Below, one piece after another: positions 1-64,000 of a stretch of DNA of 64,000 nucleotides. Below the pieces are notes generated by a model. That model had not been told where the DNA came from. It saw nothing but the letters and a program-made list of their open reading frames with translations, and ran no database searches. Origin of the DNA: Ostrea edulis (taxonomy: Eukaryota); the NCBI RefSeq assembly GCF_947568905.1, contig NC_079166.1, positions 75,268,001-75,332,000 of the forward strand, in the 5' to 3' direction. Made by a program: the position numbers and the translations under genes. Position 1 is the stretch's first letter; every line of letters starts with the position of its first letter.

Positions 1-128
1 TATATTTGCATCCAATGAAATAAAATGGTGTAAACGAATAATATGTTGATATATTTGAAAGATCAAACATTGGATCATCATTTAATATCTTTTTCGATAC
101 TTTTTCTTGGCTTGTACTTCAGATTTAA

Positions 129-1035
129 AGGGACTGGTTCACGTTTTTCGAAAGAAATATTTTTCATTTGCAATGTTGAATTTTTTTAAAAAATATAGCT
201 CATTTAATGTGACAACCAAAATTTTGACCGTCTAAATGTAAGGATAAGAGCAATATTTTAGCTTTGATTCTGTGTTATGTAAACAAAGACTCGAGTCTTT
301 TTATGTAAACAAACAAACCAGCATGACCAGTGAAACGTTCATTTTGTAATTCAAAGCATCTGTATTTTGTACAATTACAAATTTTAACTTCTAAATGACA
401 CATTTTACCTAAAGCATACTTGAAATGTGACATGAATCAATATCCATTTATTTTGAAAACTCGTAAACAGTAACACACCCCAATCTTTGTTTTCAAAACT
501 ATAATGAGCTTCTGTCATGACAAATAACCTAAAAAAATTTATGAAACTTTCTAAAACATATTAGACTGTAGATTTTGATTATTTAAAGGCATAGGGTCTA
601 TCTTTTATCTCAAAAATGACATCACAATATTTTGCAAGAAGAACTCCAAAAAAACAAATTTGTAGTATTAATTATGAGTTATCTATATCTGCAGTGCTTT
701 GAAATTGAAGTCATTTTGACGTTTTAGCCCTTAATAAAATTTTGTCTGGAGGACAATATATTAAACTGGTACCCCGCAGATTGGTGGCTACACACAAACA
801 TAAGAGATGCGAAGTCAACAGGGTACCAGTTTAGGCAAATTAGAACAGGGAATTATTTTGTAATTACTATCGTATCCAATGTGTTTGTAAACATTCTGAA
901 GAACTTTTTGTGATTTTTTAGTTATGATCTTAAATTTTGCCACCTTTTGGAACATGCAAAATTTCACTAATATCTTAGACCCTATGCCTTTAAAGTGAAA
1001 TACAAAATTTGAAGGAAAATCGTGAATCAGTCCCT
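129..1035. mobile_element. Non-autonomous TTAA-targeting DNA transposon (Kolobok-type MITE) carrying a nested second element
   Basis: Termini AGGGACTGGTTCACG (129-143) and CGTGAATCAGTCCCT (1021-1035) form a 15-bp inverted repeat with 1 mismatch. TTAA lies on both flanks (125-128, 1036-1039). Body matches the copy at 10259-10775. Superfamily inferred from TTAA TSD plus AG..CT ends. Confidence 0.85.
587..989. mobile_element. Nested TTAA-flanked MITE (second Kolobok-type family)
   Basis: TIRs AGGCATAGGGTCTA / TAGACCCTATGCCT, with TTAA at 583-586 and 990-993. Removing it restores the sequence seen near the right end of the 10259-10775 copy. Confidence 0.85.
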
Positions 1036-2419
1036 TTAAGAGATTTACATTTTTTGGCAAGTAATATATCTCGGGTCTCACAACACTGTTAAAAAAAGGG
1101 TGACTCTAACTAAAGATGTATTGAATCCCACTAGTGAATATATGTAGATAGTTTTTTTTATAAGAATTACCACTTTTTTGTGGTCAAGTATTGAACTTGA
1201 GTACCTCTACAACGGTTGATATACTGTGCCAGTGTATTTCTTAGCATTCAATTACTCAGTTGAATACTCAAATCCCAGCTTGCATTTTGACAGAACAAGT
1301 TATTCAGTTGAAATTCAAATGATGACAGTAATTTAAATTTTTATTTTCGTAGCTGGTTTTGAAATTGTAGATGGTTTTGAGCTTAATTACTGAAACTACC
1401 TACTAAAAAGTAAAAGTTCTAAAAGATCATTTAAATTTCTTTTAACAAAGCTTTGTCATCGTAGGATTGACCATCTTTGCAAACTACAGGTGAAGTCCAC
1501 AAGCTCTCCACTATAGAGAGTACATCAGAATTACGAACATATTCACAATAAGAGGATTGACTAACCCCTCCCTCCCTCCAGCTATCTTGTCCTCAGCATT
1601 TCCCCCCTTTACTAGTTCAGTCACAATAGCAAGTCTTCATTGCAGAACTTAGAATATTCTATCTACCTGTAGACATAATTTGATTGTCTACAATGACATT
1701 ACCTCTCTTGTTTTTAACAGAGACAGAACCTACAAGGTGACCGTTGGCAGACCGCCACCTGACAATGTTGTGTGGATCTGTGGAACTGTGTTAGCACTGG
1801 CTGGCTTTACTAGGCTCTCCTACTTCATGATGGCACATTTTGATCATTGGACGGTATGGAATAGAATTTATAATACGTGTATAAATAAAAAATTTCAAAA
1901 TTTTAATCCTGGAAAGTCTCTATTGATTGTTGAACAGAACTGGATTGATGATGATGTTCCTTCTACACTATATCCAATAAAGGTTTCTTCGGTAGATGTT
2001 TTTACAGTATTACCTGTAGTACATGGAGTTGGCATATGAATGGCCCTCGGATATCATTACATGCACAATACAGTACTTACAGAATCCCTCATTAGTACAA
2101 CTATTGGATTAGGAAATTCCACTGAGGGGATGAGATTTTCAGTCTAGGACAGGCTTTGCAAACTCCTAGACAATAAATCTTGGTTCTGAGGTGGGACTCC
2201 CCTATCCCAAACTGGTACTAATGAAGGATTATTTGTTATGCCCCTGCTATATCCTAGCTATATAGTATATATATAGTGTTACTCTTTTCTGCCCTACATT
2301 TCATGTATTCTGTTGTAATTTGATATCTGTTCATTATCTCTGCTATGGATGCAGATATTCAACTGAGATCTTCTAGGGGAATAAAGTGAAATTTGGTATA
2401 TAAATACATCATGGGAATT

Positions 2420-2700
2420 ATAATATACAGGTCAAGTTCTTATTTGGTTCTTTTAAATTATTTATTACAGAGTTATGCCCCTTGGACTTAGAAAAATTCA
2501 AACAATTATCATTATCTCAGTCATAGATGTACATGGACATTTTAAATTGAAATTTAGGATTTAGATGTATCAAGAGAATACTACTTATATGGATCAGGTT
2601 GGATTAGTGTCCTTTGGTGGAAGGGGGAGGGGGCAGTCATGTTGCACATTTAGTCTCGCATTTTATCCACAGTTTTGTGCATAATTTATGAGCTTTGAGA
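2420..2700. repeat. Fragment of a Helentron/HINE-type repeat
   Basis: Motif agagttatgccccttggacttagaaaaatt resembles the internal monomers of bivalve non-autonomous Helitron/Helentron elements (recalled, not searched). Confidence 0.4.
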
Positions 2701-4216
2701 AAATAAAAAAAATTTTAAATCCTCATTTCAATTTAAACTGATTAGACAATCAGAAAGAGTGTAAAATTAAAGGAAAAACCCAGGCTGTCCCCCCATCAAG
2801 GTACATCAAATTGAATGCAAAGTACCTGCATTTTACTACACCATGTGATGTAAATAATAAGAAAATGTATGATGTCCTAATTAATGATGTCACACAGTGT
2901 ATGATAGGAAATCTCACATCCCTTGATAGGTAATGTTGGTTTCAAATTGGTGATTACATGGTACATGAGGAAATTTTATTTTATTTCCATCCAATGGCCC
3001 TCAGAGAGACATGAAAGAGTTAGAACTGTAGGTAAATATATAGACAGTGGTCATGTGTTAGAAAATGTAGTTGAATACCATTTGTATCTATCAGCATATA
3101 CATACAGAATAATGGTGATTTAAACAATGTCAGTCTCGGTAGCTGTGTAGTGAGATCACCTGTCATTGAATGCAGGGGTTCCTAACAGGGAGGGGGGGGG
3201 GGGTGGGTATATAAACTCAGTTCCAGGTACAACCAGTTATGTTGAAATCATTCCTTTGACATTGATTCTTTTGTCAGCAATTTGTGATGTCAATTTCAGG
3301 GTGGCCATCATAAACTCCCTGATGCCTCCAAGTGGACAGATGAAGAGCTGGGTATTCCCCCTGACGAGGAGGGACTATTAAAACCAGAATCTAGTTAATT
3401 AATGTGTATCTCGTTATAATTTTTGTACATAAACTGCGGAGACGATTGTAATATTGAAAGAATTGGAAACTGCTTGGTGTTCTTAGAAATGCTGAAAGTG
3501 GTGTATCTTGTCAAAGGGAAATCACTCCATGTAATAAAAATGTTGAAAATATTAACATATTTTTATTTTTATTCATGCATATATATATGTCTTCAAATAG
3601 TAGTGCCTACCAACATAAAGAATACATTGTCAGTGGAGTTTTCATTTCATTGTTTGTTGTAATCTGTATCTTGATGAAATCTGAAATCAATGTGAAAATT
3701 AATATGATGGCAATTTTTGCCTAATTTAACAATTAGAAACTTGAAAGAAAAAAAAAGAAAAGAAAATTCACAATTGCCAAATTATTATATAGAAATATGG
3801 CTGTATCAAATAGTGATAAATCTTGCACAGGATTGGAAAAAGGGTGTACAGAGCTCACAAATCTGGTGCTAACTGCAGAACTGTAGCTTTCCGAAAAGAT
3901 TAAGTTGACAGTGTAGACAGTGTAAACCTGTAAACATTTTACAGTTCTACAGCTACCTTTGGCAAGTGCCCATTCCTAATTTTTACATTTCCAATGTTTT
4001 TGCCTTCCATATTTTTTACCAATTGAATGATAGCCATTTCCTCATGAACGTGATGCAGTTGTGAACATTGTGCGTATGAATCTCAATGAATATAGTACGC
4101 CTGTTTTAGTGGCTGTGAAGTATGCCGTCTTGAATGCCCTCAAGAAGCTTTTATGAAAGGTGAAGATGACGAACAGTGATGAATCTCGTAACTCCTTTAA
4201 AGCAGTACAAAATAGA

Positions 4217-4330
4217 TAGTTGGGCAAGCACGGACCCCTGGATATATCGGAGATGGGATCAGGTGCCTATGAGGAGTAAGCATCCCTGTCGACCGGTCAC
4301 ACTCCACGTAAGCCCTATATCTTGATCATG
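4217..4330 (-). mobile_element. Penelope-like element 3' end fragment
   Basis: Reverse complement of the gtgaccggtcgacagggatgcttactcc...ccaggggtccgtg.ttgcccaact block that ends the RT-bearing copy at 16380-17836. Confidence 0.85.
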
Positions 4331-5049
4331 TAAACGGAGTTATACGTAGTCAAAATCAGTGTGCCAAGAATAAAACACTTCCATGGGTTTTTCCTATCTG
4401 TTCTAAGCTCTATTCCATTCCCAAAGTTTACTATAAAAACGAGACGCACATCTATACAAAGTAGGAATTCCCTCAGCCCACCCCCTAAAAAATAAACAGT
4501 AGTCAATTTTGGACCAGCTTTAATTTTATTTGTCCATTCCTGGAGCCTTGAGCATGAGGCTAAACTTGACCAGTTTTCACTATGCAGAACTGACAGGAAT
4601 CTTTTGAAAGAATTAAGTATTTAATCTTCTTCAGAGTTGCTGCATATGTTCCTTCTGTAGTTCTGTACAAGTATAAAAAGTACTCTTTGAAGTGATCTGA
4701 ATTCCAATATGGCTTTTGATCAGGTGTACGTAGTTTTGTTTAACCAGACTCCTCTGGCCGCTACTTAATTAACCCTTCTCAGCAAAGAAATTAAACTGAT
4801 TTGATACATGTAAAATGCATATTTTAGTAGTCCTGAATGAATTCAGGGCTTAACAGTGAACTTTGTATGAAATTAGATGTATGAAATTTAATATTCATTT
4901 GTGTTAAAATTTTAAAATGCCCACAAATTTCAATACACCTTTGGACTTTATGTTATCACCGAGATATTATTGATTCATAAATATATACAAAAATCCTTTA
5001 CATAAGCTTTCTGATTGGCTGAAAGTCAACAAATTTTCGAGATGAAAGC

Positions 5050-6290
5050 AAGCTGTTAAAAAGTTTTTCTAGATATGTGTATAAATTAAACACTCTTTAC
5101 AAATATTCGTCTTTATTTGACCCGAACGTACTTAAGGCATCTTCATGTGAGAGCATCCGGTCAAAGTGCACATAACCTGGTGTTGATTGACATGCGATGT
5201 TGTGTATGAGTGTAAATGTCAACCAATTATTTAATTGGATAGATTTTAGTGAGACTTTATGTGAAATTAAATTTCTAAATTCTGATGAACAACACTCAAA
5301 TCCCTTACCATTGAAAAACACTGTCTTTCTATTTCCCGCTCAGCATATGTGAACATTCGCAGAATTGGCTGTATCCGTTCATTTATCAATGATGAAGCAT
5401 GTAAAACTCTAGTAAACTCGTTAGTTACATCCAGATTAGATTACGGAAATGCATTGCTTTATGGTGTTCATTCTCAACACACCAGCAAATTTCAGAGGGT
5501 ACAAAACACGCGCGTACGGCAGCAAGATTAATAACACGCTCAAAAAAAAAATCCGACCACAGTTCTCCTGTTCTAATATATCTTCACTGGCTCCCAGTTG
5601 AATACAGAATTCAATATAAGATCCTTCTTTATACTTCAAATCTCTCAACAACTTATCTCCAGTTTACATAAAGGATATCCGTACAGTTTACAATCCCACA
5701 GGATCACTAAGATCCGAATCTCTGCATCTTCTCCAGGTACCTCGGACACGTGCGAAAACAAGGGGATCGACGTTTGGATAAGTCTCAAGAACACTCTGCC
5801 TTTTAAACTCAGACAATATACTTCACTGTCTAGTTTTAAAGCTGACTCCAAAACGCATCTTTTTAGATTAGCTTTTAATTTGTGAAATACATACTTACAT
5901 TGCAGCTCTTATAGTGCTGTTAAATTTTTTTTATTACCAAAAAAAAGAAAAAGAAAAAAAAAAGAAAAAAACAAACAAAAAAACCCCTTCAGTTGCTATT
6001 TGTCCTGTAGTTTGTTAATATACTAGTGTCCTTTCTTTGTATATAATTATTCCTAAGGGTTGTTTTAAATTGTTTTATATGTTATTAGGGTAATTATATC
6101 ATTTCATTAGGCACTATATATTAATCATAATAATAATTATGCATTTTAATTCTGACACTATGAATATTTTATTCACATGTATGTGCACATCGATTTTATA
6201 TTATCTTTTCTCTCACATTTGTAAAGTGCTTTGGAGAACTAATGTTGATAGGGCGCTATATAAATCTTTTAATTACAATTACAATATATG
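5050..6290 (+). mobile_element. Decayed L2/CR1-group LINE, RT thumb region and 3' tail
   Basis: Frame 5349-5531 reads RRIGCIRSFINDEACKTLVNSLVTSRLDYGNALLYG..KFQRVQN, the typical post-RT domain of L2-clade LINEs. The gcgctatataaat...aattacaattac tail is at about 6250-6290. Frameshifted. Confidence 0.75.
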
Positions 6291-6489
6291 AATAGACATT
6301 TTCTTAGCATTCATCAGTACCGTGATTTGATTTATTGCCTATAATTGTAGTTATTTTTTATTCTCTGATATAAAGAGAAATATTTATCCATAGAGAATGT
6401 TGGTCTATATAGCCACTTGCACTTTAACATTATTTTGTTCGTTCGTAACATTATTACAACTGTATTCTAAACGAACATGGTAGTAAATC

Positions 6490-6975
6490 CACATTTAGTA
6501 ATCGTACTTATACTCCAACTTCCCTCTCAAAAGATGAAATTCTTCAAATCCATGCCTCAATTTTAGACACTTTTAATACCCCAGTCAATGGGACGTTACA
6601 CAAGAGCTTGTTCTGCGTATAATCAGTTTTTAAATCGAGGCAGCTGGCTACTGACAAACAAATTGATGTTAAGGGGTTTAATTTTATGGTCGTTATAGTG
6701 ATATATTTTGCCAATATAACCTATCATTGGGTCAAATGCTTTTTGACGTGTTTTATACCGATTGTTATGCCGTTCTTGGCACACCAGCTGATACTCTGTT
6801 TACCTTATCAAGACATGGGGCTTATGGCGGGTGTGACCGGTCGACATGGGATGCTTACTCCTCTTTGACACTTTCTCCCACCTCTGTTATGTCCAGAGTT
6901 CCATGTTTGCCCAACTCTTTATTTTGTATTCCTTATAGGAGCTATGAAATTCATCACTGTTCGTTATATTCGCCC
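6490..6975 (+). mobile_element. Internally deleted Penelope-like element
   Basis: 6490-6591 matches about 16385-16448 and 6595-6975 matches about 17412-17836 of the long copy. The RT core is missing. Confidence 0.8.
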
Positions 6976-7599
6976 TTCATAGGAGAGGTTGATAACTAAA
7001 GCATAGAACACACGCAAGAGAGAAACAGAGAGAGATTGTTTCATGGTATTAAATCTTCCCATCACCCATACAAAATGATCCGTCCAATGTGGTTACTTCA
7101 TTTTCCAAAGTTTTTCAGGGGACTTAATTTAATTGTCCAAGGGGACCAAATGCAACGAAGGCGTTACCCCGCACCCGCTGTAAGGAACAAACTGTTAAAC
7201 TCCTCGCTTTCATTTCCAAATTGGAAAAAGAAAGGAGAAAAAACCAACAAAAATAAAACAACCACACTATGAATGTGATTTTAAATGTTTTGAGCTTTCT
7301 ATAGGCAATATAAATGAGAGGGCTAATCTTATAACCATCGGCAAATGAGAATTTTTGTTGGTGTTAATATTACCATTTACTTCATGTTTTCACAGTCTTG
7401 CTCTCCATTTTCCCGCATACATATTTCCTGTTCAGCTAGTGGGACCATGGTACGACATCAGTTCAGTCACATATTTCCTGCTCAGCTAGTGCGACCACGT
7501 TCCCACATCACTTCAGTCTGATATTGCATGAATAGTGCGCTTTAATTGATAAGATGATTAGGTACTACATGTAGTATTAGATTCATTAACACTTGATTT

Positions 7600-8035
7600 T
7601 GACATTTCTGAACAGTACAGGTTCCGAACAATACAAATTCTGAATAATACAAATTCTGAACAATACAAATTCTGAACATCACAGACTTTGAACATCACAG
7701 ATACTGAACATTACAGATTCTGAACATCACATATACTGAACATTACTGATTTTAAACATTAGAAATTTTCAATGTTGCACAGATTTTGAACATCACACAT
7801 TCTGAACATCACAGATTTTGAACATCACACATTCTGAACATCACAGCTTTTGAACATCACAGATACTGAACATCACATATTTTGAATATTAGAGATTTTC
7901 AATATTACAGATTTCGAACAAAAACAGATTTTGAACATCACACATTCTGAACACCACACATTCTGAACATTACAGATTTTGAACATAACACATTTTCAAC
8001 ATTACAGATTTTCAACATCACACATTCTAAACATT
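7600..8035. repeat. About 20-bp minisatellite (acagattttgaacatcac-type units)
   Basis: About 20 degenerate tandem units are directly visible. The ORF at 7979 is an artefact. Confidence 0.9.
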
Positions 8036-8147
8036 ATGCACATATTCTTGTTCAATACAGATTCATCAAAATCTATGTACGAAGTTATGGTGACAATAGA
8101 ATTGCAAGGATGTGCAATGGGAAACATGTTCGCAAATTCTATGGTTG

Positions 8148-8390
8148 TTTACTTACTTACTCTCCATTACCCTGGGACAGCAACAAACTTCTGTCTGTCC
8201 TTGGCCATATTTTGTAGGCTTCCCCGTGAGTGGTTAAGTTGGCTCATTTCCGACTAACTGATACGACACCATGTTACCGTGGGTCTACCTCTGCGCCTTC
8301 CTTCTGGTGTCCAGAGAAGGACTGTCTTAGTGTGGTCTTAATCTTTTTTCAAGACGTGCCCAATCGATTTCCACCTCCTTTATATCCAAA
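8148..8390 (-). mobile_element. RTE-clade LINE 3' fragment
   Basis: Minus strand reads RRWKSIGHVLKK..TVLLWTPEGRRRGRPTVTW, the C-terminal motif of RTE ORFs. It is followed by an (AAGT)n tail (ttacttacttac on + at about 8148-8160). Confidence 0.75.
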
Positions 8391-9309
8391 TATAGTGCCA
8401 AGCCTGAATCATAGACCCCAAAGTCTCCATTGTGAACTGAGGTATCTCCAGTATGTATTCAGAACTCTTTAATTCAGAATTGAACATGGAGCTGTAAAAT
8501 CCGTTACCTACATGTATCAGGTTTGACGGAACTGTATTTTCCCCCAATAGGCTGTGATCCTCTAGTAATATAAAATGTTGTTTCTTCAAATCTGGTTACT
8601 GTAATTTTTGTTTTGCTGTCTTCCGGAAAATGTTTTAATTGAATACACAATCCCGCCTAGATTTTACTTATTGCCCTTTGGCGTTGGTTATCCATTTCCA
8701 ACTATCCACAGAATTTACTAATCATGCTTCTATCTGGGTAGGAATTAATATCTTGGCAAGCAACTTGCTTTGTGTACAAGAGCTCTTTAAATAAATTTTC
8801 ATATTTGGTACTTTTGGACTCGAAACACAACTGACGTTCATCTGACCTCTTAGAGGAAGTTGAGTTTCTCTCCTGTAACCTTTGTTTGAAGTTTCTATAC
8901 CCTGTATCCTTATTCGTCATCTTCTTTGGGACTGTAGACTGGTGTCTTTTGTATCACTGCATGCAGTCTCACTAAATTGCCTTTACTTGGATGTCGCAAA
9001 AAATTCTCTACCCTGTAGATGTTGGGTTTCTTTTGCATCGTTTATAATCACTGCGCTTGAATGCAGAATCTATATATACTTTCCAAGAAAGAGATAAGAG
9101 GCAACAGTTGAAACGTTTTGCAACTAGTCTTATAAGTTTCGATAGATGCCATGATAACTCTAGAAGTCATATCCGCCATCTGATTAAACAATCGTACAAG
9201 TGCCAGTCCTATTCGTATCTGATTGCAATGAGTAGAACGTGATCAGTAAGCCAAAGAGATTTGTCACAGCTAGCAAGAGTCTAATGCTCATATCTACTTT
9301 ATGAAACTT

Positions 9310-9485
9310 TGGATTAGGATATAGGGATCACGATGGGTGTGACCGGTCGACAGGGGATGTTTACTCCTTCTAGGCACCTGATTCCACCTCTGGTGTGTCC
9401 AGGGGTCCGCGTTTGTCCAACTATCTATATTGTATTGCTTATAGGAGTTATGGGATGGATCACTTTCGTTATTTTTACCTTTCAT
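9310..9485 (+). mobile_element. Penelope-like element 3' end fragment
   Basis: Same terminal block as 17690-17836, ending ...cgttatttttacctttcat. Confidence 0.85.
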
Positions 9486-10258
9486 GAAGCACTGTTTTTA
9501 TCGTTAAAACGAAACCGCCCTTCAGATCCTTAAGCAGACCTCTTCCTCGAATGATCCTTACCTTCTGTAAAACCTTGTTTACTATGCAAGCTTAGCAAAA
9601 TTCTAAAGACACAATATATATGTCATCGTTCTTTGCTTTGAAAGCTCGAATCTTGCCACATATCTGCCATTCCTTGTCTACATTCATCAAGGCTTGTAAA
9701 TGGTTGTATATTGTTGATCCCTCTAATGGAGGTCTATTCTTAGAAACTTTACTGTAAACCGCTTTGACGCATGGATGCATATTCTATGCTTTAGGCCTCT
9801 TGTCCTCTAAAGAGACATTTAGGTAAGCTCTGTTGCCAGTTGACCTACATATCCCCTCTAGACACCAATGTCATCATTAGGACCAATAATAGACTAATTC
9901 TCTTCACATCTCTCATTTCCGTGCGATTGAGGATCATCGAAAGACTCCTTCTCATCGTCATCAAAGACATTTATTTCAGCATCTTCTAATTTTAATACTT
10001 CTAGGTATGCTAATCATGCCTGGTTTGCAAATCTATTAAAATGACAGGTAATATGTAATCTGCTAGATGTACTTGAAGTCTCAGGACCCGATGATGTCAC
10101 ACTGACAGGATTTTTCTACTGAGCAAACAGCCTGATTTTATTGTCGAAAACATTAAAGCATTGAATGCCTACTCAGACTAATATTGCAATGCACTGTTAC
10201 AATGTTTATTCCTCGGAGACATTTGCTGAAAAGCAATGTACCTTGGTGGTTCCTTTAA

Positions 10259-10775
10259 AGGGACTGGTTCACGATTTTTGATAAAAAATATTTTTCATTT
10301 TTGATGTTAAGCTTTAAAAATATAACTCATTTAATGTTGACAGCCATACTTTTGACCTTCTAAATGCCAGAATAAAAGCAATATTTTAGCCTTAAATCTG
10401 TGTTATGTAAACAAAGACTCGAGTCTTTTTATTTAAACAAACAAACAAGTGAAATATTGATTTTGTAATATAATGCATCTTAATTTTGCATAGTCACAAA
10501 TTTTGATTTTTAGATGACACATTTTACTCCAAAAATGCATGAAATGTGAAAGGTATAATAAACTTAGATCCATATCCATTTCTTTTGAAAATGTTGTAAA
10601 CAATAGCATACCACAATCTTTGTTTACAAAACAAATAATAAACTCTCTAAAGTAAGCTTCTGTGATAATATTTAACCTTAATTTTCATGTGAAATATTTC
10701 AAACACAATAGACAGTAGATTTTGATCATCAAACGTGAAAAACAAAATTTTGGGGAAAATCGTGAATCAGTCCCT
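10259..10775. mobile_element. Kolobok-type MITE, uninterrupted copy (517 bp)
   Basis: AGGGACTGGTTCACG...CGTGAATCAGTCCCT with TTAA at 10255-10258 and 10776-10779. Confidence 0.9.
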
Positions 10776-11277
10776 TTAAGGCTAGGTGGTATAGATATTT
10801 GTTTACATCTTAGTGACGTATTTACTACATATAGGTGAAGCATTGAGGGGTATTCAATTTGCTTTAGTGGCGGAAAATAAATTGCTTTTAATAATAATAT
10901 TTGAGCGTGTTCGAGGCGGTAAGCAGCTACACGTGCATTTCCCGATTGGGACAAGTTTTATCCGGAAAAGAGACATTATGTGGGTCTTTCGTTTACCGAT
11001 TAGCCTCACTGGTTGATATACACAGTGCTAGTAATGATGTTTGGGTTTCTTTATTATGAATGGAACATTGTTTTGATTTATTACTTGGAAATTGGGGTTG
11101 TATTCTTCATAGCAGAGATTTGGTGGAATTTTCCGCTCTCTCTGTGACGTCACATCATAGTGTTTACATTTCTAATTTTAGTACGTTGGATGAGTTCTTT
11201 TGTTTTGCAGTCTGGGAGTGGGAGATACTGATGCGTTAATGCTTTATCAAGTGGATTACGGTCAAATGATTTTTTCC

Positions 11278-11413
11278 TTTGGATGTGATTGGCTTTGGAT
11301 GTGATTGGCTTTGGTTGTGATTGGCTTTGGTTGTGATTGGCTTTGGATGTGATTGGCTTTGGATGTGATTGGCTTTGGTTGTGATTGGCTTTAGATGTAA
11401 TTGGCTTTGGTTG
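11278..11413. repeat. 16-bp tandem repeat (tttggWtgtgattggc) x about 8.5
   Basis: Directly visible. It explains the repetitive peptide in the spurious ORF 11150-11572. Confidence 0.95.
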
Positions 11414-11591
11414 TATCGCAGTGTTTATCAGATTATGATTGGTGATCATAATTTTGCAGATCGGTGGAATTTTAATCCAAATTTGACTTAATTGTGATTT
11501 AACCCTGATGAAGTGGACAGCCTGCAATGGAGAATCTATTTGCATGTTATCAAATACATGGAAATACAACACGTGTATCTCAACTTTAATT

Positions 11592-11683
11592 ACCCAGGGG
11601 CCGTCTTTGCCCTACTCTTAATTCTATATTTTTTATAGGACTTATGAGATTGATCACTAATCGTTATTTTCACCTTTTTTCAT
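11592..11683 (+). mobile_element. Short degenerate Penelope-like 3' end
   Basis: ccaggggccgtctttgccc...ataggacttatgagattgatcac..cgttattttcacc matches the family terminus. Confidence 0.7.
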
Positions 11684-12872
11684 TACTTGTATTACTGTTT
11701 TGAGCACTGGAAGAAAGTTGGGATTTTTCTCTCTCGATTCATTGAGTGGATGTAAGATGATTGATAATCTGTGGAGTCTTAACATGATACGACTGCTTGG
11801 GTATATTCATCATTGAGAATAGGACAATTAGTAAAGGGATTTAGCCTCACTGGTTAATATCCGAGCGGAAGTACGTGTGAATTATCAGTCATCCATTAGA
11901 CACACATGCTTGGTTGTAGATAACATGCATTAAGGGGATGATGATGATCGGTGGTTTTATCAGTGTTATATTTTGGTTCTTGGGAAACAGGCCAGTCATG
12001 AATACTCCATAGTAAACGCCAAAGTACAGCATAATGACGATTTGTGTAGTTACTAGTATCATAGGCTACTGTTTACTATGGATGCAGTGATTATTACTTG
12101 TATTGTCATACCTTCAGATTTCTCTATGAAAAGTCTTTTACGCCCACAAACTTAACTTGATCTGAGTACTGTAGGTACCACCGAGGATAAGGTAACAAAA
12201 CAAGTCGTAAGCGAAATCTAATTAAGCACAAAACAAATTACACAACAGCGAGTTAATTAAGTTGATTGTTCGTTGACTCGATGTGGTCGTACCATTTGTG
12301 AAATAACCCAAAATAAATTGATTATTATAATTGTCAATTCAATCAATTTGACAATTTTTGAAGTATAACAATTTCCGCCACTTAATGTTTGTTTTGTTTT
12401 TTACACAAATAGTTATTTTGCATGCAGTTCTTCCCCCAGAAAGGAAATAATTGATAACCATGCAAAGATTTATCTTTCCGTATCTACTACACTTTAGCGA
12501 TATACTTTTAAGTGACACCTGTTACATACTTATTTGACGTTTCACTCTGTTTTCTGAACGAATTAAAACTATTGTGCTCAGTACGACATATCCGTTTATC
12601 GTCTTTGAAATTACCATGACTCTTGTACGACCCTTAAAGTTATAACAATCCAGACCATATAACACTGCAAAAACAGTGTAAATTTTTCACTTAGAGTCTA
12701 ACTCCTCCTCGCGCTTTCAGGATTTTTTACCCTTCCATTCTAGAACAAGGCTTCATTTCCCAGCTCATGAAGATGAATTCACATGCTCACACAAGTTAAT
12801 TTGTAATCTCTACAGCCTGCGACGAAGTTAGGAGACAAGATGATACTAGTATTCTAGACTTTGGCCGACATC

Positions 12873-14093
12873 ATGGGCTCAGGGAACCATTCACATGATC
12901 AAATGTTGAGGGATCTGAATACTCTGTTTGCCAAAAGAGGCTCGCAGACGTCCGCTGTAACAATTGCTATCATTGTCATTGGTGTAATTGGGAATACCTT
13001 CGTTCTTGCAGCGTACTGGAAGCTATATAAACACAAGAGCAAACAGCTGAAAGGCCGCTATTTCATGCTTCATTTGACCTTAGCAGATCTCATTTCCTGC
13101 GTTGTTGGATGTTTCGTGTATTTGTATTTCGATTTCCATCGATTGATATTTACGTCAGACATAGGGTGTCGACTGTCCACTTTTACTGCACTTTCGACTA
13201 ACACAATGTCGGTTTTGATGCTGCTGATATTCTCGGTGAACCGTTACCTGAAAATATGTCGCCCTCTTCACCAGCAGATGGCGCTGTTTTGGAAACGGGC
13301 TTCTCTGATTATTATTACAGTTGTTTCTGTGGTATCCTGTACGCCCCTTTTGCATTTTTCGGGAGTACGTCATGGACAAGTCAACACGACGGAATTTGCC
13401 GATGTTTTAGACCTTCCGACACATTTGAAAAACAAGACCCTTACTTATCATCAATGTGAAATGACAAAGTACAACAATTTATTGTGGAAGCTTTACTACA
13501 ACTTTTTTCTTCTTGGACAATTTGGAAACATAGTTGCTATGATTTTTCTGTACGTGCAGATGGGAAAATTGATATATGAGAAATACCGGCAAAACAAAGA
13601 CTCACGATCAATGACGTATCCGGCGGGTGTGTCCACCGACAAAAGAACCAACACAGCAACAAACACCGCTACCACCGAAACAGCGTCAAATGACGAAAGC
13701 GCCGTCCAAAGTACCGATATAGTGGGGTCCAGTGATCAGATTCAAGTTCGCAAACAACGTGGTCGTAATCACAAAGCTTGGAACAATGCCAAAAATCGTT
13801 TCACGTTAATGTTTATGGTTATTGTGATAGTTTACGTCATCACAAATTTACCGACATTTATATATATGTACTCTATTATGGAGAGTGCTAGATTTCGAAA
13901 ATATTTTATTTTTGATTCTGACTTTGAGAGTTATAATCTAATTTTGTCTCTCTTAAGGATACGTCTAATCAACAACATCGTGAATCCTTTTCTATACGGG
14001 TATTTTGACTTGGCCTTTAGAAGGGAGATGAAAGCCATTTGTTTCAGCATTTTCTTTAAAACAAAACAGGTGTGTTGTTCCCGTGGTGCATAG
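12873..14093 (+). CDS. Class A (rhodopsin-like) orphan GPCR, paralogue 1, 406 aa, uninterrupted CDS
   Basis: Seven hydrophobic segments. TM1 GN, TM2 LADL, TM3 Cys plus NRYLKICRP (DRY variant), ECL2 Cys, TM7 NPFLY, C-terminal CC, N-glycosylation sequons. The track starts at TTG 12861 but the first ATG is 12873. Candidate 5'UTR splice acceptor ctctacag at 12815. Resembles the mollusc-expanded peptide-receptor-like orphan GPCRs; ligand unknown. Confidence 0.92.
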   Translation: MGSGNHSHDQMLRDLNTLFAKRGSQTSAVTIAIIVIGVIGNTFVLAAYWKLYKHKSKQLKGRYFMLHLTLADLISCVVGCFVYLYFDFHRLIFTSDIGCRLSTFTALSTNTMSVLMLLIFSVNRYLKICRPLHQQMALFWKRASLIIITVVSVVSCTPLLHFSGVRHGQVNTTEFADVLDLPTHLKNKTLTYHQCEMTKYNNLLWKLYYNFFLLGQFGNIVAMIFLYVQMGKLIYEKYRQNKDSRSMTYPAGVSTDKRTNTATNTATTETASNDESAVQSTDIVGSSDQIQVRKQRGRNHKAWNNAKNRFTLMFMVIVIVYVITNLPTFIYMYSIMESARFRKYFIFDSDFESYNLILSLLRIRLINNIVNPFLYGYFDLAFRREMKAICFSIFFKTKQVCCSRGA

Positions 14094-14544
14094 AATTGTA
14101 CACCTATTTATAGGACGCGGTCACGTATTAAAAACAGCTCACCATAAAACATCACTCCTCCAAAGGTTTACATACATCATATCAAATTTCTAACCAAAAA
14201 CTGACTTGTACTTCTACATTTGTGAATTGCTGATGGAAGAAGTATTTTCAAGTCAGATATGGCACAAAATGTGACATGCATATAATCATATAGAAGTAAT
14301 TCCCGCGATCTCTGTGTGCCTTTCCTCTAGTGAGAGGATATAGGCTGTGGGGAATATTGAAACCACTGTCCTGTTCCTGGAAGTAGTTCAAAGATTTAAA
14401 ACTGCAATGACTAATGAATCTGTCCACCAACTTTCTTCCCAGGTTAAGGGAAGTTGCCAAAAATTCTGTCTCGGCTACTGAACTCTGTCCCTGTTGCCGG
14501 CATTTAAACTTCCGTACATCCCCTAATTTTTTTTACCATATTTG

Positions 14545-14546
<2 letters not shown>

Positions 14547-14610
<64 letters not shown>

Positions 14611-14634
14611 GTACCTAGTTGTGATTATTTAGTG

Positions 14635-14680
<46 letters not shown>
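14547..14680. repeat. Two (TA)n microsatellites (about 14547-14602 and 14638-14680)
   Basis: Directly visible. Confidence 0.95.
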
Positions 14681-14682
<2 letters not shown>

Positions 14683-14788
14683 TTAGAAATTGCACAATTG
14701 ATATTGAATTTTAATTCGAATTCAATAATAACAGTTATTTCCTTCAAAAACCTTAAATTTCCCATCACACATCCAACTTCACTTTTAA

Positions 14789-15003
14789 AGGGACTGATTC
14801 ACGATTTTCCCAAAAACATTCTTTTTCACTTTTAATGATCAAAATCTACTATCTAATGTGTTTAAAAGAGTTCACATAAAAATTAAGGTTATACATTATC
14901 ACAGAAGCTCATTTTAGAGAGTTTATTATTTGTTTTGTAAACAAAGATTGCAGTATGTTATTGTTTACGAAATTTTCAAATTAAGAAATCGTGAACCAGT
15001 CTA
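14789..15003. mobile_element. Internally deleted Kolobok-type MITE, opposite orientation
   Basis: TTAA-AGGGACTGATTCACG at 14785-14803 and CGTGAACCAGTCTA-TTAA at about 14990-15007. Body is the reverse complement of the right part of 10259-10775. Confidence 0.75.
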
Positions 15004-15344
15004 TTAAACTTTTTAGGATAATTTTTATTTCTTTACTTCTTGTAGATAATATATACAATTCTTTGACCTCTGCTTACTCACATATCCTACGACTCGATTG
15101 GATACATCTTTGCCATGTGACGAAATCGATTTCACCCTCTGTGATCTTGTAAACAAACTATAAACATACATACTGATAACCTCGAGCCATGTCGTCTCAC
15201 CCCACGGTGAAAAGTTCATACATTTTTGTTCAGTATTTGTTAACTGTCATTTTTGTCTCACATTATTTAGTCAATGTCAATTCATTCATAATCCTTCTCC
15301 CATGTTTTGAAATTCTATCATCTGTTCACTGCAATGTAATTTTC

Positions 15345-15592
15345 GTTATGACAACCTTTCAAAAAATTGGGTCAAATGCTGTCTGGCTTGTTTCATACTA
15401 ATTGTCAGGCTGTTCTTGGCACACTGATTTCGACTACGGATAACTCCGTGTACCGGTCGACAGGAGATGCTTACTCCTCGTAGGCACCTGATCCCACCTC
15501 TGGTAAAACCAGGGGTCCGTGTTTGCCCAACTCTATATTTTGTATTACTTATAGGAATTATGAGATTGATCACTGTTCGTTATCTTCAGTTT
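15345..15592 (+). mobile_element. Penelope-like element 3' end fragment
   Basis: Matches about 17560-17836 of the long copy. Confidence 0.85.
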
Positions 15593-16024
15593 TCTTGTAT
15601 GTAAGTTTATGATCGTTTTTGTTATCATCTGTATGGTTTCATTTTACCATGAAAATAAATGTCCCCTTGCAATGAGGATGTTCTGTGTCGTGATTTTCAA
15701 GGACGTTAACTAATAGGACGTGTTCCTTAGCATGTACCGTGTACAGAGTTTACACATAGACATGTATTTCTTTTGCATCAATAAGAATGAGGATCGCTAT
15801 TCTTAGTTTTGTGTCAAGGTTTGTTGAAGGTCACAACTTCAACATACCAAAGAAACTTCAAGATATTCCACTAGAGCAGTTTTTGTTTCGTCTTTGAAAA
15901 TTCTTCACTCATATTCAGATCTCACCAGCTGCAAGTGACGTATCCAAAACTTCATCTTATGCTTGACGTTCAGGGCCTTAACAGTGATAGTTCTTTATTG
16001 TGTTGATAAAAACGCCTGTCGCAA

Positions 16025-16175
16025 CACAGGATCTCCATTTATCCGAAGACCCGTGATTGCCGAGCGTTTGGCGAAGGAGCAAACCACTACCTGGTTTTAG
16101 TCGTATGTTAGACGTTGTTATGGCACGAGCACAGCTCCCGGTTACGAGACAAACGCTTTACTTAAACAGTAACCA
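16025..16175 (-). mobile_element. Degenerate tRNA-derived SINE
   Basis: ccgaagacccgtgattgccgagcgtttggcgaaggagc..actac is shared with the SINE at 33500-33806. Confidence 0.6.
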
Positions 16176-16379
16176 CAAAGCTAACGCCACGCAGACTTTG
16201 AATGTATTAATAACTATTGATTTCTCATCATTTATTCCTAATTCACTGCATAAACACCAGGTATGAACATAGTTTGTCTTTTTGCAAATTCAATAAAATA
16301 AAAGATGGAAAGAATTTCTTCTGACCCTTTTCCATTTGTTTACAAACTTTTTCATATAACAGCACCTGTGTATTATTTG

Positions 16380-17836
16380 TAGTTATACTCCAACTGCCCT
16401 TTCAAAACATAAAATTCTTCAAAACCATACTTCATTTTTAGACACATCTAATATCTCAGTTAATGGGTCAGTTGAATATGAGTTACCTTACCTATACTGG
16501 GTTTCTAAACTTCATAAAAAACCCTTACAAAGATTTATTGCTGGATCCAGTAAGTGTTCTACCAAGCCTTTATCTTTGCTCCTCACGAAAATATTAAGAG
16601 ATGTGAAGGAGAAACTTCAAACGTACTGTGCCACTAAATATGCCATAAGTGAAGCAAATACAATGTGAATTTTAAAGAATTCTTAAGATCTTTCAGTAAA
16701 CTTGAAATTGCAAAGCTTTTCTCAAATCAACAACATCAAAACGTACGACTTTTCTACACTTTACATGACCATTCCTCACGAAAACTACAAGACTTTGAGA
16801 CCTTATAGACAGTTGCTTCTTGAACAAAAATGGAAAACGGAAATATTCATATCTAGTGATCAGTCATCCAAAAATTACTTTGTTAAACACCATTCTGAAT
16901 TCACGCACAAGTACTCTGAAGTTGAAATTTTAAAAATATGCTGTACTTCATCATTGACATCTTCGTGGACTTTGGTTATCAGGCCTTCTAACAGTCTGTT
17001 GGAATTCCCATGGACACAAATTGTGCTTCTTTGTTTGCTCACCTCTTTACATATTGATATGAAGCAGAAATTATTCAAAAACTTCTACGTGAGAAGAAAA
17101 AATATGTTGCTGTGGCCTTCAATGCGACATTTAGATATATCGACGACGTTTTATCTATTGACAATTCTAATTTCCATTCATATGTATATTCGATATATAT
17201 CCCTGTGAACTCGAGATAAAAGTAATCACAGAATCGACCACATCTGCTTCATATTGAGATATTTTATTCAAAATAGGTATTAACGGTAAACTAACAACTC
17301 AACTTTATGATAAATGGGATGATTTTAACTTCTCCATCGTTAACTTTCCACATCTATGTAGCAATATTCCATTATCACCTGCATATGGTGTTTATATCTC
17401 CTAAGTGATTCGATACGCAAGAGCTTGTTCTGCGTATATGCAGTTTTGTTTTGCAATCGACGGAGGCTACTGACAAACAAGTTGATGGTGCAGGAGTTTC
17501 AACAGTTTCATTTAAAGTCAATATTTTTCGCAAATTCTATGGTCATTTTAACGATGTAGTTTGCCAGTGCAACTTATCATTGGGTCTAATGCTGTCTGAC
17601 TTGTTTCATACCGATTGTTCGGCCGTTCTTGACACAGTAATTTTGACTACGGGTGGTTCCGTTTACCTTTAAATATAGGATTCACGGCGGGTGTGATCAG
17701 TCGACAGGGAATGCTAACTTCTCCAAGGGACATGAGCCCATCTCTGGTACGTTCAGGGGTCTGAATTTGCCCAACTTTCTAATTTGTATTGCTTGTGTGA
17801 TTTATGAGATTGATCGCTGTTCGTTATCTTCACATT
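16380..17836 (+). mobile_element. Decayed Penelope-like retroelement reverse transcriptase (probably Naiad-type, RT at the C-terminus)
   Basis: LPYLYWVSKLHK, RFIAGSSKCSTKPLS, KTYDFSTLY (motif A), GIPMDTNCA (motif B'), RYIDDVLSI (YIDD at 17136-17147), LYDKWDDFNFSIVNFP..SNIPLSPAYGVYIS. Stops and frameshifts present. No GIY-YIG domain follows the RT thumb. Clade assignment is an inference. Confidence 0.88.
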
Positions 17837-19677
17837 TCATTAGCGGATGCAAAAAATGCCAAATATGGGAAGGGGTCTGTGACAAGATCATGTGATAAAT
17901 TAGTTACATGATTGACAGCTCGATGAATTATACAAGATATCGTTTCTTCATTACACATTTGAGAGGCTCCACCTCCTCGTGTGCAATAACGATATTTTGT
18001 ATACATCATCTCGTGTCATCATGTATCTATAACGATGATAGTTATCGGTGTTTTCCCCTCCCACCCAACCTTTATACGAGTGTTATGCTTTGGTTCTTGT
18101 GATCATGTGACCTATCATTTTATTCATATCTTTGATTGTACGTATCATTATGAGCATATTGTTTGCATTTCAGATGGCCATGGGAAAGAATAGTACTATG
18201 TACTAATCGGGCTACCTTCTCTAAATAAAATAGAGTTTATGAAATAAACTAATTTTTGGCAAACTGTAGGCTTGTATATCTTATTAGAGTTATCTCTCTT
18301 GTACTGTTCATGTTTAGCGCAAGGGGAGGTAATTTTGATTGTTGAGTCACGCAACTTTGCATATAGAGGGCGCATATAGGCGCATTCTAGAAATTTCTTA
18401 AATTAATGGCTGGACAAGTCCAGAGTAAACAAAATTTCCCCACCTCCCACCCTGATGCATAATTTGTTAATGTGGTGGTGGTGGTGGGGGGGGGGGGGTA
18501 GATATGCTAATAGTCTAGTTGGCAGTTGATCGATGAAAACTTGAAGATGATGTTGAAGCTAGTTAATTTTTGATATGGGGGGTGTTAAGCTCTCCATCTT
18601 TGGTGGGCCATATAATTGTGGATATTAAATGTATGTTGATTGTGATGTTTCATCATGTATATCTTGTTTATTATTGGTTGTATTTTTACCATTGCATATT
18701 ACCTGTCATTTACATTAATAAATGACATTTTTCACATCAACAAGCTTTTGTCATTCAGATCCACCAAACTAGCACACACTGTGTTGACAAAAAGCATTAT
18801 TATTATTATTAAACAGTTCAGACATGGGAAACGCACGGTGTAGCACAATGGTGATTTGTAAAGTTATTATATTAGTACCATAAGCTACTGTTTACTATGG
18901 ATGCAGTGATTGCTATTGTCAGACATTCAGATTTCTATTGCTCTAGTGTTAACTATGGATGTAGTGATTGCTATTGTCAGACATTCAGATTTCTATCTAT
19001 CTAGCCGCTCGTTAAACCATATTTTGGACTGACCAAATTAGACCACAGCGAGTTAACTTTGTCTCGTGTTGGTTGCCTTACTGTGAGAAATAACCAACAT
19101 GCAACTTGGATGTTTTTGTTAATTTAATCGTGACCGAATTTTGAATTATAACATCCCATCCCATCCGTTATATCAATTTTTATTTTGACAAAAACAGTGA
19201 TTTTGCCTGCGGTTACTCTTCCTGATTGGAAATAATTCATATTCCTGCCAAGATTTTTCTTTTCAGATCCGCTACACTTAAGTGATAGACTTCTAAGTGA
19301 CATCTGGTACATACTTTGCTCGACGTTTCACTGTTTTCTGAATGAATCTAGTCTATGGTGTCCGGTACAGCACACCCTGTTCTATTCCTTGTAAATATCA
19401 TGACACTTGTAAGAGTCTTAAAGTTATAACAATCCAGAACATGTGACACTGGAAAAACGGTCTGTCAATCTATGAAGAGGCTGACATTTCCCCCAGCGCT
19501 TCTAGAGCATACCAGGAAGAAAACCGTTTATTGCGGATCAGAGTCTCACTTCCCGGTTCATGAGGATGAATTCACATGCTAACACCAGTTCATTTATGAT
19601 CTGCACAGCCTGCGACGAAGTTCAGAAGTACGATTTAAACTTTCATGATACTAGTATTCTAGACTTTGGCCGACATC

Positions 19678-20895
19678 ATGGGCTCAGGAAACCATTCACA
19701 TGATCAAATGTTGAGAGATCTGAATACTCTGTTTGCCAAAAGAGGCTCGCAGACGTCCGCTGTAACAATTGCTATCATTGTCATTGGTGTAATTGGGAAT
19801 ACCTTCGTTCTTGCAGCGTACTGGAAACTATATAAACGGAAGAGCAAACAGCTGAAAGGCCGCTATTTCATGCCTCATTTGGCCCTGGCAGATCTCATTG
19901 CCTGCGTTGTTGGATGTTTCGTGTTTTTGTATTTCGATTTCCATCGAGTGACATTTACGTCAGATATAGGGTGTCGACTGTCGACTTTTTCTGCATGGTC
20001 GACTAACGCAGTGTCGGTTTTGATGCTGCTGGTAATCTCGGTGAACCGTTACCTGAAAATATGTCGCCCTCTTCACCAGCAGATGACGCTGTTTTGGAAA
20101 CGGGCTTCTCTGATTATTATTACAGTTGTTTCTGTGGTATCCTGTACGCCCTTTTTGCATTTTTCGGGAGTACGTCATGGACAAGTCAACACGACGGAAT
20201 TTGCCGATGTTTTAGACCTTCCGACACATTTGAAAAACAAGACCCTTACTTATCATCAATGTGCAACGGCAAAATACAACAATTCATTGTGGAAGTTTTT
20301 CTACAACTTTCTTTTTCTTGTACAATTTGGAAACATAGTTGCTATGATTTTTCTGTACGTGCCGATGGGGAAATTGATATATGAGAAATACCGGCAAAAC
20401 AAAGACTCACGATCAATGACGTATCCGGCGGGTGTGTTCACCGACAAAGGAACCAACACAGCAACAAACACCGCTACCACCGAAACAGCGTCAAATGACG
20501 AAAGCGCCGTCCAAAGTACCGACATAGTGGGGTCCAATGATCAGATTCAAGTTCGCAAACAACGTGGTCGTAAACACAAAGCTTGGAACAATGCCAAGAA
20601 TCGTTTCACGATAATGTTTTTGGTTGTTGTGATAGTTTATGCACTCACAAATTTGCCGACCTTTATATTTTTGTACGCGTATATGGAGAGTACTAGATTT
20701 CGAAAATATTTCATAAGTGATTCTGACTTTGAGAGTTATAATCTAATTTTGTCTCTCCCAAGGATACATCTAATCAATAACATTGTCAATCCATTTCTAT
20801 ACGGGTATTTTGATTTGACCTTTAGAAAGGAGGTCAAAGCCATTTGTTTCAGCATTTTTGTCAAACCAAAACAGATGTGTTGTTCCCGTGATTGA
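19678..20895 (+). CDS. Class A orphan GPCR, paralogue 2, 405 aa
   Basis: Same motifs as paralogue 1 and colinear with it. First ATG 19678. Conserved upstream acceptor ctgcacag at 19608. Confidence 0.92.
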   Translation: MGSGNHSHDQMLRDLNTLFAKRGSQTSAVTIAIIVIGVIGNTFVLAAYWKLYKRKSKQLKGRYFMPHLALADLIACVVGCFVFLYFDFHRVTFTSDIGCRLSTFSAWSTNAVSVLMLLVISVNRYLKICRPLHQQMTLFWKRASLIIITVVSVVSCTPFLHFSGVRHGQVNTTEFADVLDLPTHLKNKTLTYHQCATAKYNNSLWKFFYNFLFLVQFGNIVAMIFLYVPMGKLIYEKYRQNKDSRSMTYPAGVFTDKGTNTATNTATTETASNDESAVQSTDIVGSNDQIQVRKQRGRKHKAWNNAKNRFTIMFLVVVIVYALTNLPTFIFLYAYMESTRFRKYFISDSDFESYNLILSLPRIHLINNIVNPFLYGYFDLTFRKEVKAICFSIFVKPKQMCCSRD

Positions 20896-21336
20896 TGGAA
20901 TTGTACACCTATTTATAGCACACAGTCGCATGTTGAAAACAGTCCATAAGACTTTAATCTATCAAAAGAATCATTCTGTCAAACACTTACATGAATGTAA
21001 CTTTCATAATTGTTATTTGTTCTCATTATACCATGAAAATAAATTGTTATATATATATATATATTTGCAATTAGGAAGATTTGTGACATGATTTTCGATG
21101 CTTTGTGTTGAAATGTGGTATTTTGCAACAGACATCTACAGAGTACATGTATGATTATATTTTTTGACTCATAAACATGAATATCACTCTTCTTGTTTTA
21201 AAACTGTGTCAAGGTTAGTTTAAGGTCACAACTTTTCCATTTCAAAGATGGGTAAGGCGCAAGCCGAGCCAAAGATTTTTTTTTCAAGGACGCCATATAT
21301 TTCATATTAAAATTACCCTTGTATGTGTCTACATTA

Positions 21337-21540
21337 TTGATTGATTGATTGTTTAGCTGTTTTCCGCCACACTCAACAATTTTTTCAGTTGTCTGGTGGC
21401 GCCCATTTTTTATTGGTGGAAGAAAGAACCCAGATACAATGTACCTAGGAAGAGACCACCGACCTTCCGAAAGATCTGATCAGCGCGGGTTCGAATCCCG
21501 CTCGCGCCGGTAAGTGAGAACGTTTCTGTTTACTTTCGGA
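21337..21540. mobile_element. tRNA-derived SINE with an internal inversion
   Basis: (ATTG)n tail at about 21337-21352, B-box-like GGTTCGAATCCC at about 21487-21498, and ttccgaaag / ctttcggaa inverted at both ends of the flipped segment. Confidence 0.55.
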
Positions 21541-21590
21541 AATAAATAGGCAAGTGCTCTTATTACACATGCAATTCAAATATATATACG

Positions 21591-21740
21591 GCGAGTGTGA
21601 CCGGTCGACAGGGGATGCTTACTCCTCCTAGGCATCTGAATAGTGATCCAGTGTCCAGGGGTCCGTGTTTGCCCAACTATCTATGTATTGCTTAAAGGAG
21701 TTATGACATTGATCACTGTTCGTTATCTTCACCTTTCATA
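21591..21740 (+). mobile_element. Penelope-like 3' end inserted in a (TA)n microsatellite
   Basis: Family terminus ...cgttatcttcacctttcat runs directly into (AT)n at 21739-21783. The left flank is atatatatac. Confidence 0.88.
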
Positions 21741-23912
21741 TATATATATATATATAATATAATATATATATATATATATATATAGTTATTCTGTTGCATT
21801 AATGGAGTTTGAAAATACTACTTTATGACCGAATTCAGTGATGACGCATGGCAAGCGATTTTGTCACACATCGTTATATACAAGAACGTTGAATGTTCGT
21901 TACCAACGGTAAAGAATATTTTAAGAAGGTTCAAGAAAAATTGTATTGCATTACACATTAATTGTCATAAAGGAGTAAAAGTTTGTTTTGGAAACACTAC
22001 AGGAAGTCCAATTCTTCGTATTTAGAACAGATCGTGTGCCCGTACTAGTACTTAATATAAGTGTATCTCTTAGATGTCTATTCCTGGATAACACGGACAT
22101 GATAAATTATTAAGCGTTATTTATAATCGTATGTTTTTACTTTATCAGTTTCAACATTCATCATATTTAAGGGGGTGGGGTGTCTTGGTGAAAACTGTGA
22201 ATTTAGTTATTAGTCAGACATCAAACTTTTGATCTCGTCCCTGAAATTGAAATAATGTCAGACATTGAACTTTTGATCTCACCTCTGAAATTGAAATAAT
22301 GCCCGTAGTTCTATGCACGCTATGGGGTTTTTGATTAAAACTGGAATAATGTTGAATTATCTTCTTCCATGTATCAGTTTGGCAATCACGTGACATTGTC
22401 AGTGTGCTTGTACTCCCGAGATCTAATGAGTAGACTACTACCAGAATTTTTATCGCTGTGGATGAAACTTTTTGTTAGACTGGGTAAATCTATATCCAAC
22501 CAACGTAACCAAGCCAGTACAAACTTAAAATCCACACAAATCCCCGACATCACACCCACCCACCCACTCAGACATTTGTATATTTGTACATGTATATATA
22601 TATATACGTGTATATAGATAGATATATATACTAAAGCCTAATGTAGAAAATTTGTATCCAAGCCCTCATATCTTCATAATGTCCGAGTATGTACTTGTGG
22701 AGCTCAAGAGGTTTTACAGGAATTTGTCTTCAGATTGCTATGTATACTTTGAGGGGTCATGAATGACTTACCGGTACAATAAATGAAAGTTGCATATTCT
22801 TTTCACAAATCGTACATGTGTCCGTGGGTTTTTATTAATTATCAAAAGTTGCAATCCCCTCCCCCATCCAATTTGAACATTCAAGAAAAAAAGGTGATTT
22901 TTTGGCCATTTTCAGTCTTCATCAAAAGTTGCAACCCTCTCCCCTACCCAATTTGAACATTCAAGAAAAAAGGGTAATATTTTTGGCCATTTTTCAGTCT
23001 TCATCCCCCACCCCCTTTCTTGGGCAGAAAAAGTAGAGACTTGAAATTTTCTGGATCCGCCCCTAGTACCACTGTGGTTCTAGACACCCCATTCTCAGCC
23101 TTGTCCTGGGAATTATGGAGTAGATATGAAGTTTCAATAATGATAAAAGCAAACTTTCAAACAAGCTTTGGCTTTTCCAGTTTAGGTTTTCTATTAAATT
23201 ATCATTCTCCACAGGAATGTTCCCATTATTTGAACAAACCTGAACCTCCTTTACCTAAGGAATATTTGAGGCAGATTAAAATCAGCCATGTCATGCACCA
23301 GCAACACCTACATATTAAATCAAAGTAATTTAATGTCATGTTCACCTTCCTCATTATACATGTATAGGAAGAACATTCTTCCCTTTTCCTCTCAGATGTG
23401 GTGAACATGAGATATAAATAATATAATACACTTCAAAGCACTTTGCATTAAACACTAAGACATTAAGACTTGGTACTTTACAATGACAATGTTTTATTTA
23501 CAATGATAGATTGCACTTGACCAGAGTGAGTACTTTGACCCAAATACACAACATTCACAGGGTTTTTAGGAAATTTATTACTGCTTAACAAATGTTTTAT
23601 CTTGAATTTTTTTTTCTGGTGCTTGTTAGTATTTTAAAAAAATTTCTTAAAAACATGCACTGAATAAAACAGTATTTTAACATTTTTGGAAATATTCATA
23701 AATGACAAGTCTGGAGTCTCAGAATTTTCATTCTTTTCATTGCCTTTCAGATGAAGTCGGTTGTGTTAAATATCCAAATGATAGTTCAGGCCAAAGCTGG
23801 CAGAGGTGAAAAATTCATCAGCAACAGATTCTGACATTTTTCTGTGCTGTTGACTAAAAGGGTCACAGTTCACTTCCTGTCACATGATTGGATTCACTTC
23901 CTCTCACATGAG

Positions 23913-24138
23913 CTACTGCTGGCTAGCATTGTGGTGCATTGTATTGGGAAGGGTCGGTCGCTCCTCTAATTTATCATACTCCAAATGGAATTCCTTTGCA
24001 ACCCTTCTCCAGTTTTGTACGTCAAAGAAATAGTAGGTTCCTCGTTCGTACGTGGCTGATTTCATCAATGGTTCCACCCCCGGTGCTCTCGTGATCCACA
24101 CCCGCTCCTCCTTGTGATATCGCCAGTCTCTAGTGTAC
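23913..24138 (-). CDS. CNOT2: CNOT2 last coding exon (NOT-box C-terminus)
   Basis: YTRDWRYHKEERVWITRAPGVEPLMKSATYERGTYYFFDVQNWRRVAKEFHLEYDKLEERPTLP..QQ*; acceptor catttag. Confidence 0.97.
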
Positions 24139-27100
24139 CTAAATGTACATTTCAAGAAAAAAATCATAAATTAAATCTAACCTCAACATGTGCATACAGG
24201 GAAGGGTAATTTAAATATCCCTTCAAATTCTTCTCTTTTAAACATCTGAATACTTTAACAGAATTTATAACTGTTAAATTCAACTTTTTCTCCAAACAGG
24301 AAGTGTGAATTGCTTTAACCTGATCCTTAGAAACAACATTGTTATAATAAATAAAATGTGAAACTTACAGCTCAGCTGCTGCCGCTAACTGTATGAAATC
24401 ATTACCATTCATGTAGAAAAGAAAGAATAGCACATCTTCTCCATAGCGATTCAGTTTGATCGGAGCCAGCTGAAAGGAGAAAGAGATGTGGTCAGTGTAA
24501 GTATTGAGAAACTTACAGTGGTAGTGAGTAGTCGGAAAATTTGTTGTAACTGATCATCAGATCATCGTCGCAAACCACGGGTTATTGTTTCATTCTCTGA
24601 ATGAAACAATAACTCGTGGTTTGCTACGGTGTGAAATAGAATGAAACAATAACCTGTGGTTTGCTACGATGTGAAATAGAATGAAACAATAACCTGTGGT
24701 TTGCGACAATGTCATTAGATATGATAGGGAGCAAAAAACTGATCAATAATCCATTAAAATAATAGGTTCACTGTCAATATCAATACATGAATTCTTGAAA
24801 AGGAAGAATGGATTCCTTTTCAGTCAGATAGATTCTCTCAGGGTAAAAAAAAGTGGTAAAACGGTATTTTTATAGATTCAAATATACGTACTGAATGTTG
24901 TTGTATTTCATCAAAAAAGCATATAACTGTAAAATAGCTATACTAAGCCTTATCACTCGAAACACTATCAAGACTGAGGCCTTATACATGTACATGTAAT
25001 AGTGGAGGCCAATGAGTTAAACATTTCTACAGAATGTGACTTAGTGGAAGACTGAACACAAGTGACACACTAGCCTACAGAATGTGACTTATTGGAAGAC
25101 TGGACACAAGTGACACACAAGCATACAGAATGTGACTTAGTGGAAGACTGAACACAAGTGACACACTAGCCTACAGAATGTGACTTAGTGTAAGACTGGA
25201 CACAAGTGACACACTAGCCTACAGAATGTGACTTAGTGGAAGACTGAAGTTAACACAAGTGACACACTAGCCTACAGAATGTGACTTAGTGTAAGACTGG
25301 ACACATGTGACACACTAGCCTACAGAATGTGACTTAGTGGAAGACTGAACACAAGTGACACACTAGCCTACAGAATGTGACTTAGTGGAAGACTGGACAC
25401 AAGTGACACACTAGCCTACAGAATGTGACTTAGTGGAAGACTGGACACAAGTGACACACTAGCCTACAGAATGTGACTTAGTGGAAGACTGGACACAAGT
25501 GACACACTAGCCTACAGAATGTGACTTAGTGGAAGACTGGACACAAGTGACACACTAGCCTACAGAATGTGACTTAGTGGAAGACTGGACACAAGTGACA
25601 CACTAGCCTACAGAATGTGACTTAGTGGAAGACTGAACACAAGTGACACACTAGCCTACAGAATGTGACTTAGTGGAAGACTTGACACAAGTGACACACA
25701 AGCATACAGAATGTGACTTAGTGGAAGACTGAACACAAGTGACACACTAGCCTACAGAATGTGACTTAGTGGAAGACTTGACACAGGTCAAGTACTGGTA
25801 GTAGTGAGAAAGTGGAACTGTAATCATATTACAAAAGTGTTAATATAACGGTTTTTGTAACACATTTAAAGAGAAAAGTCAATGCACTCTTTGTACAGGA
25901 TGTGCACACACTGATAATTTGTTTAACAGGATGTTTGTGTACGGTGTAGATCATTCATCTTTGATAAGATCAGGAAATGATTTTTTAACAGACACTGTAC
26001 TTTCCAATTTGCTTTTAGTACTTTTGACATTCTAGTCTAAATTATGATCAACCCCAAAATATCAGTCTACAAGCATCTACCATAGAGCTGCACCAATAGC
26101 ACTAATTTATGATTTCTTAAAATCATTCCTGACCTACAACACAGTTACAGGTAAAAGTACACTCGCACCGACACTTAAATACTGCATGTATTGTGTTTGT
26201 CTCTGGTATGGTAACTGGTCTAGACAAGTAACATTAGATGAGGTTATGGGGGATTTATCAGGGAATTGTAAAGGAAGTTACCCAAGTGTATTCGATAGGA
26301 AATTACCTGGGGTGTACTCGATAACATTAGATTAAATTATTGGGGACTAATAGGGGACTTATATGGGGAGTTACCCGGGGTGTACTCACATTAGATTAAG
26401 TTATTGGGGACTAATCAGGGGATTGTATAGGAAGTCACCCAGGGTGTACTCGATAACATATTAGTTACGTTTTTGGGGACTAATGAGGGAATTGTATAGG
26501 AAGTTACCCGGGGTGTACTCGATGCACTTTAACATCAAAACAAATACAACTCAAAATAAAATCTTAAAGGCCTTGTTTACTGGGATACATTCTTCAAAAC
26601 TTTAGTGTATATTGCATTAGAATGAGGGATAAATCCCTGAAGGCTTTAAATTCTGTATATCCTAATTACATATACTAGATGATTATCTAAGTTCCTGTGT
26701 CCCCAGAATAACTTATTAACTTCCTTGTATGTAACCGATTTTTATCCAGTAAAATAAACCAGTGTCCGTAAGGAAACAGGTTATATTTGTGACATTAAAA
26801 AATAAATGTGTGCGAGGAAAAAGCCATTGTGGCATCACGCATTTCAAAACCATGTCACACCTGTTGTACACCTGGCATGGTTAATTCCCCCCCCCCCCCC
26901 CCCCCCCCCCCCGATAAATGGCCAATCAAAATAAAGTTATTTAACCAATCAGGATGTGTCATTCTAACTACAGTGGGAATAAAGTATCATAATTTAACTA
27001 TAGTCTAATTCAGTGCTGTATATAAAAGTGATTATTTACTTGTAACCATGACAACACCACTGTAATCTCAAATACAACATTATAAAACATTTCTAAATGA

Positions 27101-30100
27101 TTGTAATCATAAAATTCATACCTTGTCTCTCAGGAAAATGTTCGTTAAATACTCAACCGGCACATGATAATCTGAAGAAAGATTTATACACACATGTATA
27201 AGTAAAAGTATATAATGTTAATTCACATTTTCACAATTTTCATGAGGCATATAAAAAATCATCACTTTTGTACATAATTCTGTTTAATGTAAATCTTTCA
27301 CCTTTCTTTCTATAAATCAAAAAATTAAAGTAAACTGACTGGATAAAAGAAATTTGGCTTTGGGATGAGCATTCTGCAGTTTTGATGTTTAAAACTTCAG
27401 CAAGTCTTAAAGCAGCCCATTTCACTTTATATCTTAGTAAACTCGGCATGAGGATGTCTTTAACAAATTTTATACTTATTATTTTCTTGAAGATGACTCT
27501 AATGTATTTTCATACACATATAATTATACAGTTTTGGGTAAAACTCTGACCCCTTATTTTCTGGTCCCATACTAACCCCTCCCCCTTTCGGGCTCACATA
27601 TTGAACAAACTCAATACCACTCTGGGTCTACCTAAGAAAGCTGTCATGTAAATTTGATGAATTATATCCTTGTTTTTGACAAGACAATTTCAAGATATTT
27701 CCCCATATATTCCCATTGATCACGTTTCCCATTACAGGTAAACTTTGATATCTCACACTTGATAGGACTGAAGAAAAACTTCGAGATATCTGAGGGTTCG
27801 AGAAATCGAAGTTAATGAAATTGACACCAATATTGTGTAATGTTTTATGTTGTTCTATTTGACAGGTAAATAAACACACTTTAAGCGGTAAAAGTTTTAG
27901 TTTGAGATTAGGGATTTTCTAAAAATATGTATACTTGCATTTTCATATATACTGAGTATCTATTACTTTATTTGATGCTGCAAAGCTTACATTGTACGAA
28001 TTTCGGCCATTTTTCATAGCGATAATCACCTTTATCACGATCAGTTTAGTATTTCTGATACCCGGATTTGTGTTAAGCTTTGTAAATGATAAACCGATCA
28101 CTGTAATCATTATGAAGATGGAGACGGGAAATATCGTTATACAGTAATTTATGAAAATTGTTAGTAAACAAAAGCACTACAGTTATTATGATGAATTTGT
28201 TTCGATTGTATGAACCTTGTTTCCTTTTCACATCACTATCAGGTAATCCAACTCTCCCCCGGGTTGGATACCGGATCCTTCGTTAGATTGTTTATCAGAC
28301 ATGATGTGTACTGAAAATTTAGAATTTTGGAGCTGATATTCATAACAAAAGAGGTCTATAAATTGTTCAATTTCTTGATGTCCATATCACTTTGATGTGT
28401 TCAGGGTTAACATTGATCTGTAATAGCATGTGTAAGCGTGCATTACGACAAAATATCAGTGATCGTTCTCAGTTGCTTGTTTAATTATCGGGACATATTA
28501 CGTATAAATGTACATTTCTTTATCACCTCCAAACATCCATTCTGCATAATCAGATAAAGCTCCCAAATTAACAGCTTGGGGTTGATAAGGCGTGATTATC
28601 AGGAATAGTCCCACAAAGCCCGTGTTAGACCTAATGAAAACTTCCAAGTTATCGTAAATTAGCATAACGGGATGATTGTGTACTTCAGGTGTGAATTCAT
28701 TGGAGGGAGAAATTCTTGGACTTCGAGATAACGCATGTATTTTAGCACTTGGGACCGTAAATCTACTTCGAGATCGGCCAGGTATTCGAGATTTCCTTGT
28801 TTGAGATATCGGGGTTTTTCAAAACATGAATATAGTAAAAACCGGCTGGGGTCATCGACTCGCTTCGAGACATCTGTGGTATTCGACATATCTGAGTTCG
28901 AGATACCGAAGTTTACCTGTATTTGCACAAACTTGAATCTACACATAATCTACATTAGATTTCCAGATCAGTGGTAATCAATATTTCCCTTATTGACTGA
29001 TTCTTAATGTTGTTGGCAATGTGACCTTTCACCTGAACAATCAGGAATCCCCTTTATTTTAATTCTATTGAAGATGGCCTTGTGCTTCTTGTAATGGAGA
29101 AGAAAATGAGTCGGACAAGTTTATACATGACAAAAGTTTATTTCAGAACCTAACTTGAGTCTATTTTGGCTCAGGTGAGCTAACACTGGAGATTTGTGTT
29201 GCCATTGTCCCTGCAGACTAATTTGTTATAATAGGGTACAGTCACAATCCTTCACTGTTAATTATGGAATTAGCAACACAGTTTTTTATGGTACAGACCG
29301 GGCATTAATGTGTCGGAGAATGTAACAGTTGGTTTCAGTTTTGAAAATCAAGGAAACACGTTATAATTTAAAAGTGGTACAAAGTGGTGAAAGGCAGGAA
29401 CAGGTACATTTGTACATTCAAATTCAAAATATTATTTTCAGAGATAAGGGGGTCATGGGCTTTAATAGTTATATATAATTACTGTGTTACACACAAAAAT
29501 ATCACAACTGTCACAGACCACATCATGAATAATTAACAAATGCAGCTATTTATGAATGTTTTAATCCACAAATTTAAATCATTGTTTTGCCTTTCCATAC
29601 TGTTGGGACAGTGTTCATACCCACAATGGCTACCTTCCCTTCGGCCAAAAAAAAAAAATTATGTTGGTTTCCACTAACCCGACCGATCCTAAAAATTTCT
29701 GCCGACCCTAACACATTTTTTTCCATTCTCACAGATTTTGCGAATGTCATCACTACAACAAGAGTATATTTATTGACTTATTAAGCTATTTAATTAATTA
29801 TTAAGCTATTAAAGAGGAAAACTGGTCAAAAAGGGAGGAAAACACCTCATCCTACCTGGAAAAATATCATTTTCTGCCACTTTAGATCAAATCCAGAGCG
29901 TTTCATTTTTTCTTCTTCGAAAATTGAGCAAATCAGAGGATTTCCTCTGAAAAGAGGAAAACTCACACCCCTGTATTTATTATGCACTAACAGATTTCAA
30001 AACAGAGCACTAACAGATTCCAAAACACAGAAACAGTTTTTGTTTACAGTACAGTGGAAGAAATATTTTGATTCATCAGATAACTTTTATTTGATAACTA

Positions 30101-33100
30101 GACAATCACTATATTTTATGCATAGTAGAATACTAAATCATTAAAAAATAATTCAACCTAGTATAAAAAAAAAAACCCAAAAAAAACAAATTACTTACCC
30201 ACCAATCCTTTAATTTTTTTTTTAGGTGAAAGAGGAAACCAACATATTTCTTTTTGGGCCTTTTTAAAATTGTGATTTTGCAATTGTACTCTAAATGTGT
30301 CCTTATTGTACAAGATAGGGATATTTGATAGGGACAAAAGTCCAAAAATTAAGTAACTTATAGCTCAGCTATAAATAAATCATTAAATGGCAAGGTCATT
30401 CAGGAAGTATACATTATATTTTGTTTATTCCTTCTCTTTCATGCATTCACAAAACTTAACCCCATTTATTGCAAAGAAAGACTCTCAATTCTCTTTTAGC
30501 ATAATGTGGATTCAGAATAAACCTTTTCTTTGAAAACTAAATGTTGTCAGTGGTGTATTTTTGTATTTGAGTGCCTCAGGTGAACAAAAGACTCAGTAAC
30601 ATTGACAAAGAAGAAAGAGAAAAGTTACTCAAATTGAAACATATCAATATTTCTAAAACACTACCAGCAAACTTCAGATGTTAAAAGATATAAAAAAATT
30701 TCATCATGCTTGAAAATAGTCATAACTAAACAAACACATAAAATATAGAAAATTAAAAGTTAGAGACAAAATCAAACTATCAATCACAGAGGAGAAGCCA
30801 TGTTTGTAAGTGGGAGAGTACTTGGTGAAATTGTAAATTTTCTTCAATAAGGCCAAAAAACCTAATAGGTGTGTTTCCGGTTACCTGACCGACCCTAAAT
30901 TTTTCTCCCAATTCTAATTTTCCAAACAAATTCCAGTCCTTAATTTACACACTTCATTTCTAAAATAAAAAAAAAATGTAATAAGTTTGGGCTTGATTTT
31001 CAAGATTTACACAGATATATATGCAATCATGTATTAAAATAGGGTAAAATCAGTTGTCAAAATGTCATTTTTTGGTTTATTTTACCCAATAATGAACACT
31101 TGATGCTGCATGTCGGTACTCACAAACAAATGTATGTATCATGTACAAGTTTCTTCCCCAGTGATACAAGGCAATATTTACTGAATTTAAAAATAAATAA
31201 ATAAAAAATTTGCCGAACCCCGACCCTATATTTTTTTCAAGATATAATCGAAAACACACCTACTTTCTTTTTTTTCACCTAAAAAGAACAGGTAAATATT
31301 TGATTTGGTAAAATGTCTAGCATGGCAAAAGAAATGCTAAGATATGCACCATACAACACTACACAAGAAGTGAACTCAGACCTATATCTTGGGGTCGACA
31401 GGGAGAATCTGCCCAAGGCGATTGAAATGTGCTGTACAGATTTCTGCAAAAGTACAAGAAAGCTTTAGATCATACGCAAGCAATACAAGGTATTGCACAA
31501 GGAGATTGAGTTGGTCTCTTTCTGTTTATGTCAATCTTTCAAAATTTAAAGACATTATTGAACCATGCAGTGTGACAGTCATACATTTAACAATCATGGA
31601 TATTTCCCTCTTGATTTCTCCCATTCTACACTGTACTCAACAAAAACGAGATTGGTCCCTTTTTATTCTCAAAAACTATTTTATTAAAGGGAAACCCCTT
31701 GTGGTCATAGGTAAAACAAGAGGCCCATGGGACTAGAATCGCTCTTCTGATACATTGTAGAACAGGCAAAATTCTCACTAACCAAGATTCATCAATTAAC
31801 AAAGTTTGATTATGTTAATAAGTCAAATAGTACCTGAAAATTTAAATGTAACTGTCCAAAAGTAGGTCACAGTGACCTATTTTTGGTCGACACACTGAAT
31901 ACTCAAGATGCATCAACTGACAAGTCAAATAGTATTCAAATATAGCTGTCAAATTCCAAAAGAAGGCCACAGTGACCTACTTTTTGATCGACACACTCCA
32001 AAGACTCAAGATGCATCAACTGACAAAGTTTGATAATTGAAGTCAAATAGTATCTGAAATATTCAGATATAAACGTCAAATTCCAAAAGTAGGTCACAAT
32101 GACCTACTTTTCGGTCGACACACTCTGAAGACTCAAGACCCATCAACTGACAAAGTTTGATGATTGTAAGTCAAATAGTATCTGAAATATTCAAATATAG
32201 TCGTCAAAATCCAAAAATAAGTCACGGTGACCTACTTTTTAGTCAACACACTCTGAAGACTCAACATGCATCAACTGTCAAAGTTTGATAATTGTAAGTC
32301 AAATAGTATCTGAAATATTAAAATATAGCCGTCAAATTCCAAAAGTAGGTCACGGTGACCTACTTTTTGGTCAAAAAACTACGAAGACTCAAGATGCATC
32401 AACTGACAAAGTTTGATGATCCTAACTTTCATAGTGTCCAAAATATGCATCTAAAATTGAAAATGTGAAATTTGAATGTCTGCAAAATTCAAAAAGTAGG
32501 TCACTGTGACCTACTTTTTTTTTATAAATATGTTTTGAGGCCTCTAGATGCATCAACTTACAAGGTTTGATGATTCTAAACCTCTCAGTATCTGAAATAA
32601 CAACCTAAAATGTATTCATAAATGATTAGCCATAAAATTAAGAAAGAAGGTCATGGTGACATACTTTTTACATGACACACTTTAAGGTCCCATGATCCAT
32701 CAATTGACAACTTTTGATGATCATAGGCTCAAAACTGTCCAAGATATGCATCAAAATCCATTTAATATTAATTACCTGCGAAATTCAAAAAGTAGGTCAC
32801 CATGACCTACTTTTGAGACAACATGATATTAAGTCCGAAGATGCATCAACTGACAAAATTTGATGATCCTAGTCCTTATACTAAGCAAAATATCAAAGTT
32901 TTAAGAAAACAAAATTTAAGGTCAATTTTGAAGTGACCTTGAGACCACACCCTTTGCCCCAGAATGATGCCTTGAACATTTTTTTTTATCTACAACCTAT
33001 CCTCATCCTTGGTGATAATTTGACCAGTGGTTCTTGAGAAGATTTTTTAGCAACCACTACTTTTGTTTGCATTTTCCTAATTATCTCCCCTTATTAAAGG

Positions 33101-36100
33101 GTCACAACCCTAGTTTTAGTATAAATAAAAGCCCTTGGGCCAAGGATACCCTGTGACAAATTTGACAAAAATTGGCCAAGGGGTTCTTGAGATATAGCCC
33201 CTTTTCCAAAAAGTTGACGCACACCGCACGCCAGACATATGGCCATATGATTTGCTCTTTAAGCCTTCAGCTCAGAAGAGCTAAAAAAAGAAGAAATTTT
33301 TGACTGAAAATCGGATATTAAAGTCAACAAAATGTTTTTAAATAGTTTTACTTTTTGTAGAAGTATCATTTAACAAATATTGTACTTATCTATTTTCATC
33401 CAATGGGTTTCTCACAAATAAGGTCAACACAGTGCTAATTAGGTCACAAGCTACAGACTCCATGAGTAAACCATCAGCTCTCTGAGGTTGCTTGTTAGAA
33501 TTACATCTCATAGAAAAATGTTCACTCATATCCAGACATCCCCATTTGTACATGAAGTACCACAAATTTAGACCTATGTGTTCTTTAATGTGCCAACATC
33601 TGCCACATTCTGTGACCTTTGTTTTTAAGGTCATATCTGAAAGATCGCGAGATTCTTACGTCTGAATGCCAAGTGTTTGGCGAAGAAGCAATCGCTACCT
33701 ATGTTAACTTCTTAAGTTTGTCACAGTCATGGCACAAGCGGGACTCGAACTCATGACCTCCCAATTACGAAGCGAACGCTCTACCACTGTGCTACCATGA
33801 CCAGTAGCTCTTCGGGATTCTAAAGAATTACAAGTAACAAAATCTAAAGTCTCCTCCCAGAGCTTGAGAGTAAATCTGCTCATTTATGTAAGGGTAAAAT
33901 ACTGGACTGAGAGATTACTTTTAAAAATTGTGAACTTAAAAAGATCAAAAGAGAACAATATATTGATGTACGTTACAAAAACTGTCTTGCAGATAATTCA
34001 CAAGGAAAAATTGCAGAAATAAAGTCTCAGGAATATACAGTGTAAGTGATTGACAGAGCACAAACGGTATCAAAGTAAGTCTGCACACAGTGATGAATAA
34101 TACAGAAAGAGACCAACCAACCATGAATAATAAAGCTGCAGGATACAAGGTTAAAAAATAGTGCTGCCTCCACAGAGCAGACAGTTGTTAAGTCTCAATG
34201 TCTGCTCTGGGTAGAACACACAGGAAATAAAATCTACCTATGTCTTGAGGTCGACAAGGCGAGTCAACCCACGGAGATTGAAACGTACTGTACAAATTGC
34301 TGAAAAATTACCACATTACCATTAAGATCACTATATGCGATAATTGCATTTTTTTTAAAAAATTGAATTAATTATTGATTTTTTTTTTTTATGACAGTAT
34401 GATCAATTTCATCAACATGCGAACAAGGTCATGTGGTTTTAGCTTTTAAAATAATCAAATGTTCATCAAATCACTGAAAAGAAAACATTTTGATGACTGT
34501 TAAAATGATTGATCATCACAATATCATGCTCCCGTACAATATTGTTGGATATTTAAACTAAAAAAAAAAAATGCGACAACCTTGTTATACATGTCACACA
34601 TAATATATATGCTATATTTCATGAAGTTAATTAGTACTCCCGTTTTACACATTTACCTCCTGAATGTAAACTAAATCACTAATAACAATTCTATAGGCAA
34701 AACTTAAGAAAACAACCTGACAGATGAATAATAGTGTGTTCACGTACCAATATTGTGATTTATTAACCGACGGAAAATATTCTCATGAAAAGCTAAAACA
34801 CATCACTATTAGAAATGTTCAAGTACAAGCAGTTCAGTCGTTCTGTTCACTTACTCTGGAGAATTGAGATTTAGGCCTAGTGTGGTGAGATCTATCCCTG
34901 GTGCTAATGCTATCAGATTGTGGTCATTTTCATTGGCTGCCCTTATGAACGTTAACAGACCTGCGATCCCGAACTGGTCAGTCACCATCCCCGAGGGAAT
35001 ATTCGACACCATGCCTGTGGATGAATGAATGAATTTCAGAAAAAATTTCAATGTTGCATATTTCTTACAATGTAAACTTTTGACACATTGTCTTTGAAAA
35101 ACATTGATTCAGAACAATTCCTTTAAAAATTCCATGTGCGGAATAAAATCATAATGAAATAGATATCAAGAATAACGCACATTTCCTTGCATGAAAACCC
35201 TGTACAGACATTTCCCTATAATGAATTCCTTATCAAAAATTTGGGTATTATACAATATTCTTTATCTCCAACTCAGTAGCAGTCCATGTGAAAAACATAA
35301 AGAATTGTACAAAATTTACCTGTTTTCTTAAAGGCAGATAACTATGTATTTCTATTAAAAATACACATAAAACAAAAGGCTCACAGTTAAAGGTATCACT
35401 AGCCCCAAGGGCTACAAAGTCTACAATGGTTTTTTATCACATTGACCTCACCCTTGATTTGGTATCCATACCCCCGGGGTTGCGAAATTCACAATTTTGG
35501 TACATCCCTTTCTGATATTCCTAAATATGTGTGTAGTTTTTATATAGTATCAACAAAATTAAAGATATGTTTCAAATGATAAAGACATGCAATCAATGTG
35601 ACCATTTCGGTCCACCCTGGCAACATAACCATACCCCTGTGATCAGGAAATTTTCATTTTTGGTATAGAACTACGTACCTGCTTCTTCTAAATATCAAAT
35701 TTATTTCAATTTAGTATCAACAGCATTCAAGAGAATGCTAACTTTATATTTTACACAAACACTACATGCTGAGTTTGGCCCCACTCTGGAGTCAGATCCT
35801 ATACCCCAGGGATCACGAAATATACAATTTGGGTAGAAGGCATCCTGCCCTACAGACATGCAGTCATAGAGAAGATTTTTGAAAACTGGTCAATTTTTGT
35901 CCCGCACCTAAGGCCCAGGGGTACAGGAGTCCTGAAATTTACAATTTATGTCCCCATTATCCAAAATATGCTTCATACCAAATTTGAAAAGAATCAAGAT
36001 GTTAAAAATGTTCAATTGTTAACACATGAGGATAGGCACAGACCAATAGCAATAGGTCACCTGTAAGACTCGAGTGACCTAAAAAGTGATACAATTTTTC

Positions 36101-39100
36101 TGTCAATTATTTTATAAGCATATACACTGTAACTTACACTCCTAGTATTGTAAAACATTAAAAATATTCTTTTGTAGGCTTTTTGGATAAGTAACCCATT
36201 CTCTATGCTGCATGATTTTTAAATGGACTGCTACTTCAAGTGAATTCTGAGAGAAAACACAGATAATTTTTTTTGTCATTGTTTGAAATCCACCATGCAT
36301 GAAGCTGGACTAACCATCTGCATGGGTCTGTATGCCCCGCTTTGCCAGGTTCGTCTTATCCCCGGGAAATTTTCCGTCTTTCAGAATTTGTTCGTTTGAT
36401 GACGATGATGAAACACTTGTTGGCTGCAGAAGAGTAAAATAAAAAATACTGATCTTACATTAAACCAAATAAATACAATTCAATCAGGTTCCTATCCAAA
36501 GTATCACTTCAATATATCAATGATAGCTCAAGTAAATGGATATCAATTGACAATGGATATCCTTATCAGTCTATTAAACTGTGTTCAAACAGTTTCACAA
36601 ACCTCCACATCTGCTTTAGTTAAGTGAATGAATGCAAAGTACACTATCAATGTCTGGCATTTTGACTTAGGTGTCTTTAGGGGTGAGATCAAAAGAGCGA
36701 TGTCGGATAAAAATCTTAATTCGAATAGTTAGGGGGAAGGGGGATGAAATTCAGGAAAGTTTCTGTCATACAACATCGATTACACTCACGTGGAAAATGA
36801 AAAAAAAAACAAACAAAAAAAACAAGCAACTGTTTAAAAACCACATAATATTACATTTTAAAGTAATTCCACCCTCCTGTGATGTTATCAGCTTTTGTAA
36901 AATCAATTATTTAATAGATTTATGCACATTATGAACATCAATTTTGTTGTAATTATTGTAAAAAAAGCTTTTTAAAAATAAACTAATTTAAAGGTCTATG
37001 TTATATATGAATAATCAATGATATGTTTCAAAATATTAAATCCAAGGGCAATTACTCTGTTTCCATTGATTTCTTTATCAAGTCTATTATACGATAGGTT
37101 TCCTTTATTTTTTACTGACATTTTGTATATTTTTGTGATGAAACGGTTTCATGAAATTGTTATGAATGCTATGGTATCGTCATAACCAGTTTTTATGAAA
37201 TTTTGATATATGATTCTGTTTATGTATGTCTCGCATCTTAAAAAGTGTGATGACCTATACATTTTATTTGATAATTTGTTAGTTTTAACTCTAATAAATG
37301 GAAATAAATGCACTTTTTAAACTTGTGTCAGATAAAACTGCGAATATGGGGTTACTTTAGTGAACATCTAATAGTTTTATTGTACACTTTCATTTGTGAA
37401 TAAACCGTAAAAAAAGGTATACAGAGTGTTATCTATAATCGTATGTTTTTACTTGTTAATCAATTAGTTTCAACAGTCATCATATTTAGTTTTAAGAGGA
37501 ATGGGGGGTAGGTGGGTGGGTGTGGGGGGATGGTCTTGGTAAAAACTCTGTGAAATTTAGTTTTTGTCAGACATTGAACTTCTGATCTCGCGCCTTATGC
37601 ATTCATCTTCAAAATCGATACAAATTCTATGCAGAGGTTTAAGGGCCCAAGAAAGTAACAGAATTGCTAATATTACAAATGGTGATAAGACAAGCTGGGA
37701 AGTGAGAAAACATTTCATTGGGTCTGTTTCACATTGCAAAGTATTCGAAAAAAAAGTGTTCATTGAAAACTGCCTAATCCGACACTTGTGCAATTTGTTT
37801 CACTGGGCATTCTCACCCTTATTTTCATTCTCAATTTCATATTTTCATTGTTTTTTTACACTGTTTATTCAGCACAATGTGTATTCTGACAAAAAATGTC
37901 TCCCAGTGCATGTCGAATTAGACAGGTTTCAATGTACATAAAATATACCTATCAAAAATGCTACTTAATACAAATTGAAATACATAATTATACATGTACA
38001 TGGAGCATTCCATGTTAATTTTTAAGTACCCGCTCACTGGTGACATATAAGATTGCTCATTTGTATGTCGGTAAGAATTTATATGTAGTATATATTAGTG
38101 AATATGGGGAAATTAACACACTTGGAGCTTCAAAGGGTTATCACAGAGAAAACAGTTGCATATGTAGATATTGATTTTTTTTTATCTAGTGTGTTACATG
38201 TATAATATGGAATGCATGTGCAGACAATCTGAATCAAACTTTTAATTAGCTATTCTCTCGCATGTAACTGATTTGATATGCAATGTGACAACAAATGTAA
38301 TTTGCATTTTGGCATTGTGAAATTACGCTGATGTTGTTGTTCTATAGACTCCCTGGGATTTTGAGGACTTTGTGAAGTAAAACATGTTGGAATGAGCATA
38401 TCAATAACCTTCACATAACCGAGGTCTGACGAGAAAAGAACTCACCGTTTTCCTGGCTGCATCATTAGCTACGCTTGTTGGTGGATCTACAAATAAACAA
38501 CGTACATGTACATCTGAATCTGTCCCGACAGCTATAGTATGTAACACAAAAGTATGTTACCTCTAGTCATTTGAAGGAAGTTCACGATGCGTTTTATTTG
38601 TCCGTATCATATATGTTAATGTGTCTTGAAGGAAGAGAAAGTTGCATTTTACAGTTTTACATTTATATTTTACTTGTATTTTAATTTTTTGATACGAAAC
38701 TGAAAAAATAAGGAAGTTGATGAATCATACAGGACAATGTCTGTCTTACTCTGTGCTCCAGGAAGAGCCGGGAAGTCTTCCTGCTGGATCTGAAACTCAG
38801 GCGCTGTCTCCGTGACTGGTTTACTCACCATGCCCACTGTAAAATTCAAATATGCCAATATGCAATTGTTCAGGTGAGCACGTATGTAGACGTTTGCCAT
38901 ATAAAGTAAAATCAAACCCTACACTGACCATAATTTCTGACAGAGGAGATTGGTGTGGATGGAAGGTTTCTATTTCCTAGGGTAGGGAATTCAGATAGGT
39001 CCAAACCGGGCTGATCGGCATCTGTTCCGAATACTGTCAAACAGAAAGTGAAAGTAACATTTACAAACAGAAAATAAAAACAGAAAGAAGAGATTGACAT

Positions 39101-42100
39101 GTACATCTAGCATCATCATGATCATATACATTCCAGAACAAATGCTATACTATGTTTAATTCATTATGATTATATAGCAAGTAGGATATGTAAAATATGT
39201 TGCCTGGGCTATAATCTTTCAAAATATCCTGTAACTGAAGAAGTAGAACAGGTAGCTAATACAGAAAAATAATGTCGAATGTAAATATTCTGTGTCGTAT
39301 AAAACGAGATTTTCTTAATAGATAGAATTACATTTGAATGAAAAGAATTTCAATATGTATCTCCTTTTTTATCAATGCTTACATGTATGTGTCACCGCTA
39401 AAACTAAGTCTGTGACCTTTAAATCTGCATTTAAAGGGCAAATATCTCTTTCTGATCATGCAAAATAAAAAAAAAATGTGGATGGTATATGAAAACTTGA
39501 TAATGAATTATCTTCCATCCATAAATGCCAAATATCAAAACATTGTGTCTGTTGCACTTGTAAGTCCAACATTAAGGTGGTACAATATACAATTTGGTGG
39601 GAGTTTTCATGCCATGTGCCTTGGGGAATAGCTGGTGACACATGAACATCTTATCACGTCTACAGTGTTCGAAATTGGTTTAAAACTTGGTAAAGACCAC
39701 GGGTCTATGCCAAAACAAGATGACATAGACTTTATTGTATTGGCATAGACCACAACATTGAAAAAAAATAACACAAAATTAATTTAAAACATTGTTATCT
39801 ACTTATAATGTACTTAGAAAGCATATTTTCTTTCTATTTCCATAACAACATCCTCCTTTCCTCATAACATTTATCAGACGACGACTGACCAGGGTATTTG
39901 GGATAACTTTATGTTGATCAGACGTCGACGTTTGGGATAATTCTATTGCTTTAAACCTAGAAAAACGGTATAGAAAATTTGGTCCATCTCAATCACAATA
40001 CAATTGGCATAGACTAGTGTCATCTGACCTAGACTCAGTCTATCAATCTATGGTTAATTTCGAACACTGCGTCAAATGAACTTGTTACTTAATACTTATG
40101 CATATTCATGAACTTCTACTTAATACTTACGCATATTCATGAACTTCTGTTCTGGAGTGTTGTATACCGTGGAGTACTTGCTCTGGCGATTACTTTGCCC
40201 AAACACAAAGTTGTTGTTAATACTGGACATTGGACCACTAAAATCAACAAAACACATCATGTCACCATACTAGACTTAATCACTAGAGACTCTGATAGAC
40301 ATCATATTACTATACCAGACATATTCACTAGAGACTCTCAGAGACATCATGTCACTAGACATTCACTAGAGTCTCTCAAAGACATCTTTTACTATACTAG
40401 ACATATTCACTAGAGACTCTTAGAGACACCGTGTCACTATACTACAGGGCTTGAAGCTAACTTTTTATGTCACCAGTCCAGCCAGACTGATGGGGTATAA
40501 TTTCAACCAGTCCGCAGAAAAATTTACCAGTCCAACAGAGTTTTCCAGAAATAATTAAACATATTTAATTTCGTTAATGTTATCAAAATGAAATTTAGCT
40601 CAATATGTCTCAGACAATATTGTAACACTTAAATGTGGGATTTATATTTACGAATCAGATTCGTCTGATATCTACAGATCAAAGCATGCCAAATGTGTGT
40701 ATAAGATTTCATAAGTATATGCTTTAGAAAATTAACCAGTCCCACCGGACTGACTAAAACAAATGTCAGTCAGTCCGCCAGACTTTTAACCAGTCACAGA
40801 CTGACGGGCATATGTTAATTTCGAGCCCTGTACTAGATGTATTCACTAGAGACTCTCAAAGACATTGTGTCACTATACTAGACTTATTCACTGAAGGTTC
40901 TCAGATAAAACATAATTAAAACATGTTTCATGGAGATCATTTCTTTAACACAATCTTTTCATATATATATAGAATGAACAATTTTAGACTAAATCTACAC
41001 CTGAACTTTTACCTGTTTTGTAATTTGGTCATGGACTGACTTGTCTGGTTCTGGGAGATTCTCTGACCTCCAATAGCAGATATCATGTTCCTAAAAATAA
41101 AAACAATGACATAGAAATACAACATCAGAAATATATGAATCATTAATGTAATAACATACAGTGTAAATATAACAGCATTACATTATTATTGCAATCGACT
41201 GACATTATCTTACTATTGAAATTAACTGACATTATCTTACTATTGAAATTAACTGACATTATCGTACTATTGAAATTAACTGATAATATTAACTGACATT
41301 ATCGTACTATTGAAATTAACTGATAATATTAACTGACATTATCGAACTATTGAAATTAACTGACATTATCGTACTATTGAAATTAACTGACCTTACCCTG
41401 CTATAGTAATTAATTGACCTAATTGCCTTACTAGATTATTTGGACCTTACCTTACTATTTAGATTAACTGATATTACAACATTATTGTAATTAACTGATA
41501 TTATGACATTATTGTAATTGACTGACATTACCTTATTGTAATTGACTGTGATGTTACAACATTATTGTAATTGACTGACAATACCTTATCTATTGCAATA
41601 GACTGACATTACATTAATGTAATTAACTGATATTACATTATTGTAATCGACTGATGTTACCTTATTCTGATTGACTGGATTACATTATTCTGATTGACTG
41701 GCATTACATTATTCTGATTGACTGGCATTACATTATTCTGATTGACTGGCATTACCTGCTAGGTGAGGGCTGTTGTTGGGGTTGCTGTAGGTTATAGGGA
41801 AGGTTCATACTTGTGGGTGTGGAGTTATTTCCCCTGAACTGGGGCCCAGACACAGCCCCTCTCTGAGGCAGGGCTGCAAAGTTTCCTGCCAAACTCGCAT
41901 TTGTTCCAAGTCCCGAACTTCCGCCTATCACGGCAACATAAAGACTAACATTGTCATAAAGCAGAATATGACCTAATGCTCTTTGCTTCCAATTGATATA
42001 TTTTGAATTCATTCATAATTCTTCATTCATTTAATTCTTTGCATGATTATGCATATCAACATGAGAAGTTACTTCCCTTACATTGTAATTTTCTTCATAA

Positions 42101-45100
42101 CTTAAGCAATACAATTTCCCACATTTTTAAGCAATATCAACATGATCAAAGATTAGCTTGAAGACGAAGAAAATGATTCCTAAGTATATTAATTGTAATT
42201 TGACCTTGTGAGTAAAAGTTGGATACTCCAAATGTCGAGAGTTGTGAGGGAGACTGTGACATCATCTATGTAGAAAAAGTGTTCATTCAGCATCAGAAAA
42301 AAATCTAATTGTAGATGTTTTAAATCTAACAAAAAAGGTTCTCTGAAGTTTTCAATATTTTAAATCATAATGTAAATGCTCTCCAAGAGATATCAATACA
42401 TCAACTTACTGCTGTGGAGAATACACTGGGTATGTATCATAATGCACTGAATATGATCCCCTTCATTTCAAATTCCAAATGCAAAACAGGAATCTTAGAA
42501 AAACTCTAGACACTTATAAACTTACGTCTCTATCTGGTCGAAACACTTTGGCAGAATTTGACATGGCACCCTGTCCAAGATCTAGTTCACTGTCATCTTC
42601 TAAGTTCAGAGAAAGAATCTACAAGAATTCATGGAAAAAGGCCTTCATTTTGTGCCATTACCTGGAATATTCAGAAAATTTTAAAGACGTCTAATCTCTT
42701 TTATGATAGAATAAAGTTGTGATATTTTACATTTTGTTTTGTGATAGAATAAAGTTGTGATATTTTACATTTTGTTTTGTGATAGAATAAAGTTGTGATA
42801 TTTTACATTTTGTTTTGTGATAGAATAAAGTTGTGATATTTTACATTTTGTTTTGTGATAGAATAAAGTTGTGATATTTTACGTTTTGTTTTGTGATAGA
42901 ATAAAGTTGTGATACTTTACGTTTTGTTTTGTGATAGAATAAAGTTGTGATACTTTACATTTTGTTTTGTGATAGAATAAAGTTGTGATATTTTACATTT
43001 TGTTTTGTGATAGAATAAAGTTGTGATATTTTACATTTTGTTTTGTGATAGAATAAAGTTGTGATATTTTACATTTTGTTTTGGCGGCCCAGGGGGCATC
43101 TGCTGACCCAGAATCTTTCTCGACCCAGGGGATAATTCCCCCGTCCCCTTTCGGCCCAAGCCGTATCTGAAATATACAGAGATAAGTCATTACATATCCA
43201 GTACTAATTATTGCTTTCTAGACTAATGTTTTCTTTATACTCAGCAGATATTGCCTGGGTTAACTTTTCTTAAAAGTAGGTCAAACTCCAAGGTCAGGGT
43301 AACAAAGTCAAAAGAGAGGTTTTGTCAAAGGGAATGCACATATGAAATACTTGAGTCCTAACCTTCACAATATAAAAATTATGAGGTTAAAGTTTTGGTC
43401 AGAATGAACAATATGACCCCCCCCCCCCCCTTAGATCTCGGGAGCATAATATTAAGGGTGGTATTTCTCTGCATATACCATCTTCATGTATATCCGAATT
43501 TTCTTCCTTTTGAATCCAAAGCAGGTTATTTCGTATACTTATATGTGGGAATGAATTCCTGTTTCAACTGGTAGCACAATAATTGACTATGGTGGGTATC
43601 CTTACAGTTACCCAGTCACCCTCTCCTGACTGCTAGTGATCCCAGTAATAGAAGAGCGGGGAAAAGACGTTTGGACTAATGAGATCTGGATTTCTGTACA
43701 TTAGTACTCAAGATGCATACAAAAAATATGGTTTGTTTTTTTCAATTCGTGTAATCTTTGCTAGGTATGCATGCCTGTAACAAGTCAACTTACACCACAC
43801 AAAAATAATGGGCTATAGTTGAGAATATGTCCAGCTTCAAGTTAAATGCAAACAGAACGACCAAAAACAATATCCCCATGATGCATGTGTTCGGTACCAG
43901 CATAAAACTGCCAGACATGTGCATAATCGTAGTTTTCTTTGGAGTTGTATAAATTTAAAGTACAATTAATATATTTAACTTCGCTAATTCTTGTAAATAG
44001 TTTTAACACATACATGTATGGGTAAATTAGCAATACAAAGGTTTTTATCAATGATTTCAGACATGTCAGATTCACTATAACTACATTGGCTCTTGGTGGT
44101 GACTAGCCCGTGATAAATACTGTCACTAAAATATTGTAGGGAAAATCTAAATCTTAATAGTAAAACTAGAACTATAACCAGCTGGTAACAGGTACTTTTG
44201 AATTTCAATGGTGATGAAAGTCTTTAGACTACAAAATAACAGTATAATTCATGTACCATATCACTGCATTAAAATCAAGTCTCCCTATTTTCATTTGTTT
44301 TCTTTTTCAAAAACATCATCTTAGATGATCTTTAAGGAGGTGTGCTACACCAGAGAAATTTGATGTAGATGAAAAGTGGAAGATATGTACAAAAATATTT
44401 TGAAGTTGAAAATTTTCAAATTTACTTTATTTTGTCAAAAAATACAGTTTTATTAGAAGGTAATCTGAAAAGAATTTAAAACCCCTGCTGTACCCGAACC
44501 TGCGACCTACAGTTCAGTAGTCGGTATTCTAACCTACTGAGCTACTCGACTAGGTATCTAAATGGAAAAGGAAAAGTAAAATATTGCTGATATCGATTTT
44601 TTCACCCATGTTTTTAAAGGAAGTCAGCCATTATGACGATGTAGAGTACTACCTTAATCAAAACTGTAAATCATCTGAAATTTATACTACTTTATACATG
44701 CACATGATATCTTATGCCTATAAACACGATAGATGTTTGATACGATGAAATCAAATGCGAACTTTGAATCTTATTCTTTGAAACAAATCTGCAAAACTTA
44801 AATAGATGAAATTGTTTTTGTTGTGCATCAGTGACATAGTACTAATATGGACATTTGGTTGCTTTTTAAGTTAGATTAAAATGAAAAGACCCCAGTAATA
44901 AAATGAGTCATGTACATTCTGATAGAAAACAAACAAAAAAGGGGGTCCTCCTTATGCAGTGGCGTAGCTTCCATTGAGGCAACCGAGGCAGCTGCCTCGG
45001 TAAAAAAACCACCTTTTACGTTGTTAAAATGTCAATAGCTTCTGGGGGACACAGCCCCCCAGACCCCCTTGCCTCGGTAATATTCGAACCCAAGCTACAA

Positions 45101-48100
45101 CTATGTTTTGGAATGTAGGCAATCAGTAAATAAGTTTTTTTCTATAAAATTTGTGGTGACCTTGACCTTTTGACCCTAAAATCAATAGGGTGCTTCATAA
45201 CTTCATAACACTTGATAACAATGCTATATCAAATCAATTTAGCAAAACCGTCATCTGTTAAGTATCAACAAGTGTTTTCAATGCAGTCCTGTAGTGACCT
45301 TGACCTTTTGAACCCAAAAATCAATATAGGTCTTCCTTTCTTGATAAATGAAGCAGGAAATCAATGGAGCAAAAACTGTGGCCTGTAGAGTGTCTGCAAG
45401 CTCAGTGTGACACTTAAACATACTCATACAATCATGCACAAACTGGCCCAATATTATATATCCCCTTTCATAATGAAACTTTTGAATTGGACACTACGTA
45501 ATGCTAGGTTACAAGAAGTTGGTGTAAGATACATGTATGATTATATATCACAAAAGATAGTCGAATCTTGCTTTTACATCCAAGTCTGGTTTTGCTGCAA
45601 TCAAACATGGTGCAAATGAAATAAAACAATAGATACAAATGCACATAACATAAATACATGTATACTATACACATTTGGGTAAACATGATACAAATGTAAC
45701 ATGAACAACAACAAATCAACTGGATCAGACATTAACCAACAGACCAAAAAAAAAAAAAGGACTGAATTTAAGGGATTGACAAGGTATGAATAAAAGAATG
45801 CAGACAGCGCAATTCATGACAAGTTAAGGTCTGATGAGCAGGATTTCATTCCCTTGCAAAAACCATTCAATGAAAGATGACACAAATGCCATTCTGCATG
45901 CAATGAAAATGAACATGATGAGGTCATGCTTCACTGGATAAAAGCTCGATTCTCTTGCCTAAATCCAAGTTTGAAATTGTCACAGATTCTAATAGTGTTT
46001 ATAAACTTTTTGATGACCGCATGCATATGCAACTGCTGTGCTTTTAAAGATGTAGAGTAAAATATACTTCACATTTGCATGAATGACTCTTGCAATATCT
46101 AACCTATATTTATATATCAAATGATTTAGCCTTTGCTATCTCTGCAGATTGTATTGATAACCATTTCCTCATAAATACATTGCAGTTTTAAACAATGCGC
46201 GTATGAATGCCAATAAAAATAGTGCATTTATTTTTACGATTGGGATTTCTGACAGAAGCTTCACACAATGTGTTTGAAATACACGACACTATGAACTGCA
46301 GTGCTTCACGCCGGCACGACACTATGAACTGCAGTGCTTCACGCCGGCGTACTTTTCATGAAGCGCCTATGTTGGCATGAAGCTCGCTGTTCGTGTCGTC
46401 ATCCATTTTCAAAAATGAAATATATTTCTTAACTGAAACAAAGCTTTACACATGCACAGAATGTGTGCTATTTGTAGTAGGTGATTCGCATAAAGGGTCC
46501 AGTTTATAAACAAATTGCTGCCAATCTTAAGACAGTTTTCGTTGACCGCAAGTAGTAAAATTTATTTTTTCCATATTCTTGTGAGCACAGTTCCATCATC
46601 TATATATTTGGTGGTCATTTGATGTTAATATGAACATTGAACATGTTAAACATCTGTTGTTAAGCAAGCCTACATTTGATAAAATAGACCAATTAATTAA
46701 TCATTACTCCCCACTGTTTCAATAGTTTCAAAAAGTACTTCACCTAAACTTGCATGGTAAAGTTTTCCTGTAAAGTCAGAGAATAGTCAGACATAATAAA
46801 AAAGTTTAGGAACTTTCAATGTAGTCAAGTATGCTAAAAGGGGCATAAGCTGTCAACTTGGACAAAAACTTTAAAATTCTGAACCGTGATTTAATTTATT
46901 GTTGAAATGTGTTTAAAAATGAAGCGAAATAAATCCGAGAGTGAAAAATAGCGACCTTCAATCGAATTTTATGAATTTTTTTTATAAAATGTCTCCGCAA
47001 TTATTTACTTAAGTACAAAAATGCTTCTACCATTCTTTTTTTAATTAAATAAAAAGAAAGAAATTCTAACATAAAAATTACAACAAAAGATTACATTCAA
47101 GATGTTACATTTGAAATTAAAAATTTCTAATATGGCATAGGTGATTTTTATGTACTGCAAAGCTGTTTTAGTCAGTTTGGTAATGATTTGATAACATGTA
47201 CAGGTACACAGCATCATCTCCTAACTTGTTTTAGTTAAAAAACACAAATTACAGGTTTAAACTTCTTCACAACATCATTAAATTGAATTAAAAATATCCT
47301 TAAAAAACATTGTTAATTTTAACATCATTTCATGAACTTTAGAGTTGGTCATTTTTAGGTTTTACAGGCCTCATGTATATTTCAGTAAGAAACAGTTTAT
47401 TCAAAAACTTACACTTAATGCATTAAGACTTGATACTTGCTACAAACAAACCTTATTTTCCAAAAACGATGAAAATGAATTTCAAAGTTATGTTACCCTG
47501 CATAAGGAAAATGAATACATTTCACCACTTGGGATTTCATTCTTGACCAAAATTTCTCAATTATGTCCAATACCATTGGAAAACGTTTAGAGAGTTTCAC
47601 ACACATAGGGAGGGGCAATATATCACAATTTCTGAACATCATAACAATTATACAAGTTCCTAATATTTCAGGAATTTAATAGTTAATATACTAATTACAA
47701 CCAAAATAAGCCAATAAAACGATACATCAACCCATCTATCCAACTATTTGTTTGTAGCAATTTTCCTTACAGCATATTACGTTCCAGTAACTAACATGTG
47801 AAAAGGTTAATGGGACATTGTAAGAAGCTGGGCCACCTGTGTAACTGTGACAGAATCAAACTGAACGGGCTGAATGTACTCACTGTGTGTTCCAAGATAA
47901 TTGGTCGGTCATAAACCTTCTAAATAAACCAGAATATCATTACTGCAGAGTCTGGATTTGTTGGAGAATTTGAGACACCATTCTTTAAAAGCCTTTGATA
48001 TTTCATACAAATATTAGTAAGATGTGTTCATGTCAGTCAGTTTAAGCCTCAAAAATAGTTCACACCTGATGAAAAATAAAGTCTTGTTTTCCAGAAACAC

Positions 48101-48605
48101 AAAATGTGATCCTCTCTGTATTCAAAGAATTGAATAAATAGAAGTGTAGAGTAGGTAAGAAGTATATCATTTTCATGATGCTTGCCGAATACTTAGCTAC
48201 GTAAAATATACAGGGTACTTCTTGGGAGTTTTTTTTTTAATGCATAATCTGGAAATTTTCAATATAGAAATCATTTCTTGAGAATTTACGACACAAAAAA
48301 TTATCTTATAAGGTTATTTAACCCTTTCAGGTAAAGACGGAATATTGTTTTGGGAAAAACAAATTTTAAAATTTATTCATCATGAACATTTGAGAAGGAG
48401 AAAACTGACAAATTAGAAGTATGACTATGATATTCAGTTATAATTTAATAATTAAAATGATTCAATTGATAAAAAATTTATATACATATATATTTCATTA
48501 ATATGATTATTCTGGAAAAAGAAGTACTTACTGTCCTATGCCAGAGGACATGCTGTTATTTTCCAGGGGATTACGAAAAGCCATGTTGTGGTCCTCTGGT
48601 ATCAT
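23913..48605 (-). CDS. CNOT2: CCR4-NOT transcription complex subunit 2, 16 coding exons, 520 aa
   Basis: Manual splice assembly: 48605-48532, 43166-43108, 42599-42526, 42265-42205, 41924-41756, 41090-41013, 40237-40131, 39033-38929, 38836-38750, 38486-38446, 36423-36315, 35014-34855, [34299-34238 or 31443-31382], 27171-27122, 24469-24369, 24138-23913. Total 1563 nt, all GT-AG, phases consistent. Diagnostic motifs: LDLSEFPTL, QEDFPALPG, MVTDQFG..GLLTFIR, DLTTLGLNLNSP, C-terminal NOT-box RDWRYHKEERVWITR..ERGTYYFFD..WR.VAKEFHLEYDKLE. Confidence 0.93.
24369..24469 (-). CDS. CNOT2: CNOT2 exon (NOT-box N-terminal half)
   Basis: LAPIKLNRYGEDVLFFLFYMNGNDFIQLAAAAEL; ctttcag and gtaagt boundaries; 101 nt. 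Confidence 0.95.
24566..24707. repeat. 30-bp inverted repeat followed by 40-bp tandem copies of its right arm
   Basis: cgtcgcaaaccacgggttattgtttcattc-tct-gaatgaaacaataactcgtggtttgctacg, then two more copies of the right arm. Confidence 0.85.
25027..25787. repeat. 48-bp minisatellite, about 16 copies, in a CNOT2 intron
   Basis: Unit ctacagaatgtgacttagtggaagactgRacacaagtgacacactagc, highly homogeneous. Confidence 0.97.
26230..26525. repeat. Degenerate tandem repeat of about 65 bp, 4-5 copies
   Basis: Recurring acattagattaa.ttattggggactaa...gaagttacccggggtgtactcgat. Confidence 0.75.
27122..27171 (-). CDS. CNOT2: CNOT2 exon (DYHVPVEYLTNIFLRDK)
   Basis: 50 nt; tcttcag and gtatga boundaries; corresponds to human DFHVPSEYLTNIHIRDK. 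Confidence 0.93.
27735..28919. mobile_element. Non-autonomous Tc1/mariner-pogo-type element
   Basis: TIRs CAGGTAAACTTTGATATCTC and (reverse complement) CAGGTAAACTTCGGTATCTC, TA on both flanks, repeated subterminal ttcgagat motifs. Confidence 0.75.
29642..30261. mobile_element. MITE (GGCCAAAAA..ATGTTGGTTTCC termini) containing another repeat fragment
   Basis: Left ggccaaaaaaaaaaaattatgttggtttcc; right reverse complement ggcccaaaaagaaatatgttggtttcc. Confidence 0.6.
30849..31283. mobile_element. Related MITE (..TAGGTGTGTTT.. termini)
   Basis: Imperfect inverted ends taaggccaaaaaacctaataggtgtgtttcc and cgaaaacacacctactttctttttttcacctaa; internal ccgacc motifs as in 29642-30261. Confidence 0.55.
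31382..31443 (-). CDS. CNOT2: CNOT2 alternative exon B ((E)NLYSTFQSPWADSPCRPQDI(D))
   Basis: 62 nt; acceptor tacttttgcag, donor gtctga; phase 2 in, phase 1 out. Confidence 0.88.
31715..33286 (+). mobile_element. Non-autonomous Helitron/Helentron (HINE-like) with internal tandem monomers of about 120-125 bp
   Basis: Starts aacaagaggcccatggg. Contains repeated aagtaggtcacagtgacctacttttt..gatgcatcaactgacaaagtttg monomers. Ends in a cgcac microsatellite-like run, the hairpin-like cttcagctcagaagagct and A-run. Family assignment from recall. Confidence 0.7.
33500..33806 (-). mobile_element. tRNA-derived SINE
   Basis: Minus strand has A box TAGCACAGTGGTAG and B box GTTCGAGTCC, followed by a non-tRNA body. 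No acceptor stem. Confidence 0.75.
34238..34299 (-). CDS. CNOT2: CNOT2 alternative exon A ((D)NLYSTFQSPWVDSPCRPQDI(D))
   Basis: 62 nt; acceptor taatttttcag, donor gtagat; same phases as exon B. Confidence 0.88.
34855..35014 (-). CDS. CNOT2: CNOT2 exon (GMVSNIPSGMVTDQFG...DLTTLGLNLNSP)
   Basis: 160 nt; ccacag and gtaagt boundaries; strongly conserved CNOT2 motif. Confidence 0.96.
35371..36085 (+). mobile_element. HINE-like Helitron/Helentron derivative with satellite-like monomers
   Basis: aacaaaaggc start, repeated ccccgggg..aaattcacaattttggta monomers, terminal gtcacctgtaagactcgagtgacctaaaaa hairpin. Confidence 0.6.
36315..36423 (-). CDS. CNOT2: CNOT2 exon (PTSVSSSSS...AKRGIQTHADG)
   Basis: 109 nt; phases fit; KRGIQ corresponds to human KKGIQ. 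Confidence 0.9.
36680..37594. mobile_element. PIF/Harbinger-type MITE
   Basis: Termini GGGGTGAGATCA and (reverse complement) GGCGCGAGATCA with TTA on both flanks. The right end recurs at about 22125-22290. Confidence 0.65.
38446..39033 (-). CDS. CNOT2: CNOT2 three exons: 39033-38929, 38836-38750, 38486-38446
   Basis: LFGTDADQPGLDLSEFPTLGNRNLPSTPISSVRNY / VGMVSKPVTETAPEFQIQQEDFPALPGAQ / NPPTSVANDAARKT; all GT-AG and in phase. Confidence 0.9.
39663..40070. mobile_element. MITE with CAGTGTTCGAAATT termini
   Basis: 14-bp perfect TIR (cagtgttcgaaatt / aatttcgaacactg). TSD unclear (cgtcta vs cgtcaa). Confidence 0.65.
40131..43166 (-). CDS. CNOT2: CNOT2 N-terminal exons: 43166-43108, 42599-42526, 42265-42205, 41924-41756, 41090-41013, 40237-40131
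   Basis: QYGLGRKGTGELSPGSRKILE / DDSELDLGQGAMSNSAKVFRPDRD / MMSQSPSQLSTFGVSNFYSQ / GGSSGLG..QQPSPSR / NMISAIGG..LQN / SGPMSSINNN..KFMNM. Echoes human SRKK, RSEKD|MLASPS..LSQFG and PSPSR. The track's frame for 42993-43190 is not the coding frame. Confidence 0.8.
40255..40895. repeat. Degenerate minisatellite (gtcactatactagacatattcactagagactctc) split by a MITE
   Basis: Units visible at 40255-40444 and again at 40831-40895. Confidence 0.8.
40445..40830. mobile_element. MITE with CAGGGCT termini
   Basis: cagggcttgaagctaac and (reverse complement) cagggctcgaaattaac; flanks tacta|...|tacta; internal accagtcc repeats. Confidence 0.75.
41150..41755. repeat. Degenerate aattaactgacattat-type minisatellite ending in 24-bp units at the exon donor
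   Basis: Directly visible. Confidence 0.85.
42702..43082. repeat. 38-bp minisatellite x10
   Basis: Unit tgtgatagaataaagttgtgatattttacattttgttt, nearly invariant. Confidence 0.97.
44336..44653. mobile_element. TTAA-flanked MITE carrying a tRNA-like segment
   Basis: TTAA at 44332-44335 and 44654-44657, imperfect GG..CC TIRs. Minus strand of about 44480-44555 has TAGCTCAGTAGG and GGTTCGGGTAC (A/B-box-like). Confidence 0.5.
48532..48605 (-). CDS. CNOT2: CNOT2 first coding exon (MIPEDHNMAFRNPLENNSMSSGIG)
   Basis: In-frame TAA upstream of the ATG, donor gtaagt, phase 2 fits the next exon. Acceptor ttttcag at 48693 implies further 5'UTR exon(s). Confidence 0.72.
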
Positions 48606-49429
48606 GAAGGCTCGTTAGTGTAATAATTCTCGTTGATGTTGGCTATGGTCGGTCCACAAATCTAATCAAAACCCAGTAACAATGCAGAACAACTGAAAAT
48701 AAATCACAAACTTTTGAAACGATTGATCATTGATGTATATTAATATACGAGGATATCAGAAAACATACATGTCTTGTACCCTTATTGAGTGCTAAACTGC
48801 TTTAACATTGTTTAACCTATCCATATACACTCTAAAAATGGAATAACCTTTTCCCAGTATTTAAGACACTCCCATTCTTTTTTGCTATCATATAAATTCA
48901 TTTATCATCCCTACCCCCAACAGGTCCATCTATACATACTCAACAGAGAGGCATATATTGATAAAAGCAACACTCTCTGATAACTGAATGTATTGAAACA
49001 ACAGCTGGGTTTGGATTTCACATCTACATCTTTTAAATGCTTTAAAAAATTGGTTACACATGTACCTCACAGCTTGTACTTCAAGTGAATTTAAGAAATA
49101 ATTGTTGCCTAAGGGGCACAGACAAGATTTAGGATCCCTGGACCAATTTCCTGATATCAGCTAGTGATAGAAATATATATTTCATAGATAAATGGACCAA
49201 AAATATTTCTACCCATGCAGGCCTGGATTTCTCGAAACAATCTGAAGTCAACACTTGGACTTAATTCTGATTTTACTCAAATTTTGACTTTTCAAATAAA
49301 AGAAAACTCAAACTGAAGTGCGAATTTTTTTTGAGAAATCCAAACCAGGTTACATTTTATATTTACTTAAAACAGGACACCTGAAATCACATTTGTAAAC
49401 ATGGTGTTTGTTTATGTAGACAGTGAAAC

Positions 49430-49514
49430 GAATCAGTCTCTCATCAGAGGGCGAATCAGTCTCTCACCAGAGGGCGAATCAGTCTCTCACCAGAGGGCGT
49501 GTTACGCAAGCTTC
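49430..49514. repeat. 23-bp tandem repeat x3 (gaatcagtctctcaccagagggc)
   Basis: Directly visible. A related sequence occurs in reverse orientation at 60069-60100. Confidence 0.9.
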
Positions 49515-50358
49515 ACTTACACCTCTGTCAACACTTGGAATCACGTGAAAATATAATCACATGAAATAAACAATCATTCTCATTTCCTCTCCCTTTAAAA
49601 GTTCTGGCAACAGGTGATACATCAGGCTCTTTTCATAGCCCATATATATTTACCATTTAGCTGTTTGTCTCCTATTTTACAAGTTTTATTGTATATTTTA
49701 CAGCCTTTCTTACTTTTGATTCCATGTTTACATTTAAATCACCACCACGTGAATGCCCTACATATAGTACGAAGTCGTTCCAAATTTAGGATCAGAAAAC
49801 AGGGATATTAAACAATTAACAGTTGAGCATTAATTTAACTGCACCAAAAGCATTTCATAATATGACTAAATATTTAGTTTAAAACATAAATCATAAAATG
49901 TTGGATCTTAGAAAAACATAAATGTTGGATCTTAGAAACTTTTACTAGATTTCTGTGAAAAGCTGTTAACAGAGGTGTAGTGCGAGTAGCACACGACACT
50001 GTGTAGAGAATGTGAGACAAATGTGCACACACTTCATTGGATTGTGAACAAATATTTCTCATCATCCAAGAAACCACACGTGTTGACAGGTAAAAACACT
50101 AAAGTTTCTGAAAAGTGTGTCAAAAGCATTCAACATTTTGACATAGGATAATAATAACGAGGCCCCATATACAAAGAAAAACAATAAATGAAAAGGGTTT
50201 GACATTTACTTTCTTTTTTAGCACGAGACCAGTCGGGCTACTTCAAATGACTTTTCCTAGACTGCCCTTACATTGACAAACCATGATTTTAGAGAGAAAA
50301 AAAAATATTGATATGTTACTTTTCTAATGTCAGACATGAAGCCCAGCTACTACTGAAC

Positions 50359-50852
50359 TAGGGCTGAAACAATTAATCGCGGTTCACTCAAACCGCGATT
50401 CACGGCATTCGGTTCAACATCTTCACATTTCGATTCGGTTCATGTTTACATTTTTTTCCGGAAATAAAGAATTCAACACGGATTTGGTTTTTTACCTTAC
50501 AATTTAATGGCGGACGCTAACTCGGGAATCGTGATTAAAAACTCTCCGGCAAATCTAAGGTCCCCTGTATGGAAACATTTTGGTTTTAAAGAGAACGTAA
50601 CTGCGGCAGTATGTAGAATTTGTTTCACAGAAATAAATTATCAATGCTCTTGGCAATTTTATAGCAAGTGATATAATAAAGACCATATTCTGTTGTTGAA
50701 AACGATGATTTTCAGGGGGAAAATGAAATAAAAACATGAAAGTTGTGTATTTTTTATTGTTTATTAGAGTTTTTGACAACTATTGAATTGAATAAAAAAT
50801 AATCGAATTGTGGCCTAAGAATCGAAAATTGAACCGAATCGTTTCAGCCCTA
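50359..50852 (+). mobile_element. Internally deleted hAT transposon with a BED-finger remnant
   Basis: TIR TAGGGCTGAAAC / GTTTCAGCCCTA; perfect 8-bp TSD TACTGAAC (50351-50358, 50853-50860); ORF 50507-50671 ..RSPVWKHFGF..AVCRICF.. Confidence 0.88.
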
Positions 50853-51771
50853 TACTGAACTTTTGTCGGACATTTACAATTTTTGTCAGTTATGATTAAA
50901 TGATTACCGAATCCTTGTCTTGAAAGTTAGGTAGACAAAGCAGACCAGTTGGTGTCATTGAATTCCCACTTTTGAGTATGGATTCTGCTCCGACTCCCCA
51001 GGTCCAAATATCAGCCCTTTCCCCTCCCAAAAGTTAACATTTTCTTCCCAATTTAACTTGCACTTTTCCCAATAATAAAAATTGGTGAAAAGCATGTTTG
51101 TTAAATCATATAAGTTCAATGTGAATTGTTTATGTATGACATGACAAAAACGTATCAATTCTACATTACTTAGAAAGAATAGTAAAAAAAAATTAAAAGT
51201 TTCAAGAAAAGAAAGTTAAATATGTAAAATGAAAGGAAGAATGACATCAATTCGTGTTTGATTTCTTGTTTGATAAATTTAGCATGTTTACAATGTCTAG
51301 GTTTTCTCAATTTGAACAAAATGTTGACAATTTTTCCCAATTCGAAAGCCACAGGACCCTGTTGAAAAATCACTGATAATGCAGGGGAAAAGAATCAGAG
51401 GAATCTCGGATTATTAGATTAGTGAAATACTTGCCCCCCAAAACAGTTTATACACTATTTAAACCATAAATACTAGAGTAGATCTACTGTACTAGTATCT
51501 AGATTATGGAAGAAAAGGGTTTATTTAGTTAATAGATTCTAGTTTAATATTGAATTCAAGAGCCTATAACTAAAATAAATTGATAATGATATAGCATATT
51601 TAAGGAAAATTTGTCTATCAAAGCTGTAAATGATTGAAAATATCTGAAAGCGTGTCTAAATCTGCACAAGAATCACAACTCAGCTGTAATCATTCTTGAA
51701 GTCCTTGACCTTCCGAGGAAAATAACCGACGTTTCAACCACACTCAAGTGTATGTGAATATATCAACTTAC

Positions 51772-51885
51772 TTTTGAAATAAGATAGCAATTGGAACTAC
51801 ATCACGGAAAATAAACGATGATATCCGACATTAACAGTAATCACTTGATAAATCTCTCAATTCATGCAGTAGAACTCTTCTTTTC
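51772..51885 (-). other. Candidate CNOT2 5'UTR exon
   Basis: Minus-strand acceptor ttttttcgtacctttag and donor gtaagt bracket 114 nt. No coding evidence. Confidence 0.35.
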
Positions 51886-51972
51886 CTAAAGGTACGAAAA
51901 AAATAAGTAAATGTTAAAACCGAGTACGATTTGATGATCCGGATTGTGATATTAATTCACGGGCATTTGCTC

Positions 51973-52375
51973 CAGTGGCGGATTTAAGGGGGGGGGGGGC
52001 TAAAATCTTCAAATTTAAGGTAAATCGTTGTATCTTGTTCAGAAAAATGTATTAAATGATATAAGAAGCAATAATTTCTTCCACTCACTGAGAAATAAAT
52101 GACAAAATCTTTTGATTTCTTGAATTACTTTGATGGGATAACTTAATTTTTTCCAAAAACCCATAATATTTGCGTCATTTCATTAATTTCATCTTATAAA
52201 AAATGAGAGAAAATAGTATATATGACTAAATAGGAGACATATTTCAAGCCCTATAAAATCTGTAAAATCCAGGAGCTTTGCTCTGGACCCACTGGGGGCC
52301 TAAAGGCGCCCCCAGACCCCCTGCCTCATACCCCCCCCCCCCCCCCTGTAACTGCAATTCCTGGATCCGCCCTTG
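51973..52375. mobile_element. MITE with CAGTGGCGGAT / ATCCGCCCTTG termini and poly-G/poly-C subtermini
   Basis: Imperfect TIRs visible. Single ends of similar elements occur at about 23055 and 59165. Confidence 0.6.
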
Positions 52376-52733
52376 AGCTCCGCTGTACATTAAGAAAAAA
52401 AATAATGTTAGACTTACATTATATGATCTTGAATATAGATTTTTTTCTCTTTTTATCATCTCTATACTAATTTAAATTCTTGCAGTTCTAAAATAACCTA
52501 AAAGAGAAGGGAAAACTGCACCTTTATGTTTCAGACACATTATCGGTTAATATGACTTGTAACATGCATTACTTTCTGGAGGTTAACAAAACACAATCAC
52601 AGAAAGTGAACAAAACAGGTTCCAAGGATCGCGGACAGATTGTTAAGTTCACTGACTGGGTATCCGTGAATTTTGAAGAATTTATAATAAAAAAAAACAA
52701 AAAAAAACAAGGATTATACATTTCCGTGTAAAA

Positions 52734-52871
52734 NNNNNNNNNNNNNNNNNNNNNNNNNNNNNNNNNNNNNNNNNNNNNNNNNNNNNNNNNNNNNNNNNNN
52801 NNNNNNNNNNNNNNNNNNNNNNNNNNNNNNNNNNNNNNNNNNNNNNNNNNNNNNNNNNNNNNNNNNNNNNN
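52734..52871. other. Assembly gap (138 N)
   Basis: Run of N. Confidence 1.
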
Positions 52872-53008
52872 CGACAAAATTAAAATAAAGGAGCGGATTA
52901 AGGAGCTGATTTTAATCAGATTGACTTTTTCCCGTAATCCGTGATTTTCCAGACCCGTGACTGTCCGTGTTTTGCAAACCGCGATTCTCTCCATACGTAA
53001 CAATGGGA

Positions 53009-53016
53009 TGACGTCA
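53009..53016. promoter_or_regulatory. Perfect CRE palindrome TGACGTCA in the putative promoter of unknown gene copy A
   Basis: About 60 bp upstream of a gcgca|gtgagt donor (non-coding exon 1 ending at 53075). A half-site taacgtca follows. Conserved in copy B. Confidence 0.55.
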
Positions 53017-53332
53017 TACTAGTCTAACGTCACATTTCCTCTGTTGCTACAACAAGGTGTATCTGGCAAAGCGCAGTGAGTAGACTTTTCTCCTTTTAAA
53101 AATTGTGTATCACACGAATTTAAAGCTCGGGGATCCAGACCGCATTATTTGAAGTTAAGTCTGTGATTTCCTACTTTTGTTCACTTAGTGCCAAATTTAA
53201 CAGCTAACTCTATTGATATGGAAGATACTGCAATTGTTTGTCTGTGTACATGTGTTTGTGAGAGGGGTGTTCTGCAACTAAATTCATTTTTTCCATCATT
53301 TTAGATCTGAAACTGATTGAATTAACATTGAA

Positions 53333-55493
53333 ATGGACTCAACCATTTTTGACATCGCTGCCGATAACAAACAGGAGATGGTAAGAACTATACTTCTGGA
53401 ATAAATGTTTTTCTTCTTATTAATATTTATTATCATATTAAAATGGATATTATTTTCTAATTGATGTATTGATGAATTATTACAGAGTGAGTTTGTTGGG
53501 CGGAAGAAGATCCGTAAAACGATCCAAAGAATTGAAATCATCAAAGAAAAGTACGCAGGCGTCAACGTAAGTTTTAGACGCTCGGTGGGTAAACTGTGCA
53601 GTGTGTTATTATGAAGTGAAATTGAATTGCAGATTCTGTATGTAAATCTCTATTTCCAGATGTTTCTGCCACCTTGGGCGACAGACGCCTATTTTCAATC
53701 CCTTCACAAACAGGAGACAAAGGTACACCACCAGTTAATCAGATTTGAACTAATCTGCATGTTCATCTACAATTTTAGAAAGAAAGAAAAAATCTTTAAC
53801 ATTTCTTTTTATTCCTGAAGGCTGACGTTTTGCTTTTTCTTTGATCCACACGTTAACAACGTTAGTGATACAGAATTAGTACTGTAAAATTATAGCAATT
53901 TAACACTATAATGTTCTATCAGCAATGTAATACTAGTAATTTACATTAGTCATGCAATGTTAGTGATATAACTTTAGTAATCATATACATGTATTATAAG
54001 TATTATAACATAGCTGGCAATGTTAAATGTACATTAGTAATGTAATGCAAATGAAGAGGTCAGCCGGCTTCGATCGCCGGTGGCCAGATAGCCCAATATG
54101 GAAGACCACCTGACTAAATATTCAGGGGGGGCGGAGTTCGAATCTCGGTCTGGTCCGTTGTATTTTCTCCCTTCCTGATACACAATACTAAGTAGAACAG
54201 TGACACTAGACAGCATGCGTTTTAATCTGAAATAAGTTTCATTTCTGTTACAGAACTTCCACGTGCAGGAAAACATACCCGAGGATGACACTGAAGATGA
54301 CACTGAAGATAACAATGGAGATGACAGTGAAGAGCCTCTGCCATGGAAGCTATTCATGTTTAACATCGACACTTTTAAGATCCCGATGCAGGTATTTTTA
54401 TTATTCGTTGCATTTGTGATACGAGTGACACCACGATTGTCATTTAGGGTGTTAAGGATATGTATTGTTACTTGTTTCCCCAACATGTTGCATCCACATG
54501 CAGTTTGCAGTCTATGTAACCTGTAGTTAATGTTGTAAACTTTCTTTCTTTTTTGAATTTCCTTCTTTATAAACTGTCTGACTGTTATGCCCTCTGGTCC
54601 CAAAATTGGAATAAACTTATCTTATCTTATGTATTATAATAAGCTGCTTTTTATAAGGAGACAGAAAAGGACACTGCTGATCATGAAGAACTGGAAGACA
54701 ACACAGAACCGTCAATGTCACAAAGTTCTCCTGTCACCAATGCACATGTAGAACTGGTAAATATGCTTACAAATGACATTAATTTTTATAACTTGAATTA
54801 ACGTAAACATTTCTAGGAATTCATAAACGTTAAATTCTATATATGAAAGTTCGGGAGTAGCACTGTAGGGATAATTTGTAATGCATTATCTAAGTTGTAC
54901 AAAGTCGGGACATTGGTCCTTGGTACATTTATATGAAACTCTGTCAGGAAAAAGAACACAAAGTACATCCATATAATGTCTTGCAATACACCGGAATATC
55001 GATATTGTATTGTCTAGCCCTAACAGATCACAGTTTGCTTTGAGATATAACATTGTAATGTAGGCATATTCTTGATGGGTCATGACTTTGTAAATGCAGA
55101 GGATATAAATACAAACCGTTCCAGATATTGGGAGTGTATTGTACATGTGTCTGTCACAAAAAGGTGTGCCCAGTATTACTCGAGTACTGGACGAAGTAAA
55201 AAAAAAAAGAAAAAAAAAAAAAAGATTACTGTAAAAGTTTTGCTGAAGAGACAACATATTGTTCATGCCTGGATTGTAAGATGTGCAGAGCACTCCGAGT
55301 CGGAGTTGAATATGCATTGAGTATTTCTCGAGTTGAGTGTACGCCAGTGCTGTGGGAGGATATTGGTCTGTTGGGATTTAGGACAGCTCTATATGTCATG
55401 AATTTACAACAAAGATCGTATAAATTACAGGTGCCTAAACCAAAGAAGCACGGACTGCGACGAAGACTGTTGAAGTTTCTCGGAATGAAATGA
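53333..55493 (+). CDS. Unrecognised small acidic protein gene, copy A (163 aa core, up to 188 aa with micro-exons)
   Basis: Exons 53333-53380, 53486-53566, 53660-53722, 54254-54391, 54658-54756 and a probable last exon 55431-55493. All are bounded by AG/GT and are multiples of 3. Reads MDSTIFDIAADNKQEM|SEFVGRKKIRK..|MFLPPWATDAYF..|NFHVQENIPEDD..PLPWKLFMFNIDTFKIPMQ|ETEKD..|VPKPKKHGLRRRLLKFLGMK*. In-frame TGA upstream of the ATG. Boundaries conserved in copy B. No family recognised. Confidence 0.68.
54075..54185 (+). mobile_element. tRNA-derived SINE in an intron (shared with copy B at about 62755-62860)
   Basis: Degenerate A box, B box GAGTTCGAATCTC, tail tggtccgttgtattttctcccttcctgatacac. 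Confidence 0.65.
54467..54627 (+). mobile_element. 5'-truncated non-LTR retrotransposon tail, present only in copy A
   Basis: AATAAA plus (CTTAT)n tail; 8-bp TSD TATGTATT (54459-54466, 54628-54635). Copy B has the empty site at about 63124-63131. Confidence 0.85.
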
Positions 55494-55699
55494 AATACTC
55501 GTGAATTAACATGGATACAATACAAATCTTTTCTAAATGTTCTGTGTTATATCTAAAACGTCTCGAAATAATGTTCTCAGTTAGATTAAATATGTTAACG
55601 TCATCAACGTGTTTTCTTGTTTTTTGTTTGTTTTGCTGTTTTTGTTCGGGGGGGGGGGGTGGGTGGGTGGGGGGTATTTTTGAACTTCCTTATAATTGC

Positions 55700-56210
55700 A
55701 CTAAGCCATGCTTGCAATTGGTCAGCGTCCGTCGTTGTCCATTAATGATTGAGCATTCTTAACTTTGTTCTTGATAGCTACAAGTACTGATATTCCAATT
55801 CTTTTGATTTGGTATGAAGCATCTTGGACATGGGGGAATGAATTGTAGATTTCAGGACTCCTGCATTCTGAGGCCTAAGAGCGGGGCCAAAACTGCCACA
55901 ATTGACCAATTTTCAATATCTTCTCTACAACCTCACATTTATAAGAAAAACTTAATGCTAGTTATGTAGGAGAGGAAGACCAAGCAGCTAAAAAAAATTG
56001 ACTGGAGTTCCTCTTCTACGTAACTAGCATTTAGTTTTCCTTACAGATGTGCGGTTGTAAAGAGGAGTTTTGAAAATTGGTCAATTTTCGCAGTTATAGC
56101 CCCGCTCTTAAGCCTTCAGTAGTCCTGAAATTTACAATTAATGTCCCCATGTCCAAAAGATGAGCACTTCATACCAAATTTAAAAGAATTGGAACATTAC
56201 TACCAGTAGC
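55700..56210. mobile_element. Two head-to-head HINE/satellite-monomer fragments forming a fold-back
   Basis: gcaattggtcagcgtccgtcgt start, typical of these elements in reverse. Inverted arms at 55876-55977 and 56008-56110. Confidence 0.6.
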
Positions 56211-56669
56211 TATCAAGAGTACTTTTAGTTTATTTTTTTACACACAATATATTTATAACTATAAAAAGTGCATGTGTCATACATAAAGCACATGTTCACC
56301 AAAAATGTCGGAATTTGTATGCTTACACATGCAGAAGATCTGAACTTCAAACAATCTATAGTATGTTTTTACTTGAATAGTATGCGGTATATCTATTCAT
56401 TGTGAACATTTGTAATTTTATTTACAAACGTATGCTGCACAAAAACTGTTTATTGCCTATTTTCAAAATATCTTATATTTTCAAAATGCATAGATTTGAC
56501 ATAAACAGACAAATTTACATATAACGAAATCTACATTCATAAATATGCAAGACATACATGTACATTCATTCAAAAAATAAATTTCAGTTTTGAAAATACA
56601 AATTTACACTATTAGCGCTTCATGAGAAGTACGCCTGCGTGAAGCAATTCAGTCCATACCCTTATATTT

Positions 56670-56920
56670 TTAGTAACCACTCAAAATTATGGCCAAGGTT
56701 AAAAAAATTAAAAGTAGGTCAAATTTTAAGGTGAAGATCACAAAGTCAAACATATTTGCGCGTAAAGAAAGGTATTGTCACAAGGAATACACAATTGTGA
56801 AATGTGAAAGCCCTATCAACATTCATTCAAAAGTTATGGTTAAAGTTTTTGCTGACAAACAGACGGACGGACTAAAAAGTATATGCGTCCCGAGTCTCCG
56901 ATTATGGGGGCATCAAAATG
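56670..56920 (+). mobile_element. Pearl/HINE-like repeat (aagtaggtcaaa..aaggtca core, acagacggacggac microsatellite, terminal hairpin)
   Basis: Similar fragments at about 43260-43450 and, reversed, about 45130-45480. Confidence 0.55.
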
Positions 56921-57445
56921 AAATTAAACATTTGCTTTTTAAAAGCATTATTTTGTATTGGTATTTAGAATTTTTCTGGGGGGAAAGGGGGGGGGGGTTG
57001 TGTAGATAAGAGTGCACTTTTAATTTTGAATCGCTATCAACAATAATTATATATATTCATGTTTCAATAATTACAATAAAACCTAAGGAAAATAATGTTT
57101 TGCTTTTTCATTTCACTAATGAACAGAATTTTCTAAAGTACTTCATACATCGTGCAATCTGAACTCTCATAATTTGTACCGTGTACACTACGTTGCATTA
57201 TTCTAATTAAATGGGCGGGGGGGGGGGGGGTGTTGGTATTAAAAAGTGATTTGTAGGTCTGTTTCATTAAATATATTGTATACAAGTGAAGTGTAGATGA
57301 ATACCTGTGTTTGTACTCGAGTCACTATGATACAAATACATTATTCATTGATTACATAGAGGCTTTTCTTCACTGATTAAAACAACTAATATGACGTCAT
57401 AATTCAAACGACTTTAGGCGATTCTCACAATCTCACAATACACTC

Positions 57446-57447
57446 AC

Positions 57448-57513
<66 letters not shown>
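57446..57513. repeat. (GA)n microsatellite followed by poly-G
   Basis: Directly visible. Confidence 0.97.
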
Positions 57514-57524
<11 letters not shown>

Positions 57525-57750
57525 GGGCAGTCAGCCGTATACACTGGGTTCGGAATTACACCAACCTGTTGCATTTGATTTGAAAATTTTATCAACTGTG
57601 TGGTCAGGTGTCTGAACTGAATGGGAAAAAATGAAATGAATTTTTAAAAACTAAATGTAACCATAAATTATAAACAAATACGTCAAGATAAGTACATACA
57701 TGTATATTTGATTTCTCTTCTACATCCTTAGGATGTGTAACGCGTTCATT

Positions 57751-57824
57751 CCACAGCCACTTGTTTCATACATGAGTCCCCCTCCTCAAAAGGAGAGGGG
57801 GATGTATGAAACAAGTGCCTGTGG
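57751..57824. mobile_element. 74-bp hairpin mini-element with a 6-bp flanking duplication
   Basis: ccacagccacttgtttcatacat / atgtatgaaacaagtgcctgtgg (23 bp, 1 mismatch); TTCATT on both sides. Confidence 0.7.
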
Positions 57825-58029
57825 TTCATTCAGGGAAAACTGTCACGTAGTTGAGTTTGATTTTGACATAAATAAGTAAACTGAAATTGAAAAACACATA
57901 CACAATAAATCAGAAATATACTTATACATAATGTACAAAGGGATGTCAATGAGTATAACACCCTTATCTTTTTGTTGTTGATGAAAAGGTAGATTAAAGC
58001 GGCTATAAATGGAACATGTCAAGACCGGG

Positions 58030-58250
58030 ACCGGTGTTATATAGTAGCCTTTCCCCCTAGCCATCTTTCCCCCTGGAAAAATGGCTATATAGTAGTTCCC
58101 CCCCCCCGGAAAAATGGCTATATAGTAGATCTCCCCCCCCCCCCCCACGGAAATGTGGCTATATAGTAGGATTTCCCCCTTTTATAGCCAGATTATCCCC
58201 CTAGGAAAACCTACTACACATGTATATAGTAGATCCCCCCCTCCTCTTTT
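58030..58250. repeat. tatagtag/tttccccc-rich repeat; reversed relative at about 60120-60246
   Basis: ccggtgttatatagtagcctttcccc and ggggaaaggctac..ggctactatacaacaccgg. Confidence 0.6.
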
Positions 58251-61200
58251 CATTCCGGTTACGTTTACAGCGGACCATTCCCATACATATTTTTTCCATT
58301 CTGAAATTAATCCTTTTCTGGCTATTCATTTCTTTTATTTTTATCCTAAATGGAGAGTTAATTTCCGAATTCCCTTGATAGGATTTTTTTTTTTGGAAAT
58401 ATTTATTATTTAACCAAACATTTCATTCAGTCGAATGTTATGTAAAACAATTATATATTTAGAATGTAAAATCAGAATATTTCGTACTTGTTAAACAGCA
58501 CCTATTTAGGCAACTCAGAATTTCTTAGTTAAACAAATAAGTATTTATCGTAGCGAGAAATCAAAATTGTTTCTCTCCATTAGATTAACACAAAAGCTTT
58601 TCATACAGATAGTGGAGTAAAAATTAATTTCTACAACTCTGTTGATTGTCTACCCCTGATTCCAAATTGCTGCTACTAAGGAATCAACTCGCTTTCCCGC
58701 TAGACATGATTCTTAACACTTCATTGGGAGAAATTGAGATTTTTCAATTGAATTAGAGGTTTGTGAGAGGAACACCCCACCCCACCCTCCAACTGTTCTC
58801 GGGTCATTGGTGGATTGATAGATGTGAACATGTTATCGATATACTCGTAATTACTCCAGGCGGTGTAACTCCCAGCTGTACTATCAGTAATCAGTACTTT
58901 GATTTATATATATTCGTTTACAAAATTTCTCCAAAGATGAATTTATTTTGATGGAAAATATTTGATTTTTAACATGCACTCCTAAAACTTTTTAGCTCAC
59001 CTGAGCTGAAAGCTTAACTATTATTCATTTTGCCATCTCAATTTATTACATATACATGTTCATACATGTATAACTACATGTATCTGCTATCCTAAAAGAT
59101 ACTAGATTGTTTTAAAAATTGAGTTTATATATACCTATAATATTTGGACCCCCTGGAAATATTACCTGGATCCACTCCTGACTAGGTCGTTTCGATTTCG
59201 TTTTGTGGTTTTGCAGTTGCCCTTATGATCAACACATACAAACGAAAAAGCAAAATGACCAAAGTGTACCGAAAAGAACGGCCTCAAAACCATTTTGTTT
59301 CATCTAAAAATTCGAAGTAAACATGTTTTAGACAATAATAATGTATTGTACATTCATCATTTCAAAACATTGAAAATGAATCCTCATGAGAATATAAAAG
59401 GTACGTATAATGATGTACATACAATCTTTTTTTTTTTTACATAATGCCTTTTGTTCTATAGTTCAGACTTTACGTTAGCAATGATTATCAGAAAAACGTT
59501 TTTTCTTTCTTTCTTCTTACTTATAAGTTTTTTCTTAATATATGAACAAATTCTTTGCTAAGAAACACTTCTAATTCACAAACGATGTGTTAAAATAGCG
59601 CAGTAGAAACGCACAGCTTCTTACAACTTGTGTATTCATACCGACCCGCCTCGTAGAGGCCCGTATAATTTGTCCATTAATAATAAAAAAAAAAATCTAA
59701 TAATTTTATGCGCTTTTCATCAGATGTGTTCAAACATGAATGTAATATTAGAGATGTCAATAAATTAAATCAATATTGTACATGTATTCTCTAAATTGCA
59801 CTCGAAAATACTGATATCCTACCCTTGAGCATTTTTTCAATGAGAATGCATCTTTTTTTTTCTTTTTTTTTTTTTTTTTTTTTATAATTTCGTATACTGT
59901 TATATACTTTAAATCTAAGATACATACATGTATCTATATTTGTCTATATTTGAAAATACATGTACATGTATCTATATTCAAGCTATCGGCAACATACACT
60001 TTTCGATACTCAGATCTATGCAATATCAATATTTGTTGTTCTCTAACCAGAGTTCCGTGCGCTCTTCTGAAGCTTGCGTAACGCGCCCTCTGGTGAGAGA
60101 ATGGGGTGGGGGGGGGGGGGGGTAACCCTGCCATGGGGGAAGATCTACTAGATAGTAGTGTTTCCCCCTAGGGGAAAGGCTACCATATAGCCATTTTTCC
60201 GGGGGAAAATCTACTATGTAGGAAAGGCTACTATACAACACCGGCTTTTAGCGTTGTTTTTATTTGTCGATCTCACAGGTCCCGGAGTTTTCACATATTA
60301 TTTTACGAAATAAGAAAATAATATGATCAATCAACTATCAGAATCTAAGATGACGAGAAATGGTACTTAAATATTCTGATATATTCTGTTTTTATTGAAT
60401 AAAAACAATCTGGAACGGGGATCGAAGACTGTCACCGAGACAGGGTTTTAAACTGCATCTAAAATTTGTACTTTTCAGTTAAGTTTCATCGTATTTCAAA
60501 GTTTCGGGGGAGAGAGGGGGGGGGGGGGGGGCAGTCGTAAGTAAAATTGGAAGTTGCTTGTAATAATATGTTAACAAAGAAAAGCAAAAACAACGAAAAC
60601 AAGGTGTTTTGGGCGATCTCCGAAATCCTAATTTGTAGGATAGATAGTCTTCTATCATGTCTGCCTCAAAAAGTTTTTCTCCCAATCTTCACTGTCTTAA
60701 ATCGTGGGAATGGGGTGGGGTGGAGTGTTTTGCTAGTTTCATACTTCGTTCAGTAATTTTCATTCATAACTTTCAAGCTTACATTCTTAAATCTGATTCA
60801 CTCCCGCAACATTTTCGATCATTCTAAACATTTGCTGGCTTTCTTTACCTAAATAAAATGATATCTAATGTTTCTTAGTAATATATAAATTTACAACCTG
60901 CAACTAACAATTTGTGAGTTCTCAAGAATTGATTGTAAACAGAATTGAGGGCTGCCTAAAAAGGGAGCGTGTAACTCATCTGACCGAGTGTAGTTTGGTG
61001 ATGTTGAATGGGTATTAGTATCCTTAATATCGGGCGGTGACCATTCTAACAAGCAATGACGATCAGAAAATGTAGGTAAAAAATTGGAGATTCTGAAATG
61101 CATGTATAATATAGTTAGTTGAAAGTATTTTTTCGAAGCCAAAACATACACATATATATACTGTGCTATCTACAGCCATTTGGTGTAAAAACAAGTGTAT

Positions 61201-61728
61201 TTGCCAAACATATCACCAAATAGTACGATCATTCAATATTTTCAATTAATATATAATGCACATATTTAATAATTTTTCAGCTTTTTGTCTAATTTGTAAT
61301 TTGATTGTCTATAGAATATGATGATTGGAAAGGGAGTAACCCATAATCATCATTTAAAATAAAATGGTGATCTGCTGAGAAAAGATGAATATATTAAAAC
61401 AGTGATCCATCTCATAGAAGGAATACAAAATTAAAGAAGAGTTCCATGAATCACTGAAAGATTGTTAAGTAACAAATTCACGGATACCAAAGTGAATTTT
61501 GAAGAAAACGAATTATGCATTTCTGTGTAAAAATGATTCATACTTTATTTTTCTTATACTTTCCCCCAATCTGATTAAAATTAAGTCGTATAACGACAAC
61601 ATAAAGACAAAGGAGCGGATCGAGGAGCTGATTGTAATCAGATTGACTTTTTCCCGTAATCCGAGAGTTCCGTGATCCGTGACTGTCCGCGTGTTCCAAA
61701 CCGCGATTCTCCATACGTAACAATGGGA

Positions 61729-61736
61729 TGACGTCA
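61729..61736. promoter_or_regulatory. Perfect CRE TGACGTCA upstream of copy B
   Basis: Same context as copy A; exon-1 donor gtgagt at 61801. Confidence 0.55.
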
Positions 61737-62050
61737 TACTAGTGTAACGTCACAACATTTCCTTTGTTGCTACAACAAGGTGTATATCTGGCAAAGCGCA
61801 GTGAGTAGACTTTTCAGTGTATCACACGAAAGTTCGGGAATCCAGACCGCATTATTTGTAAATTAGTCTGCGATCTCCTACTTTTCTTCACTTGGTGTCA
61901 AATTTAACAGCTGACTATTGACATGGGAGATAAAAAACATACTACCATTTTGTGTGTGGGGGGTGTGTGTGGGGGGTGGGGGGGGTGTTCTGCAACTAAA
62001 TTCATTTTTTCCATCATTTTAGATCTGAAACTGATTGAATTAACATTGAA

Positions 62051-63971
62051 ATGGACTCAACCATTTTTGACATCGCTGCCGATAACAAACAGGAGATGGT
62101 AAGAACTATACTTCTGGAATAAATGCTTTTCTTATTATTATTTATTAGCATATATATTTATAAAATGGTTATTATCTTCTAACTGATGTATTGATGAATT
62201 ATTACAGAGTGAGTTTGTTGGGCGGAAAACGATCCTGAAAACGATCCAAAGAATTGAAATCATCAAAGAAAAACATGCAGGCGTCAACGTAAGTTTTGGA
62301 TGCTTAATGGATAAACAGTCCAGTGTGTTATTATGAGGTGAAATTGAATTGCAGATTCTGTATGTAAATCTTTATTTCCAGATGTTTCTGCCACCTTGGG
62401 CGACAGACGCCTATTTTCAATCCCTTCACAAACAGGAGACAAAGGTACATCACCAGTTCATCAGATTTGAACTAATCTTTTTTATATTCCTGAAGGCTGA
62501 CGTTTTGCTTTTTCTTTGATCCACACGTTAGCAACATTAGTGATATAGAATTAGTACTGTAAAATTAGCAATTTAACACTATAATGTTCTATCAGCAATG
62601 TAATACTAGTAATTTACATTAGTCATGCAATGCTAGTGATATAACTTAAATAGTAATCATATGTTATAAGTATTATAACATAGCTGGCAATGTTAAATGT
62701 ACATTAGTAAATAACTAATGTAATGCAAATAAAGCAGTCAGCCGGGTTCGATCGCCGATGGCCAGATATCTCAATATGGAAGACCACCTGACTAAATATT
62801 CAGGGGGCCAGGGTTCGAATCTCGGTCTGGTCCGTTGTATTTTCTCCCTTCCTGATACACAGTACTTAGTAGAACAGTGACACTAGACAGTATGCGTTTT
62901 AATCTGAAATAAGTTTCATGTCTGTTATAGAACTTCCACGTTCAGGAAAACATACCCGAGGATGACACTGAAGATGACAGTGAAGATGACAATGAAGAGC
63001 CTCTGCCATGGAAGCTATTCATGTTTAACATCGACACTTTTAAGATCCCGATTCAGGTATTTTTATTATTCGTTGCATTTGTGATACGAGTGACACCACG
63101 ATTGTCATTTAGGGTGTTAAGGATATGTATTATAATAAGCTGCTTTTTATCAGGAGAGAGAAAAGGACACTGTTGATCATGAAGAACTGGAAGACAACAC
63201 AAAACCGTCAATGTCACAAAGTTCTCCTGTCACCAATGTACATGTAAAACTGGTAAATATGCTTACAAATTACATTCATTTTATAACTTGAATTAACATA
63301 AATATTTCTAGGAATTCATAAACGTTTAATTCTATTATAAGAAAGTTCGAGAGTAGCACTGTAGGGATAATTTGTAATGGAAAAACGCATACTGCATTAT
63401 CTATGTTGTAAAAAGTCAGGGCATTGGTCCTTGATACAGTTATATGAAACTCTGTCAGGAAAAAGAACACAAAGTACATACATATAATGTCTTGCAATAC
63501 ACCGGAATATCGATATTGTATTGTCTCGCCCTAACAGATCACAGTTTGCTTTGAGATATAACATTGTAATGTAGTCTTATTCTTGATGGGTCATGACTTT
63601 GTAAATGCAGAGGATATAAATCCCCACATTTCCAGATATTGGGAATGTATAGTGCAGGTGTCTGTCACAAAAAGGTGTGCCCAGTATTACGCTGGCCGAA
63701 TTTAAAAAAAAAAGGATTATTGTAAACGTTTTTATTGTCAATGCCTGGATTGTAAAATGTGCAGAGCACCCCGAGTCGGAGTTGAATATATGCATTGAGT
63801 ATTTCTCGACTTGATTGTACTCCAATGATGTGGAAGGATATTGGTCTGTTAGGATTTAGGATAGCTCTATATGTCATGAATTTACAACAAAGATCGTATA
63901 AATTACAGGTGCCTAAACCAAAGAAGCACGGACTGCGACGAAGACTGTTGAAGTTTCTCGGAGTGGAATAA
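62051..63971 (+). CDS. Unrecognised small acidic protein gene, copy B (159 aa core)
   Basis: Exons 62051-62098, 62208-62288, 62382-62444, 62931-63056, 63154-63252 and 63909-63971. All splice sites retained, frame intact. A 12-nt in-frame indel lies in the acidic tract. Ends ..LLKFLGVE*. Confidence 0.68.
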
Positions 63972-64000
63972 AACACTCGTGGATACAATATCGAAATTAT

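What the first reader, a model, noticed from the sequence alone, without database searches (positions are those of the whole stretch)
31382..34299. Duplicated, mutually exclusive 62-nt exon in CNOT2 just upstream of the NOT-box
Two exons 2.8 kb apart encode (D)NLYSTFQSPWVDSPCRPQDI(D) and (E)NLYSTFQSPWADSPCRPQDI(D). Both have intact AG/GT sites and identical length and phases. They differ at 13 of 62 nt, 11 silent and only 2 replacement (E/D at the junction, A/V), and their flanking introns show no visible similarity. This indicates an old duplication with purifying selection on both copies. Including both puts a TAG at the last codon of exon B. Skipping both gives TGA early in the next exon. 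Either outcome removes the NOT-box and leaves downstream junctions, so exactly one exon must be used. The segment matches human ENLYPKFASPWASSPCRPQDID, in the CNOT1-anchor/connector region of the NOT module. It may therefore tune assembly of the deadenylase complex or provide an NMD-coupled dosage switch. I know of no description of this, but cannot search.
Basis: partly seen in the sequence, partly recalled or inferred. Interest (0 to 1): 0.8.

Follow-up and report, generated by a model that had tools for sequence, protein, structure and literature searches.

The report
Ancient either-or exon pair in oyster CNOT2
The flat oyster's CNOT2 gene, which encodes a core part of the mRNA-deadenylating CCR4-NOT complex, carries two old 62-base copies of one exon of which exactly one can be spliced in; the pair is real, shared with mussels and scallops and already in automated gene models, but it is an ordinary example of a known splicing device.

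Summary
Exon A (34299-34238) and exon B (31443-31382) lie on the minus strand. Both are 62 nt with AG/GT sites, and they differ at 13 nt but only 2 residues. Using both gives TAG; using neither gives TGA.

The window matches Ostrea edulis CNOT2-like at 100% over its exons. RefSeq already lists isoforms with exon A (X1, X3) and with exon B (X2, X4).

The same two exon types, a "Val-type" (W-V/I/K-D-L-P) and an ancestral "Ala-type" (WADSP), appear as alternative isoforms in Mytilus species and Argopecten. A mytilid contig holds both exons intact, in the same order.

- Crassostrea keeps the Val exon plus a decayed Ala pseudo-exon.
- Saccostrea keeps only the Ala exon.
- Mya and Sinanodonta have only a Val exon.
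- Non-bivalves have only an Ala exon.

The pair is therefore an old tandem exon duplication, at least as old as Pteriomorphia, kept by purifying selection, with exclusivity enforced by reading frame.

RNA contigs of a close relative join the upstream exon directly to exon B. I did not see direct RNA proof for exon A in Ostrea. Any functional difference between the isoforms is untested.

I found no paper describing it, and the scan had not noted it before on other DNA. It is a new member of a known kind, of moderate interest.

The parts
23916..48605 (-). Coding span of the CNOT2-like gene (Ostrea edulis RefSeq isoforms X1-X4)
   Evidence: tblastn of P0307 and P0296 against the window: exons match at 100% from residue 1 (48605) to residue 550 (23916). 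PF04153 NOT2_3_5_C is recorded for these proteins.
34855..35013 (-). Constitutive exon upstream of the pair. It ends ...GLNLNSP plus GA, with donor GTAAGT.
   Evidence: RNA contigs of runs X6 and X7 join 36314>35013 and 34855>31443.
34238..34299 (-). Exon A, the proximal 'Val-type' alternative exon: (D)NLYSTFQSPWVDSPCRPQDI(D)
   Evidence: AG/GT sites intact. Used in RefSeq isoforms X1 and X3. It is orthologous to the only exon Crassostrea uses, and the alignment runs about 30 nt into both flanks. dN/dS against Crassostrea is 0.03.
31444..34237 (-). Intron of 2794 nt between exon A and exon B. It is rich in repeats and far too long for steric exclusion.
31382..31443 (-). Exon B, the distal 'Ala-type' (ancestral-type) alternative exon: (E)NLYSTFQSPWADSPCRPQDI(D)
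   Evidence: AG/GT sites intact. Junction 34855>31443 appears in RNA contigs of X6 and X7. Used in RefSeq isoforms X2 and X4. 88% identical to the single exon of Saccostrea.
27121..27171 (-). Constitutive exon downstream of the pair: (D)YHVPVEYLTNIFLRDK
23916..24469 (-). Last two exons, which encode the NOT-box (about 24469-24371 and 24137-23916)
   Evidence: They align to the NOT-box construct 4C0F.

Best explanation
The window holds the CNOT2 (NOT2) gene of the European flat oyster, Ostrea edulis, or a near-identical genome. Exons A and B are a tandem-duplicated pair of mutually exclusive exons.

Exclusivity comes from the reading frame. Each exon is 62 nt, which is not a multiple of three. 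Transcripts with both exons or with neither carry an early stop codon upstream of three or two exon junctions. They would give a protein without the NOT-box and would probably be removed by nonsense-mediated decay. That last step is inferred.

The two productive mRNAs encode CNOT2 proteins that differ at two residues, D/E at the junction and V/A. These lie in the extended peptide just N-terminal of the NOT-box, equivalent to human residues 393-414, with the variable positions at human A404 and S406. According to published structures, this region contains the NOT1-anchoring and connector segments.

The duplication is old.
- The proximal copy acquired the Val/Ile/Lys-Asp-Leu signature.
- The distal copy kept the ancestral Ala-Asp-Ser.
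- Both types persist in Ostrea, mytilids and scallops.
- Crassostrea lost the distal copy.
- Saccostrea lost the proximal copy.
- Mya and Sinanodonta, the two heteroconch genomes read, carry only a Val-type exon.

What the choice does for the cell is not known. I consider subfunctionalised, probably tissue- or stage-dependent, splicing with a subtle effect on NOT-module contacts the most likely reading.
For: Shown directly:
- Anatomy and frame logic.
- All window exons match O. edulis isoforms at 100%. X1 and X3 carry the exon A sequence; X2 and X4 carry the exon B sequence.
- RNA contigs of a close relative (3/159 nt different in the upstream exon) join 34855>31443 with GT..AG ends and run on into downstream exons.
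- Both exon types occur as alternative isoforms in Argopecten irradians and in Mytilus edulis, trossulus, galloprovincialis, californianus and coruscus.
- A mytilid contig (L010) has two intact copies in the same order, Ile-type then Ala-type.
- cDNA-length contigs encode the Ile-type (P0294) and the Ala-type (P0286) in mytilids.
- Crassostrea has an intact Val exon, then 330 nt on a decayed copy with an in-frame TAG and no AG or GT (L013; L005-L009). All Crassostrea isoforms and transcript-derived proteins are Val-type.
- Saccostrea has a single exon that is 88% identical to exon B and 81% to exon A.
- Selection: A versus B has pS 0.85 and pN 0.02. A versus the Crassostrea Val exon has dS 0.77 and dN 0.02.
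- All non-bivalve CNOT2 proteins listed carry the Ala-type.

From papers: the region N-terminal of the NOT-box holds the NOT1-anchoring region and the connector sequence (PMC4032980, PMC10590902).
Against: - No RNA junction into or out of exon A was seen. The two RNA-like runs with coverage show only the B junction. The bin holding exon A has a mean depth of 1.4 in one run and 0 in the other. Contigs drop minor variants, so this is weak evidence against use of A.
- RefSeq models can be built partly from cross-species protein alignments, so isoforms X1 and X3 alone do not prove that exon A is spliced in Ostrea.
- A 62-nt tree of the copies is unresolved. Monophyly of the Val-type copies is neither supported nor rejected (p-AU 0.32). 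A single origin rests on residue signatures and on exon order.
- Loss of either copy in sister oyster lineages shows that neither is indispensable.
Confidence: 0.8

Rival explanations
1. Exon A is a recently silenced relic in Ostrea. Only exon B is spliced in, and RefSeq isoforms X1 and X3 exist because Val-type proteins from Crassostrea were aligned to the genome.
For: Only the upstream-exon-to-B junction appears in RNA contigs. Exon A has the weaker polypyrimidine tract and lacks the consensus G at donor position +5. Oyster lineages have lost one copy or the other.
Against: Exon A keeps AG/GT and an open frame. It shows only 8/62 differences from the Crassostrea exon, 6 of 7 in-codon changes being synonymous (P = 5e-4 under neutrality). 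The unused copy in Crassostrea has lost both splice sites and gained a stop over a comparable time. Contigs cannot show absence.
Confidence: 0.12
2. The pair mainly serves as a dosage switch. Regulated inclusion of both exons or of neither yields NMD targets that lower CNOT2 output, and the two protein versions are equivalent.
For: Both non-productive combinations create early stops upstream of several junctions. The Ostrea proteins differ only by D/E and V/A. Either copy alone suffices in Crassostrea and Saccostrea.
Against: No both-exon or skip-both junction was listed in the RNA contigs, and no such isoform is annotated. The residue signature of each copy is conserved across orders, Val/Ile/Lys-Asp-Leu against Ala-Asp-Ser, which points to selection on the proteins themselves.
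Confidence: 0.07
3. Assembly artefact: one exon was duplicated by mis-assembly of haplotypes.
For: None beyond the general possibility.
Against: The copies differ at 21% of positions and have unrelated flanks. Each has its own orthologue in other oyster genera. The two-copy arrangement recurs in independent assemblies of other bivalves.
Confidence: 0.01

Closest known systems
Mutually exclusive exons born of tandem exon duplication (reviewed in PMC9013439, PMC9741552, PMC5740500)
   Same: Adjacent homologous exons of equal length and phase. They are ancient and under purifying selection, and they yield isoforms that differ only in a short homologous segment.
   Different: The host gene, CNOT2, is not in the catalogues I could search. 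The event is restricted to bivalves. Exclusivity rests on frame incompatibility, and no competing RNA structure was found.
coq-2 mutually exclusive exons of nematodes, annelids and molluscs (PMC7434440)
   Same: A lineage-restricted pair of homologous alternative exons in a housekeeping gene. The pair is present in oysters and differs at a few residues.
   Different: For coq-2 a biochemical consequence is known (rhodoquinone versus ubiquinone synthesis). For CNOT2 none is known, and either copy has been lost in some oysters.
Human/yeast CNOT2 (Not2) N-terminal extension in the NOT module (PDB 4C0D, 5FU6, 4BY6; PMC4032980)
   Same: The alternative exon encodes the counterpart of human residues 393-414. 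This lies inside the crystallised 350-540 fragment and N-terminal of the NOT-box.
   Different: The vertebrate CNOT2 proteins returned all carry the Ala-type there. Whether a vertebrate gene holds a second copy was not examined; the human locus was left unsearched on purpose.

Membership tests
Tandem-duplicated mutually exclusive exon pair | Two neighbouring exons that are homologous, of equal length and in the same phase | tested here: met
   62 nt each, 49/62 identical, 19/20 whole codons encode the same residue
Tandem-duplicated mutually exclusive exon pair | Both copies have usable splice sites | tested here: met
   AG acceptors and GT donors at both. Judged from sequence only.
Tandem-duplicated mutually exclusive exon pair | Mature transcripts carry exactly one of the two | tested here: inconclusive
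   The B-only junction is seen in RNA contigs. RefSeq isoforms carry A or B, never both. No direct RNA read across exon A was obtained.
Tandem-duplicated mutually exclusive exon pair | A mechanism that forbids double inclusion and double skipping | tested here: met
   Frame: A+B gives TAG and skipping both gives TGA. Steric hindrance is excluded by the 2794-nt intron. None of the three donors is of the U12 type. No docking/selector pairing was found near the exons, which does not exclude one.
CNOT2 / NOT2 subunit of CCR4-NOT | C-terminal NOT-box (Pfam PF04153) preceded by the conserved extended peptide | tested here: met
   Window exons are 100% identical to O. edulis CNOT2-like proteins carrying PF04153. 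The homologous vertebrate fragment matches PDB CNOT2 chains.
NMD-coupled (unproductive) splicing switch | Stop-containing isoforms are made at regulated levels and degraded by NMD | not testable with these tools
   Needs raw RNA-seq with and without NMD inhibition. Only the positions of the stops are shown.

The most novel reading that the evidence does not exclude
The Val-type and Ala-type exons give two functionally distinct CNOT2 proteins. They would differ in how the anchoring/connector peptide binds CNOT1 or CNOT3, or a NOT-module partner, and would be deployed in different tissues or stages, for example germline against soma. This would be a bivalve-specific way of diversifying the deadenylase, kept for more than 400 million years.
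Probability: 0.25. Interest if true: 0.55.

Novelty: new member of a known kind. Interest (0 to 1): 0.38.

Why it matters
CCR4-NOT is the main mRNA deadenylase, and CNOT2 is needed for its integrity. A conserved either-or exon in the peptide that ties the CNOT2-CNOT3 dimer to CNOT1 offers a natural pair of variants for probing that interface. The oysters supply a built-in comparison: Ostrea has both exons, Crassostrea only the Val-type and Saccostrea only the Ala-type. The case also shows cleanly how an exon pair can persist for hundreds of millions of years and still be resolved by reciprocal loss. It does not reveal a new mechanism.

Tried and rejected
- **Read laying.** The two small 'mollusc metagenome' and organism-A runs had no coverage of the exons, so only X6 and X7 were informative. 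All runs were contigs, so no junction counts were possible.
- **Word search with the NOT-box ORF of L003.** It returned no bivalve transcript fragments.
- **Look-ups of P0002 and P0330.** They found no contig.
- **ML tree of the 62-nt copies.** It was unresolved. Held-together Val-type copies were not rejected (p-AU 0.32), so I do not use the tree for dating.
- **Search for a third copy in the window.** None was found.
- **Search for docking/selector complementarity.** It found only a palindromic tandem repeat in the A-B intron and low-complexity matches.
- **Boland et al. 2013.** The paper is not held. I therefore could not place the variable residues precisely in the anchoring region or the connector sequence.
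- **Rejected mechanisms and explanations.** Steric hindrance and U2/U12 incompatibility as the exclusivity mechanism, and assembly artefact.
- **Human-like protein.** P0130, a Logan-derived protein, turned out identical to human CNOT2 chains in the PDB. P0131 is a chimpanzee fragment. I used P0130 once, for residue numbering, and did nothing further with either.
Full report
**Observation**

The gene lies on the minus strand. Exon A (34299-34238) and exon B (31443-31382) are both 62 nt. Each is flanked by AG and GT, and each is read as one base, 20 codons and one base.

The two exons differ at 13 positions. In the whole codons there are 11 synonymous changes and one replacement (Val/Ala). The split first codon gives Asp with A and Glu with B. 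With 12 in-codon changes, at most one replacement has a probability of 5e-7 under random substitution. Similarity ends at the exon borders, and blastn-short finds no further copy between 27000 and 35200.

I translated the four possible splice products:
- Upstream+A+downstream is open.
- Upstream+B+downstream is open.
- A+B runs into TAG at the last codon of B.
- Skipping both gives TGA five codons into the next exon.

**What the gene is**

Stop-free segments of the minus strand already showed CNOT2-like exons. A search with the upstream exon gave a full-length molluscan CNOT2 (P0166). A word search with that protein, restricted to the region around the alternative exon, returned named proteins.

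Four Ostrea edulis RefSeq isoforms match the window exons at 100% from residue 1 (48605) to the stop (23916). X1 and X3 contain the exon A peptide (SPD-NLY...WVDSP). X2 and X4 contain the exon B peptide (SPE-NLY...WADSP). X1 and X2 differ from X3 and X4 by a separate 12-residue cassette.

So the window is O. edulis or something nearly identical, and the exclusive pair is already present in automated annotation. No listed isoform has both exons or neither.

**RNA evidence**

All runs offered were Logan contigs. In two RNA-like runs of a close relative (3 differences in the 159-nt upstream exon), a contig of depth 265 in one and 207 in the other joins 34855 directly to 31443. The skipped ends are CT..AC, which is GT..AG on the minus strand. 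These contigs cover all 62 nt of exon B, continue into downstream exons, and also show the upstream junction 36314>35013.

Exon A has essentially no contig coverage there: a mean depth of 1.4 in its bin in one run and none in the other. Contigs suppress minor variants. This shows that B is used and is probably the major form in those samples. It does not show that A is unused.

**Relatives**

The upstream-exon search also returned many short genomic ORFs. I fetched the contigs that carry them and scanned each for the alternative exon between the conserved upstream and downstream exons.

| Source | Alternative exon(s) found |
|---|---|
| Mytilid contig L010 | Two intact copies with AG/GT: Ile-type (WIDLP) first, Ala-type (WAEST) 770 nt later |
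| Crassostrea L013 (assembly GCA_025612915.2) and L005-L009 | Intact Val exon (WVDLP); about 330-345 nt on, a decayed Ala-type copy. In L013 it has an in-frame TAG and no AG or GT. In L005-L009 it lacks the GT donor and differs by indels between runs. L013 has nothing else up to the downstream exon |
| Saccostrea echinata L014 | One exon, WADSP |
| Mya arenaria L015 | One Val exon, fused to the downstream exon |
| Sinanodonta woodiana L016 | One Val exon |
| Non-bivalve loci L001-L004 and L012 (taken as non-bivalve from their likeness to annelid-type proteins) | One Ala-type exon |

At the protein level the pattern is as follows:
- Both types are annotated as alternative isoforms in Argopecten irradians and in five Mytilus species.
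- Only the Val-type is listed for Crassostrea, Mya, Dreissena, Ruditapes and the unionids.
- Only the Ala-type is listed for Saccostrea, Solemya, gastropods, a cephalopod, a chiton, a brachiopod, annelids, nemerteans and vertebrates.

Contigs short enough to be cDNA encode the Ile-type (P0294, 530 aa on 1764 nt) and the Ala-type (P0286, 522 aa on 1996 nt) in mytilids. This is evidence independent of RefSeq models.

**Orthology and selection within oysters**

The Crassostrea Val exon aligns to Ostrea exon A over 119 nt, running about 30 nt into both flanks. The Saccostrea exon is 88% identical to exon B and 81% to exon A.

Ostrea and Crassostrea differ at 26 of 159 nt in the upstream exon, and every one of those changes is synonymous. 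Neutral sites are thus about half changed. Exon A differs from the Crassostrea Val exon at only 8 of 62 nt, with dS 0.77 and dN 0.02. The unused Crassostrea copy has meanwhile lost both splice sites and its frame.

An exon that had been idle in the Ostrea lineage would be expected to look like that pseudo-exon, and exon A does not. This is my main argument that exon A is functional, but it is an inference.

**Age**

Synonymous sites between A and B are saturated (pS 0.85), so there has been no recent gene conversion.

The proximal copy carries Val/Ile/Lys-Asp-Leu in the two lineages where I saw the gene order, Crassostrea and mytilid L010. Scallop Val-type isoforms carry the same signature, though I could not check their exon order. 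The distal copy carries the ancestral Ala-Asp-Ser. This fits one duplication before the pteriomorph orders split.

The only exon of heteroconchs also has Val-Asp-Leu/Met/Ile. The duplication may therefore predate the autobranch radiation, with the Ala copy lost in heteroconchs. I give this about two chances in three, because convergence is possible.

A tree of the 62-nt copies has no supported branches. It neither supports nor rejects a single Val-type clade (p-AU 0.32).

**Mechanism**

*Shown:* frame incompatibility of double inclusion and of double skipping.

*Excluded:* steric hindrance, because the intron between the exons is 2794 nt, and U12-type donors.

*Not found:* conserved complementary docking and selector elements. 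The inverted-repeat scan returned only a palindromic tandem repeat inside the A-B intron and low-complexity matches.

*Inferred:* removal of the stop-containing products by nonsense-mediated decay, since the stops lie upstream of two or three junctions.

Neither alternative exon's donor matches the consensus as the upstream exon's GTAAGT does (A: GTAGAT; B: GTCTGA). This is usual for regulated exons.

**Place in the protein**

A vertebrate fragment identical to PDB chains 5FU6_B and 4C0D_B fixes the numbering. The exon corresponds to human CNOT2 393-414. The positions that distinguish the two types correspond to A404 and S406. The NOT-box construct 4C0F begins roughly ten to fourteen residues after the end of this segment.

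Reviews describe this N-terminal extension as a NOT1-anchoring region followed by a connector sequence that wraps around the CNOT3 NOT-box (PMC4032980; PMC10590902). I could not read the primary structure paper, so I cannot say which of the two segments holds the variable residues.

**Novelty**

Full-text searches found no description of this event. They combined CNOT2 with mutually exclusive exons, oyster or bivalve, and mutually exclusive exon with Crassostrea. A catalogue paper on human events does not mention CNOT. The earlier notes of this scan hold nothing on it.

The device itself is well known, and automated annotation has already captured the isoforms. I therefore rate it a new member of a known kind.

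**Verdict**

This is a real and well-conserved exclusive exon pair. The functional ideas are open, and reciprocal loss in sister oysters tempers them. Interest is moderate.

Noticed in passing
window 47884-47919 (minus strand): A 36-nt cassette exon encoding QRFMTDQLSWNT near the N-terminus. It is present in O. edulis isoforms X1 and X2 and absent from X3 and X4. It is independent of the A/B choice in the annotation.
   Followed up: partly
window 31855-32815: The intron between exon A and exon B holds a tandem array with a period of about 128 nt. Each unit has a 29-nt palindromic core (AAAAGTAGGTCAC..GTGACCTACTTTT). Matching contigs are very deep in runs X6 and X7, so it is a genome-wide repeat family.
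   Followed up: no
window 29639-29720; L013 10342-10419: An 84-nt intronic stretch downstream of exon B is 74% identical between Ostrea and Crassostrea (E = 8e-6), although the rest of the intron does not align. It could be a conserved regulatory element or a shared repeat.
   Followed up: no
L014 10976-11302 (Saccostrea); L015 14665-15045 (Mya): In both species the intron after the upstream exon contains several tandem, decayed copies of the 3' end of that exon. In Saccostrea the match runs on into the donor region. In Mya the repeat period is 113 nt and the donors are decayed. The two cases look independent and might act as decoy splice sites.
   Followed up: no
L015 15387-15497; L001, L003, L004: Intron losses around the site. 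In Mya the alternative-type exon is fused to the downstream exon. In the loci taken as non-bivalve the downstream exon is fused to the first NOT-box exon.
   Followed up: partly
P0166 (Gigantopelta aegis X3) and P0279 (Haliotis rubra X4), residues after ...LNSP: Gastropod isoforms carry a 3-residue insertion at exactly this exon junction (SPE-YVR-NLY and SPD-SKR-NLY). This looks like an alternative donor 9 nt downstream, a different way of varying the same spot.
   Followed up: no
window 52734-52871: A run of 138 N (assembly gap or masked stretch). I left it untouched.
   Followed up: no
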